Positions 1 through 64,000 of a DNA stretch of 64,000 nucleotides are shown one piece after another (the first letter of the stretch is position 1; every line of letters begins with the position of its first letter). The DNA comes from a virus. Its lineage: Duplodnaviria > Caudoviricetes. The notes below the pieces were generated by a model that was given only the letters and a program-made list of their open reading frames with translations, did no database searches and was not told where the DNA came from. Where the stretch lies: the IMG/VR virus record IMGVR_UViG_3300027986_000001, positions 1 through 64,000 of that record; one strand, 5' to 3'. Both the position numbers and the translations under genes were made by a program.

Positions 1-157
1 AAGTCTCTAGAGTGTCGATTACTCCGCTGTCGATGTTCACTTCGCACCTCCAAACCGCATCCTGATAGTCCGAATGCGCCCATGCTGCTGTACTTCGCGG
101 CGCTCCAGCATGGCTAGGGTAGCCAGCCGGGCCTGTACAGCCGTCGAAGCGGAAAAA

Positions 158-313
158 TCAAAGTCCATACCCTAGGCGGTCGGCTAACGTTTGCGCTTTT
201 GCGCTACGGTAACCTGTAGCGCGGCATTGGCGGTTTCCGTGAGGGTTGTTAAAGTCGTACGCGGCTTGTTTGGCCGCGCGGGAATAGTTTGCAAGTCGTT
301 TCGTTTCGGACAT
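158..313 (-). CDS. small hypothetical protein
   Basis: ATG at 313 preceded by ACAGGAGAGAA RBS element; in frame with ORF 158..481. Confidence 0.5.
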   Translation of the reverse strand: MSETKRLANYSRAAKQAAYDFNNPHGNRQCRATGYRSAKAQTLADRLGYGL

Positions 314-327
314 GGTTCTCTCCTGTG

Positions 328-903
328 CTACGGCAGTAGGTACTGTTTGATAATCTTGGCTTGGGCAGCCCATGCGGCAGCCCCTGCGGCAGCCCCTGCG
401 GCATCCCGTGCGGCATCCCGTGCGGCAGCCCATGCGGCAGCCCCTGCGGCAGCCCCTGCGGCAGCCCATGCGGCAGCCCATGCGGCAGCCCCTGCGGCAG
501 CCCGTGCGGCATCCCGTATTTTCCCGAGAGCGTATTGTCTCGTGGCTCGTATTGCATCGCGTGGGCGAGAGTCTTTGGGGTAGTGTTTTTCATACAGCGG
601 CAAGACGACTTCGGCAAAATCAGCCGCCATAAGCCTAGCGACCTGATCGCAATTTTCCGCTGTAGAGCATAGCGCCCAGAGGCAGTCTTCCGTGCCGTTA
701 TGTTCTAGGATTGTGAGAAGGTTAATCGGCGCATCGTGATCGAACGAAACGCCACCTAGGCACTTGACTAGATGCGCGTAGCGGCCAGCGCAAGCGTTAG
801 CGGCCTTGAGTCGGTTGAGGGTTGTGGTTAACCGCACGGCATGCTTCGCCGGATCGATTTTGATGTCCCGCAATTTAGCGGACTTGCTCGTTTTCGTTGG
901 CAT
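328..903 (-). CDS. phage protein with Imm5-like domain and Ala-rich (AAAW/AAAG/AARD) repeat tail
   Basis: ACAGRY...LLTILEHNGTEDCLWAL...ARLMAADFAEVVLPLYE..YPKDSRPRDAI motif typical of this phage family; RBS present. Confidence 0.7.
   Translation of the reverse strand: MPTKTSKSAKLRDIKIDPAKHAVRLTTTLNRLKAANACAGRYAHLVKCLGGVSFDHDAPINLLTILEHNGTEDCLWALCSTAENCDQVARLMAADFAEVVLPLYEKHYPKDSRPRDAIRATRQYALGKIRDAARAAAGAAAWAAAWAAAGAAAGAAAWAAARDAARDAAGAAAGAAAWAAQAKIIKQYLLP
364..517. repeat. 12-bp coding tandem repeat GCGGCA(G/T)CCC(C/A/G)T, ~13 units
   Basis: Directly visible; encodes the 4-aa Ala repeats of 328..903. Confidence 0.9.
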
Positions 904-938
904 GTTTCTCTCCTGTAAAATATTGGACTACTTCGGGT

Positions 939-1172
939 TTAACCTTCGCGTTCGCCGTACTCATCGAATGTCCAGTCGTTCGCTTCGGCGTCTTCGATCA
1001 GTTGGGCGTCCGCTGTACGATACTCGTATTCCGCTTCCAGATCCTCGTAGAGCGCGCGGCAGACATCCAGCCGCCATTCCTCTACTGCCGCCTGAAAACG
1101 CTCGTGTAGTACTTCACCCACTCGCCGTTCTCCCATCGTGCGCCCATGTTGGGGCAACCGATTTCGTGACAA
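939..1172 (-). CDS. hypothetical protein (C-terminus resembles the conserved LY..LE.EYEY...I.AN.W.F.E.G family), possibly truncated
   Basis: ORF track; motif recognition. Confidence 0.45.
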   Translation of the reverse strand: MSRNRLPQHGRTMGERRVGEVLHERFQAAVEEWRLDVCRALYEDLEAEYEYRTADAQLIEDAEANDWTFDEYGEREG

Positions 1173-1226
1173 ACTACGCCGTTAATGCGGAGTAGTTCAC
1201 AGGAATCGCAGCGCTTGGGTAGAATT

Positions 1227-1622
1227 TTAACTTTGGGCATGTTTCACCTCCGGTAATAGTCCCCATTGGGACGCATGATGCTCACACATGGCATCGGTGT
1301 AGGTATTGCCCGAAAACAGCGAAGTGCGAGTCACGAAATACATCGCGTCCGCTCCGCATCGCGTTTTGTCTACGCCGCACCATCCCGGCTTTCGGATCGG
1401 AGTAACGTCAACAGCCTGACACTGGCGGAATAGCATTCGGCTTCCGTTCCATGAGATATCCGCATGTTCGATGCTGATGTTTTTCCAGTTATCCACGCCA
1501 CGGGACACCTCCAATGTGTACGGAGTGCCGTTTAGCCGCAGAGCACGGGCTATTTGGTCCGCATGGTACCAGGTGTAGTAGACATTGCGGCATCGGCCAA
1601 AGGTCACAATCCAGATAGTCAT
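1227..1622 (-). CDS. hypothetical protein
   Basis: ORF with GGAGG RBS; C-terminal Cys/His motif. Confidence 0.5.
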   Translation of the reverse strand: MTIWIVTFGRCRNVYYTWYHADQIARALRLNGTPYTLEVSRGVDNWKNISIEHADISWNGSRMLFRQCQAVDVTPIRKPGWCGVDKTRCGADAMYFVTRTSLFSGNTYTDAMCEHHASQWGLLPEVKHAQS

Positions 1623-1655
1623 GAGCGCACCTCCACACCCAAAGGTTCACCTAGT

Positions 1656-1916
1656 TCAATGTCGAGGTGCATACGGCATTCGCCGTTGATCCTTGCCGTC
1701 CATCCACTCGGCATCCTCGGGTATCGAATCCGAATCGGACGCGCACGTTTCGTTGCCGCACTTCGGGCAATGCGGATCGCCGTAATCGGCTTCGGCTTCC
1801 GCCCATGCGTCAAGGTTGACACTGTGTTGGCTGATTACGCCATAGCGTATGCCGGTTGCAGCGTCCACATTGGACGTGCCTAGACCGTAGTCTATTCCCG
1901 TGTAGGTGTTACTCAC
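1656..1916 (-). CDS. hypothetical protein with CPKC zinc knuckle
   Basis: GTG at 1916 after ACAGGAGAGAA; GIDYG..N.D..TGIRYGVISQ motif. Confidence 0.55.
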   Translation of the reverse strand: MSNTYTGIDYGLGTSNVDAATGIRYGVISQHSVNLDAWAEAEADYGDPHCPKCGNETCASDSDSIPEDAEWMDGKDQRRMPYAPRH

Positions 1917-2392
1917 GTTATTCTCTCCTGTATGTGATTGGATTCGCTGGCATTTGTGTGCCGAATCAATTGTCAGGGCGATTCGGAATCTTGTCAATAG
2001 AAACGTTAACTCGTTTCGTTTCAACTATCGGCATGCATTTTGCGAACCTAGTCCGATGCCCGTATCGTGATGGCTGACGGGGTATCGCGCTAGTGCCTTG
2101 CGCCTAGTTCTAGTAGACAAGTGTTTTTTTTGGTGATAGCCTATCGGCTATCAATCCAGCCAGCGAAACCCGGTATCTCTAAGATCCAAGTGATTGACGT
2201 TACAGGCTAGCGCGTGCTGTATTGCGTGCGATCTCAGCGCGTAGCGTCAGATGTCCGGCAGCAGTCTAATCTTAGACTGTTTTTGGCCGATGGCCGAATA
2301 ACCGGGCCAGAATCGTTTCAGGGTAATCAGACACAGCAGACTGGCAGGGCATCGCAGCAAGGGCAGGATGCGCGCAAATGGCAGGGCAATGA

Positions 2393-2429
2393 AAAGCCCC
2401 TGCCAGTTTGGACGGCTGGCAGGGGCTTT
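2393..2429. terminator. intrinsic terminator hairpin for the leftward early genes (possibly bidirectional)
   Basis: 14-bp perfect stem AAAGCCCCTGCCAG / CTGGCAGGGGCTTT just past the stop of 2457..2864. Confidence 0.8.
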
Positions 2430-2456
2430 GGTGAAACGCGGGAGTGTCCGCAGAGT

Positions 2457-2864
2457 CTACAGCTTGGTAAACCGCGAAAAGGTCAGCTTGGAGCCATCCG
2501 ACAGAACTACCGCGCCACTCTGATGCACGGTAGACTTACCGGACGCCGAAACGCTACCGTCAGCTGGCAGGGAGAGCGTAAGTACCAGTTTCCCCGCTAG
2601 GATGCGTGCCTCAGCGATAGAATCGCCCCAATGGTTCATGACGCTGACTTCTTTGGCCGATGGCGTTACGTGCGTGGTCTTGCCATTCTTGCGCGATTCG
2701 ACCGTGGGTTTAGGTGCTAGCGCGGGAGGGGTGACCGATGCCGGTTTTTCCGCTGGAGTGCCAGTTTTCAGTGCCTGCATAGCTGCGAGCATTTCGGCCA
2801 TTTGTGCCTGCATTTCGATCAAGCTAACTCCAGCCGTCTTCGGTGCTACCTGTGTGGTTGCCAT
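2457..2864 (-). CDS. hypothetical protein (C-terminal S.SGKS motif)
   Basis: ATG at 2864 after ACAGGAGAGAA. Confidence 0.6.
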   Translation of the reverse strand: MATTQVAPKTAGVSLIEMQAQMAEMLAAMQALKTGTPAEKPASVTPPALAPKPTVESRKNGKTTHVTPSAKEVSVMNHWGDSIAEARILAGKLVLTLSLPADGSVSASGKSTVHQSGAVVLSDGSKLTFSRFTKL

Positions 2865-3088
2865 GTGTTTTCTCTCCTGTGGCTTGCATGGTTGTTTCCA
2901 GCCGAATGCAAGCTGTGATGGTTTGAGCCATCTGGTTACGGTCCTCAGAGCGAAGACCGTAGGCCGCATGGTTCAATCCTGCCCTAGAATCCGCGCCACA
3001 ATGCGACGTTTGCGACTTGCCGCGCGAATCCGTTCCACTACAGCGTAAGCCGTGATGAGCAAGCCTAGGCCGATGAGTACCAGCATGG

Positions 3089-3349
3089 CTAGCTCCTCCC
3101 GTCCCGCATGGCGGAGCGCGTTTCATGGGCTAAGAGCCAAAGGTCTGCCAGCGTGCCGAGGTAGGAGCTCTCAGACTCCGCTAGATCCGGTATCCAGCCG
3201 TCTGTGTCGTTAAGCTCCTGCAAGCTGGCTGGATTGCGGCGCTTCTGGTAACCGTGGCCACGGTCTAAGGCCGCAACCGTCAAGGTCTGCCGTGATGCGT
3301 CAGTAGCGTAGTAGCGTTCTGGGTTGATGCGGCGGATTCGGCCAGTCAT
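3089..3349 (-). CDS. hypothetical protein
   Basis: ORF, ATGA overlap with upstream gene. Confidence 0.5.
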   Translation of the reverse strand: MTGRIRRINPERYYATDASRQTLTVAALDRGHGYQKRRNPASLQELNDTDGWIPDLAESESSYLGTLADLWLLAHETRSAMRDGRS

Positions 3350-3741
3350 CGGGATACCTCCAGTGATCTGGCGAGTCCGCGCTTAATAGTGTGTTCTTTG
3401 AACTCTGAAATGGCCGCATCAGGTAGGTGTACGGTGTATGCCCATTCGGAGAGCCATTTCGTGGGAACGACTAGCGTATCCCACATTGGGACTCCGCTAC
3501 ATTTCCCGCAATCGCATCCGCCGTCAATTGGCCGCTGTAGTTTAGCACTTAGCCTCAAGTACACCGCTTCATGTGTCTGACAGATAACTCGCAAATGCAC
3601 GTCTGAAGGTTCTAGGGTAGCAGGCATACCCTCATGCCGGTTTATCTCATCCGCCAGCCTACTAGCTTTATTGAGCAGTTCTTCTAGCCTGTCCGCCTTT
3701 TGCTTCCAGGTCAGACTAGCGTGGTCGGTAGCTGTAAACAT
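3346..3741 (-). CDS. hypothetical protein with GGCDCGKC motif
   Basis: ORF track, translational coupling. Confidence 0.55.
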   Translation of the reverse strand: MFTATDHASLTWKQKADRLEELLNKASRLADEINRHEGMPATLEPSDVHLRVICQTHEAVYLRLSAKLQRPIDGGCDCGKCSGVPMWDTLVVPTKWLSEWAYTVHLPDAAISEFKEHTIKRGLARSLEVSR

Positions 3742-3743
3742 AG

Positions 3744-4022
3744 CTAGCAACCCCCTTTGTCCGCTGTCGGGATAGTCTCTAGCCAATACCCATACTCCGA
3801 CACGTTGAATAGTACGTCATCCAATGCCGCAGTGCTGATTCCGTCCATCCCGAACGTGACTCCCATCTCCCGCAGTCTGTCAGAGTCCGTCCCACATGAC
3901 GGTTGCCAGTTACCTTCCATGTCTTGCACTAGCGTCACACGGCTGGTCGTCATTCTGTCCAGTGCCGCGAATACTGTGGTTTGTGCTGTGGTTTGTGCTG
4001 TGGTTTGTGCTGTGGTGTTCAT
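3744..4022 (-). CDS. hypothetical protein with N-terminal TTAQ x3 repeat
   Basis: GAGGAG RBS; 12-bp tandem repeat at ~3975-4017. Confidence 0.55.
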   Translation of the reverse strand: MNTTAQTTAQTTAQTTVFAALDRMTTSRVTLVQDMEGNWQPSCGTDSDRLREMGVTFGMDGISTAALDDVLFNVSEYGYWLETIPTADKGGC

Positions 4023-4287
4023 CTCTCCTCTGCCTCTCTTTCCTGTGCCTTGTTGGCACGTCTCATACTACTATGCGAGTCAAGAGTTACCTCACGCATG
4101 TTGCTCATTCCATGGGAGATATAATTCCTCACCCATCTGAACCCATGCGCCATGGCGCTAGGGTTTTGGGGCTTGCTCTACCTACCCCAAGGGGGGAGGG
4201 GCAGGGGAGTGAGGGACTGCACAGGGGCTACCAGGGACCGGCGGCGAGGCGGCGAGAACGGGGTTGATCCCCTCTCCGGCCCGCCTC

Positions 4288-4379
4288 AAATAAATACGGT
4301 TCCCGTATTGACAAGACAAAAATAAATACGGTTCCCGTATTGACAACAAAACGGGTCCCGTATAATATGGGTCCCGTAT
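4288..4379 (+). promoter_or_regulatory. divergent control region: sigma70-like promoter with four GG(T/G)TCCCGTA direct repeats
   Basis: AAATAAATACGGTTCCCGTATTGACAA duplicated; TTGACA 4340-4345, TATAAT 4361-4366; lies between leftward and rightward gene blocks. Confidence 0.7.
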
Positions 4380-4619
4380 GGACTGCAAATGCGCCAGATG
4401 CAAGCACAAATGGGAAAGCCGAGTGGGGTTCCCAAAAACTGTCCGGACTGCAAACAAGCGCGGTGGTGGAGAAAAGCTGGGCCGGTAGGAAGACCGAAAC
4501 GTGTGGCGGACCGGGGTATAGAGAAGCGGGAATGGGAAATCAATCTGGAGAGGGCGGAGGACATGGCGGCGCAGTTAGCCAGTCTGCTTCAGGTACTGAG
4601 GAGGCTGGCACATGGGTAG
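4378..4619 (+). pseudogene. zinc-ribbon protein (C.RC.H.W..R..VPKNCP.C...WW, GRPK) with a 1-nt frameshift in a G-run
   Basis: MDCKCARCKHKWESRVG in one frame continues as VPKNCPDCKQARWW in another; one extra G at 4425-4428 restores it (possible sequencing error). Confidence 0.6.
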
Positions 4620-5162
4620 GAAGCGTACGGTTCCACATGTGCCTGGGTGGGCTGGGTGCCGGTGCCAGGAATGCCGATTGGGTCGCGGGGAGCCGGGGAG
4701 AAGGAAGGTTCTAGCGGACCGGGGAGGCGGGAGTGGAAATAAGGATGACGCGGCGGGAGGTTCGGACGGTGGTCGAGGCGCTACAGCGGGCGTCAGGGTG
4801 GAGCGACCTGGGGGACAACGGAAAGTTCTACGGAAAAAGGTGGATGGCGGCGGAGCGGCGGTATCTAGTGCGGTGCCTAGAACTGGAGAAACGGCTGACG
4901 CAGGCGCTGGTAAAGCGGGTCCGTTCGACCTGAGCCGGGCAAAAGGAGGGACGGATGGGCGAGTTGGCGATAGTACTAGCGTTAGCGGGAGTCAGTGTAG
5001 GTTTGATGACAATCAAGGCCGAGTTGAGCCGCATACAGGATCGGCTGTCGGAAATTCGCGATCTGCTAAAAAATGAAGCCCCCACCGATCGGGCACAACA
5101 ACGAGCGGACAGACCTTATTAAAGAGGTGCCGTTCGAGCCGGGGGAAACGGGAGGAGCGTGA

Positions 5163-5732
5163 ATGGAAAATAAAGCGGATGTGAAACAGAGCAGGGCGCT
5201 GCGGCCTGACACGCAAGCATTTGACGAGATCAGGATCGTGACGGTGCCGAGGTACAAGATGTCGGGGTTGAGCGGAGACGAGTGGCGGATCTCGGCAAGG
5301 ACGGAGTTCTGGCGTAAGGGTAAACTGATCTGCTCTACGGGTTGCCGGAACATCGAGACGGCGTGCGGGTTGCTTATGGCGAAGTACTATGAGGCTTGCG
5401 ACGACGGCAAGGCGTACTACGCGGGAGTTGACGATATCTGCGATCAGGAGGGTTGCGCGGAGAAGGCTACAGTCACGTATCGAGTAAAGAAAGAATTCTC
5501 GCGCGATAACCCGCATGTTTGGAATCGGCCTGCGACGGGTCATTCTCTGGGCGGTGAAAGTATTTTAGTGCGGCGGTTCTGCGCGGCACATGGTCGGCGA
5601 GGAGATTGCGGATTTGATGACTCGGACAGTAACTACGAACTTATCGAGGGAAGCGTTGCCGAACCCCCGCCTTCCTCGGTCAACCCTTCGCGGTTGGGTG
5701 GCGTAATTATTGTAGATCCCGAGGATGCGTGA
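5163..5732 (+). CDS. hypothetical phage protein (CDQEGC...FC..H..RGDC zinc motif)
   Basis: GGAGG RBS; 189 aa ORF. Confidence 0.7.
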   Translation: MENKADVKQSRALRPDTQAFDEIRIVTVPRYKMSGLSGDEWRISARTEFWRKGKLICSTGCRNIETACGLLMAKYYEACDDGKAYYAGVDDICDQEGCAEKATVTYRVKKEFSRDNPHVWNRPATGHSLGGESILVRRFCAAHGRRGDCGFDDSDSNYELIEGSVAEPPPSSVNPSRLGGVIIVDPEDA

Positions 5733-5959
5733 TGGTCACTAAACCAACCCAGCCGCATACTCGGGCGCGCGTCGTCAGTGTTACCCGCGAGGTCTTCGCG
5801 GATCTGAACGAAAAAATCGGCCCCGAGGCTCGTTTCACCAACGTGCAGGAGTGGCCCCTTCCGCACTTCTGGCTCTATTCACCGGACGGATCAGTGGTGA
5901 TTTTCACCTGCGCCAAGATTGCGCGGTTGGAGTCGGTTCAGTTGGCAGGGGAGTTTTGA
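5729..5959 (+). CDS. hypothetical protein
   Basis: Overlaps upstream stop. Confidence 0.5.
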   Translation: MMVTKPTQPHTRARVVSVTREVFADLNEKIGPEARFTNVQEWPLPHFWLYSPDGSVVIFTCAKIARLESVQLAGEF

Positions 5960-6018
5960 TGGCGTCGGAAAAACGTTGCCCTGTCTGCGGGTGCAGTTAA
6001 AGAAAGCAGGTTTTTAAA

Positions 6019-6276
6019 ATGGCGGAACACGAAGACACCCCCGCTGGTTGGGCAAAGCGCTGGCTGGAATTGGATGGGCAGATATCGCTGGCGGAGACAT
6101 CCCTGTTAAACGCTCAGGCGACGGTCAATAATCTGCGAATGACGCGAATTGCGTTGGAGTCGAAACTGATGGAACGAGTCGGCCCCAATATCGGCGTCCG
6201 CACGTTCGTGGTCGGCGACAAGGTAGTGCTTGTGCGTATCGGCGGGGGCGTCAGCGCGCACCTCAAGGAGGAATAG
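6019..6276 (+). CDS. hypothetical protein (coiled coil)
   Basis: ORF in operon. Confidence 0.55.
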   Translation: MAEHEDTPAGWAKRWLELDGQISLAETSLLNAQATVNNLRMTRIALESKLMERVGPNIGVRTFVVGDKVVLVRIGGGVSAHLKEE

Positions 6277-6807
6277 ATGCCAGTCGAGAAATTCGATGTC
6301 AAACAGGGTAGGGGCGGAACTGAGCACACCAAAGACGCGCGATATTTAGCCTGGATAGCGGCTTTCGAATGTCGCGTGCTCAATGATATTAACTACCTCG
6401 GCGACTGGACGGACTCGGCAAAATTCAAGGGGAAATGTCTATCGGCCTGCCGCGAGATGAGGAGCGTTTTCCCTGAGTTGATACTGGTGCGAGGCGGCGT
6501 AGTTAATGTGGGTTGGATGGTGGAGAACAATGAGGGTCAACCGGCGCTCGATCTTATCAACCCCGGAGACGGGCACTTCTGGCTGGAAACGAAAGACGGT
6601 CTAATCGTTGACCCCACGCGCAAACAGTTCACGTCTGGCGATCTGCATTATATAGCCTTCGATGAGTCGCAGGCCCATACTCTGCCTACTGGAAAGTGCA
6701 TGAACTGCGGTTTTTACTGCTATGGCGGTCGGACAATGCTGTGCTCGGATGAATGTGAGGCTGACTACGCGCGATACGTAGACTTGGAATCGCGGAGGTC
6801 GGCCTAA
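6277..6807 (+). CDS. hypothetical protein with transglutaminase-like Cys-His-Asp pattern
   Basis: GKC...GHFWLE...IVDPT..QF motif; AAGGAGG RBS. Confidence 0.55.
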   Translation: MPVEKFDVKQGRGGTEHTKDARYLAWIAAFECRVLNDINYLGDWTDSAKFKGKCLSACREMRSVFPELILVRGGVVNVGWMVENNEGQPALDLINPGDGHFWLETKDGLIVDPTRKQFTSGDLHYIAFDESQAHTLPTGKCMNCGFYCYGGRTMLCSDECEADYARYVDLESRRSA

Positions 6808-7040
6808 TGCTTGACGACCCCGAAGACCTCGACAGCCGCACCCCAACGCAGACCCTCATGGATTGCCTGGAGGACTTCGGAAAATCGGAGCCGACCCGCG
6901 TTCTGGTGATCTACACTAACGAAGATCACGAGATCGCTTGGCCCACCAACGGAACGTACAGCTATACGCACTTGGTCGGCATGATTGAATGCGTCAAGGC
7001 TCGGCTGCTGGCGGGCTTCTTGAAGGGGTTTGACGATTAA
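6807..7040 (+). CDS. hypothetical protein
   Basis: TAATG coupling. Confidence 0.55.
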   Translation: MLDDPEDLDSRTPTQTLMDCLEDFGKSEPTRVLVIYTNEDHEIAWPTNGTYSYTHLVGMIECVKARLLAGFLKGFDD

Positions 7041-7051
7041 AGGAGTAACTC

Positions 7052-7303
7052 ATGGACGAAAAAACGGCAGTAACAGAACAGCAGCGGCCCGAGGCGGAAG
7101 CAGCACAAGATTTGACTGCGCCGGACCTCACAGACACGGCGATTCAGGATCTGGCCTTCGGGCAGGCAGTGATTCGCATTGAGCGGCTGGAGGCGATTGT
7201 AAAGCTCTTGGCTCGCCGGGCGGTCAGCAGCTTCCCTACGGCGGTGGAGGACTCTTGTAGCCGCGCTCAGATCGAAAAACTGGCGGAGGAGATCGGGAAG
7301 TGA
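7052..7303 (+). CDS. hypothetical protein
   Basis: AAGGAG RBS. Confidence 0.6.
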   Translation: MDEKTAVTEQQRPEAEAAQDLTAPDLTDTAIQDLAFGQAVIRIERLEAIVKLLARRAVSSFPTAVEDSCSRAQIEKLAEEIGK

Positions 7304-7468
7304 GGAAGCAGATCGAGTTCGTCTTGCTCGTAGCGCGAATGAGAACGTCCGAAGAACGTAATAGGGATCGCTGGCCAGTTACTGCCGAGAAGACTTTGGA
7401 TGACCTAATCAGGCAGGCGCGGAACCTGCGCCCCAATGCCGAGGCAATGCAAAAGGCGGAGGGGTGAA

Positions 7469-7858
7469 ATGAGCGGCATGGCCCAAAACTTTTACGTCCA
7501 CGCAGTCGAGACAGAGCAGGCGGGCGGGAGATCTCATTTTTGCGGCGCATTTACGAGAGAAGTCGCAGAGCAGACAGCCCAAAGCCTAAAGGCTACCGGG
7601 GTCTGTCTTCATATCCGCGTGCTGGAAGAGATAGGAGTAACCGAAAAGATGACCGAAAAGATGATGAAGGCCGGTTTTCTTATAAAGGCGGTGCGAAATG
7701 ACGGCACAAAGTGTCAGGTCGGACCGTTTCAGAATCGGGCAATGGCGGATAACGTAATGGCCGACATGGCGCGTGGCGACAAATACACAACGATCTGGGT
7801 CGAGATGAATTCGTACGACCAGCCCACGGAGAGCAACGAGCCCACGGAGAACCAGTAA
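7469..7858 (+). CDS. hypothetical protein with internal duplicated beta-alpha unit (G.F.R..A)
   Basis: GGAGG RBS before ATG 7469. Confidence 0.55.
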   Translation: MSGMAQNFYVHAVETEQAGGRSHFCGAFTREVAEQTAQSLKATGVCLHIRVLEEIGVTEKMTEKMMKAGFLIKAVRNDGTKCQVGPFQNRAMADNVMADMARGDKYTTIWVEMNSYDQPTESNEPTENQ

Positions 7859-8302
7859 GTGAAGGCAATCTCCCTTACCCAGCCGTGGGCCTCGCTGGTG
7901 ACGATAGGCGCGAAGCGCATCGAAACCCGTAGTTGGTGGACCTCCTATCGCGGTCCGCTAGCGATTCATGCAGCCATGAGGTATCCGGCGGATGCGCAGG
8001 ACTTTACATACTCGGAGATCGCGCGAAAATGCCTGTCGCCGCACTTTCTGATGCACTCGGATATTCCCCTGCACAAGAAGTTGCCGCGCGGATTTGTCAT
8101 CGCGACCTGCCAGTTAAAAGCCTGCGTCAGGACGGAGGAGTTAATCCTGAATGCTGTCTACGGAGCGGACATGACGGAACAGGAGAAGGCATTCGGCGAT
8201 TACTCTCCAGGCCGCTGGGGATGGCTGCTGGCCGATGTCGTTCGCCTCCCCGAGCCGGTTCGGGCCAAAGGAGCCCTGAGTCTCTGGGAGTGGAACCCAT
8301 GA
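7859..8302 (+). CDS. ASCH domain protein
   Basis: KAISLTQPWASLVTIGAKRIETRSW...YRGPLAIHA...KGALSLW signature. Confidence 0.92.
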   Translation: MKAISLTQPWASLVTIGAKRIETRSWWTSYRGPLAIHAAMRYPADAQDFTYSEIARKCLSPHFLMHSDIPLHKKLPRGFVIATCQLKACVRTEELILNAVYGADMTEQEKAFGDYSPGRWGWLLADVVRLPEPVRAKGALSLWEWNP

Positions 8303-8487
8303 CCGACACAGAGCAGCGGTTGATCGAGGCCGCGCTGGATTACGCCGCGCGGATTCAGGCCGGGATAGAAGAGGAGGAGGATTTAACTCCCGCCGAAGAC
8401 GAGATGCGGCTGGTACGCCTAGCGTCGGATTACGAGAATGAGCAGATCACGCTGGCGGCGCATCGGATAAACGGGAGGAGGGCGTGA
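8299..8487 (+). CDS. small acidic hypothetical protein
   Basis: ATGA overlap; C-terminal part of ORF 7933..8487. Confidence 0.5.
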   Translation: MTDTEQRLIEAALDYAARIQAGIEEEEDLTPAEDEMRLVRLASDYENEQITLAAHRINGRRA

Positions 8488-9215
8488 CCGAGTTTGAACT
8501 CTTCCAGGCCCTGCGCAAGCATTTCCCGGCGCAGCAGTACGCGCTACTTCCGCAGGTCGCCAACGGAACCGGGTCAAATGCCAATCGCCACGCCGACGCA
8601 GTAGCCCTCGGGCTTTGGCCGTCTCGCGGAATTCATCTGCACGGCTTTGAAATCAAGTCATACCGGGGAGATTGGCTGCGAGAGTTGAAGCGGCCCGACA
8701 AGGCCGAGGCAATTGCGCAGTACTGTAACTTCTGGTGGATTGTTACCGATGCCGGAGTGGTGTTGGAAAAGGCTGAAATACCGGAGTTGTGGGGCTGGAT
8801 GCAGTACAACTGCAAACTACGTTCGCTGTCCCAGGAAAAGAAGGCTAGGTATCGAGGGGCCATATCCCCCAATATCGATATGATTGCCGGAATACTCCGT
8901 AAAGCCCAGGAGACGGCCACCCCAGACGCGGCAATCAATGAGGCATACAACTCCGGGTTTGAGGCCGGAAAGAAGGAAGGCGGCAGCCTGAAAAAGTACG
9001 ATCAGGAGAAGTTGGACAGGCTGCGGGCGGAGTTGGCGCACTTCAAAAAAGTCAGCGGCATTGACCTGGAAAATGGATGGCACAAAGGAGAAGAAGTCGG
9101 TAGGGCGGTTAAGGCCGTGCTTGACGGTCAGGTTGCTTACTATCACCAGCAGCTTTTGAACACGGCCAAGAAAATCATCACCGAGTTGGGCGGTAGCGTT
9201 CCCGTGGAGCAGTAA
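8484..9215 (+). CDS. PD-(D/E)XK nuclease-like (MmcB-like) protein
   Basis: R.ADA.A..LWPSRG..LHGFEIK..R.DWLREL..P.KAE. Confidence 0.75.
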   Translation: MTEFELFQALRKHFPAQQYALLPQVANGTGSNANRHADAVALGLWPSRGIHLHGFEIKSYRGDWLRELKRPDKAEAIAQYCNFWWIVTDAGVVLEKAEIPELWGWMQYNCKLRSLSQEKKARYRGAISPNIDMIAGILRKAQETATPDAAINEAYNSGFEAGKKEGGSLKKYDQEKLDRLRAELAHFKKVSGIDLENGWHKGEEVGRAVKAVLDGQVAYYHQQLLNTAKKIITELGGSVPVEQ

Positions 9216-9227
9216 AATATTAGACCG

Positions 9228-9611
9228 ATGGTCGATCTGCTTCACGAAGGCTTCGAGAATATGACCAAAGCCGAATACGTCCGCATGTATCCTCGCAGCG
9301 CTCAATTCTGCTGGTGCTGCGGAAAAAACTGGGACGAATGTAACTGTGGGTTCTACGAATCTACCCATCGCTGCCCCAAGTGCGGCCATGGCGTGGAATG
9401 CTGCTGCGTCTGTCTGACCGCAGGAGGTCCACTGAGCGAGTTGTTCGATGATGTGACCGAAGGCCGCATAACGCAAGAGCAGGCTCTGGAGCGTCTGGAT
9501 CGAGGTGCGGAACCAGCGGCATACAAGCAAAAGCGTCAGACCGAATGCGCCACAACCAAGGACACCAAAGGCCACGTGATATACGTGATGGGCCACGGGA
9601 ATCCAGAGTAA
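9228..9611 (+). CDS. Cys-rich hypothetical protein
   Basis: ORF track. Confidence 0.5.
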   Translation: MVDLLHEGFENMTKAEYVRMYPRSAQFCWCCGKNWDECNCGFYESTHRCPKCGHGVECCCVCLTAGGPLSELFDDVTEGRITQEQALERLDRGAEPAAYKQKRQTECATTKDTKGHVIYVMGHGNPE

Positions 9612-9615
9612 ATCC

Positions 9616-9915
9616 ATGAGTCGCCACCGGCGGAAGATCAGAAAGCACGGCGGCAGTCAGCTTAAGACCACACCAGAAGTCGAGCGCTGGGCAAAAGCAA
9701 AAGTCGATATCGAGGATATCCTCATGGAGTACGAGAATTGCGAGCAGATGGAGGCGCTACTCGGCGTGGTGGAGACGTTCCGGGCGCTGCATCCTCCGAA
9801 GGCGGCGGTCAAGCTATCTATCGAGGAAATTCTCGATCACGAGATATTCTCAGCCGGGCATTTGGCTGATGGGATATTTTACAGCAGTGGAATATTTAAC
9901 AAATTGAAATCATGA
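9616..9915 (+). CDS. hypothetical protein, LHP-motif paralog
   Basis: LLGVVETFRALHP. Confidence 0.55.
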   Translation: MSRHRRKIRKHGGSQLKTTPEVERWAKAKVDIEDILMEYENCEQMEALLGVVETFRALHPPKAAVKLSIEEILDHEIFSAGHLADGIFYSSGIFNKLKS

Positions 9916-10211
9916 ACGAGCCAACCTACTGCAAGCACTGCGGACGGCGGCTGAAGTTGAAGCCAGCCGAGAGCGATACCCGTCTGGCCCGCCTGTGCCA
10001 GATCCTGAAGGACATGCCGGATCACGAATTCGACAGCTTTATCGAAATAGCGGAGACGATCAGGACCATGCACCCACGCGGGGCGCGTCCCGTCAGGGGA
10101 GAAATAACGGAAATCGAAACCGGCACCAGGATGGCGTGGGACGGGCATTCCTTTGGGTATCATGGTCATGATCCGACGACCCCGCGAAAGATCGACACAG
10201 TTCCGTTCTAG
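9912..10211 (+). CDS. hypothetical protein, LHP-motif paralog
   Basis: FIEIAETIRTMHP. Confidence 0.55.
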   Translation: MNEPTYCKHCGRRLKLKPAESDTRLARLCQILKDMPDHEFDSFIEIAETIRTMHPRGARPVRGEITEIETGTRMAWDGHSFGYHGHDPTTPRKIDTVPF

Positions 10212-10214
10212 GAT

Positions 10215-11003
10215 GTGAATATGAAAACCTTAGCCGTTGTCTGTGGAAGCCCGGAAGAATTCAGCCACTGGAAGCGTGAAGCGTATCCTATCGCTGTGCG
10301 CTTTGGTTGCGATAGGACTTTCCCTGTCTGGTCCATGGAGAGCCTCGGTCGGCTGCGCGGTCTCCAGATCGACGACTTCACCTGCTACGGCACTTGGCAC
10401 CTGTTGCCCGATCGAGAGCGGATTATCGACAGACTGTTGGATATCTGCCCGGTGCGGCAAGGTCACTCCATCAACCCGGCTTTTCCCGCAACGCGCTGTG
10501 CTTTGATAAAAGAAGAGATCAACGAAAAGATCGAGACTAGCTTGGTTACCGGCAACGGATGGTGGACTTCTGCGTTCCCGGAGGCATACCCCGGCAAGGA
10601 CGATCCTGCCTCGGATGCTGGCACGTGGGAGATGAGGCTTCCTACTTATGGGAGCAGTTATGGCGTCTCGCCGCCCGGTTCAGTGATACAGATCGAGCCA
10701 AAGGCCAGCTTCCCACCGAGTCCGCGAGAAGCAGCTATCGAGGAATTGACCGCCATCGCCCGCCGCCTGTCGCAGGAGAATCTCAACGAACTCGTAGAGG
10801 TCGCCAAGACCATTCAGGCGCTGCATCCAATAAAGAAACAGGAGGAGGGCGAGTATCAGTTCAGCTTCAAAACGGCGCACCTCAAATGCGACGGCACGCA
10901 GTGGTGGGTAGGTGACAAACCAGTGGCCGAGTGGGTAGCCGGTCCCGATGACGAAAAATCCGTTCCCGTCTGGAGCCCGCCCAGCATAGAAGAAAACTCT
11001 TGA
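10215..11003 (+). CDS. mosaic hypothetical protein, LHP-motif paralog
   Basis: LVEVAKTIQALHP; contains LKCDGTQWWV shared with 30948..31514. Confidence 0.6.
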   Translation: MNMKTLAVVCGSPEEFSHWKREAYPIAVRFGCDRTFPVWSMESLGRLRGLQIDDFTCYGTWHLLPDRERIIDRLLDICPVRQGHSINPAFPATRCALIKEEINEKIETSLVTGNGWWTSAFPEAYPGKDDPASDAGTWEMRLPTYGSSYGVSPPGSVIQIEPKASFPPSPREAAIEELTAIARRLSQENLNELVEVAKTIQALHPIKKQEEGEYQFSFKTAHLKCDGTQWWVGDKPVAEWVAGPDDEKSVPVWSPPSIEENS

Positions 11004-11034
11004 CTCTTGACTTGTATCTCCGCATACTGAACCC

Positions 11035-11490
11035 ATGAGCAAGAGCGGAATCTTTATGGGGACGACCGAGGCCCCGATTCACCGCAGCATACAGGAGATA
11101 CACGAGCTTTTGGTGCAGGCCGGTGCGACCGAGGTTTCGTCGGTCTACAGCCAAGGCCACATCTCCGGCATGACCTGGGCGATGACCATCGAAGGGAAGT
11201 CGCTGCGGTTCAAGATGCCCGCCAGGGTTGAGGCTTTGAAGCAGCAGTTGCTGAGCCAGTACCGTCGCGGCCCGCGAGGCGATACCGACATCTCAGTCAA
11301 GGCCGAGCGTATCGCTTGGCGGCAACTTTTCCGCTGGGTGCAGGCGCAGGTGGCGTTTGTTGAGACCGGCATGGCACAGCGGCACGAAGTGTTTATGCCA
11401 TACGTGCAGAGCCCCAATGGGCAGACTATGTTCGAGTTGTTTCACGAGACGCAATTCAAGCGTATCGAGGCTCCCGGTAAAAAGTCTTGA
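11035..11490 (+). CDS. conserved phage hypothetical protein (S..EI..LL...GA...AER.AWR....WV.AQ.A...EVFMPY)
   Basis: Family motif; leaderless promoter TTGACT 11000/CATACT 11023. Confidence 0.75.
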   Translation: MSKSGIFMGTTEAPIHRSIQEIHELLVQAGATEVSSVYSQGHISGMTWAMTIEGKSLRFKMPARVEALKQQLLSQYRRGPRGDTDISVKAERIAWRQLFRWVQAQVAFVETGMAQRHEVFMPYVQSPNGQTMFELFHETQFKRIEAPGKKS

Positions 11491-11519
11491 CTTCGCGAAT
11501 TTCTGCCGTTATAGTTCTT

Positions 11520-11690
11520 GCAGTGTTGCATGTGTTCTCTCCAACTGCGGTTCGAAGCGGATTCCCGGTGACCTGGGGAGGTGAACGGTAGTCCGCTTCG
11601 GTTTTACTATTGGCCATCTTAGGGAACAACCACACAGAAACCGGAGACATGATCCGGGTCATGGCGGGCGACGGGTCCCGCCACTTTTCT
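11520..11690 (+). ncRNA. putative structured small RNA
   Basis: Own promoter (TTGACT 11487, 17 bp, TATAGT 11510), stem CGAAGCGGA/TCCGCTTCG, terminal hairpin TGGCGGG/CCCGCCA + T-tract; no good ORF. Confidence 0.5.
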
Positions 11691-11916
11691 GATCTCGCCG
11701 CTCTTGACTTCCTCGTCTTTCCGCCTCATACTTCATCCAACTGAGCCGCATCGCGAATACCCCCTAACACACCGAGGCGGCTACTCCTATCAGGGCGTGG
11801 AGATCACGATCCTCCGCGCCCTGAAAACAAAACTCTTGACTTTTGACTTGGCGGGAATTACTCTTGACGTGTCGGCAACAGCCGAACATCAAAATACACG
11901 AAAAGGAGGTTGTCTT

Positions 11917-12585
11917 ATGGCAACCAGCACCGCAACACCAAAGGCAGTTGTTTCAATTCCGGCCCCGAAGTTTGGGGAGGCCGAGTTCGAGATCATCGGG
12001 ACTGAGGTTTTAGTAATCCACAGGTTCTCCGCCAAAACCAAACAGCAAATGAAATCAAAGATGGAAGAAGGTAAAAGTGCGGGCAGCAAGAAGAACCGCG
12101 AGGCCACATCGACTGATGATTTGTACCAAGCGGCCCGGTACATCAGCCCTGAAGGGTGGGATGGATTTCACGCCGCATCAATCCGCAATGCAATGATAAG
12201 CGCCTGCCGCTTAGTGGGCTACAAGATGACTCTCGCAAAAATGAGCATCTTTGTTTTGGCGGACGGGCACGACGCAATCGAGCCTCAGATTCCACTGGTC
12301 CGCATCTATGGCGAGCCTAAAAAACAAGAGGACATGGCGCGCGTGGAAACCGGCCAGCCGTACGTGACGGTGCGTGCGGCGTACCATGACTGGAGCGCCA
12401 AGGTCCGCATTCGTTGGGACTCTGACCAGTTCAAGTTGGAGGATGTTAGCAATCTGCTTTCAAGAGTAGGATTGCAGGTAGGTCTATGTGAGGGCAGACC
12501 GGACTCCAAAAACTCCTGCGGTATGGGCTGGGGCCTATTCCGTATCAAGGGGAGTGAAGACAATAAATTAGAGGCAGCAGCGTGA
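11917..12585 (+). CDS. solo RAMP superfamily (Cas7/Csm3-like) protein, putative guide-RNA-binding effector
   Basis: AAGGAGG RBS; beta1 motif FEIIGTEVLVIH, GFHAASIRNAM (cf. RAMP iPgsslKGalR), C-terminal Gly-rich loop GLQVGLCEGRP...GMGWGLF; 222 aa. Confidence 0.7.
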   Translation: MATSTATPKAVVSIPAPKFGEAEFEIIGTEVLVIHRFSAKTKQQMKSKMEEGKSAGSKKNREATSTDDLYQAARYISPEGWDGFHAASIRNAMISACRLVGYKMTLAKMSIFVLADGHDAIEPQIPLVRIYGEPKKQEDMARVETGQPYVTVRAAYHDWSAKVRIRWDSDQFKLEDVSNLLSRVGLQVGLCEGRPDSKNSCGMGWGLFRIKGSEDNKLEAAA

Positions 12586-13008
12586 CAAATCCGACTATCA
12601 TCGCAGAATTGAAAAGGGTAGCCGCCGAACATGGCGGCTATCTCCGCCCGAAGGATGTTGTTAAGGCGGCCCGTGAGGAAACCTCGCCATTACACAGCCA
12701 GTTCACCTGGGATAACAATCTCGCCGCTGAAAAGTACCGCCTGCATCAAGCGCGGCAATTAATCTCGGTGGTGGTCGAGTACACGGGGCCTGAAATGAAT
12801 CAGATGAGCCGCGTGTTCGTCTCCTTGACTGAGAATCGGCGTGAGGCGGAAGGGTACATTGAAACCGCCGTCGCAATGTCTGACCCGAGAAGACGCGAAA
12901 GGCTTTTAAAAGGATGCGCTCTTAGAGCTGCGTGCGTTTCAAAAAAAGTATGCTGATCTTGAGCAGTTGGCTAAGGTTTTCGCCGCTTTGGATGACGTGG
13001 CGGCTTGA
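12582..13008 (+). CDS. small partner protein of the RAMP gene (L.P..VV.AA....SPLH..F.WD...AA..YRL.QAR.LI); 1-nt frameshift near 12908-12911
   Basis: GTGA overlap with RAMP stop; removing one A in TTTAAAAGG gives ...LLKDALLELRAFQKKYADLEQLAKVFAALDDVAA* ending 13008. Confidence 0.7.
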
Positions 13009-13632
13009 GTTCGGTTTGGTTCGGCTGGGCAGGTAGGGAGCGGCAAGGTGGGATGAGGCTCGTCCCGATCAAGGCAAGGTTCGGCAGGCGAGGGATGGTG
13101 GGTTATGTTAGGTTGCGGCGCGTAACGGGCTGTCTCGGTCGGTAGTGGGAGGCAAGGTTGGGCAGGAGCGGCCAGGGAGGGTCCGTTAAGCTGTGGAATA
13201 GCGGGGTGAGTTTTGGCAGGTGTGGCAATGAATGATCTGCCGGGGCGAGGAGGGATTTAGAGAGGTCTGGCAGGCGCGGACTTGTGTGGCAGGCATTTGG
13301 TCGGGATGGCAGCGGAATGTCCTGGAAGCGCAGGCTAGGGCTGGAATGGTCCGGGTTGGTATGGATAGGTGTTGCGGGCGATGGCAAGGAAAGGCCGGTA
13401 TGGAGGGGGCTGCAGGGGACAGGTCTGATGGGGGCAGTTGCGGCTAGGACTGGCTGGATTCGGTTTGGCGGGCCTGGACAGGATGGCCTCGGAGCGCCTG
13501 GGTCAGGCCCGGCCTGTATGTGGCGCGGCAGGCAAGGAAAGCTGGAGCTGGGTGCGTTGTTGTTGGCATGGAGTGGGAGGGCAGGCGAGGGATGGACAGG
13601 CGAGCAGTGGAATGGAAATGCAGGAGTGGAAA
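13009..13632 (+). ncRNA. main array of GGN-NN pentamer repeats, units delimited by GGCA(GG); putative guide RNAs
   Basis: 5-nt GG periodicity; GGCAGG at 13028, 13083, 13161, 13215, 13269, 13288, 13527, 13580; several units exactly 54 nt (10 pentamers + GGCA). Confidence 0.8.
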
Positions 13633-13644
13633 AAGGGAGGCGGA

Positions 13645-14460
13645 ATGAGTCCAGAACAAAACGTGAAAAAAGTTGCAATCAACACAATTAGCGTTGATCC
13701 AACGTTGCAAATCAGAGTCGATTTCGACACAGGTGTCGTCAAGGAGTACGCGGCAATCGTTGCGGACAGGGATATGGACCCTGTAACTCTCTTTGACACG
13801 GGAAAGGCGCTGCTACTTGCGGATGGAGCGCACAGAAGGGCGGCTTACATAAAGGCCGGTAAAACGGAAATCCCAGCCGTAACCGTCAAGGGCACGCACT
13901 CAGATGCACTGCGATATTCAATCCAGAAAAATTGCAGGCATGGCATCAAGGTCACGAACCAGGACAAGCGTCGAGCGGCCAGTTTGGCGGTTTTAGACGC
14001 CGATCTTGCCAAGTTGCCAGACGCGGAACTCGGAGAGCTGATCGGCGTGAGCGGCACCCTCGTTGCGGATTGCCGACGTGGAGAAACTCCAGCCGCAAAA
14101 CGCGAAAGAGCCGCAAGCAGAAAATCGAAGAACGGCCAAGGCCCGGCAGTGGTTAGCGTGACAGCGCATGAAAGGAGAAAAGTTGGCGAGACTCGACCGA
14201 CCAAGGCAATGTGCCTAAAGTCAATCGAGTCATGGACAAACGACAGCCTTGTCGATGAGGCGGATATTATTAAGCTGTTCGAGTCGGCCAAGGGCGAGTA
14301 CGTGTTCCTACCCAAAGAAGGCGGCGATTTAAAGGTCACGGTTGTCGGTAAGACGGGCCGGGCGCAGATCGCGGATATAAAAATGATCGTCAAAGACCTA
14401 AATTTTGAGGAGATCAAGCTGAAGTCGGAGAAGTTCGTGATATCAGCGGAGAAGGCATAA
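13645..14460 (+). CDS. ParB/Srx-like N-terminal domain protein with HTH
   Basis: LQIRV...V.EYA...PV.LF....LLADGAHR..A; N..HG...T..DKRRA; HTH DAELGELIGVSGTLV; GGGAGG RBS before ATG 13645. Confidence 0.8.
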   Translation: MSPEQNVKKVAINTISVDPTLQIRVDFDTGVVKEYAAIVADRDMDPVTLFDTGKALLLADGAHRRAAYIKAGKTEIPAVTVKGTHSDALRYSIQKNCRHGIKVTNQDKRRAASLAVLDADLAKLPDAELGELIGVSGTLVADCRRGETPAAKRERAASRKSKNGQGPAVVSVTAHERRKVGETRPTKAMCLKSIESWTNDSLVDEADIIKLFESAKGEYVFLPKEGGDLKVTVVGKTGRAQIADIKMIVKDLNFEEIKLKSEKFVISAEKA

Positions 14461-14476
14461 TGATTCACGGTCTCCT

Positions 14477-14554
14477 GGTGCGGCAGGCAAGGTGGGGCAA
14501 GGTAGGTTTGGGGCAGGATCGGTCCGGCGTGTAAGGGCAGGCGAGGCGCGGCAT
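14477..14554 (+). ncRNA. orphan pentamer array B (one full 10-pentamer unit 14486-14535 between GGCA delimiters)
   Basis: ggca ggcaa ggtgg ggcaa ggtag gtttg gggca ggatc ggtcc ggcgt gtaag ggca. Confidence 0.8.
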
Positions 14555-14602
14555 TCTCTTGACTTTTGCCTCGCTTGCCGTTAGCCTTGGCTTAACAAAA
14601 CT

Positions 14603-14911
14603 ATGGGGTCAACAACCAACCGATGGCAGTCGCCGGTCAGGCCGCGAGAGCTGCGCCGCATGCTGCGGGAGAAAGAGATCAAGATGGCCCCGATCCCGCC
14701 CATGCCCCCAGAGTACACGGACTACCGGCAGAAGCGTCTACGGTTTGCTGTTAGCTGTGCGGTCCTGTTCTTGAAAGGCAAAGACTACGAAGGCATAGCT
14801 CGAAAAGTCGGAATCCGGCGGTCGATCTCTAAACAAAACTTGCAACTCTATATTTCCAAGGGCGCGAAGTTTCTCATAGACAGGGGCTGTTTTATCGGGT
14901 TAAAGACATGA
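14603..14911 (+). CDS. basic protein, probable HTH DNA-binding
   Basis: GKDYEGIARKVG...SKQNLQLYISKG; promoter TTGACT 14559/TAGCCT 14582. Confidence 0.6.
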   Translation: MGSTTNRWQSPVRPRELRRMLREKEIKMAPIPPMPPEYTDYRQKRLRFAVSCAVLFLKGKDYEGIARKVGIRRSISKQNLQLYISKGAKFLIDRGCFIGLKT

Positions 14912-15396
14912 TCTGGAATAGCCTGCAGTCTCCGTGGTTCTGGGTGGCGATGGCGGTCATCGGCGGCATAGCCATCAGATCGGGCATATCCAAGGCCCTG
15001 TCCGCTTGGAGGAACTACCGGGACGACCTGATCTACAAGTTGCGGATGGATATCGAATCTCCCAAGAAGCCGCCGGAGCCGTCCGAGCCCGAGCAGTCTA
15101 ATATTGGACAGCCCGCCAACGGCCACAGCCCAGAGGACGACAAGATCCTACTGGCAATTCTGAACGGCCAGCGCGAGGGCTTACGGTTTCAGGCCGAGCA
15201 AATCAAACTACTGCGGCGACTGAATGGCTTGTTTCGCGGGGAGTCCTACGATGACGTGGATGACTCCCGAGCCACCGAGATTGAGGAGATTAACAACCTG
15301 ATGGAGCGCTATCAGATCCCGCGCCAGGAGGCTGAGGCGAGGGTGCGGGAGAAGCGGACGTACACGGCCAAGGATTTCGGCCTGGGAGAAAGATAG
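14908..15396 (+). CDS. membrane-anchored hypothetical protein
   Basis: N-terminal hydrophobic helix; ATGA overlap. Confidence 0.6.
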   Translation: MIWNSLQSPWFWVAMAVIGGIAIRSGISKALSAWRNYRDDLIYKLRMDIESPKKPPEPSEPEQSNIGQPANGHSPEDDKILLAILNGQREGLRFQAEQIKLLRRLNGLFRGESYDDVDDSRATEIEEINNLMERYQIPRQEAEARVREKRTYTAKDFGLGER

Positions 15397-16367
15397 TGGC
15401 TCTATCGCAGGCAAAACTAACTCGCATCATCGCGCGACGGATCTCTCGTTCCATGGGGGTAGACCAGGATGCGGCAATGGTCGTGGCTAACGAGATCCGG
15501 GAGGACATCAACGAACAGATTTGGATGGATTCTGAAGATGAAGGCAACGGCATCCGACCGATCACGCAAGGCCGGGAGCCAGAGCGCCCCACTGCCCCGC
15601 CGCCGCCAGCTAACATCATGGCCCCGGTCGAGCCGCAGCCCGTCAAGAGCGGCAAGTTGATCCTGACACCGGACGACCCTGAATTCAAGAAGCCCGATGG
15701 CCTGAAAGACACCAAGGTCCGATCGTTTCCCTTGAGGCGCGTTGCGCCAACCACGACGCCGACCAAGGCTCCAGCCCGTAAGTGGTGGTCGTCGGAAACG
15801 CTAATCCAGGCGCTCAGCGAAAATACCCCGGCTGAGATCCAATTCACGCCAGAGGGCAGCAAGAACGTCATCACGGCGGTACGCAACATCTTGAACCAGG
15901 AAGGCATGGACTGTGTGTACCTTGAATACGCCCACGCTGCCGCCAGCCGCGAACTAGGGAACATAGGGAGGGCGAGTGACGGTTCGCCTACTGGCGCTCC
16001 CAATCTTCCCGCCGTAGCCCGCGTGTGCTTCACCCTATACGACAAAGAGCTGCCGCTGCCCGAGTCTATGGAGTCGATCATGACGCAGCTAAGGGGCATG
16101 TATAAGCCAAGGCCGCAGACCCTAATCCCGGCACTGCCTCCCGATAGACCGCTACGAGTGGCTGACGCCGCGCCTGAGAACACTGCCCAAGAAGATACCG
16201 GGTTGATCTCTGGGTGGAACTCGGTAGGCCCGCGAGTGACTCTGGAAAGGCCGATACCGCTAAGTGACGGCAGTGTAGTCACGGAGGTTTCGGACGCTAC
16301 TCAGTTCGTAAAATCCCGAGTCAAGCAAGGCAATATCGACAACTCTCCGAAAATACCCCACCGCTAG
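15396..16367 (+). CDS. Pro-rich hypothetical protein
   Basis: 323 aa coupled ORF. Confidence 0.65.
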   Translation: MALSQAKLTRIIARRISRSMGVDQDAAMVVANEIREDINEQIWMDSEDEGNGIRPITQGREPERPTAPPPPANIMAPVEPQPVKSGKLILTPDDPEFKKPDGLKDTKVRSFPLRRVAPTTTPTKAPARKWWSSETLIQALSENTPAEIQFTPEGSKNVITAVRNILNQEGMDCVYLEYAHAAASRELGNIGRASDGSPTGAPNLPAVARVCFTLYDKELPLPESMESIMTQLRGMYKPRPQTLIPALPPDRPLRVADAAPENTAQEDTGLISGWNSVGPRVTLERPIPLSDGSVVTEVSDATQFVKSRVKQGNIDNSPKIPHR

Positions 16368-16592
16368 TTGTAAAATATTTTACAATTCCCTAGAATTGCG
16401 GCATGGCTATTCCCAAAGAAGACTTACGCGCATTTCTTCAAGACTGCACCGAACAGACCGAGCGCCCGGACTTAGCGGGCAGAGCCGCAGAGCTGCTAGG
16501 CAAGTTGGAGGAAAAAACCGCCAGCAATGAACCTGAACCGCAAGGCCCTCCGGGAGGGCAGGCCCACTAGCCGATTCGCCGGGTAACCATGT

Positions 16593-16967
16593 GTGGCGTT
16601 CGATCCCAAGGATACTGTCCAGCAACTCATGATGGCGCTGATCACGTCGCTGACGGGGCTAACAGGCTATGCCCTACGTAAGGCAGAGCGGGCCGAGCGT
16701 AAAGCAAAGCATTGCCCTCTTAATTTCGAACAGAGAATGGAAAAGCTAGAGGCCGACCTCTCCTCTTTCAGGCGAAATGAGGCCATGGAAGACGCCCGCT
16801 CGGAGCCGCAACTCATTGAGATTATTCGTCAATTGTCCGAGATAGAAGCAAAGGTTAATCGATCTCTCAGGCAGAATGACGAAACACACGGGCGTCTGGC
16901 CCGGTTAGAGAAATTCCGGGCGACGGTGCAGGATAAGTTCCCGGACGATCTTCCGGCTGGAGACTAG
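16593..16967 (+). CDS. TM + coiled-coil protein (holin/lysis accessory-like)
   Basis: Hydrophobic N-terminus then heptad repeats. Confidence 0.45.
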   Translation: MAFDPKDTVQQLMMALITSLTGLTGYALRKAERAERKAKHCPLNFEQRMEKLEADLSSFRRNEAMEDARSEPQLIEIIRQLSEIEAKVNRSLRQNDETHGRLARLEKFRATVQDKFPDDLPAGD

Positions 16968-17625
16968 GCAGCGACCAGTAAAACTTGCGAGTTGGTTTTA
17001 GGAATAGGCCCCACAGCGCGCAGCAGGCCGACTGCGCAATCCAGTATCCGGTATCCGTAGTTTGCCACGGGACAAGCCCACGAAACATGCCGGTACGATT
17101 ATCCAAGCACCCGGCAGCGGCCTGAAAACCCAGGAATAATAGCAGTGTCCAGAAGTGGACCGCCGTGTTGTGTTTCAAGGGCGTCCCTTGCTTCCATAGG
17201 AAATATCCCGCCGCCACGGCCCAGAGGAACATGGCTACCTGAATGTACTCCCTGAGTATCACGAACTGGTGGAACCCGGACCACGGCTCTCCGCTAACGA
17301 ACGCAATAAACACGGAGCAAAAAATGGCTAACAGGGAGAAACTGGACACTCCCACGAGAAGCCAGCGCATGCCCTCGCGCGTCATCCCTAGCGTTACTCG
17401 GTGAAATGCTTCTAGTAGCATGACACCTCGTCCAATCAGCAGGGCGAGTGTTGTCGCCACCCAAAAGCCGTTCCACCAGTCGGGGCTGTCCTTGTAAAAC
17501 GGGGCGACAGTCACCAGGGATGATGCGATCAGATACCCGTAAAATGCCGGGAAGTTTTTCCACCAGCGCAGGCGAGACAAGCGTACAAGCAGTGCTATCT
17601 GGCAGGCGAGAAAGATAATTCTCAT
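16867..17625 (-). CDS. multi-pass (~7 TM) membrane protein, counter-oriented
   Basis: Successive hydrophobic segments. Confidence 0.65.
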   Translation of the reverse strand: MRIIFLACQIALLVRLSRLRWWKNFPAFYGYLIASSLVTVAPFYKDSPDWWNGFWVATTLALLIGRGVMLLEAFHRVTLGMTREGMRWLLVGVSSFSLLAIFCSVFIAFVSGEPWSGFHQFVILREYIQVAMFLWAVAAGYFLWKQGTPLKHNTAVHFWTLLLFLGFQAAAGCLDNRTGMFRGLVPWQTTDTGYWIAQSACCALWGLFLKPTRKFYWSLPSLQPEDRPGTYPAPSPGISLTGPDARVFRHSA

Positions 17626-17692
17626 GTCTGCTATTATCCTCGCACGTCAAGCAGCAGTTGTAGTTCCTTTGTAAGAACCGCTACAATTCATC

Positions 17693-17995
17693 GTGCAGGA
17701 AACGGCTAATTCCATGTGGCAAGGTCTCGTAATAGCCAACTCTGCGGGCCTGTTTACCTTGTTCGGCTGGCTGATCGGCGTTACCTACGCAGCCGGACAA
17801 CGGGCCAAGCAGATGGACGTGAACACGGAAGCGATCAAGGAAATTCGGGAACGCGGATCGCCCGGAGTCCGCGAGCGATTCGATTCCATCAAAGAAAGGC
17901 TGGATGGTATCTCGCGAGAGCAATCCGCCCAGCGTAAAATTCTGGATCGCTTATCGGATCGGTCCTCGGCTCACGGCGTCATCCAGACGGACTAG
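17693..17995 (+). CDS. TM + coiled-coil protein (XhlA/holin-like)
   Basis: One TM followed by coiled coil. Confidence 0.45.
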   Translation: MQETANSMWQGLVIANSAGLFTLFGWLIGVTYAAGQRAKQMDVNTEAIKEIRERGSPGVRERFDSIKERLDGISREQSAQRKILDRLSDRSSAHGVIQTD

Positions 17996-18001
17996 AGAGA
18001 C

Positions 18002-18307
18002 ATGAAGGTAACAATCAAAATGAATATCCCAAGCGACCGAACCGAGCAGCACTTCTTGATGATGGTCGGGCTAATGCTCACCTTCTTCTTCACGCAGATA
18101 TTCATTGAGGGGATCATAGCCCTGAGGTGGGTATCGCCGGACAGTATGAGCCAAAGTTTAGCCATGTCTCACGACGCTTTTCTGACTTTCTTCGGACTAG
18201 CCGCCGGGATCTTTCATGGCATGGTGCCGCAGATTGCGGGCCGCGCCCCGTTCTTGGTTCCGCCGCAGCCCGCGCCGGAGCCCGAGAAACTCGAACCCGC
18301 TGCGTGA
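18002..18307 (+). CDS. 2-TM protein, putative holin
   Basis: Two hydrophobic helices, charged tail. Confidence 0.4.
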   Translation: MKVTIKMNIPSDRTEQHFLMMVGLMLTFFFTQIFIEGIIALRWVSPDSMSQSLAMSHDAFLTFFGLAAGIFHGMVPQIAGRAPFLVPPQPAPEPEKLEPAA

Positions 18308-18319
18308 TACTATCGCTCC

Positions 18320-18811
18320 GTGGCTAAGATTGTCCGTAACATAGGCGCAAGAAAGCGCCGCCGCTCCCTTCCCCCGGTGCCGGAGCCAATTCCGGATCTA
18401 GTGCTACCCGATAACCTCAACAAAACAAATATCACCGCCCGGTCGCTCCAAAAGGGTGCGTACCAGAAAAAGCTACTCCAGTTCTTTGCCCCGTACTTGT
18501 TACCCGATGCTTTTAACGCCCTGCGCCGCCTCATCCAGTCCGACAATATAGAGGCCGCCAAGAAGACGCTGGAAGCCTACGGCGTGCTCTCCGCGCCCAA
18601 GGGGGCTACGACTATCATTGCCCCGCAGTTCAACAACGAGAACAAGGCCGAGGCCATGGCCCAGGCCGCCGCCATAGCGGCCAAGAAGCAGGACGACGCC
18701 AAGGGAATCAGCGATTTCGAGAGTATGATCCGGTTAGTCGAGGAAGGGCAGAAGACGATCTTACTCCAGCCCGCCCAGTACGAGCCCACGCCCGAAGGCG
18801 CAGCCGAGTAG
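18320..18811 (+). CDS. terS: putative terminase small subunit
   Basis: Position directly before TerL; helical, 163 aa. Confidence 0.55.
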   Translation: MAKIVRNIGARKRRRSLPPVPEPIPDLVLPDNLNKTNITARSLQKGAYQKKLLQFFAPYLLPDAFNALRRLIQSDNIEAAKKTLEAYGVLSAPKGATTIIAPQFNNENKAEAMAQAAAIAAKKQDDAKGISDFESMIRLVEEGQKTILLQPAQYEPTPEGAAE

Positions 18812-18814
18812 TAT

Positions 18815-21046
18815 ATGGCGCGTGACGCCGGGATAGACGCCCTAGTCGAGTACTACGACCGCCATATTCCTGACCGCTTCGGATTCAAGCCGGAGGAGTG
18901 GGTACAGCTTCCGCAGGCGCAGCAAATCGCAATGCTAACCCCGCAGGAACGACAGGCGATATTCGAGCAAGTGCAACTCTGCAAGTCCAGCTTTGAATAC
19001 GCTGCGCGCAACTATTTCTGGTTGGTGAACAACGAATCAAAGGACCAACTCTTCAGTCTCTGGGAGAGCCAGTATCTGGTCCTAGAAACGATGCGTCGGA
19101 TTAAAGAACGCGGCAAGGCGCAGAAAATTTTCGTGATCAAGGCCCGCAGACTCGGATGTTCAACTTTGATCGAGGCCCTGATTGCCTGGAGGGCAATTTT
19201 CTTCCGCAACGTGTACGGAATCGTAATTTCAGTTGACGAGGACGATGCGGCCTACCTGTTCGGATTCATGCAGCACTTCTACGACAAACTGCCGTGGTGG
19301 ATGAAGCCGGAGATCTCGTCCCGCGAAATCAAAGGCGGTCTAATATTTGACAGAAAAGACCCAAGTTTACGTGCCGTAAATCCGGGAAATAACTCGGAGG
19401 TCAAAGTTCAGTATTCCACGCAGTTCTCTGGTGTCGGCCAGGGCCGCCGCGTAAGTGCGGCTCACATTAGCGAAATGAGTGACTACGAACAAAAGCGCGC
19501 TGAGGAGATCGTAATGGAGGATCTCACGCCAGCTATCCATCCTACGCCGGAAAACTTTGCCTTCATCGAAACAACCGGCAAGGGAACTGGCAATATGACT
19601 CACCGCCTATGGCGGGCGTCTGAAAAGTTGGCCGAACGGGCGGAATGGTATCCCTTGTTTCTTGCGTCATTCTTCGAGCACAGTCGAACGATATTCGTTC
19701 CTGATGAGTGGAAACCGCAGCGGCCAGAGTTGGCCATTCGCGAGCGAGTCCGAAAGGAATGGGTAAAGTGCAATCACTGTAATCAGTTTCAGCACGCCAT
19801 AGAAGATCGGGTGAAGATGCTGGATGCTACCTGCCCAATGTGCTTAAAGGGGAAAATGCTGGAGGTTATCCTGACCCCTGGTCAGCTTGGGTGGATGGAG
19901 GAGCGCAGGATTCAGGCCGAGGCCAACGGTCGTGAGGCGGTCAAGAAGTACAGGCAGGAATTTTCGATCTCGGCGGAGGAGAGCTTCCAGGTTAGCGGTT
20001 ATTCAGTTTTTGATGACCAGTGCTACGAGAAAGTCACGGAAACGATCGAAGACCCGGAGCATAATGCTTACGTAAAAGTCGGCCTGATTGGCAACCCAGA
20101 CGGTAAGTTCCACGGCTATAATCCCGACACCAAAAAGTGCTACGCCGAGGGCTGCACCGACGATCACCGCATGCTGTCGCCGATGGACGCGCTGTTCACG
20201 ATCTACCGCGATCCAGTTCCAGGCGCTGAATATTCTATCGGCTGCGACGTGTCCGAGGGGATCGGGGAAGACTATAGCGTTATCTTCGTGAACCGAATCG
20301 GGGGGCAGCATGCTCCGGATGAGGAGGTCGCCGTCTGGCGGGACAACTGGACCGACCCAAAGGCCGTATCGTTCTTCTGTAACGCGATTGGCCGCATGTA
20401 CAATGACGCCTTGATGGCTATCGAGTACAACCTCTACAACATTGTCGGCGACGACGTGCTGTACAAATACCAGTACCCCAATATCTACATCTGGAAAAAC
20501 AAAGAAAACCGCCACGGCGTTCTAACCCACAAATACCATTGGTGGACGAAGGCCGGGAGCAAGACGCTGCTCTACCAGACGGCGAGATCATGGCTCCGAT
20601 CCGGCGCGTGGATCATTCATTCCAAATTATTCCGCGACGAGATGACGACCTTTGTCAAAGAAGGTTTTGAGGAGAGAAACGCAAAACACGCCCAAGATCA
20701 GCACGATGATTTGCTTATGGCAGCAATGATCAGTCTCTACTGCCCCCATGAACTCGATACGCAGGAAGGCACGGGCAGAATACCTGTCCCGCAAATCGAG
20801 GACAACAATGCTCCCAAGGACTGGTTAATGCGCTGTGGTGCCTGCGGCGGGGAATGGGAGGCCGAGAGGCCGGACGTGTTTTACTCCTGCCCGCTGCCGG
20901 ATGAGGTAAATGGCGGCGTATGCGGGTCGATTCAGATCACCGGCAAGCGCAAGATTGAGCAGAGAAACGAAGTAAGGATAGACTTCCCGCCGGGGAGTGT
21001 TGAGGAAGCTGGCTCCAACGCTGAATTAAGTTGGAACCAGCTTTGA
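18815..21046 (+). CDS. terL: terminase large subunit
   Basis: Walker A VIKARRLGCST, Walker B AHISE, IETTGKG, nuclease IGCDVSEGIGEDYS, AIEYN, HDDLLMA. Confidence 0.95.
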   Translation: MARDAGIDALVEYYDRHIPDRFGFKPEEWVQLPQAQQIAMLTPQERQAIFEQVQLCKSSFEYAARNYFWLVNNESKDQLFSLWESQYLVLETMRRIKERGKAQKIFVIKARRLGCSTLIEALIAWRAIFFRNVYGIVISVDEDDAAYLFGFMQHFYDKLPWWMKPEISSREIKGGLIFDRKDPSLRAVNPGNNSEVKVQYSTQFSGVGQGRRVSAAHISEMSDYEQKRAEEIVMEDLTPAIHPTPENFAFIETTGKGTGNMTHRLWRASEKLAERAEWYPLFLASFFEHSRTIFVPDEWKPQRPELAIRERVRKEWVKCNHCNQFQHAIEDRVKMLDATCPMCLKGKMLEVILTPGQLGWMEERRIQAEANGREAVKKYRQEFSISAEESFQVSGYSVFDDQCYEKVTETIEDPEHNAYVKVGLIGNPDGKFHGYNPDTKKCYAEGCTDDHRMLSPMDALFTIYRDPVPGAEYSIGCDVSEGIGEDYSVIFVNRIGGQHAPDEEVAVWRDNWTDPKAVSFFCNAIGRMYNDALMAIEYNLYNIVGDDVLYKYQYPNIYIWKNKENRHGVLTHKYHWWTKAGSKTLLYQTARSWLRSGAWIIHSKLFRDEMTTFVKEGFEERNAKHAQDQHDDLLMAAMISLYCPHELDTQEGTGRIPVPQIEDNNAPKDWLMRCGACGGEWEAERPDVFYSCPLPDEVNGGVCGSIQITGKRKIEQRNEVRIDFPPGSVEEAGSNAELSWNQL

Positions 21047-21047
21047 G

Positions 21048-21117
21048 GGCACGAGCCATTTCGCGCCTGACCATTCCGTACTGGTCCTGTCCTACCCGCT
21101 TCGGTCCTCACCACGCC
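21048..21117 (-). ncRNA. orphan pentamer array C (14 pentamers)
   Basis: Minus strand: ggcgt ggtga ggacc gaagc gggta ggaca ggacc agtac ggaat ggtca ggcgc gaaat ggctc gtgcc; TATACT just upstream. Confidence 0.8.
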
Positions 21118-21176
21118 CGAAATCAGTATAGTACAAAACTCTTGACTTTGAGCAAAATGTTTTACATACTTCTCTC

Positions 21177-21743
21177 ATGCCAAAAACACTGATTCACACG
21201 CAAATCGAGTTGGAGTCAGAGCAGATTGAAAAGTTGACCAGTATGGTAGAAGAAGAGGCATCCGTGGCCGAGAAGGTAGGGGGGCTAGCCCAGACTGCTC
21301 TGACTGATCTAGCTAACGGCGGAATGATGTTAGAGCCAATCACGATGCGCGCTCTGGAGCAGTCCATTGGACAAGCCATCGAAGGGCAGGGCCAAATCCT
21401 TAGTTTGGTCGAGGCCGGTGCCGGTCAAGCAGACGGAAGGATGGTGCTAAAGTGGAGCATCGACCCAACGTACATGCCGCAATTGGAGGCAATGGCGACG
21501 TTCCAGGAGTGTTCGGTATTAGAACTTGCGCAGCGGACAATTGACACTTGCGTGGACCAGGGATGGGCTATCGGGGATGTGCAGCCGATGCCGGAGCGCG
21601 TGCTGATGTCCAAGGAAGACAAGTCGGCCATAGAGCAGGTGCTGGGCGGCGCGTTCACTAACGGGACAGAATTGTCCCAGCTACTCAAGGTCGCCCTCGG
21701 CATGACCTCACCCTTCACCGAGGAGCCACTGGCGGCGAAGTAG
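21177..21743 (+). CDS. hypothetical protein
   Basis: Leaderless promoter TTGACT 21142/CATACT 21165. Confidence 0.7.
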   Translation: MPKTLIHTQIELESEQIEKLTSMVEEEASVAEKVGGLAQTALTDLANGGMMLEPITMRALEQSIGQAIEGQGQILSLVEAGAGQADGRMVLKWSIDPTYMPQLEAMATFQECSVLELAQRTIDTCVDQGWAIGDVQPMPERVLMSKEDKSAIEQVLGGAFTNGTELSQLLKVALGMTSPFTEEPLAAK

Positions 21744-21851
21744 TCCAATATTAGACAAGCAGGGCGATGAGCTATCTGGATAAAACGCAAGGGCCGATCG
21801 TAGGCCACCGCGCCTTTTTCGGGAGGCGCGGGCTACGACCAAGACCCCCGG

Positions 21852-22139
21852 ATGTTGGGCGCTGCAAATAATGCTATCGGCTCCGGGATGTCGGGCATGC
21901 AACAGGCTCAAGCGTACCAAGGATTCCGCACCTCAATAGGGCTGTTCGGCTCTTTGTCAGTCAGCAGCACATCAGACCTATCTGCTGTCCAGCATCGTCT
22001 TGATCCAAGGATCGAGAAGCTGGTTAAGATGGCCGAAAACGCCAGCGATACGGCGCTGGAAGGTATCCTGGAAACGGCTGAAGTAATCAATACGCTTCAC
22101 CCCAAGATCGAGAAAGGCGGACTAGATGCAGCTTCCTGA
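21852..22139 (+). CDS. hypothetical protein, LHP-motif paralog (true start may be near 21768 with a T-run frameshift)
   Basis: ILETAEVINTLHP. Confidence 0.5.
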   Translation: MLGAANNAIGSGMSGMQQAQAYQGFRTSIGLFGSLSVSSTSDLSAVQHRLDPRIEKLVKMAENASDTALEGILETAEVINTLHPKIEKGGLDAAS

Positions 22140-22314
22140 TGGCGTAGAGTTGTGGACCATCGAAGGTCCTCAAGGTGACCGCCTGATTTTCACGTCGGGC
22201 GGAAGATACGTCGGATTCATTACGGTAGGCTGTGATCTATCGCCGGAGGCCGTGGTCCTACTTGCGCAGCAGGGCATAGAGCAGGACTGGGACGAGATGC
22301 AGGGGGAGATCTAG
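22126..22314 (+). CDS. small hypothetical protein
   Basis: ORF track. Confidence 0.45.
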   Translation: MQLPDGVELWTIEGPQGDRLIFTSGGRYVGFITVGCDLSPEAVVLLAQQGIEQDWDEMQGEI

Positions 22315-22331
22315 CGGCCCGGTGTTGACGT

Positions 22332-22425
22332 GGCAGGAGTGGCGAGGTCAGGATAGGTTAGGTCCGGTCAGGCGCGGCGCAGGGAGGAGAGATATGGCAT
22401 GTTCCGGTCTGGCAGGGCAGGAAGG
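22332..22425 (+). ncRNA. orphan pentamer array D (15 pentamers after GGCA)
   Basis: ggca ggagt ggcga ggtca ggata ggtta ggtcc ggtca ggcgc ggcgc aggga ggaga gatat ggcat gttcc ggtct ggcag. Confidence 0.82.
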
Positions 22426-22433
22426 GAAAATGC

Positions 22434-22832
22434 GTGCCGGTATTTGAGCATCAGTGTAACTCTTGCGGAAGGGTGGCCGAGCATTATTACGGTCACCCGC
22501 CGGAGGTGAATCCGCCATGTGAGATTTGCGGCGAGCCGACAGAGCGTCTACTTAGCGCATTTAATTCCCCGTTCACCGGAATCATATCCTCCCGCTACAT
22601 CGACCGTTCGATCAAAGGCTCCGAGTCCGCTAGTGATGGGCATTGGGCTTGGGAGCGCAACACTCCAGACAAAAAGCCAAGGGCTCGGTTTATCAGTTCA
22701 TGGCAGGAGCAGCGGGACTTCTGTAAATCTGAAGGCTTAATCAACCCCCGTGAATGCGGCAATAACATCCAGCCGCGCGATGACGGCAAGGGGCTCCAGA
22801 ACTCGGTCGGGATGCCGGGGTGCGAAGTCTAG
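22434..22832 (+). CDS. FmdB-family zinc-ribbon protein
   Basis: MP.FE..C..CG...E........CEICG....RL.S. Confidence 0.8.
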   Translation: MPVFEHQCNSCGRVAEHYYGHPPEVNPPCEICGEPTERLLSAFNSPFTGIISSRYIDRSIKGSESASDGHWAWERNTPDKKPRARFISSWQEQRDFCKSEGLINPRECGNNIQPRDDGKGLQNSVGMPGCEV

Positions 22833-22919
22833 TCGTTGGGCTGTAAAGTCGGACCCTGGCCTAATCTGCAACTTTTCTCTTTACGAGTACCTAGGGGCAT
22901 GTGTTATATCTAACACAGC

Positions 22920-24791
22920 GTGTTCGCCCCAAGGCCATCCTTGGTACGGCCCAAGTCTGGGACTACAGACATAGGTGACTCGTACGCCAAAAAAATGGTG
23001 GACTGGCGCGATTCGCTTATTCAGCAAGCCTCGACTGAATGGCAGGCCGCCAGATCGTTACAGGAAATTGGTCTATTTATAGACTATCTCTCCGGGAAAA
23101 ATTGGTGGGGCGAAAATCGTCCGCAGTGGCGGTCAAGCGTAGTTGACAACTACCTTGCCGACCAGCGCCGCGAAGCCCTGGCCTCCCTAACTTCCACCCG
23201 CCCCGCCTTCGATGTTTCCTCAACCGTGGAAGCCTACAAGGACCAAGGGAAGATCACCAACGACTACATCAAGCACACCTGGGTCGATGACGACCTAGAC
23301 CTGAAGTTGGTCGAATGGATCGACCATGCTTTATTCGGAACGGGGTTTTGGAAGATCACCTGCTACGAGCCGGGCATCTTTGAGATAACCGCCCACGGGC
23401 TGGATGAGGTCATTCCAGTGATGATGCGCAACGATCTCCAGACCGCCGCCGCCGTAATCTACCGCACCTATCAAAATTTGGACTACTTTATCGGCAAGTT
23501 TGGGCGCGATGCCTGCGAGGGACTGCAGCGCTATGCGGTGCAGCTTAGCACCTCACAGAAGCCGACCAAGTACGCCCGGCCTGACAGTATTCCTGAGTAC
23601 GTCTGGAATCCAATGTCGCCAGCCATGAAGGCGCGGATGAGCAGGCGCAACGGACCGCCGCCGCCGAACTACTCGCCCGTTTCGCCGTTCATCTCCCTCG
23701 AACTGATGGAGATATACTCCGACGACTGGCACTACAACGACACCGACCACGCTTGGCTGATTAAGCACCCGGATCTCGATGTTGACGAGCACAACTATCA
23801 CTACATCGTGCCGCCCAAGGCGCGGCTGTTCCCGCGTAAGCGCCTTACCGTATTCGCCGGAGACAAGGTGATGTACGACGGGCCAGCACCGTTCTGGCAC
23901 GGGCTCTACCCGTTCGTCATGTTGCAACTGAACCCGTGTGTTTGGTCGCCCGGAGGAATCTCCAAATACCGCGATATCCTGCCACTTAACATGCTAGTCA
24001 ACCGGATCGTGGCCGGATTCGATGAGAACATCATGCAGGCACTGAACCAGACCACAATCTCCAAACGCGGCGCGATCGATCCGGTGTCTTGGGAGCGGTT
24101 CATCCCCGGCAAGCCGAATCAGAAATTGCTCATGAACCCCACGGGAGATCCGGTGCGCGACCTCCGTCGTCTCGACCCTCCGATAATCCCGGCGTACGTT
24201 GCTGAGTCGCTACGATACGCGATCGACACAATCAAGAAGCGGTCCGGATCGCTGGATATATCCGGCCTTGCCCGCAAAAAACAGGTGCCGGGCGGAGACG
24301 CTATCGAGAACATGCGAGACGCGATGTCGAGCCCCTTTCAACTCGAAGGGCGCTACGTCGAGGCCGCACTAAAGCGCGCGGGCATACAGGCGGTCAGCCA
24401 CGTTTTTCAGTTCACCACGCTGGAGCGCCGCTTACAGGTTCTTGGGCCGGACGGGCAGACCGAACAGGACTATCAGCCGCCATACGGGAGCATGAGCATG
24501 ATGAGCAGTCCCAAGGAAGATCACTGGAAAAAGTTCCCATTCAAGATCGCTCCGGGGTCGATGCACAGCGCATCCAAGTTCCAGAGAAAATCGGAAGCAA
24601 TCGTATTGAGACGGCAAGGAGATCTCAGTATGCAGGGCCTGTATGAGTTGGCTGAGGTCCCTCTGTCTTATGAGATAGAAAAAACGCGACTAATGCAGGA
24701 ACACAAAGAGGGCATCGGACCGCAGCCGAAAAAGGCAGCGGCGGGTGCTCCACGTACCTCGCGCTCCCAGCGCACGGGGTCACCAATCTGA
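22920..24791 (+). CDS. portal protein
   Basis: 623 aa after TerL; ALFGTGFWK, YDGP.PFWHG.YPF motifs of podovirus-type portals. Confidence 0.85.
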   Translation: MFAPRPSLVRPKSGTTDIGDSYAKKMVDWRDSLIQQASTEWQAARSLQEIGLFIDYLSGKNWWGENRPQWRSSVVDNYLADQRREALASLTSTRPAFDVSSTVEAYKDQGKITNDYIKHTWVDDDLDLKLVEWIDHALFGTGFWKITCYEPGIFEITAHGLDEVIPVMMRNDLQTAAAVIYRTYQNLDYFIGKFGRDACEGLQRYAVQLSTSQKPTKYARPDSIPEYVWNPMSPAMKARMSRRNGPPPPNYSPVSPFISLELMEIYSDDWHYNDTDHAWLIKHPDLDVDEHNYHYIVPPKARLFPRKRLTVFAGDKVMYDGPAPFWHGLYPFVMLQLNPCVWSPGGISKYRDILPLNMLVNRIVAGFDENIMQALNQTTISKRGAIDPVSWERFIPGKPNQKLLMNPTGDPVRDLRRLDPPIIPAYVAESLRYAIDTIKKRSGSLDISGLARKKQVPGGDAIENMRDAMSSPFQLEGRYVEAALKRAGIQAVSHVFQFTTLERRLQVLGPDGQTEQDYQPPYGSMSMMSSPKEDHWKKFPFKIAPGSMHSASKFQRKSEAIVLRRQGDLSMQGLYELAEVPLSYEIEKTRLMQEHKEGIGPQPKKAAAGAPRTSRSQRTGSPI

Positions 24792-24793
24792 TT

Positions 24794-25201
24794 ATGAGCG
24801 CCAGCGCCGAGCCGTTATTCGATAACGATCCGCCGCAAGAGATTGACTACAGCCATCCCGCTTGGCGCGACCCTGCCGCCTTCATCCCACTCGAAGCTCT
24901 GATCGAATACAATCTCGGAGACGTTCCGCAGATAGAAATCCTCGAATGCCAGTTAAGGAACGCTCTGTGCGTGTACGCCATTAAGCACCCGGATGCAATA
25001 AATTCCATCCTTCATCCCCAGCCGCCGCCGAACAAACGGCGCGGCCCCGCCAAGTCAAAGCACAGTCCAATCCTCCGCCTACAGCACCGCATGGGAGCGC
25101 TCACTACGAACCTTAATCTGACGCCGGAACAGCGCAGGATGAACGCCCGCCGCGCAGCCCTGACACGCTGGGGAAGCCCGCAGGGTATCGGCCCCCGCTA
25201 A
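24794..25201 (+). CDS. hypothetical protein with C-terminal LTPEQR...AR.AA..RW motif
   Basis: ORF track. Confidence 0.55.
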   Translation: MSASAEPLFDNDPPQEIDYSHPAWRDPAAFIPLEALIEYNLGDVPQIEILECQLRNALCVYAIKHPDAINSILHPQPPPNKRRGPAKSKHSPILRLQHRMGALTTNLNLTPEQRRMNARRAALTRWGSPQGIGPR

Positions 25202-25301
25202 CCAGTCTAATCTTTTACTGATTCACTTGTTTGACACATAGCGCGCATGGCCCGTAGTTTGTGTCAGCGGGAAGGCACTCTGAGGAAGGAGGACTAAATC
25301 A

Positions 25302-25364
25302 ATGTTCTACAGCACCGAAGAGAAAAACAAGCGGGGCAAAAAGCGCGGTCGGCACCGTAAGTAA
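25302..25364 (+). CDS. 20-aa basic peptide MFYSTEEKNKRGKKRGRHRK
   Basis: Strong AAGGAGG RBS. Confidence 0.55.
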   Translation: MFYSTEEKNKRGKKRGRHRK

Positions 25365-25447
25365 GTCAACGGGAGGCCCTGCGAATAAGGGGCGGGAGGG
25401 TCCCTTGCCAAACTAAAAAATATCCCGCCTCAAAAAAACAGGGAAAT

Positions 25448-25522
25448 ATGGCGAAGGCAGGGAAGAGGAAAGGGCGGCACAAGGGAGCGCGTAAGCTCTA
25501 TGGCCGCAAGAGGTCACGCTGA
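25448..25522 (+). CDS. 24-aa basic peptide MAKAGKRKGRHKGARKLYGRKRSR
   Basis: TGATG coupling to the next gene. Confidence 0.55.
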   Translation: MAKAGKRKGRHKGARKLYGRKRSR

Positions 25523-25815
25523 TGAGCGGAATGAAGCCAACCAACGAAGGCCCAGCCGAGAAGGTAACACTCGGCAAAGGCCCGCAGGATATGGCCGATC
25601 GCGGCGGGCAAAAGCCCAACGCGCAAATCACTTCGACTCGCGTGAGCTTGAGCCGCACCGAGCATTCTGTGGCGCAGGCCGGGATCAAGGCTGGGATGGG
25701 AGAAATTCAAGTCGAGAGCACGCGGTGCTCTCTGAATCGGGCCGAGGCCGATCCGTACGGCATGATCAACAAGAACCAGCCGCGCTCGCCGCTTCCGTCG
25801 AGACGAAAGAGTTAA
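25522..25815 (+). CDS. head-region hypothetical protein
   Basis: Coupled ORF. Confidence 0.55.
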   Translation: MSGMKPTNEGPAEKVTLGKGPQDMADRGGQKPNAQITSTRVSLSRTEHSVAQAGIKAGMGEIQVESTRCSLNRAEADPYGMINKNQPRSPLPSRRKS

Positions 25816-25819
25816 ATGA

Positions 25820-26182
25820 GTGGCTACCGCAGCGCCTCCGTTACCACCGGAAGTCGAGCAGCAGCAGGACCCGAAGCAGGCGCAGTCCGTATTCGCGCAG
25901 CAAGGGTTGCCGCAGGCCCAGCCCGGCATGGAAAACGTCAAGGCGCTTGCCGCGAAATTGCAAGGCTTGGAAAAGCAAATCATGGAGATCCGGGATCTCG
26001 GGGATCAGGTAAACCCAGACTTCAAGGCGTTCTTGGTGCCGGTGTTGAACGGCTTGGTTACATACCAGAAAGCCCTGCAGAAAATGACGCAGGAATCGGG
26101 TATGGCGATGGGATCTCCGGTAGCGCCGCAGCAGCCGCCGATGAATCCGGCTTCCGGACCGCCGGACCCAAACGCGGCGTGA
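25820..26182 (+). CDS. Gln/Pro-rich head-region protein
   Basis: ORF track. Confidence 0.6.
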   Translation: MATAAPPLPPEVEQQQDPKQAQSVFAQQGLPQAQPGMENVKALAAKLQGLEKQIMEIRDLGDQVNPDFKAFLVPVLNGLVTYQKALQKMTQESGMAMGSPVAPQQPPMNPASGPPDPNAA

Positions 26183-26205
26183 TGTTTTCCGACGAGGGCT
26201 GAAGC

Positions 26206-26301
26206 ATGAAGAGGCCGAGCAAAAAGCGGGGCATGGCGCAACTGGAAAAGATCTACGGGCGCATGGGGCGCTCGAAAAAAATGCGCAAACGCACGAGGTG
26301 A
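26206..26301 (+). CDS. 31-aa basic peptide MKRPSKKRGMAQLEKIYGRMGRSKKMRKRTR
   Basis: GAGGG RBS; translated by hand. Confidence 0.5.
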   Translation: MKRPSKKRGMAQLEKIYGRMGRSKKMRKRTR

Positions 26302-26305
26302 GCAT

Positions 26306-26416
26306 ATGGCCGGGCTGAAGAAACGAATGTCAAAAAAGCGGATGAATATGAAGCGCGGCGTCGTCCCCGTCACGCACAAGATTCACCGCAAACTGAAACG
26401 CGATCCGAGGAGATAG
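26306..26416 (+). CDS. 36-aa basic peptide MAGLKKRMSKKRMNMKRGVVPVTHKIHRKLKRDPRR
   Basis: GAGGTG RBS; translated by hand. Confidence 0.5.
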   Translation: MAGLKKRMSKKRMNMKRGVVPVTHKIHRKLKRDPRR

Positions 26417-26418
26417 CT

Positions 26419-27369
26419 GTGGCATTCGAAGATTTACTGAAAACCATTGCCGATGAAACCGACCGCGCCGGAGTCGAGCAGTTGGCAAAGAAGTACCCAG
26501 TACTCAAAGAAGCCGGGGACATCCTCGACAAGGTGAAGGCCGCGCAGCCGCATCTGAGTCGCCTGAAGGAGTTAACCGGGCGCGAGTTCGATCCGGCGGG
26601 AGCCGCTAAGTTCGCCGCCGATTGGCAGGGATGGGCCGCCGACCAGTGGGACCGCGAGAATAACGCGACCAAGAGCGAACTCGCCACCAAGGCATTGCTC
26701 GATCAGGCGCAGGCCAGGATTGCCGAACTCGAACAGTTAGGAGCAAGCGACGTGACTATCGAAGAAATGAAGTCCGAGCTTAACAAGGCCCTCACCGAGG
26801 CCGGTGTGGTGACCAAGAAAGATCTGCCGACGCTGTTGCCGATGGACCGCTTGTTCGACAAGGAAGGCAAGCCGCGTGTGGCCACAATGGATGACGTTTC
26901 CGGATGGACGAACGGGTTGGCAGGGCGTTTCCAGGAAGCGTTCGCCGAGTTGACGCCGGAAGTCAACCGGCACTTCCAGACATTCGGAGAATACCCGGAC
27001 CTGAACAAAGTTTTCAGCACGATGCTCGAAGAACAGAAGGCCGCTGGTGGACGCCCAGTGAAGCCGCTCGATGCGTATCGTAAGACCTACTCCGAGCAGT
27101 TCGCGGCCAAGGAAAAAGAGGCCATGGAAAAAAAGATTGCCGACGCCAAGGCCGAAGGTATCGCCGAAGGCAAGAAGGCCGTCCAGCAATCCACGGGTGG
27201 CCGCGCAATCCCGATCGACAGCCGAGGCGGTTTGGCGATGGGGGCCGTAGCGCGCCGGGTGCAAGCCAAGATCCAGAAGGATGCGGACGGCAAGACCATC
27301 GAGGCCCCGCTGGGCCGAGGAATTATCGCCGCGAAGGCCGCTGAAGAGTTTCTGGCGAAGCAGGCGTAA
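26419..27369 (+). CDS. putative capsid scaffolding protein
   Basis: Helical/coiled, charged, upstream of the capsid gene; GAGGAG RBS. Confidence 0.65.
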   Translation: MAFEDLLKTIADETDRAGVEQLAKKYPVLKEAGDILDKVKAAQPHLSRLKELTGREFDPAGAAKFAADWQGWAADQWDRENNATKSELATKALLDQAQARIAELEQLGASDVTIEEMKSELNKALTEAGVVTKKDLPTLLPMDRLFDKEGKPRVATMDDVSGWTNGLAGRFQEAFAELTPEVNRHFQTFGEYPDLNKVFSTMLEEQKAAGGRPVKPLDAYRKTYSEQFAAKEKEAMEKKIADAKAEGIAEGKKAVQQSTGGRAIPIDSRGGLAMGAVARRVQAKIQKDADGKTIEAPLGRGIIAAKAAEEFLAKQA

Positions 27370-27372
27370 GAT

Positions 27373-28107
27373 TTAATGGGCAGACTGCTCCAATTCGTGT
27401 TTAGCCCGCCAGTTGAGCAGGTACTGCTTGGCGGCGTCGAAAAGGGCAGGGTCCTCGCGGAGGCAGCCGAGGGATCGGTTGCAGCCGTCGCAGAGCAAGC
27501 CCCGGACTTTCTTGGTCGCATGGTTGTGGTCAACGTGCAGGACGCAGGTTTGAGGAGATTTTCCGCGTGGCGGCTCATTGCAGATAGCACACTTGCTGCC
27601 TTGGGCCTGGGCCATAGCCTCGAATTGCTCTGGTGTTATGCCGTAGCGAACGTACAGCCAGCGCTCACGGATCTCCTTGCTGAAGCGCGAAGGAGCCTTC
27701 TCTTTCTTGGCGGGCTTCGGCAGAAACTTGGGATTTTTCGAGCAGTGAGCCTTATGGGGCCAGATCTCGCGAGCAGAGAATTCTTCGCCGCAGTAGGAGC
27801 ACGGCTTCATGACGCGAGCGCCGAAGCGAGGGCGATATTCGGTTTCTCTCTGCGGATGGTGATTCTTGTATTTCTTGGCGACATGCGCGGCCTGTCGGGA
27901 GCAGGTGAGGCAGGTGTAAGCTCTCTTGCCAGGAAGGCCAAGATTTACCGGGAAGTTTTCTATCGGATGCGGATCTTGGCAGGCAGAGCAGAACCGCCAG
28001 TGTGGCTTCAGAAAAGGCCGCTGCTTACACCATCTCATCAGGTGTGTTTGTATTCTGCGGGTGTGAAGGACATCCCCGCACCACTTGCACGGGATTGGTT
28101 TAAACAT
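27373..28107 (-). CDS. endonuclease VII-family homing endonuclease with N-terminal zinc fingers
   Basis: YGIT...F..M...Q...CAIC...LHVDHNH.T.KVRGLLC..CN..LG; own promoter and AAGGAG RBS. Confidence 0.9.
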   Translation of the reverse strand: MFKPIPCKWCGDVLHTRRIQTHLMRWCKQRPFLKPHWRFCSACQDPHPIENFPVNLGLPGKRAYTCLTCSRQAAHVAKKYKNHHPQRETEYRPRFGARVMKPCSYCGEEFSAREIWPHKAHCSKNPKFLPKPAKKEKAPSRFSKEIRERWLYVRYGITPEQFEAMAQAQGSKCAICNEPPRGKSPQTCVLHVDHNHATKKVRGLLCDGCNRSLGCLREDPALFDAAKQYLLNWRAKHELEQSAH

Positions 28108-28201
28108 CAAGTTCTCCTTTCTTACGTTAACAGTATGCTGTCGCTTTACGTAAGAGTCAAGAGAAATATTCTTAGTTGCTGTCCAGAAGGAGGGTATCCA
28201 T

Positions 28202-29425
28202 ACGGCCTTACAACTCACTGAGTTGGACGCCTATGTACATGACCACATCGAGCCGCGTTAAGTGATAGCGCCATGAGCATGAGAGTGCTCATGCAAACCC
28301 CGTTAATTGCTGGGAAGCCTCACCGAGGCAATCAGCAGCGAAGCCCAGAAATGGGAACGTTCAACGACTATCCCGAAAGGGAGTAGGGCCAAGTGGTCCG
28401 AAATGCGGGGGGTCCAGAAATGGATCGTGATATAGTCTGGCCTGCATGGCGACATGCAGAAGGATCGGCCTAACGAGCTGATTCGAAACAACTTAGCGAC
28501 CACTGACGTAGTGTACGCCACATCTCCTGTGTTCACTCGGCTGTCCCAGCAGAACGCCGAAAAGTTCTCGGGCAACAGTCAGATCCGGCGTCCCATCATC
28601 GTTGGGATGCTGAACGGCGGCGTCATTGGACGCGGCGGATCGGTGCCGGTGGACTTCGTGGTCACGGACGCGGCCTTGACCGCTCTGATGAAGGTCTACT
28701 GGGTCGGCATTACGTTGTATGGCTTCGATGCCATGAACAACGACGGCCCGGAGGCGATCTTCAATCAGGTCGAGATGAAGTTCCTGAACGCCTCGCTGAA
28801 GATGGCCCAACTGCTGGCGACCGATATGTACCTCAACGGCCAGAGTTCGACGGGGCGCACATTGAACCTCAACGGCCTGCAGGAGTGGTACGACGACGGG
28901 ACCAATTTCCCGACTGTTGGCGGTCAGAACCGGACGGACATCAACGGTCAAGCCACGGGCACGCCCGGCGGGCTGAATGCCTTCACGGCCAACGTTACCA
29001 GTTTTACGCTGCAGACGCTCAATACGGCCTACGGCAACGCCTGCTGGGGTCCGGATCACCCGGATCTGATCGCGGTCACACAGAACGGCTGGAACCTGAT
29101 CTGGAACGGCCTGCAGCCAAGCCAGCGCTACGCCAACGTCGAGAACGACCTGGGCAACATCGGTTTCACGAATTTCCGTTTCAACGCGGGCGATGTAGTG
29201 ATCGACCGATACATGCCTACCGGGACGAGCGGACTGATGCTCGGGATGAACACTTCGTATGTCGAGTGGTACTTCTCAAACGTCCCGCTTTTCCAGTTTG
29301 GGTTCACGGGCTTCAAGGGCTCGGACAACACCATCGGCGATGTTACGGGACAGTACGTGGCAGGTACGAATCTCCTCGTACCAAACCCCAGAACGGGATT
29401 CAAGATAACGAGCTCACTATTTTAA
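28202..29425 (+). CDS. major capsid protein, join(28202..28258, 28499..29425), ~327 aa
   Basis: Spliced N-terminus (M)ALQLTELDAYVHDHIEPR|TTDVVYATSPVFTRL; capsid-like body (GG..G.G, D...N.G...IF, L...MY..G, NGL); AAGGAGG RBS before an ACG codon. Confidence 0.85.
28259..28498 (+). ncRNA. group I intron (240 nt, no ORF) in the major capsid gene
   Basis: P AATTGCTGGGAA, Q AATCAGCAG, R GTTCAACGACTA, S GATATAGTCT; exon 1 ends in U, intron ends in G; splicing restores frame. Confidence 0.9.
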
Positions 29426-29459
29426 TCCAGTAATGTCGTAACGATGCTATAATGTCCGC

Positions 29460-30428
29460 ATGAGAAAACTGAACGGAGTTCCGGTGAAGATGAAGATCAC
29501 GGAAGAAGAATTCCGCGATCTCGTCCTAAGCCAAAAGAAGTCGGACATAAGCATCGCCCACGAACTTGGTGTCAGTAGCTTGACTATTGCGCATTGGCGT
29601 CAGCGTTTCGGTCTGCCGAATGCCTATTCAAATCGAGAGAGAAAGCCGCGCGTGTTCAGGCAAAAGCGGAGCAAGCTCTGTGTGACAAAAGAGCAACTCT
29701 ACGATCTCTACGTAGTCCAGGGATTGCCACAGAGGGAAATCTCTCAACGGTGCGGTGTCAATCAAGTGACGGTTTCAAATTGGCTAAAGCACTACGGAAT
29801 CGCCGCGAGGCCGGACGGTGGTCGCATTGCCGTGCTTTTGGACGAAAAAGAATTGCAGCGCTTGTATCATGTCGAGAAGTGGAGTATGCAGGCAATCGCG
29901 CAGCATTTTAAGTGCGGCGAATCCACAGTCCGGCAGAATTTGATTAGGTTCGGATTACAGATCGACATGAAAGAAGTTGCGCGAAGGAAGTTGGAAAAGT
30001 TGGCTGCTGCTTCACCCTATCGGTTCGAGCATCGCGGATACGTTAAGGTAATGGTTCCAGATCATCCGGCAGCGAACAAGGGTGGGTATGTCGATGAGCA
30101 TAGATTTACGGCGGAAAATGCCATAGGGAGGCCGCTAATCCCTGGGGAGCAAGTACACCACATTAACTTGCGTAAAAGGGAGAATGCGGTCGGAAACCTC
30201 GCGGTCCTGCCGACCAAGCGCGACCATTTTCTTGTCCATCGATATCTGGAACGTGTCGCCGTATATCTTCTCGGATTGACTAGTGTTCGCCCGGAGCCGA
30301 TTCAGTTTAAGACCCAAGTTTTTTGGGCCGGACGGTGGGTGCTTGAGCTTGATATGCTTCGTGATATCCGCCCGATGGCACCGGCGGTCGAGACCAGGGA
30401 AGCGGCAAAGGAAGAGACAGTGAACTAG
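29460..30428 (+). CDS. HNH homing endonuclease with repeated HTH modules
   Basis: GYV....PDHP.A...GYV.EHR..AE..IGR.L...E.VHHIN....N...NL. Confidence 0.9.
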   Translation: MRKLNGVPVKMKITEEEFRDLVLSQKKSDISIAHELGVSSLTIAHWRQRFGLPNAYSNRERKPRVFRQKRSKLCVTKEQLYDLYVVQGLPQREISQRCGVNQVTVSNWLKHYGIAARPDGGRIAVLLDEKELQRLYHVEKWSMQAIAQHFKCGESTVRQNLIRFGLQIDMKEVARRKLEKLAAASPYRFEHRGYVKVMVPDHPAANKGGYVDEHRFTAENAIGRPLIPGEQVHHINLRKRENAVGNLAVLPTKRDHFLVHRYLERVAVYLLGLTSVRPEPIQFKTQVFWAGRWVLELDMLRDIRPMAPAVETREAAKEETVN

Positions 30429-30437
30429 GAGACACAA

Positions 30438-30935
30438 ATGCAGAAAATTGGGCTTTCTTACAATCTTGGCGGGGCTCTTCGAGGGGTCAGCTACCAGTTC
30501 AACGCCGCCGATTTGCAACTCTGTAGCGGCTCGGGAGCGCAGACATTCGGCTCGGCTGGAACCCCGACCGGCTTCGTCGGGATGGACCTGTTTCCGCAGG
30601 GCTCCTTCATTCTGCGTATGCAGATCTACCCTTCGGCGGCCTTCGCGGGACCATCGCTGACCGACATGAAAGTCAGGGTCGGCAAAGCGGGCGCGGCTAC
30701 GAATTTCTTCGCAAACGACTTTGACGTATTCCAGACGCCCTCGACCAATACCCTGGTCGAGATCCCGCTGCCGCCCATCGGCCAGATCGGCCCATTCATG
30801 CCGACTGTGACGTTTACGCCGACAGGTAGCGTCTGCCAGAGTTGCTCGGGTGGGCAGGTCAATATCGATATGCAGTTGTTCGACTGCACGACGCCGACTT
30901 TCACGGGTCTATATATGTCGCAGTCGGTGCTGTAA
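30438..30935 (+). CDS. virion structural protein (capsid decoration-like)
   Basis: Beta-rich; position after MCP; GGAG RBS. Confidence 0.5.
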   Translation: MQKIGLSYNLGGALRGVSYQFNAADLQLCSGSGAQTFGSAGTPTGFVGMDLFPQGSFILRMQIYPSAAFAGPSLTDMKVRVGKAGAATNFFANDFDVFQTPSTNTLVEIPLPPIGQIGPFMPTVTFTPTGSVCQSCSGGQVNIDMQLFDCTTPTFTGLYMSQSVL

Positions 30936-30947
30936 CGGAGGCTTAGC

Positions 30948-31514
30948 GTGTCTACGATTCCGGCCAATCAACCCGTTGTCGCATTCGAGCTGCCCGGCGG
31001 CTATAAGGTCTGGGCGGGCGATTCTCTGCCTACGCTGGCCACGGATAGCGGCCCTTACGAGATCGGAGATTTCTTCTGGGTTACGGGCACATCGGGAAGC
31101 GTTCCGGTGCTCTATCGCAACCTGACTCGTGGTGGGACCGGAACCGGGTTCACGTCAGCGACCGCCGTCGCTCCGGCGTGGCAGTTGTTCGCAGGGCAAC
31201 AATCCGCAATCAAGACGGTCACTGCCGCGTATAGTGCAGCGAATTCGGATGAGACGATCATTATGAACGCTGGGGCGGCGGTAACGCTGCCCGTCCCGGC
31301 GGCCAATCTCGTCGGCAAGACCTATACGGTCAAGGCAGGTGCCAGCGGCGCAGGGGCTACCGTAGTCGTCTCTGGCACTGGCGCGATCGACGGCGGACAT
31401 ACGGTCACATTGGCTAATGCCTATTGCTCGGTCACGCTCAAGTGCGACGGCACGCAGTGGTGGGTAATCAGCGCCTACCCGGTAACGACGGTCGGATCGG
31501 TGGCGGTCACTTAA
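30948..31514 (+). CDS. virion structural/fibre protein
   Basis: TVTAAY......VTLP.PA...GK.YTVK....IDG.......Y.SVTL.CDG..WWVI domain typical of phage fibres. Confidence 0.65.
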   Translation: MSTIPANQPVVAFELPGGYKVWAGDSLPTLATDSGPYEIGDFFWVTGTSGSVPVLYRNLTRGGTGTGFTSATAVAPAWQLFAGQQSAIKTVTAAYSAANSDETIIMNAGAAVTLPVPAANLVGKTYTVKAGASGAGATVVVSGTGAIDGGHTVTLANAYCSVTLKCDGTQWWVISAYPVTTVGSVAVT

Positions 31515-31526
31515 GGAGAATCTTCT

Positions 31527-31949
31527 ATGCAGCTACAGCAAGTATTCATTTCCGGCACGGAAACGGATGACATGGTTGGACAGCTCATCGTTCATGAGTT
31601 TCTCTTCCACGGCTCCATCAGCGATCTCGCCTCCACGCGCGAGTTGTTCGTGGCCGATGGCTCGAACTCCTATCAGTTGATCGCCGTCACGGAGCGGCAT
31701 TCGGTGGTCGGATCGACTTCGGTCATGATCACCAAGGTCTCGAACGGCCTCGCCACGGTCTCGGGTCAGCCGGTGCTGGCGTCCACAATCCCGCTGACGA
31801 CAACCACCAGCGGAACCAACTACGGGACGATCATTGCCTCGACGGCCCTGACGCAGCTTGCGCCGGGCGACGAGTTCGCCATGCTGCCCACCAACGCCGG
31901 TAACTTGCCGCCCATCGGGATCATCGCGCTTACCTTGCAGCGCCTCTAA
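31527..31949 (+). CDS. virion structural protein
   Basis: AAGGAG RBS, beta-rich; followed by hairpin. Confidence 0.5.
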   Translation: MQLQQVFISGTETDDMVGQLIVHEFLFHGSISDLASTRELFVADGSNSYQLIAVTERHSVVGSTSVMITKVSNGLATVSGQPVLASTIPLTTTTSGTNYGTIIASTALTQLAPGDEFAMLPTNAGNLPPIGIIALTLQRL

Positions 31950-32064
31950 TTTTCCTCCGCCATAGCCCGGTCTCGTTCCCTCCAGAGCGGGGCCGGGCAC
32001 CCTGTAAAATATTAGACAAATCTTGACTCTTGACTTTGGGGTTCATCGGCCACATACTAACCGC

Positions 32065-32838
32065 ATGAGCACACCCAAAGAAGGTATCGGCGATCGTATG
32101 AAGCGTAGCTACGAGGACCGCTACCGTATCCTGTTGCCGCGTCGTACCTACACGATCATTCGAATCGGCGGAAGGGCATTCCATGCTTTTACTCGTCAGT
32201 ATGAAAAACCGTATGACGCCCGGCTCGCCGCAGACATGGACCGCGCTGCGGTAGCGGTATGTGAGGACGCGCAAGGCGTCCAGTTCGCTTACGGGCAATC
32301 CGACGAATACAGTTTTTTGTTGACGGACTTCGCACAGTTGGCCACGGAGACGTGGTTCGACGGTAATCTGCAAAAGGTGTGCTCAATCGTGGCCTCTATA
32401 TTCACCGCCGAGTTCATGCGCTACTTTTCCGGAGAGTGTAGACGCGCTCATTTCGATTGCCGTGTATTCGTTATCCCTGATCCAATCGAGGTAGAGAACT
32501 ATTTCATCTGGAGACAGCAGGATGCTACGCGCAATGCAATTCTGGCGCTGGCGCAATCCGAGTTTCCCCCCAAGCAAATTCACGGACTCGGCTGTGACGA
32601 GTTGCAAGAAAAACTGTTCCGCGAGCGCGGCATTAACTTCAACGACAGGTCGGCGGAAGAAAAACGGGGTAGGGTTGTGATTTACAAGGTTCTTGGCTCT
32701 GCGGAGCCCCTACGCGGTTGGCTGGTAGACCGCAATATCCCCATCTTCACCGCAGAGCGGGACTATTTGATTCGCAATATCCCACAAATGGAGACGAGGC
32801 CTATTTTGTCCGCTGCTGTGAATTCTCTTAACTCTTGA
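32065..32838 (+). CDS. thg1: tRNA(His) guanylyltransferase Thg1-like protein
   Basis: GDRMK.YE, IRIGG.AFH.FT, YGQSDEYS, WFDG..QK..S, FDCRVF, NYFIWRQQDA.RN. Confidence 0.92.
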   Translation: MSTPKEGIGDRMKRSYEDRYRILLPRRTYTIIRIGGRAFHAFTRQYEKPYDARLAADMDRAAVAVCEDAQGVQFAYGQSDEYSFLLTDFAQLATETWFDGNLQKVCSIVASIFTAEFMRYFSGECRRAHFDCRVFVIPDPIEVENYFIWRQQDATRNAILALAQSEFPPKQIHGLGCDELQEKLFRERGINFNDRSAEEKRGRVVIYKVLGSAEPLRGWLVDRNIPIFTAERDYLIRNIPQMETRPILSAAVNSLNS

Positions 32839-32871
32839 CTCCCGCCTCGTTAGGCCGTACACTGTTCGTGC

Positions 32872-35800
32872 ATGCGAATCTATCTGCTTCCAGCCCTGTT
32901 CTTTGAACCGTTTGACTGGAAAAACACTACCGGCGAACCCGATGAGCATGGCGTAGTTCGGGGCATAGGTGGTTCGGAGACTCAGCAAGCAGAGGTTGCG
33001 AGAATTCTCGCTGCTCGCGGCCACGAGGTTACGAGTTTCTCTCCGACTACTTGGACCGGGGTCCGCAAGTGGAAGGGCGTGAACTGGACCAACGTGAGCA
33101 ATGCCGACACGCGCGAGCCCGGCGTCTGGATACTCTACCGTCATCCGCCCATGCTCGACTCCTTCCCTGATTCGCATCCCGAGCAGAAGCTGGTTTTATG
33201 CGCACAGGACGTGGGATATGACACGTGGACGCCGGAGCGAATGGCTAAGGTCGATTGCTTCCACGCCATCTGCGAGTCCCATAAGCAGTACACAGCGGCC
33301 CGGCATCCCGAACTGGCTTCCAAGATTGTGGTGATCCCCAACGGCGTAAAGGTGGATCTGATTGAGCAGATCGAAGCCGAGGGGAAGATCGAGCGGAATC
33401 CGCGTAAGATGATCTGGGCTTCGTCCCCCGATCGCGGCCTGGAGGCGCTACTGAAGATCTTCAAGCGGGCAAGGGAATGGGTGTCCGGACTGGAACTGGT
33501 GGTCGCGTACGGGCTTGACAACATCGACAAAATGATCGCCAGCGGGAACGTGAACATGGCGCGGCTCAAAGAGCGCATCATGAAGCTGGCGGATCAGCCG
33601 GGGGTGACGTTCAAGGGGCGCATGAGTCAGCCGGAGCTGTATCGGGAGCGGTTCTCCTGCGGGTTAATGTGTCACCCCTCACTTTTTCAAGAAACGGGCT
33701 TTTGCGTGCTTCTCGAAAATCAGGCATGTGGATGTATTCCGATCACGACGCCGATCTGGGCGGCTGCCGAATACACCATGCACGGTCAACTGATCATCGG
33801 CGACTGCTACTCGGACCCGCTGATTCAGGCCCGCTACGTAGGCGCGATCTACGAGTGGTGTAAAAATACCGAGTATCAGGAGCAGACGCGGATTCAGATG
33901 ATGCGGGATGCACGGGAGCGGTTCGACTGGGAGCGCGTAGTGGATCAGATTGAAGAGAAGATCCTGGACGTGAAGAAGAGAGCGGTATCGGTACCGGAGC
34001 TGCCTGCTTACGCCGATCAGCCGCTGACCTTTCACCTGTATTCCCCCACCCATATGGAGGAGTGGGACTGGACTAACACGGAGACAGGCATCGGCGGCAT
34101 CGAAACCAGTATTGCCGAGGTTGCGCGGCGTATGGCGGGCTTAGGGCATACGGTCAACGTCTACACCAAGGTGCCATGGGGAAACGGGCAGAAAGGATGG
34201 AACGGCACAGCTTGGCATCCCTATCAGGAAGCCGACTTCTCTCAGCCCGGCGTCTGGATACTCTACCGCTGTCCGGAGATCGCCAAGCGCCTGGATGGCA
34301 ACATGCAAGTGGCATGGCTTATGGTGCAGGACTGGGATCACGCCTGGAAGGCGGATGAAGTGTCAAAGCTGGACCGCATCTTGGTTCTCTGTAATACACA
34401 CAAGGACTACCTGATCACCCGCCATCCCGAGCTGAAGGGCAAGATTTCCGTGACTTCGAACGGTGTCAAGGTGGATCTGCTAGAAGCTGTCGAAAGCACG
34501 TCGGACCGACCGGCGCGCAATCCCAAGAAGATCATGTTCGCGTCTTCGCCGGATCGCGGGCTTATGACACTGCTGAAGATCTTCGCGAAGGCACAGGAGG
34601 GCCGAAACGATCTGGAGCTGCACATTTTCTACGGGTTCGAGGGTTTGGAGAAGCTGGTGGCGATCAACCCGGACTTCGAGCCTTTCCTCAAGCAGCGGGA
34701 CGAGATGAATCAGATAGCCTCCAAGATTCCCGGCGTGTTCTTCCGGGGCCGCGTCTCGCAAACGGATCTGTACAAGGAGTGGCTGAGTGCGGGCATGCTT
34801 GCGTACCCCAGCATATTCGCAGAGCTGAGTTTCATCACTGGGCAGGAAGCGCAGTGCGCGGGTGCGATCCCGATCGTCACGCCTGTCTGGGCGCAGGCCG
34901 AGAATACGCGGCACGGAGCAATGATTCCGGGTAGTCCCGGATCAGATAGCGGCATTGCCGCTTTCGCGGAAAAGATCCGCTACTATGCCGATCACCTGGA
35001 GGAGCAAGAGCGGATTCGGGCGGTGATGATGCCGGAGGCCCGTAGCCGCTGCAATTGGGACCGGCACGTCAGTGGTTTGAACCGCATGGCGCAGGAAGAC
35101 ATGGAATGTCGGCCCACTAAAGTTTGTCGCGGATGCGGGCACGATCAGCTCCTGCCGGTATTGGATCTTGGCGCACAGCCGGTCGCTGGATATTTTCCCA
35201 AGCCCAACGAACCCGTGCGTTGCTTCCCCTTGGCTATGGTACGCTGCGCGCAGTGCGATCTTGGGCAGCTATCCCACACCGTGTCGCGCGGTCTGCTATT
35301 CGGCGGCGAATACGGCTATCGATCCGGGGCCAACCGCATCATGCGGGAGCACCTAGAAAAGATCGCCATGTCGGTCGAGATCGGGCCGGATGATCTCTGG
35401 GTGGACATCGGCTGCAACGACGGGACGCTGTTGAGCTTCCTTCCGCCCGAGAATCGCGTGGGCTTCGACCCATCCGAAGTTTGTCCGCCTGAGCATCACC
35501 GGGAGTTCTTTAGTGCGCGGAGATTAGAAGAACTATATCCCGGACGCAAGGCATTGGTAGTCACCTCGCTGGCTATGTTTTACGACCTCGAAGACCCTCT
35601 CGGATTCGCTAAGCAGGTACGAGGGATTCTTGCCGAAAACGGAGTATGGATTGTCGAACTACAGAATTTGGCACAGTACTCCAAAACTGGAGCATTCGAT
35701 ACGATTTGCCACGAGCACCTCACTTACTGGGACTTGCCGCGCTTCCAGGATCTGTTACACCGGGCAGGTGTTTCTGTTGCGGATTGGGAAACGAACGACA

Positions 35801-36255
35801 TCAACGGAGGGACACTACAGGTGCGGGCGCGCAAGGGGTTGTTCCTGCACTTCCAGAACGCCCTAGAGAACGACTGGAGCGGATTCGTGGGGCAGGTAAA
35901 GACAGCTACGGCGAGACTGCGCGAACTCATGGCGTCCATCCCCAAAGAGGCGGTTATCTGGGGATACGGGGCCTCGACCAAAGGTAACGTTCTTTTGCAG
36001 TACACGGGGATCGCCGATCGCTTGAAGGCGGTCGCGGATGTGAACCCTGCCAAGTGGGGCCGCGTTCTGCCCGGAACGCAGATACCGATCACCTCGGAGG
36101 AGGAGATGCGCAAAGCAAATCCGGACTACCTGCTGGCTCTGCCGTGGGCATTTCTGGATGAGTTTATGCGGCGGGAGCCGGGCAGGAAGTTCATTGTGCC
36201 GTTTCCAGATCCGCGTATCGTGGAGGCTCCAGTGGCGGCGGAGGTGACGGTATGA
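32872..36255 (+). CDS. fusion: two tandem GT-B (GT4-like) glycosyltransferase domains + NDP-sugar C-methyltransferase
   Basis: Duplicated GIGG.E...SSPDRGL...GR.SQ..LY...E.Q..G.IP units; C-terminal CRGC..LDLG.QP, DIGCNDG.LL, DTICHEH..Y, GYGASTKGN.LL. Confidence 0.9.
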   Translation: MRIYLLPALFFEPFDWKNTTGEPDEHGVVRGIGGSETQQAEVARILAARGHEVTSFSPTTWTGVRKWKGVNWTNVSNADTREPGVWILYRHPPMLDSFPDSHPEQKLVLCAQDVGYDTWTPERMAKVDCFHAICESHKQYTAARHPELASKIVVIPNGVKVDLIEQIEAEGKIERNPRKMIWASSPDRGLEALLKIFKRAREWVSGLELVVAYGLDNIDKMIASGNVNMARLKERIMKLADQPGVTFKGRMSQPELYRERFSCGLMCHPSLFQETGFCVLLENQACGCIPITTPIWAAAEYTMHGQLIIGDCYSDPLIQARYVGAIYEWCKNTEYQEQTRIQMMRDARERFDWERVVDQIEEKILDVKKRAVSVPELPAYADQPLTFHLYSPTHMEEWDWTNTETGIGGIETSIAEVARRMAGLGHTVNVYTKVPWGNGQKGWNGTAWHPYQEADFSQPGVWILYRCPEIAKRLDGNMQVAWLMVQDWDHAWKADEVSKLDRILVLCNTHKDYLITRHPELKGKISVTSNGVKVDLLEAVESTSDRPARNPKKIMFASSPDRGLMTLLKIFAKAQEGRNDLELHIFYGFEGLEKLVAINPDFEPFLKQRDEMNQIASKIPGVFFRGRVSQTDLYKEWLSAGMLAYPSIFAELSFITGQEAQCAGAIPIVTPVWAQAENTRHGAMIPGSPGSDSGIAAFAEKIRYYADHLEEQERIRAVMMPEARSRCNWDRHVSGLNRMAQEDMECRPTKVCRGCGHDQLLPVLDLGAQPVAGYFPKPNEPVRCFPLAMVRCAQCDLGQLSHTVSRGLLFGGEYGYRSGANRIMREHLEKIAMSVEIGPDDLWVDIGCNDGTLLSFLPPENRVGFDPSEVCPPEHHREFFSARRLEELYPGRKALVVTSLAMFYDLEDPLGFAKQVRGILAENGVWIVELQNLAQYSKTGAFDTICHEHLTYWDLPRFQDLLHRAGVSVADWETNDINGGTLQVRARKGLFLHFQNALENDWSGFVGQVKTATARLRELMASIPKEAVIWGYGASTKGNVLLQYTGIADRLKAVADVNPAKWGRVLPGTQIPITSEEEMRKANPDYLLALPWAFLDEFMRREPGRKFIVPFPDPRIVEAPVAAEVTV

Positions 36256-36950
36256 TCATCGCTAAGCGTCCTATCGGGACCGTGGCATACATGGGCGGCG
36301 TGGCCAGCCTGGATGAAGAGTTCTGCTGGTCGTGGGGCCAGATGATTCAGTGCAATAACGAGTTTCTCGCCAAGCCAGGGGAATACGTTCATCTCGACCG
36401 GGCGCGCACGTCCGACCACGCTTCCGCAAGAAATTATCTAGCCAGGAACTTTCTGGGGGAGTGGCTGTTCCAGACGGACACGGACCACCAATTCGAGCCC
36501 GATCTGGTTTGCCGCATGGTGGCCTTAATGGACCGCCTGCAACTCAACGTGCTGACCGGGATCTACTGCTATCGGACTCCGCCATATCTTCCATTGATCT
36601 ATGCTTGGTCAGAAAAAGATCAGGCGTTCGCTGTGATCGCGGAATGGAACGAGCCGCCCGAGGATCAGCCGGTGTTCAAGGTGGATTGCGCCGGAGCGGG
36701 GTGCCTGTTGGTGCGGCGTCCCGTCTTCAACACAATCCGGCAGGAACTGGGCGAGGAGCCGTTCTCTCACATGGGAGCGCTGAGCGAGGACTTCTCATTC
36801 TTTCGCCGCTGCATGAAGCTGAATATTCCGGTCTTCTGCGCGCCGCATATCGAGAGCTACCACATACGTAAGCACATTTCATCGCTGGCCGACCGGGATC
36901 TGGGAGCGATTGCACTGGCCCCACGCGAGACACTGCTAGCGGGGCAGTAA
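36252..36950 (+). CDS. GT-A (GT2-like) glycosyltransferase
   Basis: ARN....FLGEWLF.TDTDH.F, GAGCLLVRR.VF, SEDFSF..R. Confidence 0.8.
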   Translation: MIIAKRPIGTVAYMGGVASLDEEFCWSWGQMIQCNNEFLAKPGEYVHLDRARTSDHASARNYLARNFLGEWLFQTDTDHQFEPDLVCRMVALMDRLQLNVLTGIYCYRTPPYLPLIYAWSEKDQAFAVIAEWNEPPEDQPVFKVDCAGAGCLLVRRPVFNTIRQELGEEPFSHMGALSEDFSFFRRCMKLNIPVFCAPHIESYHIRKHISSLADRDLGAIALAPRETLLAGQ

Positions 36951-36961
36951 AATATCAGACT

Positions 36962-37402
36962 ATGCCGGGGCCGCTAATCGGAGACACGCTTTTGGATCTC
37001 TGCCGCGCGATTGAGGAGCTTGGGCACCCAAGGCGGCTCATTCTTTCAAAAGAAGACTTTTTCCATTTCTTTCAAGCGGTACAGCCTTCGCATCGAACAT
37101 ACGACCAAGAAGAAGGACCGTTCATAACGGTGATGGCTACTAGGGTAACTTTGGCCGACTGGCCCAAGGAATGGCCCGACTGTATTGACCTCAGTACGGC
37201 ATCGGAGGTCAGCAAGGTACTGCACCCGGAGAAGCCAAAGTCCACCGGCGTGGACCTTACGGAGCCAGCGACCATGAACAAGATACAACAATGGGCGACG
37301 AGGTTGGCGGAGGCTAAGGCCGGTCTGCCGGACACGCGACTGGGAACCGGGGAGGTGGCTATGCAGGCCGTTGTGGATTATTTAGCAAGACCAAAGCGCT
37401 GA
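36962..37402 (+). CDS. hypothetical protein
   Basis: ORF track. Confidence 0.5.
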   Translation: MPGPLIGDTLLDLCRAIEELGHPRRLILSKEDFFHFFQAVQPSHRTYDQEEGPFITVMATRVTLADWPKEWPDCIDLSTASEVSKVLHPEKPKSTGVDLTEPATMNKIQQWATRLAEAKAGLPDTRLGTGEVAMQAVVDYLARPKR

Positions 37403-37433
37403 CAGTTTTGGCTGAATCCGGTAGAATAAGTTT

Positions 37434-38315
37434 GTGAGTTCAGCCATATCACCAATGGTCAAAACCAAGCGGTGTGGGCACTGCCGGGCGATCTTGCCAC
37501 TTGATAGGTTCACCAAAAATAAGGGAACGGCCACTGGATTGTCTTCGTACTGCAAAGACTGCTCTAGTGATATAAATAAAACCAGACTGCCCCGGCCTTT
37601 CACTGGAAACGGTATGGGCATAAAGATGACGCTCTCCAAGGAGCGTTTCATAAGGGAATACAACAAACACGGGAGGAATCGGTATATTCTTGCAGAAGTC
37701 CTCGGGGTGTCTTCGGGTTGCGTCGGGTTGTGGGCGAAACTTTATGGCCTGACGAGACCAGCCCGGAAGAACATGCTCTCCGATGAGGAATTTGCCCGAA
37801 AATATTTGGAGTTGAACTCCGCTGCGGAGTTGGCCCGGTCTTTGAACGTTACTTTGCAAGCGGTCGTGTGGCGCGTTAAAAGGATCGGTATAGAGATCAG
37901 CGCCGAAGAAAAGCGCAGACGCTGGCAGGAGTCTCATGGGACGAACGGGTCGTACAGGGATAACGGTTACGTATTGCGCTATCGTCCAGAGCACCCATCT
38001 GCCAGTAAGGGTTGCATACGGGTCCACAGACTCATCGTGGAAGAGGCTATTGGCAGGTATCTAACAAGGACCGAGAAGGTTCACCATATTGATACTAACC
38101 GTGCGCATAACGAAGTAAGTAATCTCGCAATCATGAGCAGTAGGGATCATTCAAGGTTGCACCGCACTTATTACAGGCGTTGGCGTTTGTATTCGCAGGG
38201 TACGGCCAGCGAACGTCCCGTAGCTTTTCGGTTTTTAGACCCAGCCTTCTGGGCCGGTAAATGGGTCACCGAAATAGACCTACCAGGAGATCCTTGTGTC
38301 GGTTTACTCGTCTGA
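37434..38315 (+). CDS. HNH homing endonuclease with N-terminal zinc finger
   Basis: KRC..C........F.......GL.SYCK.C; GYV..Y.PEHP...HRLIVE..IGR.L...E.VHHID....N...NL. Confidence 0.88.
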   Translation: MSSAISPMVKTKRCGHCRAILPLDRFTKNKGTATGLSSYCKDCSSDINKTRLPRPFTGNGMGIKMTLSKERFIREYNKHGRNRYILAEVLGVSSGCVGLWAKLYGLTRPARKNMLSDEEFARKYLELNSAAELARSLNVTLQAVVWRVKRIGIEISAEEKRRRWQESHGTNGSYRDNGYVLRYRPEHPSASKGCIRVHRLIVEEAIGRYLTRTEKVHHIDTNRAHNEVSNLAIMSSRDHSRLHRTYYRRWRLYSQGTASERPVAFRFLDPAFWAGKWVTEIDLPGDPCVGLLV

Positions 38316-39495
38316 TTTGTTCACCTTACGGGGGGAGGTTAAATCGGTTAAGCCCTCGGCATCGAAGGAGACCGTGGATAGCGCAATCAATAAGCGCATC
38401 CGCCGTCTCTTCGACCGGCACTCCTGGTCCGACTCGCTACGTATCGGCGTAATCAACCTCGGCAACTCCTACACCACGGGCACGATCAGCTACACCCCCA
38501 ACTCCAATATTGTTACCGGCACTGGAGCCGCTTGGCCGGTCAACGACTGGATAAACACTACGATTTCCGGCGTTAACAACGTCAGCGGAGCCGGAGTGGT
38601 GGATTACGGAGTCAGCAACATCATTCCGGGAGCGATGACTAACATCGCGCCAGGGCAGTGGCTGGTGGTGGATACGGGCGGAAATCAGGAAGTCGTACAG
38701 GTACTGAATGTCTCGACTATTGGCTTCTCGCAGCAATTCTCGGCATTCTTCAAGAAGCCACACGCTAACGGCGTAGCGTTGCAGGCGTCCAGCCTTGCCG
38801 GACAGCAGTTCAAGGCCAATTTCCCGATCTACACAGTGCAGGCTGTCTTCTCCGCTACGTCGCTGCAAATTGACAACCCTTGGCAAGGCCAGCCGCAGAC
38901 GCAGAACAACCTGCCCTACAACATCTACAACGGCTATGTGAGCGTCACGCCAAACACGCGACGCATCATGTTCGCCTGGGACCCGATCCAGGGCCAGCCG
39001 ATAGACATCTGGCACAACCAGCAGGATCTGGCCGTGGAAGACCCACAACGAACAAACGTGGATTCACCGCTATGGTTAGCACAGACGCCGCCGAGTCCGG
39101 TCGGAATCGCGCAGTGGGAAGTCTGGCCCGCGCAGTTCACCAGTTACCAGTTCTCGGTCGTTACCTGCGAGCAGTGGCCTAAGCTCGTGCATGACAACGA
39201 CATGGCACCGGGGTTCATCAACCCTGACGGGATTGTGGCGGGAGCAAGGGCTGACGTACTGCGCATTCCCGTCATCCCACGTGAGGGTAGAACCGATCCG
39301 TATCATAACCCCCAACTCGCCCAGGTGTACGAGGCGGAGTGGGAGTCGATCTACGAGGAGGCGCGGCAGGCCGATGAAGGTCGGGCGAGCACGCTGCTGA
39401 GCAGCTATATGCGATCTCTAGCCGATGGAGTGACGTACAACTTCTTAAGGAATCATCCCGCCGCCACTGCGGACGGGAGTATTTTCAGTTGGTAG
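38296..39495 (+). CDS. head-tail adaptor / tail tubular protein A-like with inserted beta domain
   Basis: IN..IR.......WS N-terminus and helical C-terminus of adaptor proteins. Confidence 0.55.
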   Translation: MSVYSSDLFTLRGEVKSVKPSASKETVDSAINKRIRRLFDRHSWSDSLRIGVINLGNSYTTGTISYTPNSNIVTGTGAAWPVNDWINTTISGVNNVSGAGVVDYGVSNIIPGAMTNIAPGQWLVVDTGGNQEVVQVLNVSTIGFSQQFSAFFKKPHANGVALQASSLAGQQFKANFPIYTVQAVFSATSLQIDNPWQGQPQTQNNLPYNIYNGYVSVTPNTRRIMFAWDPIQGQPIDIWHNQQDLAVEDPQRTNVDSPLWLAQTPPSPVGIAQWEVWPAQFTSYQFSVVTCEQWPKLVHDNDMAPGFINPDGIVAGARADVLRIPVIPREGRTDPYHNPQLAQVYEAEWESIYEEARQADEGRASTLLSSYMRSLADGVTYNFLRNHPAATADGSIFSW

Positions 39496-39539
39496 CTCAA
39501 GGAACTTCGCGGCCTTTTCCAAAAGTTCGGGACCAGGGC

Positions 39540-39920
39540 ATGTCTTCCTTATCCGGCAACACCGAAGAACGAATAGTTAAAGAAGCTGTTCGAGCGTCTG
39601 GCATGCGAGATCTTCAAAATGGCATGAAGCAGGCGGATGTGGCTCGTAAATATTCAATCTCAAGGACGTCCGCACACCGCTGGGCCAGACGACTATCCGA
39701 AGGCAGGTCAGCAACAAGAACGATATCCACAGGAAGGCCAAGCAGGCTTACGAGCGAGCAGCTCCGGGAATTGAAAGGCATGGAATTGTCTGGCCTGAGC
39801 GGTATAGAGATTCGTGATCTGATCGAGAAGCGATTCGGGATTCGCTACCATAGGGACCACGCCATGCGCTTGCGCCACAAGGTGCAGTCAAATAATCCCC
39901 GCGCCCGGCCGGTTCCGTAA
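39540..39920 (+). CDS. IS630-type winged HTH protein without DDE domain
   Basis: G...ADVAR...ISR.S..RW...GRPSRLT.EQ...I...FGI.Y. Confidence 0.7.
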   Translation: MSSLSGNTEERIVKEAVRASGMRDLQNGMKQADVARKYSISRTSAHRWARRLSEGRSATRTISTGRPSRLTSEQLRELKGMELSGLSGIEIRDLIEKRFGIRYHRDHAMRLRHKVQSNNPRARPVP

Positions 39921-39987
39921 CCGTTTCTTCATAGTCAAGAAAATCCTTTACATCAGTCAAGAGATCGGATACGATGAGTCATTCGTC

Positions 39988-41091
39988 ATGCCTCATTATG
40001 ATCCTCCCGCAAACGTCCCCACGGCTCACCTGTCTCATCCGGATCAGCACATACCTTGGAGCCAGTGGTCGGAAGAACAGACTCTGCACATTGTCGTCCC
40101 GTATAGCAACCCATTCCGCTGGCGGACCCGCCGGGAGTTGGTGAATGACTGTATCCGCCACTTGCGGGGTATGGCTAACGTGGATCTGCACGTAGTTGAA
40201 CTGACTTACGGAGACAGGCCGTTCGAGGTCACCGGAGGCAATCCCAATGATGTTCAGCTACGAACCAACTGCGAACTGTGGCACAAGGAGCAGTTGATAA
40301 ATCAGGGCGTAGCGCGCTTCCCGTTCGGCTGGAGGTACGGCGGATATATCGACGGGGATTTTCACTTCACGCGTCACGACATGGCGCTGGAGGCTATCCA
40401 TCAACTTCAGCACTACGATTTCGTCCAATTGTTCAGCTCCTACGCGGACTTATCAGGAGAGACCTACGGCACGGGTCACAGGCCCCTGCGAATCAATAAC
40501 GGATTCGCCTACAACTATATCCAGAGCGGGTATCAACTTCCGCAAGGATTCGTTAACGGAGGATGGAAGGTATCCGGAGCAGACGATGGGTATTACGCGG
40601 CTATGATGGCCGGACCTCCAAAGATGGGCGTAGGTGCTACCGGGGGAGCGTGGGCGTGGCGCAGGTCAGCGTTCGATATCGTGGGTGGCATGCTGGATGT
40701 GTGCGTGTTAGGACACGCGGATTGGTTCCAGACATTTGGCCTTGTCGGTGAAGAAGCCCCTGATATGCACGTCTCCGGCTACACCAAGGACTATATTGGG
40801 CGCATCCGCGCTTGGCAATCCAACGCGGCTAAGCTCAAGAAGAATATTGGGTATGTGGACTGCTTCGCAACGCACAATTTCCACGGGGCAAAATCGAGGC
40901 GCGGGTACTCAAGCCGGGATATGATCTTAGTGAAGCACCAATTTGACCCGTCTACGGATCTGCGGATGGACTGGCAGGGAATTTGGCAGTTGACTCCCGA
41001 CAAGCCAGCATTGCGCGACGATATTCGGCGATACTTTATCAGTCGCTCGGAAGACGACTTAGGTCTATACGGAGACGCAGTAAAATCTTAG
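39988..41091 (+). CDS. glycosyltransferase-like protein (GT-A)
   Basis: SNP...RR, LWHKE.LIN.G, YIDGDF.F, VQLF, G.AWA.RR. Confidence 0.6.
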   Translation: MPHYDPPANVPTAHLSHPDQHIPWSQWSEEQTLHIVVPYSNPFRWRTRRELVNDCIRHLRGMANVDLHVVELTYGDRPFEVTGGNPNDVQLRTNCELWHKEQLINQGVARFPFGWRYGGYIDGDFHFTRHDMALEAIHQLQHYDFVQLFSSYADLSGETYGTGHRPLRINNGFAYNYIQSGYQLPQGFVNGGWKVSGADDGYYAAMMAGPPKMGVGATGGAWAWRRSAFDIVGGMLDVCVLGHADWFQTFGLVGEEAPDMHVSGYTKDYIGRIRAWQSNAAKLKKNIGYVDCFATHNFHGAKSRRGYSSRDMILVKHQFDPSTDLRMDWQGIWQLTPDKPALRDDIRRYFISRSEDDLGLYGDAVKS

Positions 41092-41109
41092 ACAGGAGCA
41101 ATACACAAC

Positions 41110-41898
41110 ATGCTACCGACCTTTCATCATCCCGTCCACGGGCCGATCAAACTCGGCAAGAAAGCACCGCGTATCGACAAGCGCACCCTTAAGTTGGCCA
41201 AGTACCTAAAAGGCGGTCTGCCTGCCGCCCCGGCGGAGGTGAGCTGGATTACCAAGGTTCCGCAACCGTGGAATATGTTTCTTAACGACAAGCTGGGCGA
41301 TTGCGTTCTGGCTGCCTGCGGCCACATGATCATGCAGTGGAGCTTCTTTGCTGGATCGCCGTTTGTCCCCTCTGACGACCAGATCCTGACTGCGTATGAA
41401 GCCGTTGGCGGGTATGACCCCGGAAATCCAAATACGGACAACGGGGCCGATATGCTGACGGCATTGAACTACTGGCGACAGACGGGGGTAGCGGGCCACA
41501 AGATCCTCGCGTTCGCCTCGGTGGACTGGACCAATCGTGACGAAATGCGGGCAGCGATCCAGATATTTGGCAATGTATACCTAGGCGTTCAGCTCCCCCT
41601 GTCGGCACAAGGCAAGCCGCTGTGGACTGTGGCGGATGGCGGCATCTATACGAGCGGCGGCGAGCCGGGTAGCTGGGGCGGCCACTGTATCCCTGTCATG
41701 GCAGAGTCTCCGGAAACGGACTCGGTGATCACCTGGGGCGGGATCACAAAGATGTCGCACAACTTTCTTACGGATTACGCCGACGAGGCTTTTGCCGTTC
41801 TCTCTCCTGAGTGGCTGGCCGCGAACGGACAGTCCCCGAGCGGCCTCGATCTGGATCAGTTGAACCAGGATCTGGCGCAGCTTCCTTCGGCAGCGTAG
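41110..41898 (+). CDS. papain-like cysteine peptidase
   Basis: ND.LGDC..AA..H, GGHC, ITWG motifs. Confidence 0.7.
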   Translation: MLPTFHHPVHGPIKLGKKAPRIDKRTLKLAKYLKGGLPAAPAEVSWITKVPQPWNMFLNDKLGDCVLAACGHMIMQWSFFAGSPFVPSDDQILTAYEAVGGYDPGNPNTDNGADMLTALNYWRQTGVAGHKILAFASVDWTNRDEMRAAIQIFGNVYLGVQLPLSAQGKPLWTVADGGIYTSGGEPGSWGGHCIPVMAESPETDSVITWGGITKMSHNFLTDYADEAFAVLSPEWLAANGQSPSGLDLDQLNQDLAQLPSAA

Positions 41899-41918
41899 AT
41901 CGTGCTACCCTTTTCGGC

Positions 41919-42188
41919 ATGAGCACAGCCAAGCATCCGCCGACTCCGATCAATACGCACGGTACGCAACTAAAGAGTATCGACCATGTGGCGCACCGCG
42001 CCTTAGTCCGCAACCAGGATGAGCGGAATGCCGCCAACAAGTCGGTCTACCGCTACACCATGCCGACTTCGTTCGATCAGGGAGACTACGGGAAGCGGAT
42101 GCGGGAAAACGAGGCCATCCAGCGGATCAAGTCGCGGGGGCTCCACAAGGGCGGAGCCAATTTCGAGCACGAGGATATACTGGGTTAA
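41919..42188 (+). CDS. hypothetical protein
   Basis: Internal ATG of ORF 41811..42188. Confidence 0.5.
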   Translation: MSTAKHPPTPINTHGTQLKSIDHVAHRALVRNQDERNAANKSVYRYTMPTSFDQGDYGKRMRENEAIQRIKSRGLHKGGANFEHEDILG

Positions 42189-42199
42189 GGAGGAATGCC

Positions 42200-42577
42200 G
42201 TGAAACAGTTATTGCTATTAGTCGTTTTTTTACTGGGGGTGCTGGCTGTAATAGTCACCCCGCAGTGGTTTCTTATCGCGCAGGAGAAGCCCCCGTACGA
42301 GCGACCGACTATTGCCTCGATTAAGCTAATGCCAAGCCAGCCTATTGTTGTTGCGGGATGCGTTCCAGGACACGTCGGCGGCTATCTCAGGGTATTCCCA
42401 GATTCCCCGAGAGAAGAACTGGGGCCGTCTTTCAGCGCAGGGGGAGTGATTGACTACCAAGATCCCGATGACGCCGCCGTGGGAAGATACGTCAAGGCGC
42501 AGCTAAAGAAGGGCATCATGGTGACGTTCTACCCGGATAAGGGCGGGATTTTTGTAACCTCGGAGTGTCAGAAGTAG
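42200..42577 (+). CDS. exported/membrane-anchored protein
   Basis: Signal-like N-terminus, AAGGAGG RBS. Confidence 0.6.
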   Translation: MKQLLLLVVFLLGVLAVIVTPQWFLIAQEKPPYERPTIASIKLMPSQPIVVAGCVPGHVGGYLRVFPDSPREELGPSFSAGGVIDYQDPDDAAVGRYVKAQLKKGIMVTFYPDKGGIFVTSECQK

Positions 42578-42693
42578 CGTACAATGGTCCGCGAAGTGTG
42601 ACTCAAGGAAACAGGGCGCTGGGAACCCCGATGTGCAAGTTTCGAGGCAAAATCTAGCGGAGATCGATGCAGCGCCCTGCTAAGCTGTGAGAT

Positions 42694-43335
42694 GTGCCTA
42701 CTGTAACGTTGGCCAATTTGGAGCAGCAAGTTTGGGATAGGTTGGACTCAAATTCAAATTGGTACCCCGAACTCAACGTCCGCTACGCGCTAAATGAGGG
42801 CCTCAAGAAATCCAACCTGATCGTTGGTTGGAACCAAGCCACCATCAACGTCTCTGGAAACTCCGTAGCAAACCAGTATCTCTATTCCACGCCGATCGGA
42901 ATCGTCGTGCCGATGCGGGTTGAGTTCGCGGGCCGTGAGTTGAATCCGGTCGGGCTCAAGAGCCTAACTCGCAAGTACCGCAACTGGATCAGTGACACCA
43001 GCAACCTTATCGGGCCAGTTAAGTATTGGAGCCGAATTGGAATTTCCCAGTTTCTGCTCTATCCGGCGGACTCTATCGGGGGTAGTGTGGTCGCGGTAAC
43101 TGGGATCGCGCCCGTGCCGATGTTAGTGAATCAGGGGGATGTAGTCGATCTGGAAAATCACTGGACGCAGTTGGTGGTTAAGTACGCTGCGGCTCGATGC
43201 CAACTGAAAGATTCGGGGGCCACCTTCTCTATGGCGCAGGGCATCATGAAGCAGGTTATGATTGACCTGAAATTGATGAGCGTATGGAAGAGCATGGAGT
43301 TCCCGCAGGAGTTCGCGCTAAGAGAGGGTCGCTAG
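42694..43335 (+). CDS. tail adaptor (tubular protein A-like)
   Basis: TL..L...V..RL...ALNEG...LYP...LV.YAA. Confidence 0.65.
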   Translation: MPTVTLANLEQQVWDRLDSNSNWYPELNVRYALNEGLKKSNLIVGWNQATINVSGNSVANQYLYSTPIGIVVPMRVEFAGRELNPVGLKSLTRKYRNWISDTSNLIGPVKYWSRIGISQFLLYPADSIGGSVVAVTGIAPVPMLVNQGDVVDLENHWTQLVVKYAAARCQLKDSGATFSMAQGIMKQVMIDLKLMSVWKSMEFPQEFALREGR

Positions 43336-44049
43336 ATGGCCTTGCCTGTAACGGATATTTATAACCAGTTTTGTTACGACGTTGCGGAAGACTACGGAAA
43401 CGGCGCGGGACCGGGGCTCTCCTTGGGCCTGCTCACATTTCAGCAGTGGATCGACCTCCTGAACGAGGTTCTCGTGGACTTCATGAAGCGGACCGGGCTT
43501 GTGAAGCAAATCTATACCCAGGAGATCGTTCAAGGGCAGAACCAGTATACGGTTCCTGACACGATGGCGCTCGTCGAAGCCGCCTACGTCGGCGGCGTAT
43601 ATCTGGAACAGAGCACAACGGAGGATCTGTACTGCCGCTTCAAGAACTGGAAGGTCTTCCAGGACGTTCCGCAGGCGTGGCACGACGATTCTATTCCGAT
43701 AAAGACGGTCGAACTCGCTCCAGTGCCTAGTTTTTCTTCGCCCGCATTCACGCCGCAGTCGGGGGATTGGGCGGTTACGATCGGCGTAACACTGACCCCG
43801 GCAGGAATAGCCAGAGGGCTAACCTTAGTCGGAACTTTGCTGCCAACTACGTTAACGGCCCTAGGGCAGAGCCTGCCTATTCCTGACGAATTCGCGCTGA
43901 CGGCGATAAACTACGGAGTGTTAGCCCGCGTGTATTCCGGTGATAATGAACTGGCAGATCCTGACAAAGCCGCGTTCTGCCTTCAGGAGTATGAGAACAT
44001 GGTAGCCCTCGGGGCCGCCATCGCCAGCGAACTGAACGAAAGCGAGTGA
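43336..44049 (+). CDS. tail adaptor paralog
   Basis: LNE...DF..RT...Y..P...L.PVP...IPDEF...I.YGVLA..Y. Confidence 0.65.
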   Translation: MALPVTDIYNQFCYDVAEDYGNGAGPGLSLGLLTFQQWIDLLNEVLVDFMKRTGLVKQIYTQEIVQGQNQYTVPDTMALVEAAYVGGVYLEQSTTEDLYCRFKNWKVFQDVPQAWHDDSIPIKTVELAPVPSFSSPAFTPQSGDWAVTIGVTLTPAGIARGLTLVGTLLPTTLTALGQSLPIPDEFALTAINYGVLARVYSGDNELADPDKAAFCLQEYENMVALGAAIASELNESE

Positions 44050-44056
44050 GGGTTTA

Positions 44057-44080
44057 GCGGGCGGAATTTCTCCGCCCGCA
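44057..44080. terminator. terminator hairpin between convergent genes
   Basis: GCGGGCGGA-ATTTC-TCCGCCCGC. Confidence 0.7.
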
Positions 44081-44085
44081 TAGCG

Positions 44086-44706
44086 TTATATGCCAAAGAT
44101 AGTCAACGCGGCGTAGACGTTTTTGAGGAGTTGTGGATAGGCGGCGACCTTTGGATCGCGAGATACTTCTTCCACGTACCACCTAATCCGTTTAGGTTTT
44201 TTGCTTGGCGTGTAGCCGTCGATGAGCGTAAACAGTAGGAACAGTTCTATGTCCGCCACGCCGTCTACAACGTTCCGCCGAAACCGTTCTTGGTTGTACT
44301 TTCCTTTGGACTCAACCTGCTTCCATAAGGCATATGGCTCGTCGTGATACTTAACGATATGCAGCAGATCTCTGGCAATTGGATCGTTATTGTCCAGAAA
44401 CTCGGCAAGGAACGCTTGTGCTAGAGACCCGTGGCTCTGTGGGTCTTCGATGGGAGAGTCGCGTTTTGCCCACAACTTGAACGTGTCGTGGGTGTAGATC
44501 AGCAACCGTAACTTCCAGTATTGCTCATCTGAAGACAGAACCCCACGAAGCCTCTCTAGGTTGCTGTCTAACTGATCAATGTGATTAGCAACAGTCCCCT
44601 CTTGGTGCCCCTGACGTGGCTTACCGTATGTGATTCCCTGTTTATAACGAGGGTCCGACAGAACACGGTCGAAAATGCGGGCGTAATCGATGGAGGTGTC
44701 AACCAT
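44086..44706 (-). CDS. HD-domain protein
   Basis: GH.EG.V..H...THDTFK...H...YHD...D. Confidence 0.7.
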   Translation of the reverse strand: MVDTSIDYARIFDRVLSDPRYKQGITYGKPRQGHQEGTVANHIDQLDSNLERLRGVLSSDEQYWKLRLLIYTHDTFKLWAKRDSPIEDPQSHGSLAQAFLAEFLDNNDPIARDLLHIVKYHDEPYALWKQVESKGKYNQERFRRNVVDGVADIELFLLFTLIDGYTPSKKPKRIRWYVEEVSRDPKVAAYPQLLKNVYAALTIFGI

Positions 44707-44977
44707 TATGGCACTCTCCTATCCGATCACGCAGTCCCTTGCCCCTTGGTGGGTCAGGACAGGTCGATACATCTGGGCCATGCGCCCTGCCGCAGTTCGG
44801 GCATTTCCAGCCGACCTGAGGAGATGGCCGCAGTCCGTGAGGTGGTTCGGCATCGAACTGCTTCTGCCGTTCCTTGTAGAACTCAAGTATGGCCTGCCGT
44901 GCGGCTTCCCGTTGCTTTTCATTATCCCCAAAGCCGAGTATACCTATCGGCGGATGACTATCTAGCATGTAGATCAC
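44699..44977 (-). CDS. hypothetical protein with GW.CP.CG...P....C motif
   Basis: Motif. Confidence 0.55.
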   Translation of the reverse strand: MIYMLDSHPPIGILGFGDNEKQREAARQAILEFYKERQKQFDAEPPHGLRPSPQVGWKCPNCGRAHGPDVSTCPDPPRGKGLRDRIGECHNG

Positions 44978-45162
44978 TCCATTCCTGCATCGCCTCAGCG
45001 GCGTGTTTCATGAGGAGATTTGCCAAGTGACGTGCTTGACGTGGAGAAAACACGATATGCCCCACGCCGTTCTCGTCTGGTTTTAGGTCTGGATGATTGA
45101 TGACGATCTCGAATCCGTTGCGGCCAACCTCTAGAACTCCGGCGTCAATGTCCGGTGGTTCT

Positions 45163-45417
45163 TTAAGCGCTGGCACTCGGAGCCTCCGTGAAATCCACGT
45201 AGTAGGACTTTCCAAGTTCCAACTGCTTCCATGCTTCGGGGTTGAGAATGCCAATGTTGATCTGCCCATTCGGCGTCCAGCGAAAGAACTTCTTGTTTTC
45301 CTCGCTGCCATCCGAAACGGCAATCATCTTGATGGATCGTAGTTCCTCAGAATCGGGATTGCGCGTATCACTCTTGCGGGTCTCGTAGCTTTCGACTACA
45401 AACTTTGCTCGTACCAT
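45163..45417 (-). CDS. conserved small phage protein (VRAKF...EN..F...TP.G.I...I.N...YYVDFT)
   Basis: GGAG RBS; family motif. Confidence 0.7.
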   Translation of the reverse strand: MVRAKFVVESYETRKSDTRNPDSEELRSIKMIAVSDGSEENKKFFRWTPNGQINIGILNPEAWKQLELGKSYYVDFTEAPSASA

Positions 45418-45514
45418 TGTTGTTCTCCATAGGATCGGTCGCTGGGTCATTTCATCCCGGTGCCGCCTATGTAGAGAATAACACGCGGCATTGCTACCAT
45501 ATCGCTGAGATCCA

Positions 45515-48500
45515 ATGGCCGAGAAGAGTTTCCCTTTTATACATCGCGGAATTATCACCAGGACGACCACCTCGGAGCTTCCGCAGGGGGCAACTCAGTC
45601 CGAAGCCAATTGCGAATCACTCCAAGAAGGCAGCATCTGTTCCCGCGCGGGCATCCAGAGTCTTGGCAGCTCCTCTGGTCTAAACAGCCCTAGTGTTCGA
45701 AAATTCCGCATCGGCGCAACCGATTCGACAAACCCGCGCTACGTGCTGTCTGCGGCAGGCGGCAGCGGCATGAACCTGTACCGCACGGCTGCGCTGAACT
45801 TCTCCGCCCTGACCAATATTGCCTCGAACGTCAGCAGCACATCCCTGAAGGCCCAGCGGTTCAATCTGGCCTCTTACTCAGCGGGTACTTCGGGCCAACT
45901 GTGGGCCTTCATTTCTACTCCCCTGGCTATGCTCAAAGACCCCTCCCCTGGTACTAGTACCCCGCAGAACTGGGGAATCCTACCGGCCACGGGCGTTGCG
46001 CAGGCGTCGGCCTCGGGGACCGGAGTTCTGGATGGAGGTGCGTCGGGCAGTCCGAGCGGCTCATCGCCCTACGATTACATCTACTGCTACCGGAACAAGA
46101 CCACAGGCAACCAGGGAAACCCGTCGCAAACCATGCTTACGGTCAGTAATGCGACCAACGGGACGCCCGTAGCGGTTCACCTGCAGCAAATCACGGTCAC
46201 GGTCTGGGGGTCCGGGGATGCTCAAATATCCGGCTCTGGCTCCATAGCGATCTACCGGCGCGGCGGCATCTTTACGGATGGTTTGTACCGCTTTGTTGGA
46301 TATGCCACCAATCCGGGATCGGCAACATCCACGACGTTCGTGGATAACGCCTCGGATGTTTCGATTGAGCTCAATCCAACGGTCGAATTCGATAACGATC
46401 CGCCGGTGCCCAGCGGCCTACAGAACCCCTATACCGGAGCCATACAAGCCAATAGCAGCGCCGGGTTCCAGACCGTCACCCTTAGCCCCGCCCTGCCCTC
46501 TGGGCTCACTCCGGGCAGCACAATGTTCTGTGTGGGAAACAAGGCTATCGAGACGGTGATTATTCTCTCGGTCGTCTCCAGTACACAGGTAGAAGCCTAC
46601 TTCCAGTTGAACCACACGTCGGGCGAGATCTTCACAATTGACACGATCTGTAATCAGGCGCTGCCGTATTCGGTCTCGGCCTTCGACTCCATCTTCCTGG
46701 CTGGCGATCCGAACAACCCGCACATACTGTACAAATCCAAGACCGGGATGCCTGAATCGTTCCCGATCGAGGAAGCGGACGGCATCGCTGACGCCATTAT
46801 TGTGGGAAGCCCGGCTAACCCGATCCAGAACATCTGCGAGTTTCGCGACATGGTGGTGTCGTTAAACCTAAACTCGCTCTACGTGGTGCCCGTCATCAGC
46901 GGCCAAATGCTCGCGCCATCGGAAGTTTCGCAGGGGCACGGGCTTCTCGATCCGTGGGCTTGGTGCAAGTCGGATAACGCTATCTGGTACCTGAGCAACG
47001 ACGGCATCTATGAGTTTGACGGAAACAGCTCGCGTAAAATCTCCGAAGCGATCGACCAGCTATTCGTTGGAAGATCGCTTGGTAACTTGCCGCCGATCAA
47101 TTTCAATCCCACGACAACTCTGCCAATCTTCCGGCTGGAGTACTATCACCAGGAAATTTGGTTCTCCTACTTTGCCGTTGGCTTCGGGCAGATCTGTCTG
47201 CGCTATCAGGCTCTGTACAATCGCTGGATCATAGCGGAATTCAACGGCGGCGTGTCCGACCTATGGTTCGAGCCGGACACGGGGAATCTGATGGTCGCCG
47301 GGTTGCTAGGGGGCAACGCCTCCTTTGCCTTCGCCGACAAAGACGGAACCTCGGGGACGACGGATTACTGGAGCACGAACGGGACGGATGGGCAGGCGAT
47401 TCCGGCGCAGTTTAAGACGGGATTCTTCTACCTGGATAGTCCGGCGGTGGACAAGCTATTCCAGGACATCATTCTGGAGTTGGATGCGCCTGCTCCGACT
47501 TCAACATCTAGCTATGTGACGGTCAGCGTCTACTACGACTTCAGCTCTACGGCAGCGGACACATTCACTCTGTCGGACAACGCAACAGCAGGGGTAACGG
47601 GGCGGCACAGGGTGTCCCTGATGAATGCTCTGAGCGGCGGCGTGGGGCAGGGCGTAGAAGCCTATGCTGTTGCGTTCGAATTCATCGTTACCTGTAAGCA
47701 GCGGGTCACCTTTTACTCGCTGACCTTCCAATACGAAATCCTGGCTGAAGCGCAATCTGGCAAGCCGGGCCTGTGGCAAAATCTCGGCCATCCGTACGAT
47801 AAGCGACTACAAGAAGTCACAATCGAATATTCGAACTACGGATTCACAACGCTGACGGCCTACGTGGATATCATGTCGGGCATCAATAGCTTGACCGAGA
47901 CAACGCAGATTGCATCAGCGGTTTTGGCTCCAACCCCCGCAGGAACGCGCGCCCTAGCTACGATCCCACTAGCCGACATCATTTGTAAGCTGTGCCGCAT
48001 CACATACAAAAACAACGAAGGCGCGGCGGTTGTCATCAACGAGAGCAATGTCCTGCGGGTGTACGGAGACCCTAAGTGGTCCGCCGTGAACGATCCTCCG
48101 GATATTTTGGAGCAGACGCAATGGCGCGCGTACGGCCCATGTGAAAGCATTGCGCGTCAGGTGCGCTTGGCGATCGACACCGGAGGAGTTAACTGCACCG
48201 TCGCCCTGCAAGGGGACGGCACTACCCAACAGTCGTTCACCGTCAACGCCACGGACTCCGACAGGAAGCGGTTTTTTTCAACCAATTCAAACCTGATCTG
48301 TCGAATGTGGCGCTACACGTTCACCCCCGGATCGGGAGGCAAGGCCAAGGTATTCGAGAATGAACTAGACGCAATCCCGGAGCCGTGTCCTATAACCTCA
48401 GTTTGGGACAGCTATGAGTTGGTCTTTTCCTACCAGGGATGGAAGGCGATCAAAATTCTCAACCTGCAATGGATTTGCGCCGCTAGCTCAACGCTCTCTA

Positions 48501-48763
48501 TTTACCGCGAGGGGGATGCTCTGTTCTATGCAATAACCCTCCCGCCTCAGAGTACAAGAGATCCGCAAAGGTTTCTATTGCCGAGCCTCAATAGTGGCGT
48601 GCTAAACAAATCCAGATCGTACCGCATGGTGCTCAACGTAACGAGTCCGCTAAAGTTCTACCCTGACGGCTCGCGGATAGAGTGGATCGGGTTCGGGCTG
48701 CCGCGCCATCGTGCGCTGCAGCAACAGAAGCTATCGGAGCTTCTATCTCCTATGGCTGGTTAA
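45515..48763 (+). CDS. tail nozzle / tubular protein B-like
   Basis: 1082 aa beta-propeller-like (LYKS....PE.F, I.YLS.DGIY.FDG.....IS..I). Confidence 0.75.
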   Translation: MAEKSFPFIHRGIITRTTTSELPQGATQSEANCESLQEGSICSRAGIQSLGSSSGLNSPSVRKFRIGATDSTNPRYVLSAAGGSGMNLYRTAALNFSALTNIASNVSSTSLKAQRFNLASYSAGTSGQLWAFISTPLAMLKDPSPGTSTPQNWGILPATGVAQASASGTGVLDGGASGSPSGSSPYDYIYCYRNKTTGNQGNPSQTMLTVSNATNGTPVAVHLQQITVTVWGSGDAQISGSGSIAIYRRGGIFTDGLYRFVGYATNPGSATSTTFVDNASDVSIELNPTVEFDNDPPVPSGLQNPYTGAIQANSSAGFQTVTLSPALPSGLTPGSTMFCVGNKAIETVIILSVVSSTQVEAYFQLNHTSGEIFTIDTICNQALPYSVSAFDSIFLAGDPNNPHILYKSKTGMPESFPIEEADGIADAIIVGSPANPIQNICEFRDMVVSLNLNSLYVVPVISGQMLAPSEVSQGHGLLDPWAWCKSDNAIWYLSNDGIYEFDGNSSRKISEAIDQLFVGRSLGNLPPINFNPTTTLPIFRLEYYHQEIWFSYFAVGFGQICLRYQALYNRWIIAEFNGGVSDLWFEPDTGNLMVAGLLGGNASFAFADKDGTSGTTDYWSTNGTDGQAIPAQFKTGFFYLDSPAVDKLFQDIILELDAPAPTSTSSYVTVSVYYDFSSTAADTFTLSDNATAGVTGRHRVSLMNALSGGVGQGVEAYAVAFEFIVTCKQRVTFYSLTFQYEILAEAQSGKPGLWQNLGHPYDKRLQEVTIEYSNYGFTTLTAYVDIMSGINSLTETTQIASAVLAPTPAGTRALATIPLADIICKLCRITYKNNEGAAVVINESNVLRVYGDPKWSAVNDPPDILEQTQWRAYGPCESIARQVRLAIDTGGVNCTVALQGDGTTQQSFTVNATDSDRKRFFSTNSNLICRMWRYTFTPGSGGKAKVFENELDAIPEPCPITSVWDSYELVFSYQGWKAIKILNLQWICAASSTLSIYREGDALFYAITLPPQSTRDPQRFLLPSLNSGVLNKSRSYRMVLNVTSPLKFYPDGSRIEWIGFGLPRHRALQQQKLSELLSPMAG

Positions 48764-49260
48764 ATATGTCTCCAGATGCGCCTGGATATTATCATAGAGA
48801 TCAGGGATGGGGTGACGCGAAAACGCTTGGCAATGTGCTCCATGTCAAGGCTTCCACTTGCATGGATATTGCGTATCTGGCGTACCTTCTCATCACTCAA
48901 CTTGGCCCAATAGTTATTGGACCCCTGGTTTATCCTCCCCTTTCTGGAGGCATCGCGCATATTATCTAGCTGGTCTCCCTTGAACAGATGCTTACCGTTG
49001 CAGCAAGCAGGGAAATCGCAAGAATGAAGCACGCTAAGAGGATAAGCGTCTTCGCCATGAGTAACCCTAAACGCTATTCGACTGGCAAGCCAGCAGCGGT
49101 TGTTTGGCTTGCCAAGCATGAACTGCCCATACCCTGTCTTGTTTCGGGATGCTTTCCACGGCCAGCACTCGTCCGGGCCGCGCACGTCTACGTGGGACCA
49201 GAATCGTTCTATGTCCCTATCGGACAGTGATGGGATTGGGATAGGATATCTTAGAGCCAT
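48760..49260 (-). CDS. HNH (His-Cys/HNH_3) homing endonuclease with C-terminal HTH
   Basis: RFWS.V.....ECW.W......GYG.F...VLHSCD...CCN..HL..G...DN..D...KGR. Confidence 0.92.
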   Translation of the reverse strand: MALRYPIPIPSLSDRDIERFWSHVDVRGPDECWPWKASRNKTGYGQFMLGKPNNRCWLASRIAFRVTHGEDAYPLSVLHSCDFPACCNGKHLFKGDQLDNMRDASRKGRINQGSNNYWAKLSDEKVRQIRNIHASGSLDMEHIAKRFRVTPSLISMIISRRIWRHI

Positions 49261-49350
49261 GCGGCCTCCTCTTAGGTCGATTGCTTAGTTCCGTGGAGAT
49301 GATTGACGCCATCTCCACGGAATGCTTTAGGGCAGCACCGTGCTAATAAT

Positions 49351-49896
49351 ATGGCTACCGCCAAAAATGCGATAACCAAACAGCAGCAAGCCGTGCCTCA
49401 ATTGAAAGCCTCCGATTTCGAAGGCAACTGCGCTCGGGTGAATCATGTAATTCGAATCATTTGGGGCAAGGCGGTTTCCGCCGCCAATGCCGCCGCTGGC
49501 GCAACCGGCGCTCAAGGTCCAGCGGGGCCAGCCGGAGCGCCGGGAGGGCTGGGAACATACACCCAGATCACTCCCAGTGGAACCACGGCCACGCCCAGCC
49601 TGAGCGGAGGAAGTTGGAGCGTAACCGAAGTCCTCCTAAATAATTCTTCTCCTATCACGATCCAGAACGTGACCGGCGGCTCTACGTGCATGTTCTGGGT
49701 GCTCGTGCTTAAGCAGGACGCGACTGGGGGAAGGCAGGTAGCCTTCCCGGCCAGCGGATCTACCTATGCCGGAGTAACCGATCAGGTCGGAGCCTTAGAC
49801 CAGACAGCCAGTACTTACTCGGTGCTAGTATTCGTAGTGAGGCCGGACGGAAAATCAATGCTATTGGGAGTCCCAATCAGCGGGGAGCCGTACTAA
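49351..49896 (+). CDS. tail-associated protein with short collagen-like segment
   Basis: GATGAQGPAGPAGAPG; L.LKQDATG.R...FP domain. Confidence 0.6.
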   Translation: MATAKNAITKQQQAVPQLKASDFEGNCARVNHVIRIIWGKAVSAANAAAGATGAQGPAGPAGAPGGLGTYTQITPSGTTATPSLSGGSWSVTEVLLNNSSPITIQNVTGGSTCMFWVLVLKQDATGGRQVAFPASGSTYAGVTDQVGALDQTASTYSVLVFVVRPDGKSMLLGVPISGEPY

Positions 49897-51875
49897 TGGG
49901 AAAAGTCATAATTTTGTCCTTGCTTGCGGGCCTAAGCATATCAAATTGCCAGACGGCCCATTTCTCTATCATTGAGGGGAGCGCCACCGGGAACGCCTTA
50001 AATATCAACGGCCCCACGTCGGGCAACGGAGAGGTCGTTCTCAACCCCGGAAACGTAGCGGGGCTGGCCTATGTCTTGGTCAATAACGCCCGCACGGACC
50101 AGCCATCTCTGATTGTGTCCCAGCAAAGGGCGGGGAATATAACCTCGGCGGCGGTATTTGAAATCTTCGACAGTTCGGGAGATCCGGTGTTCGCAGTTGC
50201 GGGTTCTGGAGCCCCTGGTTGGCCCACTGGTCCAGGACCAAACGGGGTGACGATCGAGGGAGATGTAGTTCCCGCGACCGATAACACCTTCAATTTGGGA
50301 CATGACACGGGCACCTCCAGCGGGAACTTTGGGTGGCTGAACATCATCGGGCACAATCATTCCTGGATAGCGGGTGATGGAACTGTGACGGCGATCAAGT
50401 CGCCAGCCACCGGGGCCAATCTGTTTCTCGTTCTTCCAAATGCTGCCCCTTCTGCGGTAGGCAATGCGCTAGTGGTGAATAACATTGCCGGGAGTACGTA
50501 CACGCTTGCGTGGGGTGGCGCTAGCGGATGCCCAGGAGGCTCAACGACAGAGATCCAATACAACAACGGATCAGGTGGATGCTCCGGAGACGCCGATCTG
50601 CTTTGGGACCCTACGGCCAAGGCTTTGCTGTTAACGGAGAAATCCGGCGGAAGTACTGGCAGGGACATCCAGTTAGCCGCTGGGGGGACTGGTGAGGTCT
50701 TTGGGGTGAATGGATCAGCCGCGTCAGTACTGCCAGGAGCAATATTCAGTCTTGGAGGCATTGTCCCGGAAGCGGACGATGCAGCTACTGTGGGGGCTGG
50801 ATCGGGAGCCTTCAAGCAATCGTATACGTACGATACCTACGCCCAGAGGCAGTTTATCTGCCCAACGGGAAGTAACTTTTCATCCATCGGCGTAAACTCC
50901 TGCCCGTATTTAGGTACCGTGGGTACGGCATTTCTAAATATCAACACAAGCCTAGCATCGGGAAATCCTCCGTTCGTTCAGTTCGTTGCGAACTCTTTAA
51001 CTTCTCAGTTCTATGCGCAGTTCAACGGAGCGGTGATTCCGAACGTAAATAACCACTTTTCTCTGGGTACAGGTAGCTTTGTCTGGAGCAATACTTTCAC
51101 TGAGACGCTGACAAACGTAGGGGGATCGACTTCAATCAACGGCCTGACCTACAACTGGCCCAACGCACAAGCGGCAGGGTATTTTCACAATGACGGCAGC
51201 GGAAATATCAGCTTCACCGCGAGCGCTGGCGGGGTGAGCAGCCTCGATGGCCTTACGGGTGCTCTGAATCTGGCGGGGGCAGGCGGAATCTCGATCAGCC
51301 AAGTTGGCAGCACTATAACCATTACCGGGCCTGGAGGCGGCGTAGTGAATTCGCTCAACTCCCTCACAGGTGCGCTCAGTATAGTTGGGACACCTAATGA
51401 GATCTCAGTAACCCCGAGCGGCAGCTCTATTACGCTGGCTACGCCTCAAGTCATTTGCACCACCTGCGCGGTAACCTTCGACAATATAACAGGCACAACG
51501 TTGGGGACTTTTGGGCGCATAAACGTGGGCTCGAATATCAGCATATTGGCCAGTGGCATCATCAACACATTTCAGCTTACGGCTGCCGGATTCGTGAACG
51601 CAGGGGACTTATCAGTGACTGGCCCCGGAACCTCAGCCACCATTTCCAGTTCGGCTGCCGTGGCCTTACAGGTCACTGGTGGGGCTACGTTCGGAGGCGG
51701 GGCGGCTGGCATAGGCAGCAGCGGAGTAGCGGCTCCGTGCAGCCCGCCCAGCGTCACGTATTTCGCGGCAGGGGCTGCCGGACAGAGTGTAACGCGCACC
51801 GTACGTAATTCGGCGGGTACCGGCACTTGCACTATTATCTACACGTGTGGGATAGAGACAGGAGGGACGTGTTGA
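49896..51875 (+). CDS. tail fibre/spike protein
   Basis: Gly/Ser/Thr-rich; V.SL.GLTGA repeats; PGGS.TEIQYNN. Confidence 0.75.
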   Translation: MGKVIILSLLAGLSISNCQTAHFSIIEGSATGNALNINGPTSGNGEVVLNPGNVAGLAYVLVNNARTDQPSLIVSQQRAGNITSAAVFEIFDSSGDPVFAVAGSGAPGWPTGPGPNGVTIEGDVVPATDNTFNLGHDTGTSSGNFGWLNIIGHNHSWIAGDGTVTAIKSPATGANLFLVLPNAAPSAVGNALVVNNIAGSTYTLAWGGASGCPGGSTTEIQYNNGSGGCSGDADLLWDPTAKALLLTEKSGGSTGRDIQLAAGGTGEVFGVNGSAASVLPGAIFSLGGIVPEADDAATVGAGSGAFKQSYTYDTYAQRQFICPTGSNFSSIGVNSCPYLGTVGTAFLNINTSLASGNPPFVQFVANSLTSQFYAQFNGAVIPNVNNHFSLGTGSFVWSNTFTETLTNVGGSTSINGLTYNWPNAQAAGYFHNDGSGNISFTASAGGVSSLDGLTGALNLAGAGGISISQVGSTITITGPGGGVVNSLNSLTGALSIVGTPNEISVTPSGSSITLATPQVICTTCAVTFDNITGTTLGTFGRINVGSNISILASGIINTFQLTAAGFVNAGDLSVTGPGTSATISSSAAVALQVTGGATFGGGAAGIGSSGVAAPCSPPSVTYFAAGAAGQSVTRTVRNSAGTGTCTIIYTCGIETGGTC

Positions 51876-51876
51876 C

Positions 51877-52230
51877 ATGAAGAGAGCTATTTGGTTTTTG
51901 GCTGTTGCGACTATGCTTCGCGCCGAGGAGGTGAAGCCCACTCCGCCGGTAGAAACCACTTCCGAGGAGAACGCTATCCTCTACAAGATTGTCGCCGAGG
52001 TTAAGCTCTTGCAGGAGTACCAGAAAGAAGTCGCTCAGCAGCTATCCGAAAAGCAGAAGGAATGGGACGAGGAGCAGGCGGTAATCTTTGCGAGAGTCGG
52101 CAAGAAGGCGGACGAGGTTCAGCTTCAGGAAGATCCCAAATCCAAACCCCGCCCACACTGGGTAGTGGCCCAAATACCGCCTAAGCCAGAACCCCAAAAG
52201 GCCGCCCCTCCCGCTAGTGGAAATCGGTGA
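51877..52230 (+). CDS. coiled-coil protein (fibre chaperone or spanin-like)
   Basis: Follows fibre; signal-like N-terminus. Confidence 0.45.
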   Translation: MKRAIWFLAVATMLRAEEVKPTPPVETTSEENAILYKIVAEVKLLQEYQKEVAQQLSEKQKEWDEEQAVIFARVGKKADEVQLQEDPKSKPRPHWVVAQIPPKPEPQKAAPPASGNR

Positions 52231-52633
52231 TCGTGACCGTGCTCCCAGATGGTACTAACTCGATCGTAACGGCATTTAGGGTAATGTCGTCAAAGTAAAA
52301 CATGGCCGTAGGCGGCCACGGAACGTGGATCTTCCCATTGGGATCGAACGGCTGGGTAGCGGGAATTAGCTGGCTGGCAGACAGGGAAGATCCGCTTGAA
52401 TCGGTGTACTGTATCGTGACAAGAAAGTCGGTATCTCCCTTTGGGTCTTGCCTCACCGCTACCTCGACCCTTTGCCGACAAGTCTGCCCCAGGAATTCGT
52501 ACCACGGAGCCAGTTGCTTGCATATTGCTGCGGTGACGTGGCGGACCACGTTTGTGCGGTTAACTTTCTGGCTGTCGGCCTTGGCTGCGATCGGCGCAAG
52601 AACGAATATCAAAACGGCGGCTAGTTGTCTCAT
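52214..52633 (-). CDS. exported protein with own promoter (moron-like)
   Basis: Signal peptide; AAGGAG RBS; CTCTTGACT promoter on minus strand ~52678-52690. Confidence 0.6.
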   Translation of the reverse strand: MRQLAAVLIFVLAPIAAKADSQKVNRTNVVRHVTAAICKQLAPWYEFLGQTCRQRVEVAVRQDPKGDTDFLVTIQYTDSSGSSLSASQLIPATQPFDPNGKIHVPWPPTAMFYFDDITLNAVTIELVPSGSTVTITDFH

Positions 52634-52746
52634 AGTGTTTTCTCCTTCGGCCCGATGATGACCGAGAGCGGATCTGAAGTCAAGAGTTTTGCTTCAGGCG
52701 GAAAGCACTTGCCGATCTAAGCCCAACTCTCTAAACTCGTTAAGCG

Positions 52747-53319
52747 ATGGCGGCGGCGATTCAAATCAACGCACTACAAAAGCAACTCTTTCTCCGCAAT
52801 AGCGTAGAGGACGATGTGCTGGCCGAATTCTACCTGCGCATGAAAGATGAGCGTCTCTTACATTGGCTCTATTACCAAACGGTTCCCACGCTGGGCGAGT
52901 TTCTTTCTTCCCATCGAAGGACAGACCTTGTTTACCTCGCTGGGTACGCCAGTAAAATATTAGACTGCTCAGAGCCGGAACTTTGCGGCATGTGCTGGGC
53001 CGAATCGATTCAGCGGCTGCCCGGCCTGTCGAAAGCTCAGGTGGGTATGGCGTACTTCCGTGAGTACCAGCGGGACGACACAGCTCTTGAGCTGGCAAGA
53101 ATGTCGGTCGATTTCGCGTTCGATACAGTGCGTCTGGATGTCCTCTTGGGGACGACCCCCGTAAAGAATCGGGCGGCGTGCATTTTCACTGAGCGCGTCG
53201 GATTCCAGCGGATCGGCATAGCGCCGGACTACGTGTCGTTCTGGGGCGAAAGGTCCGCTGCGGTGCTCAGTGTACTCACCAAGGACCACTGGGGGAAGAT
53301 ACAGAGAGGTCAGGCATGA
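52747..53319 (+). CDS. GNAT acetyltransferase
   Basis: G.TP..NRAA..F..RVGF...G..P motif. Confidence 0.75.
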   Translation: MAAAIQINALQKQLFLRNSVEDDVLAEFYLRMKDERLLHWLYYQTVPTLGEFLSSHRRTDLVYLAGYASKILDCSEPELCGMCWAESIQRLPGLSKAQVGMAYFREYQRDDTALELARMSVDFAFDTVRLDVLLGTTPVKNRAACIFTERVGFQRIGIAPDYVSFWGERSAAVLSVLTKDHWGKIQRGQA

Positions 53320-53882
53320 GCGGCCCCGGACAGGCTTACAATAACGCGCAAAACACACAGGCTCAAGTCTCGCAAGAGCAGCTCAATATAGCCGAGCAGC
53401 AGCAGGCACTGCAGCAGCAAAATTACCAGCGCGCGCTTACTCTGGAGCAGCCGCTCATAACACAGCAGACGGCGCTGGCTACCGGATCGCCACAAGCAGC
53501 CCTGCAAGCCGTGTCTCCGCAAGTAGGCCAGATCTCTGCGGGGTTCAACGCCTCAAAAGAAGCAATCATGAACTCCGTTCCCGCCGGACCGGCGCGGGAC
53601 TACGCCCTTAGCCAGTTGCCGCTACAGAAAGACACTGCCATTGGCGGCGTGCTTGGCAGCGCGGTGGCGGCTGCCCCCAAAGAGCTAGCCAGTATAGGCT
53701 CCGGGTTTGGCGGACTAAGCCTCCAAGAGTTAGGCGGCGCTTTGTCTGGCCTGAGCGGCGCTGGGACAACATCGGCAAATATCGCGAATCAGAGTAACCA
53801 AGCCAAGGCAAATCAGCTCGGCTTGTACGGGAGTTTGGCTGGAGCCGCTGGCAATGCTATTGGCGGCGCTGGCTTTCTTTAG
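53316..53882 (+). CDS. DNA ejection/pilot protein
   Basis: Gln/Ala/Gly-rich; position. Confidence 0.6.
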   Translation: MSGPGQAYNNAQNTQAQVSQEQLNIAEQQQALQQQNYQRALTLEQPLITQQTALATGSPQAALQAVSPQVGQISAGFNASKEAIMNSVPAGPARDYALSQLPLQKDTAIGGVLGSAVAAAPKELASIGSGFGGLSLQELGGALSGLSGAGTTSANIANQSNQAKANQLGLYGSLAGAAGNAIGGAGFL

Positions 53883-53985
53883 CGGCGCTAGCAGTGGCGG
53901 GGGATATATGGGAGGCGAGGAGATGGGGATTACCGGAGGCGCTCCTCCCGGCGCTCTTTCGTCAGCGTTCGGGTAGGCTGGATAA

Positions 53986-55806
53986 ATGGCTGATAGCTCT
54001 CAGAATCGTAGCGTTTTCATGCCGGACCCGGCTTCGGTCACCGAAGGACCTTTCACCCAGGCCCTCCAGCCGCCAGCCCAGCAGCAGCCACAGCCCGTTC
54101 TTGGCGCTGGCGGAGGTAAGGCGCTAGGCGCTGCCTACATCGGCACGCAGTTTCTGCAGGGGTTAGCCCAGTCCCGCATCCGGAATTTTCAGATGCAGGA
54201 GAATGCCAAGATTCAGAAACTCCAGCGGCTGAATTCGTTCATGATGTACATCCAGCAGAATCCTAACCTCTCTCCGGATGACAAGAACAAAGCGCAGCAG
54301 ATGTACTTCAAGGCGCTGGGAACGGATATCACAGCAGCAACGGCCAATGGCGGTAAGGGCGGCGGCGACGAAAAGACAGGCGTCCAGCATCACTTCGCGG
54401 ACATCATCAAGCAGGTCGCGCTCGGGGCGGTCGGCGGCAAGCTGCCGAAGGGGGTAAAGAACATCAATCCGGATGAGGTGATCGGGCAGATTTCGGGACT
54501 GCTGTTCGATCAGAACGGGAAACCCAAACAGCCGTATAATCCGCAGCAGCAGGGTATTGAGCAGACGGAGCAGGCGCTTGGACGCAAGCTCACGGACCAA
54601 GAAAAACAGCAACTACTTGGCCTTCCCGGTAATCCTTTCCTGGAAAAGAAGAAGCAGGTCGAGCAGGCTCTTGGTCGCCAACTTGGGAAAGATGAAGCCG
54701 ACAAACTGCTAGGGGTTTACGTCGCGCCTTCGGCTCCTCACTGGGCACCATCAATCCCCGGCGATAAAGTTCCCAAGGAAGTCATCGAAGACGCCACCAA
54801 TAACCCAATAGATCGGAGCGCGGGCGCAAGCTACAAGCAAGACACGACCACGGGAAAGTATTACCTCGAACGGGCCAAGGCCGCTGACAAGCAGTGGAAG
54901 CAGACGCCGGATTCCAGTACTGGGTGGGCTCGCGTGTCTTATGACAGCGCGGGGAAAGTGATCTCTCTCGAAAAAGACGTTGCCCCTCCGTCTTATCTGA
55001 CCGGCCAAACCACCACCAGCGTACGCTTCACAACGGATCAATCCGGTAATATCATCGAGGTTCCAGTAACAACCACGCGGAAACCTAACGTTCCCTCCGC
55101 CGCGCCAAGCCCCCAGCCAAAGGCACCCCCTAAGACTGCTACGCCACCGGGAGTTGCCCCCAATGGGGCAGTCTTGCCACCCACTGCCGCTAATGCCCCG
55201 TCTGGAGCAAGGATCGTCGGGCACAAGCCGGTATCTGCCGCGCAAGTTAAGTCCCAGCAGATTGCCTCCGGCGCGCGAGATGCGGGCATTGCGTTGTCGG
55301 AAATGTTGCCCAGGCTCAAGGAAGAGAACCCGGACTATTTTGGAAGATTTGTCGGGCGCACCATGGGGATACAAAAGTTTGCTGGCGTGCAGCCGGATTG
55401 GGTGGCCGACGTGGAAGCGCAGGCAGGTTCACTCGAAGCCTTTCTTACCGGCGTGCATAATGCTCGTGGTGTGAAGTACGTGGACCATTGGAAGGAAATT
55501 TTAAACAATCCGTACGTGAACCCGGAATACACGGCACGAGTCGCCAAGACCCTGGCTGCGATCGCCGATGGCGTGTACAAGTTTCAACAGAACACGAACA
55601 CGCAGAACGAAACGATGGAGCAGGCGATCACACGGATGAAGGCAAGTCCGGAGTACAAAGATCTATTCGCGCCGTTAGATAAAGACCCGGCTCCGGCCAA
55701 GGGCAAGAAAGAAACGGCCCCGTCAAGCAAAAAGCCTCCTGCTGACCAAGATCCCGGCAATCCGCAGTTCTGGATCAAGCAGACGGCTGCGCCGCCGACA
55801 CCGTGA
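53986..55806 (+). CDS. internal virion / ejection protein
   Basis: 606 aa; position after pilot protein. Confidence 0.55.
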   Translation: MADSSQNRSVFMPDPASVTEGPFTQALQPPAQQQPQPVLGAGGGKALGAAYIGTQFLQGLAQSRIRNFQMQENAKIQKLQRLNSFMMYIQQNPNLSPDDKNKAQQMYFKALGTDITAATANGGKGGGDEKTGVQHHFADIIKQVALGAVGGKLPKGVKNINPDEVIGQISGLLFDQNGKPKQPYNPQQQGIEQTEQALGRKLTDQEKQQLLGLPGNPFLEKKKQVEQALGRQLGKDEADKLLGVYVAPSAPHWAPSIPGDKVPKEVIEDATNNPIDRSAGASYKQDTTTGKYYLERAKAADKQWKQTPDSSTGWARVSYDSAGKVISLEKDVAPPSYLTGQTTTSVRFTTDQSGNIIEVPVTTTRKPNVPSAAPSPQPKAPPKTATPPGVAPNGAVLPPTAANAPSGARIVGHKPVSAAQVKSQQIASGARDAGIALSEMLPRLKEENPDYFGRFVGRTMGIQKFAGVQPDWVADVEAQAGSLEAFLTGVHNARGVKYVDHWKEILNNPYVNPEYTARVAKTLAAIADGVYKFQQNTNTQNETMEQAITRMKASPEYKDLFAPLDKDPAPAKGKKETAPSSKKPPADQDPGNPQFWIKQTAAPPTP

Positions 55807-55810
55807 TGCC

Positions 55811-57862
55811 ATGGCCGAAAAACAGCAGCTTGACCTCATTAGCGACTTCCAGAAGGCGATCGGCAAAGAGAAGTTAGATCCGAACACCACGGCGGCTACG
55901 TGGAATGCCTTTGTCGATACGCCTGAAGATCAGTTCGTATCGGTTTTCCATGGCCTCAAGTTGAAGCCGGAAACCAAGGCGGCACTGTGGAAGTTGCGAT
56001 TCGGCAAGGAGCAGCAAAAACTAAAGGGGCAACGTTCAACCCCCACGCCTCCCGAAGCGGGAAGGTTCGCCTTGGAACACGCACCGGAGATTGCTGCGAT
56101 GGCAGCGGTTCCGTTGACCGGGGGTATGAGCGCAATCCCGGCGGCGGGTTTTGTCGGCCTTATGGGCGGGGCGGGGGAAGCGGCTAAGCAACTAATCAAG
56201 CGCGGGTTGGGCGATAAGGATGTTCCAGAAACTTCAACCGAAGCCGCCGCGCGTATCGCCAAGGAAGGCGGAATACAGGGAGGCGCGGAACTCGGGCTAC
56301 GAGCAATTGCCGCTCCATTAAAGGCCGGGCTCGGCGGGCCGCTGCGTGAGGCCGCAAGGGCAGCAGAGAATAAGCCGATCCTCGAAGCCGCCAAAGAATA
56401 CAAGATTCCTTTGCGATCCGGCGAAATTGTGGCTGGCCGCAAAGGCTTGCCCGCACGTCTTGCCCAGGAGATTGGCGCATCGAGCTTGACCGGCAGGGGC
56501 GCTGCGGAAGCATCGCAGGAAAGAATCAGACAGTCTGCAGCGCAAGCCGTAGACTCGATCCTCACAAAGCTAAGCCCTAACGTTACGCCAGCAATAACTG
56601 GATCGGCGGTACAAGACACCATCAAGCTAAGCAACAATATCTTTGAAAAGACGGCTGAAGATCTGTATCAAAAAGTAGATCAGGTGCTTGGAGGTCTTGG
56701 CATCCAGACGACAGAGACGGCCAAAGAAGCTCAGGCTATCCTCGCTGAATACGCCTCCGGGCCAAGCGCAAAAGGGGTCGGAAAACACTATCCCGCCAGC
56801 ACTAAGATTCCCGCCAGAGTCGCCGGGTATCTAGAAGATTTCTCCGCCGTTCCTCCCTCCGGCGTGCCGTTTTCAGTACTACAAGCAAAACGCTCCGAGA
56901 TGCTCGGTCTTCTCCGTGATATTAAGGGCGGCAGGGTCCCCACTGAATCAGCCGGTCAGGCTGAGCAGATCCTGTCGCGTCTCGCTAAAAAGGTCACCGA
57001 GGACATGGAGGATCAGGCGCAGGCCATGGGAATCCAAGCCACGAAGGAGTGGAAGGAGGCCCGGCAATTCTACAAATCTGGCAAGGATCTTATGGAAGAT
57101 CCCGCCACCGAGAAATTGCTTAAGCAGCAGAACCCGGAAGACATCGTAAAGCAAATCAGAGGTGGTTCGGTAACGCTTGTCGAGAAACTTAAAAAACTCG
57201 TGATCGACTACCCCACCAAGTACGGAACGCCGCAAGAAAAACAGGCTGCCATAGCTGCCTGGAATAATCTACGCCAGCAGGTTGTCAGAACTAATATCTT
57301 GGAAGCCCCGCAAGGCAAGCAATTCGGCATCAGGGATTTGATGGACCTGAAGGAGCGAATCACTGACATGGGGGCTGACGTGAACCGGAAATTATTCATG
57401 GGAGACCCAGAGGGCGAGATTATGTTTCAGAACCTCAACCGCATCGCGGACGTGATGGCTCGAGTAAAGAAGCTGCCGGAAACTAACCGCATGGGTTACT
57501 GGGCTATGATCCGTGGCGGGGCTCTTGTGGGAGGAGTGGGATTAGGACTTACTGGGCATGTGGCGGAAGGCGTAGCAACGATCGGTCTCGAAGAAAGTAT
57601 CCCGTACGGGATTTCCCGGATCATTCACAGCCCGGCTGCTACCTCGTATTTTGTTAACGGATTAGCCGCCATGACTCGCGGCAGTTGGCGAGCACCGGCT
57701 GAAACAGTGGTTGGCGCAGTGGCTCCGCGTATTCCTGCCGGGGTCAGCCTAATTGGCCGGGCCTTCAAGATGGCTCACGATGCCGACCAGCAAAAAAAGA
57801 CCGCTCCGCCGCCCGTGCCCCTGCCCGAGGTGGGAGAACAGCTTCTGGAGGGAATACATTAG
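55811..57862 (+). CDS. internal virion / ejection protein
   Basis: Helical with GG.G.A.GE hydrophobic segments typical of DNA transfer proteins. Confidence 0.6.
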   Translation: MAEKQQLDLISDFQKAIGKEKLDPNTTAATWNAFVDTPEDQFVSVFHGLKLKPETKAALWKLRFGKEQQKLKGQRSTPTPPEAGRFALEHAPEIAAMAAVPLTGGMSAIPAAGFVGLMGGAGEAAKQLIKRGLGDKDVPETSTEAAARIAKEGGIQGGAELGLRAIAAPLKAGLGGPLREAARAAENKPILEAAKEYKIPLRSGEIVAGRKGLPARLAQEIGASSLTGRGAAEASQERIRQSAAQAVDSILTKLSPNVTPAITGSAVQDTIKLSNNIFEKTAEDLYQKVDQVLGGLGIQTTETAKEAQAILAEYASGPSAKGVGKHYPASTKIPARVAGYLEDFSAVPPSGVPFSVLQAKRSEMLGLLRDIKGGRVPTESAGQAEQILSRLAKKVTEDMEDQAQAMGIQATKEWKEARQFYKSGKDLMEDPATEKLLKQQNPEDIVKQIRGGSVTLVEKLKKLVIDYPTKYGTPQEKQAAIAAWNNLRQQVVRTNILEAPQGKQFGIRDLMDLKERITDMGADVNRKLFMGDPEGEIMFQNLNRIADVMARVKKLPETNRMGYWAMIRGGALVGGVGLGLTGHVAEGVATIGLEESIPYGISRIIHSPAATSYFVNGLAAMTRGSWRAPAETVVGAVAPRIPAGVSLIGRAFKMAHDADQQKKTAPPPVPLPEVGEQLLEGIH

Positions 57863-57865
57863 CCA

Positions 57866-59683
57866 ATGCCGCTATCTCCCGAGACGAGCCAGCTAATCAA
57901 CAGCCCGCAGTTCTACTCCCAGCCGGAGTCGGAGCAGATTGATCAGTTGAGCCGTCTCTCTTCGGACTTCAATTCCATGGCCTACGAGGACAAGAAGAGA
58001 ACCTTGTCGGCCATGGGAGAAAAGTTCAAAGCCAAGAAATCCAACGTCCCAGGAACGCCTTGGTACCGCAAACCAACAGTCCCCCTGGATAAGCTCATTG
58101 CGCCACCCAACCCCAGCCAGTCCGGCCCGGAGCAGGTTGTGCGAGGAGCCGCTCAAGGTGCCGCCCAAGGAGTGTCGCAATTCTCTACACCTGAGAACGC
58201 AGGGCTGATCGGAGGGATGGCCCTCGGCGGCAAGGTCCCGGTCGTGGGACCGGCCATTCGGGCCGGGGCAGCCGCATACTTCACCTATGAGCAGGCCAAA
58301 CAGCTAATAGAATCAATCCCCGAGCTTAAGAAGGCATGGAATGAAGGCAATGTGGGGGAAATCGGCAGGGTGCTCGGCAATGACGCCGTAGCGGCCTTGG
58401 CTGGATACAAGAGCGGAAAGGGGTTAGCTGAGGGCGTTCGCGGCAAGATTTCTCGCCCAGTGCCGGATAAGACAGCCGCACATGTTCCAGACCCATACGC
58501 GGAGATGGGACGCGCAGCCAAGGAACCCGAAAAACCTTGGTGGCAGGGGATTTACGACAAATCCTTGGAGGAAGTCCGCCAGATCGTCGGCCAGAGGGGC
58601 TCAGGAAAGGCCGCTACCGCCCCTCCGGTTGATCCAGGGCTGCCAGGGCACGTCAAAGCATGGGCCGGGGAGAGAGAGGGCCTTGGAGCCCGTACGGCGG
58701 CTCCGGAAGGGTACGTTTTCCCGAAGCCCCTCCCGGGCAAGGATACCGTGGCTGCCGCGCGAGGAGAAGAATCGACCGCCCCAGGGAAGCCGATACCGGA
58801 CCCGTCTCAGCCGTACCGAGACATAGCGCGAGTCGCCTCCGAGGCGGAAACCCGCAGGGGGCAGGTCGAAGCGTATCCTAAACCCCCAGCCACGGGGCCA
58901 GGGAAGTCCCCCAAGCCACCGGAGACGAAGGCGGCACCCGAAGCCCCTAAGTCAGCCGCCAAGCCCAAGGCGGAGCCCGTAGCGGCCAAAAAGAGCCTAG
59001 CCAACGAGGACGCCGCAGGTCTCAATAAGCGCCGGGAAGAGTTTGTGAAGTTGCAAAAGGAGCTAAGGGATATTCCCGAAGGCCCCCAGAAGACGGACAT
59101 GCTGGCCAAAGTATCCCGCGCCATCGAATCGATAGATGCCGCGCTAAAAGGCAAGGGTGGGGAGTCCAAATGGCGGGGTAAGATTAACCCGTACAAGAAA
59201 GACGGGATGAAGACGGATGTCCGGCAGACAAAGCCAAAGCCATCAGATACTTCCCGCCAGCCCGCTACCCCAGGCGGAAGCAAAGGCAAGATAGCGGCTG
59301 GCGAACCTGCACCCAAATCCGCCCCAACGGGGGCTGCCAAAACCGCCGCTCCGCCAGAGCCCCCATCCTCCCAGGAGGCCCCCAAGGATAAAGCCTCTGC
59401 CGGGGAGCCAGCCACACCCGTCCGGGAGGCTGTGCAGTCTATTCTGGATCAGGTGCAGCGCGCCAAAATCGACCGCTTCTCGATCCGCGTCAGGAACGCT
59501 GAGGGAGAAGAGATCTATTCAGGCGAATATGAGGGCGATGCCTCGCCGGATTACGTGGAGTCCGCCTTTAAATACCTGCGTGGCGCACACAAGATCGAGA
59601 TCATCCCGCTCGGGCCGAATCGCGGTATCAAGTCTTGGGTCAAGTTCCTTGCTCCAGAAACCGTAAAGGCTCCGCCGGGGTGA
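57866..59683 (+). CDS. internal virion / ejection protein
   Basis: 605 aa Pro/Ala/Lys-rich. Confidence 0.5.
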   Translation: MPLSPETSQLINSPQFYSQPESEQIDQLSRLSSDFNSMAYEDKKRTLSAMGEKFKAKKSNVPGTPWYRKPTVPLDKLIAPPNPSQSGPEQVVRGAAQGAAQGVSQFSTPENAGLIGGMALGGKVPVVGPAIRAGAAAYFTYEQAKQLIESIPELKKAWNEGNVGEIGRVLGNDAVAALAGYKSGKGLAEGVRGKISRPVPDKTAAHVPDPYAEMGRAAKEPEKPWWQGIYDKSLEEVRQIVGQRGSGKAATAPPVDPGLPGHVKAWAGEREGLGARTAAPEGYVFPKPLPGKDTVAAARGEESTAPGKPIPDPSQPYRDIARVASEAETRRGQVEAYPKPPATGPGKSPKPPETKAAPEAPKSAAKPKAEPVAAKKSLANEDAAGLNKRREEFVKLQKELRDIPEGPQKTDMLAKVSRAIESIDAALKGKGGESKWRGKINPYKKDGMKTDVRQTKPKPSDTSRQPATPGGSKGKIAAGEPAPKSAPTGAAKTAAPPEPPSSQEAPKDKASAGEPATPVREAVQSILDQVQRAKIDRFSIRVRNAEGEEIYSGEYEGDASPDYVESAFKYLRGAHKIEIIPLGPNRGIKSWVKFLAPETVKAPPG

Positions 59684-59689
59684 TAACAC

Positions 59690-59899
59690 GTGCAGCATCT
59701 GGCAGTAGGCATGGAGATCGCGCACAACGGGGTTGCGATGAAGCTACTGTACAGGGTGCGGTCAACTGGCAGCGGAGAGCTTTGGTGTGTGAAGAGAATC
59801 ATGGTTGAAAATCAGTGGCAGCACGATGAGTGGTTCTACAATCACGAAATAGTGCGGCAACTACACACGAAGGTCATGCGGGTAGGAGGAGCAGCCTAG
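59690..59899 (+). CDS. hypothetical protein
   Basis: ORF track. Confidence 0.4.
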   Translation: MQHLAVGMEIAHNGVAMKLLYRVRSTGSGELWCVKRIMVENQWQHDEWFYNHEIVRQLHTKVMRVGGAA

Positions 59900-60082
59900 G
59901 TGCCATCCAACGAGGTAATGTCGAAATTCAAACGGGGGAAGTTACGTTCGGGATCAAAGAGCGGACCCAAGGTGAAGAACCGTTCCCAGGCGATCGCGAT
60001 TATGTTGAGTGAACGTCGAGCGGAGAAGAAGCACGGCGGGCGCTACCCAGATCGAAAGAAGCGGCGGAAACGCTCTCGCTAA
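59900..60082 (+). CDS. small basic protein (DUF6496-like)
   Basis: VM..FK.GKL.SG...GPKV....QAIAI.LSE. Confidence 0.75.
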   Translation: MPSNEVMSKFKRGKLRSGSKSGPKVKNRSQAIAIMLSERRAEKKHGGRYPDRKKRRKRSR

Positions 60083-60407
60083 ATAGCGATGGATTCGGCT
60101 CCGGATCGGCAACCCTTCGCCGCTTTGGGTAAGTGATCTTTCCCATCCCGTCGTACCAGAGATCCACGCCTGCCCCAATCCGAACATGCAATTGCTTCAG
60201 TCCGTAGTGCGCGGACTCCTGGAATTCCAGACCCTTATCGGCCAAGAACGCCCGCGCTTGGGATAGATCGTCAAGGAGGCCGTCATTACGGAAACCGAGT
60301 AGGCATGCCTTTCTCTGCCGCACTGCCCGTTTGGCGCTACGGAACACAATGCGCCCCTCTAAGCCCTCCAGCCTAGAGCGGATCTCCTGCTGCATTGCTT
60401 TGGTCAT
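60000..60407 (-). CDS. hypothetical protein
   Basis: ATGA-type coupling with upstream gene; C-terminus overlaps convergent gene. Confidence 0.4.
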   Translation of the reverse strand: MTKAMQQEIRSRLEGLEGRIVFRSAKRAVRQRKACLLGFRNDGLLDDLSQARAFLADKGLEFQESAHYGLKQLHVRIGAGVDLWYDGMGKITYPKRRRVADPEPNPSLFSESVSAASFDLGSARRASSPLDVHST

Positions 60408-60853
60408 AGACGGGGCACCTCGATTTCTTCCCAGTCTCCGTTGCTCTTGGGAACCGCATAGAAGAAGCGGAATGGGAACATACTGGCCGCCACTTTGATT
60501 TTAACCTTGGAATCGTCCTCGGCAAACATTCGACCTTTGCGGCGGGCCTTTACCTCGTAGAACGTTAACGCCCATGTAGGGTCCGATTCTACGTCGTTCC
60601 TGATGACAGAATAGTCGGGTGTGTAGCGACAATCAGCCGCCAACTTAAGCGTTATCTGCTCAAAGAACCACTGATTGATCTCCCCTGCCTTGACGAGAAG
60701 GTCCAGATGCTGCGCGAATGCGGCCTCGGTCTTGTTCATTTTCCCCGGCGTGTGCGATCCGTGCGCCCTTAGTTTGACGGGCGGAATCTTCTCGGCCTGC
60801 GGAAATTGCCGCCTGCGGTACAGGTCGTCTAGGTCTTGTTGCGTCCAGTTCAT
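60404..60853 (-). CDS. DUF1064-like PD-(D/E)XK endonuclease
   Basis: MNKTE..F...L...YTPDY....FYEVK....D..VKIKVAA..FP. Confidence 0.8.
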   Translation of the reverse strand: MNWTQQDLDDLYRRRQFPQAEKIPPVKLRAHGSHTPGKMNKTEAAFAQHLDLLVKAGEINQWFFEQITLKLAADCRYTPDYSVIRNDVESDPTWALTFYEVKARRKGRMFAEDDSKVKIKVAASMFPFRFFYAVPKSNGDWEEIEVPRL

Positions 60854-61104
60854 CCCGGCAGCTTGTTCTTATCTTCGACCCGCACCACGAATCTCTGCGG
60901 CCCGAGAGACAGGCACTCGTACGAGGCTGAATTCTCGCTCGACTCGTCCTGCCCGCTGATAGTCACCTTGGAAAGAAATTTACTTAGCTCCTCCCACGTA
61001 TCCGGGCCGACCAAGATATTCTCGCCGAGGAAGTTCCGTGCAGTGTCCTGAGCAAGATACACCTTGCCTTCGTAGCTGAACATGCAGCCTGTTTCTTCCG
61101 CCAT
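60850..61104 (-). CDS. hypothetical protein
   Basis: AAGGAGG RBS. Confidence 0.55.
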   Translation of the reverse strand: MAEETGCMFSYEGKVYLAQDTARNFLGENILVGPDTWEELSKFLSKVTISGQDESSENSASYECLSLGPQRFVVRVEDKNKLPG

Positions 61105-61113
61105 AAACCCTCC

Positions 61114-61344
61114 TTACTGAACCATCCCCGGTTGTCCGATATTAGACTGCTCGGGGAATTTCACGATCACGTTGAATTTCTCCGCTTCAACTCGGATCAC
61201 CGCTCCGTTCTCAAAGTGGAACTCAAAGCTGTTGTTGTCCACCCGAATACCCATTACGGCTTCATCCACAATGCGGCTCTTGAGGAGAAAGTTGAAGCGG
61301 TCGCGGTCCTCGGAGTTGCCCCAGTCGTAGGACTCAGCGGCCAT
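61114..61344 (-). CDS. hypothetical protein
   Basis: ORF in operon. Confidence 0.55.
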   Translation of the reverse strand: MAAESYDWGNSEDRDRFNFLLKSRIVDEAVMGIRVDNNSFEFHFENGAVIRVEAEKFNVIVKFPEQSNIGQPGMVQ

Positions 61345-61346
61345 AC

Positions 61347-61823
61347 TCAGATCCTAACCCATCCAAATTCTCCGAACGTAATCGAGTTCCCCTTTTGTGT
61401 GGCTCCCTGCCATGCCCATCCATTATCGCGCATGGATTTAGCGACGGAAGGATGCGGTTCCGGGTATTTTAGAACGTTGTCTGTGATCTTTCGATGGCAA
61501 GTCGCATCGACTCCGCGCAAGTTTTGCCTGCGGTCGTCTCGGCCACGAGCGCGCGGCTTTATGTGGTCGCATTGCAGGGGTCGTATAGCTCCGCAAACAA
61601 AGCAGCGAAAACCCTGCTCTTTGAATGTAATGCCCGCGACTCGCTTGTAGTTGGCTTCTACCGCAATCCCGATAGCCTCGGTAATCAGCCTACCGCTGCC
61701 GGAGACGATTGGCGGCTCCCCTTGGTGCTCCAGATACAAGTTGCACTCATACAGGCCCTTCCCGTTGCGCGTGGAAAGGGCCGCCATGAGCCCGGTGATC
61801 CGCTCTGCCTGACGCAGGGTCAC
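61347..61823 (-). CDS. HNH endonuclease
   Basis: CFVCG....QCDHIKPR.RG.DD...NL......CH. Confidence 0.8.
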   Translation of the reverse strand: MTLRQAERITGLMAALSTRNGKGLYECNLYLEHQGEPPIVSGSGRLITEAIGIAVEANYKRVAGITFKEQGFRCFVCGAIRPLQCDHIKPRARGRDDRRQNLRGVDATCHRKITDNVLKYPEPHPSVAKSMRDNGWAWQGATQKGNSITFGEFGWVRI

Positions 61824-61826
61824 GCC

Positions 61827-62594
61827 TTAATCCGCAGTCGCCGTTTTGGCTGCCGCTTCATTCTCGGCGTTCTGTTTGATCTGCTCCGCCCCCCGGTTCA
61901 GCCATTCCGTTTCGCATTCCTGCATCATGGCTTCCAGAATGCGGTCCGGGCGCTCCGATTCGACTACAGCTTGGATCTCCGGCGTTTCGCAGAATTTCTT
62001 CCACATGCGGGAGATCTTCTTGTTGGTCTGGATACTGATTGTTACGCCCGTTGATTCACCCTTTTCCAGATAGCCCTTCTTGGCTACATGCTCCTCGAAG
62101 GCTTCTACGGATTCGGACTTCTTGGCCTGCTCGATCAGTTTGCGGGCGTAGGGCTGCGACTCCTCCCCGCGCTTCACGGCCTTGTTGATGATCTGGAACT
62201 GCACGCGGCCAATCGCGGCGAATTCGCGCGTAGCCACATCTTTCCAGCGCTCGTACAGGGTCCGGGCCTCGAAGCAGGTCTGGCGGCTGACGCCGTACTG
62301 TTTCTCGATCTGCTCAAAGAACTTCTCTTGGCTCTTGATTCCCTTGGCTTTGTAGGTATTCTCCGGGTCCTGCTTGGCCAGAAGAAGCAGGCGGCCCAAA
62401 GCAGGCAACAGGATCTGGGTCCGCGACATGGACTGGCTGATCTGGTGGCAGACCGCCCCGAGAGTGTCCCAGTACTGCTCGGAATCAACCTTATCCGGGA
62501 TCACTAGATCGATGGTCACGTCGGGCCGCACCAACTTGGCCAGGAACTTCTTTTCGGAATCGCTAGCGGGGGAAAACGGGTTTACGTCAGGCAT
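61827..62594 (-). CDS. hypothetical helical protein
   Basis: AAGGAG RBS, CTTGACT promoter. Confidence 0.7.
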   Translation of the reverse strand: MPDVNPFSPASDSEKKFLAKLVRPDVTIDLVIPDKVDSEQYWDTLGAVCHQISQSMSRTQILLPALGRLLLLAKQDPENTYKAKGIKSQEKFFEQIEKQYGVSRQTCFEARTLYERWKDVATREFAAIGRVQFQIINKAVKRGEESQPYARKLIEQAKKSESVEAFEEHVAKKGYLEKGESTGVTISIQTNKKISRMWKKFCETPEIQAVVESERPDRILEAMMQECETEWLNRGAEQIKQNAENEAAAKTATAD

Positions 62595-62659
62595 TGAATC
62601 TCCTTTACGCAGTCAAGAATATGACGGAAATGGAGGGAAGTCAAGAATTATGTTTGGGG

Positions 62660-63118
62660 CTAGGTGAGGAAAAGCGCTCGCTCGGCCTGCCTACGGGCAA
62701 GAAGACCGGGGAATACCTGCCCACCGGCTATATCCCACTTGAGGAATTCGTTAGCGGCGTCCTCCATCCGGCCAAGATTCATCAACTTCAGTAGGGTAGA
62801 AGACGCAAAATGGCCGCTACCCTCGTTGTATACGAAATCACAACAGGCATCGAACTGGTTCTGTGTAATCGGCACATTTATCAGCCGGTTTATGACGTGC
62901 TCTACGGGAACTATACGGGCCATCAGCAGATCCACCCCTTCGTCGCGAGTGATCGGCTGGATTGTCTGGTAGTGTTCAACCTCGGACGCCGACAAATCAC
63001 AACCGAATCCGATAACCGGATTACCTTCATCCGAGCCGATAGTTGGTAGAAATCCTTCGGCCTGCTCAACGATAGGAATCAGTGAGGCGCTGGCGCTCAT
63101 GGGAGGATCGAGGGGCAT
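62660..63118 (-). CDS. lysozyme / endolysin (GH24)
   Basis: EG....D.G..IGFG, TQNQFDA..DF.YN.G...F.SSTLLK..N, W..AGG....GL..RR.AE..LF. Confidence 0.92.
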   Translation of the reverse strand: MPLDPPMSASASLIPIVEQAEGFLPTIGSDEGNPVIGFGCDLSASEVEHYQTIQPITRDEGVDLLMARIVPVEHVINRLINVPITQNQFDACCDFVYNEGSGHFASSTLLKLMNLGRMEDAANEFLKWDIAGGQVFPGLLARRQAERALFLT

Positions 63119-63385
63119 TTAGGATTTCTCCTCCACTCCGTTGGCCTCATCCATGTAGTCCGTTATTCCGCGCTGGCGGATATTATCCGGGATCTCGGAG
63201 TAGGCCCAGTCGGACAGACGGACGCAATGGGTGAGTGACTGGAAGCACATAAGTCCGACCTTCTTGCCGACCAAGACGGTTACGTTAGGGTTGGTAGCCG
63301 CCTCGCGGGCCGCTTTCTTGGCCGCGTCCACTTCATCCTCGCCGTCAACCACTAAGCCAAGCACTACGTCGTACAAGGCCATCAC
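63119..63385 (-). CDS. hypothetical protein
   Basis: ORF in operon. Confidence 0.5.
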   Translation of the reverse strand: MMALYDVVLGLVVDGEDEVDAAKKAAREAATNPNVTVLVGKKVGLMCFQSLTHCVRLSDWAYSEIPDNIRQRGITDYMDEANGVEEKS

Positions 63386-63570
63386 TTCGCCTCCGGTAAA
63401 ATATTAGACTGCTTTCCGAGCAAAGCCTTGGCTGCCTGCAGCCGCGAATCCGGCAGCCACTTGTCCACCGGGAACCGTAGCTGGCGCGGCGGCATCGGGG
63501 TATTGGCCTTCCGCCGCCGCACGCGCTTGCGGGGAGTAACCGGCTCTAGTTTTGGGGCGGGAGAGTTCAT
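63382..63570 (-). CDS. small basic hypothetical protein
   Basis: Coupled ORF. Confidence 0.45.
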   Translation of the reverse strand: MNSPAPKLEPVTPRKRVRRRKANTPMPPRQLRFPVDKWLPDSRLQAAKALLGKQSNILPEAK

Positions 63571-63872
63571 TGCTTCGCCGTGTACATCCGCAGATCCCGC
63601 TCGTACAGCATCTTGTTGCCCTCAACTTGGCGGCTGTACGCCTCTATCCAGTAGCGGTGATCGGGGTCTTGATACATCTCCGACAGATCCTCGATCCGCA
63701 GCCGCTCCGAATCCAACTCCTGCTTGGCCTGCGGGGGAGGCATTTTCTCCAGATCTCCGAATGACACGACATGCGCCTTGGACACAACGTCGATCAGAGC
63801 CTGTTCTTTTGTGAGCGAAACCCGCGAGCAGCCTGCGGTCAGAATAACCAGGGCCGCAACGAATAACTTCAT
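63567..63872 (-). CDS. lipoprotein
   Basis: Lipobox LTAGC; GGAGG RBS; CTCTTGACT promoter upstream. Confidence 0.7.
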   Translation of the reverse strand: MKLFVAALVILTAGCSRVSLTKEQALIDVVSKAHVVSFGDLEKMPPPQAKQELDSERLRIEDLSEMYQDPDHRYWIEAYSRQVEGNKMLYERDLRMYTAKQ

Positions 63873-64000
63873 CGTTCACCTCCGGGGTTGATTCTGACTG
63901 GGATTTCCGCCAAAGTCAAGAGTTTTGTTTTGCCCGTGATTCTTCTTGTGGAACAACTTGGCTTGTGGGCACGTGCTCCAATGCGGACTTCCATCCAGAT

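Follow-up and report, generated by a model that had tools for sequence, protein, structure and literature searches.

Array D and the Neighboring FmdB-Like Gene

The virus record from which the window analyzed here (the whole 64,000-nt stretch) derives is complete, is 99,896 bp long, and has terminal repeats; the window covers its first 64 kb. Within the window, the 119-nt gap between an ORF at 22126–22314 and a GTG at 22434 is filled by a tract with a 5-nt period, from which an automatic parser, designed independently of the original prediction, returned one block of 15 pentamers, designated array D (Table 1). The pentamers read GGAGT, GGCGA, GGTCA, GGATA, GGTTA, GGTCC, GGTCA, GGCGC, GGCGC, AGGGA, GGAGA, GATAT, GGCAT, GTTCC, and GGTCT. 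The GG is kept in 12 of the 15 units, with units 10, 12, and 14 being degenerate (AGGGA, GATAT, and GTTCC, respectively), and C or T predominates as the third base (Y3 in 11/15 units), with A found at three scaffold positions. The dinucleotides at pentamer positions 4 and 5 (NN), 10 of which are distinct among the 15 units, are exactly those listed in the original prediction.

Both edges of array D are formed by a GGCAGG sequence (22332–37 and 22411–16). No conserved 3′ tail was seen after D or after the other distal arrays B and C, as read from the sequence alone, and the GGCAGG junctions resemble the tail-less "staggered" architecture, in which adjoining vrRNAs share 1 nt (VIPR preprint). 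Around D, no 25–40-nt direct repeat of the kind expected for a CRISPR array was seen by eye, with the only periodicity being that of 5 nt. Furthermore, no Rfam family matched at the arrays, and no tRNAs were found.

The ORF that follows array D begins MPVFEHQCNSCG and encodes an FmdB-like protein. Zn_ribbon_8 (PF09723) matches residues 1–39 with E = 6e-5 and 23.4 bits, below the cut-off of 34.4, and the match spans the domain at full length (1–40/41); both the CNSC and CEIC knuckles are present. A single distant FmdB-like homologue (39% identity) has a precomputed PF09723 match, and its orthologous codons score only 12/30 against array D, which is uninformative.

Table 1. Positions of array D, its flanking features, the VIPR genes, and the other arrays (window coordinates, except for the last row, which refers to another phage)
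Feature	Position	Strand	Basis or remark
vipr, 222 aa, predicted small RAMP protein with Gly-rich C-terminal loop	11917..12585	+	AF2 model, Foldseek
Candidate vap, 124 aa	12582..12956	+	Position; phrog_15946, function unknown
Main vrRNA array region, 650 nt	12990..13640	+	Run-on, register shifts at GGCAGG, rather degenerate
Distal guide B, 10 units	14486..14535	+	Self codons 14612–14641, 16/20; L138 ortholog, 19/20
Distal guide C, 13 units	21053..21117	-	Self codons from 21459, 17/26; L138 ortholog, 21/26
Promoter box CTCTTGACTTT, nearest upstream of D on the + strand	21139..21149	+	10 copies in the window vs 0.9 expected
TGGCAGG junction, 5′ edge of array D	22331..22337	+	Sequence; the array starts with its final GG
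Array D, putative distal vrRNA guide	22336..22410	+	15 GGY/NN pentamers; objective automatic parser
3′ junction: two GGCAG units, then A-rich stretch with Shine-Dalgarno-like AAGGGA before the GTG at 22434	22411..22433	+	Sequence
FmdB-like zinc-ribbon gene, 132 aa, self ortholog of the guide D target	22434..22832	+	Pfam Zn_ribbon_8, sub-threshold
Self segment, codons 15–29 (AEHYYGHPPEVNPPC)	22476..22520	+	19/30 NN vs guide D (63%)
Cyanophage Cy-LDV1 GGYNN arrays (L125)	4653–4839 and 5455–5578		Directly after Vipr homologue

The VIPR Locus and Other Arrays of the Phage

VIPR, first described in 2026, has three components: the small RAMP protein Vipr, an accessory gene named vap, and vrRNAs composed of 9–16 GGY/NN repeats (bioRxiv 10.64898/2026.04.26.720920). 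Array D, with 15 units of GGY plus a hypervariable NN, conforms to this vrRNA pattern. The NN dinucleotides pair with double-stranded DNA with a "1-nt skip," the skipped base usually being the codon wobble position, and natural targets, which show an NN match of ≥80% and are found in competing phages, satellites, and prophages, undergo transcriptional silencing (bioRxiv 10.64898/2026.04.26.720920). The code is supported by in vitro binding, GFP repression assays, and cryo-EM (bioRxiv 10.64898/2026.04.26.720920, 10.64898/2026.04.26.720927), with the companion cryo-EM preprint reporting one protomer per repeat and an R-loop that grows from the guide 3′ end (bioRxiv 10.64898/2026.04.26.720927).

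An AF2 model of the putative Vipr built from the single sequence was useless (pLDDT 36), and an alignment-based model from 44 homologues (pLDDT 79.5, pTM 0.76) was used instead. Among the Foldseek PDB matches listed for this model (probability 0.92–1.0, TM 0.31–0.47), nearly all are subunits of type III Csm/Cmr complexes, with a few other CRISPR effector backbones. As modeled, the product is a Vipr protein with a Csm3/Cas7-like fold, encoded in the same element as array D. The family includes 3121 homologues, and the Gly-rich C-terminal motif is invariant across the 44 used for modeling. A homologue from cyanophage Cy-LDV1 shows 48% identity and those from Gordonia phages about 30%, and in these phages GGYNN arrays lie directly 3′ of the vipr homologue. 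The arrays of Cy-LDV1 and Gordonia phage Pipp open with TGGCAGG and change register at GGCAGG; moreover, those of Cy-LDV1 end like D, continuing into the ribosome-binding site of the gene that follows. The Pipp array (L126 3569–3838) is annotated as gene 43, a protein-coding call that is probably a misannotation.

The vipr gene and the candidate vap are translationally coupled, and the main array then follows; assignment of the second gene as accessory gene vap is inferred by analogy with the published two-gene locus plan. The main array is far less regular than those of other VIPR loci, with frequent register shifts and many units lacking GG; only one block of ≥9 units was parsed from it, and its blocks gave no significant match to the related contig L138 described below. 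Across the 99.9-kb genome, GG arrays with a period of 5 nt are confined to four loci, namely the main array, B, C, and D.

The two other distal arrays each have features of their own. For guide B, the self match amounts to 80%, which is borderline in being equal to the published cut-off, with the six units at the 3′ end matching perfectly; its self target comprises codons 4–13, just behind a promoter box at 14556. Guide B could have two roles, self-regulation and action against the L138 allele. For array C, the control register (positions 3–4) gives a score of 18/26 at 21497–21535 (mid-p 0.001), antisense and wobble-aligned in the gene at 21177–21743 and ~40 nt from the N4N5 match. Because of this strong control-register match and the GGA scaffolds in 5/13 units, the true register of array C is uncertain.

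Copies of the CTCTTGACTTT box with ≤1 mismatch are located at 10997, 11004, 11701, 11833, 14556, 21139, and 32027 on the + strand and at 28153, 52676, and 63912 on the - strand. They include copies before vipr (11833) and just after arrays B and C, and the box is probably the −35 region of the phage's own promoters. A sigma-70-like site is present at 21142–21170, and scans found no closer CTCTTGACTTT box or + strand sigma-70 site between 21170 and D. Elsewhere in the window, an Rfam group I intron (RF00028) was found at 28249–28459 (76 bits, E = 1e-17).

Match between Array D and the Phage's Own FmdB-Like Gene

A recount agreed with the original prediction in finding 19/30 NN identities in codon phase between array D and the self segment, including four perfect dinucleotides in a row. 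The skipped base is codon position 3, in frame, for the self segment and the corresponding L138 segment alike. This score, the best for D against its own genome, is below the published 80% targeting cut-off, and hence D has no self target at ≥80%; 8 of the 11 mismatches fall in the eight units at the 3′ end (8/16 there). A score of ≥19 is reached at only 3 of ~200,000 genome positions on both strands, the claimed site being among the three.

In shuffles of the NN order, with the best match taken over both strands, the D match was found to have p = 0.022 for a range of ±500 nt and p = 0.047 for one of ±1000 nt, and the mid-p within ±400 nt was 0.013. The hand estimate of ~1e-3 in the original prediction was too optimistic with respect to these values (0.013–0.047). 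The signal near D is restricted to N4N5 with a 1-nt skip, with skips of 0, 2, and 3 nt and a shifted register all being non-significant. When scored by a +1/-1 local alignment, the self matches of C and D were not outstanding. Thus, the self match of D taken alone is suggestive, a marginal sequence match and not proof. The self match of guide B is stronger (p ~0.001), and Fisher combination of the p values for B, C, and D gives ~7e-5.

Comparison with a Related Phage

A related locus was traced through an 83%-identical homologue of the protein encoded downstream of array B. This locus, L138, is a 24-kb ENA metagenome contig (contig_91158), of which 20.3 kb were compared; it is syntenic with 6286–25135 of the window, with nucleotide identity of 66–79% (blastn), and is the one relative locus on which the comparison is based. 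Guides B, C, and D were each scanned along the whole 20.3 kb on both strands, and the top match of each was found at the codons orthologous to its self match. For D, this match scores 24/30 at 16801–16845 (VEHYYYHADADMMPC), with the next best scoring 19; the scores for B and C also exceed those of the self matches (Table 1). The L138 scores of the three guides were reached by 0/3000 shuffled guides.

Because the orthologous codons of L138 give 24/30, a score reached by none of the 3000 shuffles, the D match is taken as settled, and the central claim of the original prediction—that the NN series is a variant of the neighboring zinc-ribbon gene—is borne out by the better fit to the L138 allele than to the self allele. 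At L138, D matches gaplessly with the 1-nt skip and an NN identity of 80%, exactly at the cut-off for natural targets. Where the self and L138 segments differ, D agrees with L138 at seven NN sites, with self at two, and with neither at two; pooled over B, C, and D, the differing sites divide 18:6 in favor of L138. Six mismatches remain between D and L138, and unit 15 (CT) conflicts with a Cys codon conserved in both alleles. As read from the aligned sequences, array D spells an allele of the adjacent FmdB-like gene that is closer to the L138 allele than to the phage's own. Since the L138 allele reaches 80% and not 100%, the exact natural target allele of D lies outside the sampled sequences.

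In the L138 ortholog of the FmdB-like gene (16745–17150), the first knuckle no longer has its second Cys, and the gene appears to be frameshifted near 16975, reflecting either decay or an assembly error. With this frameshifted appearance and without the first CxxC, the ortholog may not be an essential target in L138.

The counterpart of the VIPR locus in L138 is different in organization. The region of the window from 11867 to 13633, containing vipr, vap, and the main array, is replaced in L138 by 116 nt (blastn), and vipr, vap, and arrays B, C, and D were all not found in the recovered 20.3 kb. The 116-nt stretch contains one 13-unit vrRNA (8818–8882), which has a CTCTTGACTTT-type promoter box to itself and is followed by an inverted repeat. 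In the genome of the present phage, this guide matches best within a conserved part of vipr (12346–12384; ETGQPYVTVRAAY), where it scores 20/26 in frame, with the next best match being 19/26; given this small margin, the apparent aim at vipr is a lead rather than a result. Judged from the blastn alignment within the 20.3 kb, the guide at 8818–8882 appears to be a solo vrRNA as defined in the literature. L138 also encodes an IS605 OrfB/TnpB-like gene (5853–6971; Cas12f1-like TNB domain), for which blastn showed no aligned counterpart in the present phage.

Searches for Other Targets and Other Viral Contigs

Scans of IMG/VR, JGI metagenomes, and GTDB genomes yielded no allele that matches array D better than that of L138. 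With exact seeds, IMG/VR yielded a single chance match for units 1–8 (20/30) and another for units 7–15 (22/30), and JGI metagenomes yielded nine matches for units 1–9, of which the best (24/30) is in a stop-containing frame and at chance level. A relaxed pattern made from the positions common to D and L138 gave nothing in IMG/VR or GTDB genomes, and a search for variants in one DNA run returned the source contig alone. Likewise, no external match in IMG/VR was found for guide B or for an orphan guide on another viral contig (L028). With respect to relatives identified by the portal protein, none was found in IMG/VR, and INPHARED gave only Tunturiibacter phages at 23% identity.

Arrays of this type are common in viral sequences. 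A scan of IMG/VR for nine in-phase GGH units returned >118 contigs of wide GC range, many of them with blocks of 10–15 units and variable NN. For all 256 guide blocks of 84 loci, there was no general excess of best matches near the array. Clustered guide blocks in other IMG/VR phages behaved as the null predicts, with 5.5% at p < 0.05, whereas isolated blocks were enriched for sub-threshold matches within 400 nt, with 5/32 at p < 0.05 and 4/32 at p < 0.01 (~0.3 expected). This excess among the sequences suggests that guides lying beside a similar gene are not limited to the present phage. Examples of isolated blocks are L100 1244–1323, L043 2605–2659, L006 4760–4844, and L028 5071–5130, on viral contigs unrelated to one another, each with sub-threshold NNx matches of 62–73% within ~130–200 nt; most of these matches are in an open frame, and that of L028 begins with the start codon of the following gene. 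As a matter of annotation, GGYNN arrays, common as they are in viral contigs, are sometimes annotated as genes.

Proposed Function of Array D and Alternative Explanations

Array D is likely a vrRNA of the phage's own VIPR that spells a non-self allele of the FmdB-like gene and is aimed at co-infecting relatives; close relatives are proposed because D matches the L138 allele better than it matches the phage's own copy. The RNA would probably arise by processing of the operon transcript made from the promoter at 21139, a source proposed because no nearer + strand promoter was found in the scans. By analogy with the published systems, Vipr protomers would polymerize along D, one per pentamer, holding GGY and exposing NN, and the resulting filament would pair with double-stranded DNA by reading NNx NNx, with the wobble base skipped, and would block transcription. 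In relatives, D would thereby bring Vipr to the FmdB-like gene, which immediately precedes the portal and structural genes, and polarity would be expected to silence the genes behind it. The phage's own copy would escape through its 11 mismatches, mainly in the 3′ units where the R-loop reportedly begins, and placement of the guide beside the immune self allele would keep both together through recombination.

That D is instead a decayed or ancestral guide that no longer works, its likeness to both alleles having come down from an old version of the neighboring gene, appears unlikely. Such a relic would fit with the three degenerate units, the A in place of Y at three scaffold positions, the similarly rather degenerate main array, and the fact that no exact target was found in the collections scanned. 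Retention of GG in 12/15 units and the two intact GGCAGG junctions argue otherwise, as does the common occurrence of internal degeneracy in working vrRNAs (bioRxiv 10.64898/2026.04.26.720920); furthermore, three separate distal guides keep ≥80% identity to the same L138, which would not be expected under decay. Distinctly improbable is the proposal that D partially and tunably represses the phage's own FmdB-like gene, 66 nt downstream, together with the portal operon. The self match is indeed above chance (p 0.013–0.047) and lies early in the directly downstream gene on the same strand, promoter-proximal targets were repressed well in published VIPR assays (bioRxiv 10.64898/2026.04.26.720920), and guide B matches its own neighbor at 80% with a perfect 3′ six units. 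For D, however, the self match reaches only 63% against the 80% cut-off and is weakest (8/16) in the 3′ units, the informative sites favor the L138 allele 7:2, and published VIPR surveys found zero self matches at ≥80% (bioRxiv 10.64898/2026.04.26.720920).

It is highly improbable that D has some unrelated, unsampled target and resembles its neighbor by coincidence. The marginal self match, which loses rank under the +1/-1 local score, and the post hoc nature of the search behind the original prediction would permit this, but in an independent genome D scores 24/30 at the orthologous codons, with 0/3000 shuffles reaching this score and a next best of 19, which is difficult to reconcile with chance, as are the repetition of the pattern by B and C and the Fisher value of ~7e-5. 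A chimeric assembly of L138 with sequence from the present phage is argued against by the identity of 66–79%. Finally, a wholly different kind of element—a TRAP-like ring-protein array, CsrA sponge, G-quadruplex tract, or ParB-like centromere—would account for GG recurring every 5 nt in blocks of 10–15 units on a G-rich strand, and the main array adjoins a ParB-like gene. Such an element is scarcely credible here, as it would not explain why NN matches orthologous genes of two genomes in codon phase or why such arrays are linked to a Cas7-like protein in phages that are unrelated, and no Rfam family was matched. A Rho-utilization site, a TRAP-like array, a CsrA sponge, a G-quadruplex, and a ParB centromere had been considered as candidates and were dropped in view of the VIPR preprints and the codon-phased matches.

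Taking array D as a guide against relatives, a broader scheme can be put forward only tentatively: the distal vrRNAs might be tightly linked "guide plus immune allele" cassettes, each guide having been inserted next to its diverged self ortholog and directed at the allele of close relatives. Such cassettes would behave as poison–antidote modules inseparable by recombination and could drive allele replacement within a phage population, with VIPR-null relatives answering by means of an anti-vipr solo guide. If general, this would amount to RNA-guided kin discrimination and superinfection exclusion among near-identical phages, of which the cis-match excess in isolated IMG/VR guides would be a hint. 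The natural VIPR targets described so far come from enterobacterial and Pseudomonas systems and comprise satellites, prophages, vipr genes, and vrRNAs. The present case would extend VIPR to an uncultured 100-kb soil-metagenome phage with three distal guides, each adjoining a gene whose non-self allele it appears to encode. The genome pair bears on self versus near-self discrimination (63% versus 80–95% NN match), on the mismatch tolerance of Vipr, and on selection for placing a guide beside a diverged self allele.

Comparison with Known Systems

The code, the protein family, and orphan guides have already been published, and the original prediction in effect re-derived the VIPR code from sequence alone. 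The rule of which it counted array D as the third independent case is the published VIPR code, and B and C behave like D. Neither distal guides of a VIPR-positive phage, each within ~70–350 nt of the self ortholog of its target, nor ordinary genes, syntenic in close relatives, as targets were found in the VIPR preprints.

Array D has in common with the vrRNAs of Escherichia phage SUSP1 and a Pseudomonas fulva prophage (type II VIPR) its tandem GGY/NN pentamers, NN specificity, and 1-nt skip falling on the wobble base, as well as a small Cas7-like RAMP protein (as modeled here) in the same genome and a target in a competing mobile element. Unlike in those systems, D is ~9.75 kb from vipr, inside the structural-gene operon, and its proposed target is the ortholog of the adjoining gene. 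In addition, the vrRNAs of the SUSP1 clade carry a conserved 3′ pseudoknot tail, whereas none is visible in D, the edges of which are GGCAGG, as in "staggered" arrays. The present Vipr shows no detectable sequence similarity to that of SUSP1, with a tblastn search of phage records (E ≤ 1) having returned no SUSP1 record.

In VIPR-null phages, solo vrRNAs replace vipr-vap1 and target the vipr of relatives, with self scores being lower than non-self scores (bioRxiv 10.64898/2026.10.15.759431). The solo or orphan vrRNAs of VIPR-null SUSP1-like phages and F5 satellites resemble D in being stand-alone guides that spare self through lower scores (10.64898/2026.10.15.759431). L138 fits this class directly, its vipr-vap being replaced by a single guide with the best match in vipr, and the putative vipr-targeting guide resembles the arms race described in that study (bioRxiv 10.64898/2026.10.15.759431). 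D itself is not a solo vrRNA by definition, as it resides in a VIPR-positive genome with the end of vipr (12585) within 20 kb. The published target classes of solo vrRNAs are vipr, vrRNA loci, satellites, and host REP elements, and do not include an ortholog of the gene beside the guide.

With respect to the crRNA–Cas7 backbones of type III and type I CRISPR systems, the common feature is the periodic binding of a guide by RAMP protomers that flip bases, and the Vipr model is, among the PDB matches listed, nearest to Csm3/Cmr4. The period is 5 nt in VIPR, with three bases sequestered, as opposed to 6 nt in CRISPR, with one base flipped; VIPR also has no repeat–spacer array and no Cas1/Cas2, and its reading of the target is gapped. 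Toxin–antitoxin and restriction–modification cassettes are comparable by analogy only, in that a harmful guide and a mismatched self allele would lie within ~70 nt of one another. In contrast to toxin–antitoxin systems, the "antidote" here would be the sequence divergence of an ordinary gene and not a separate product.
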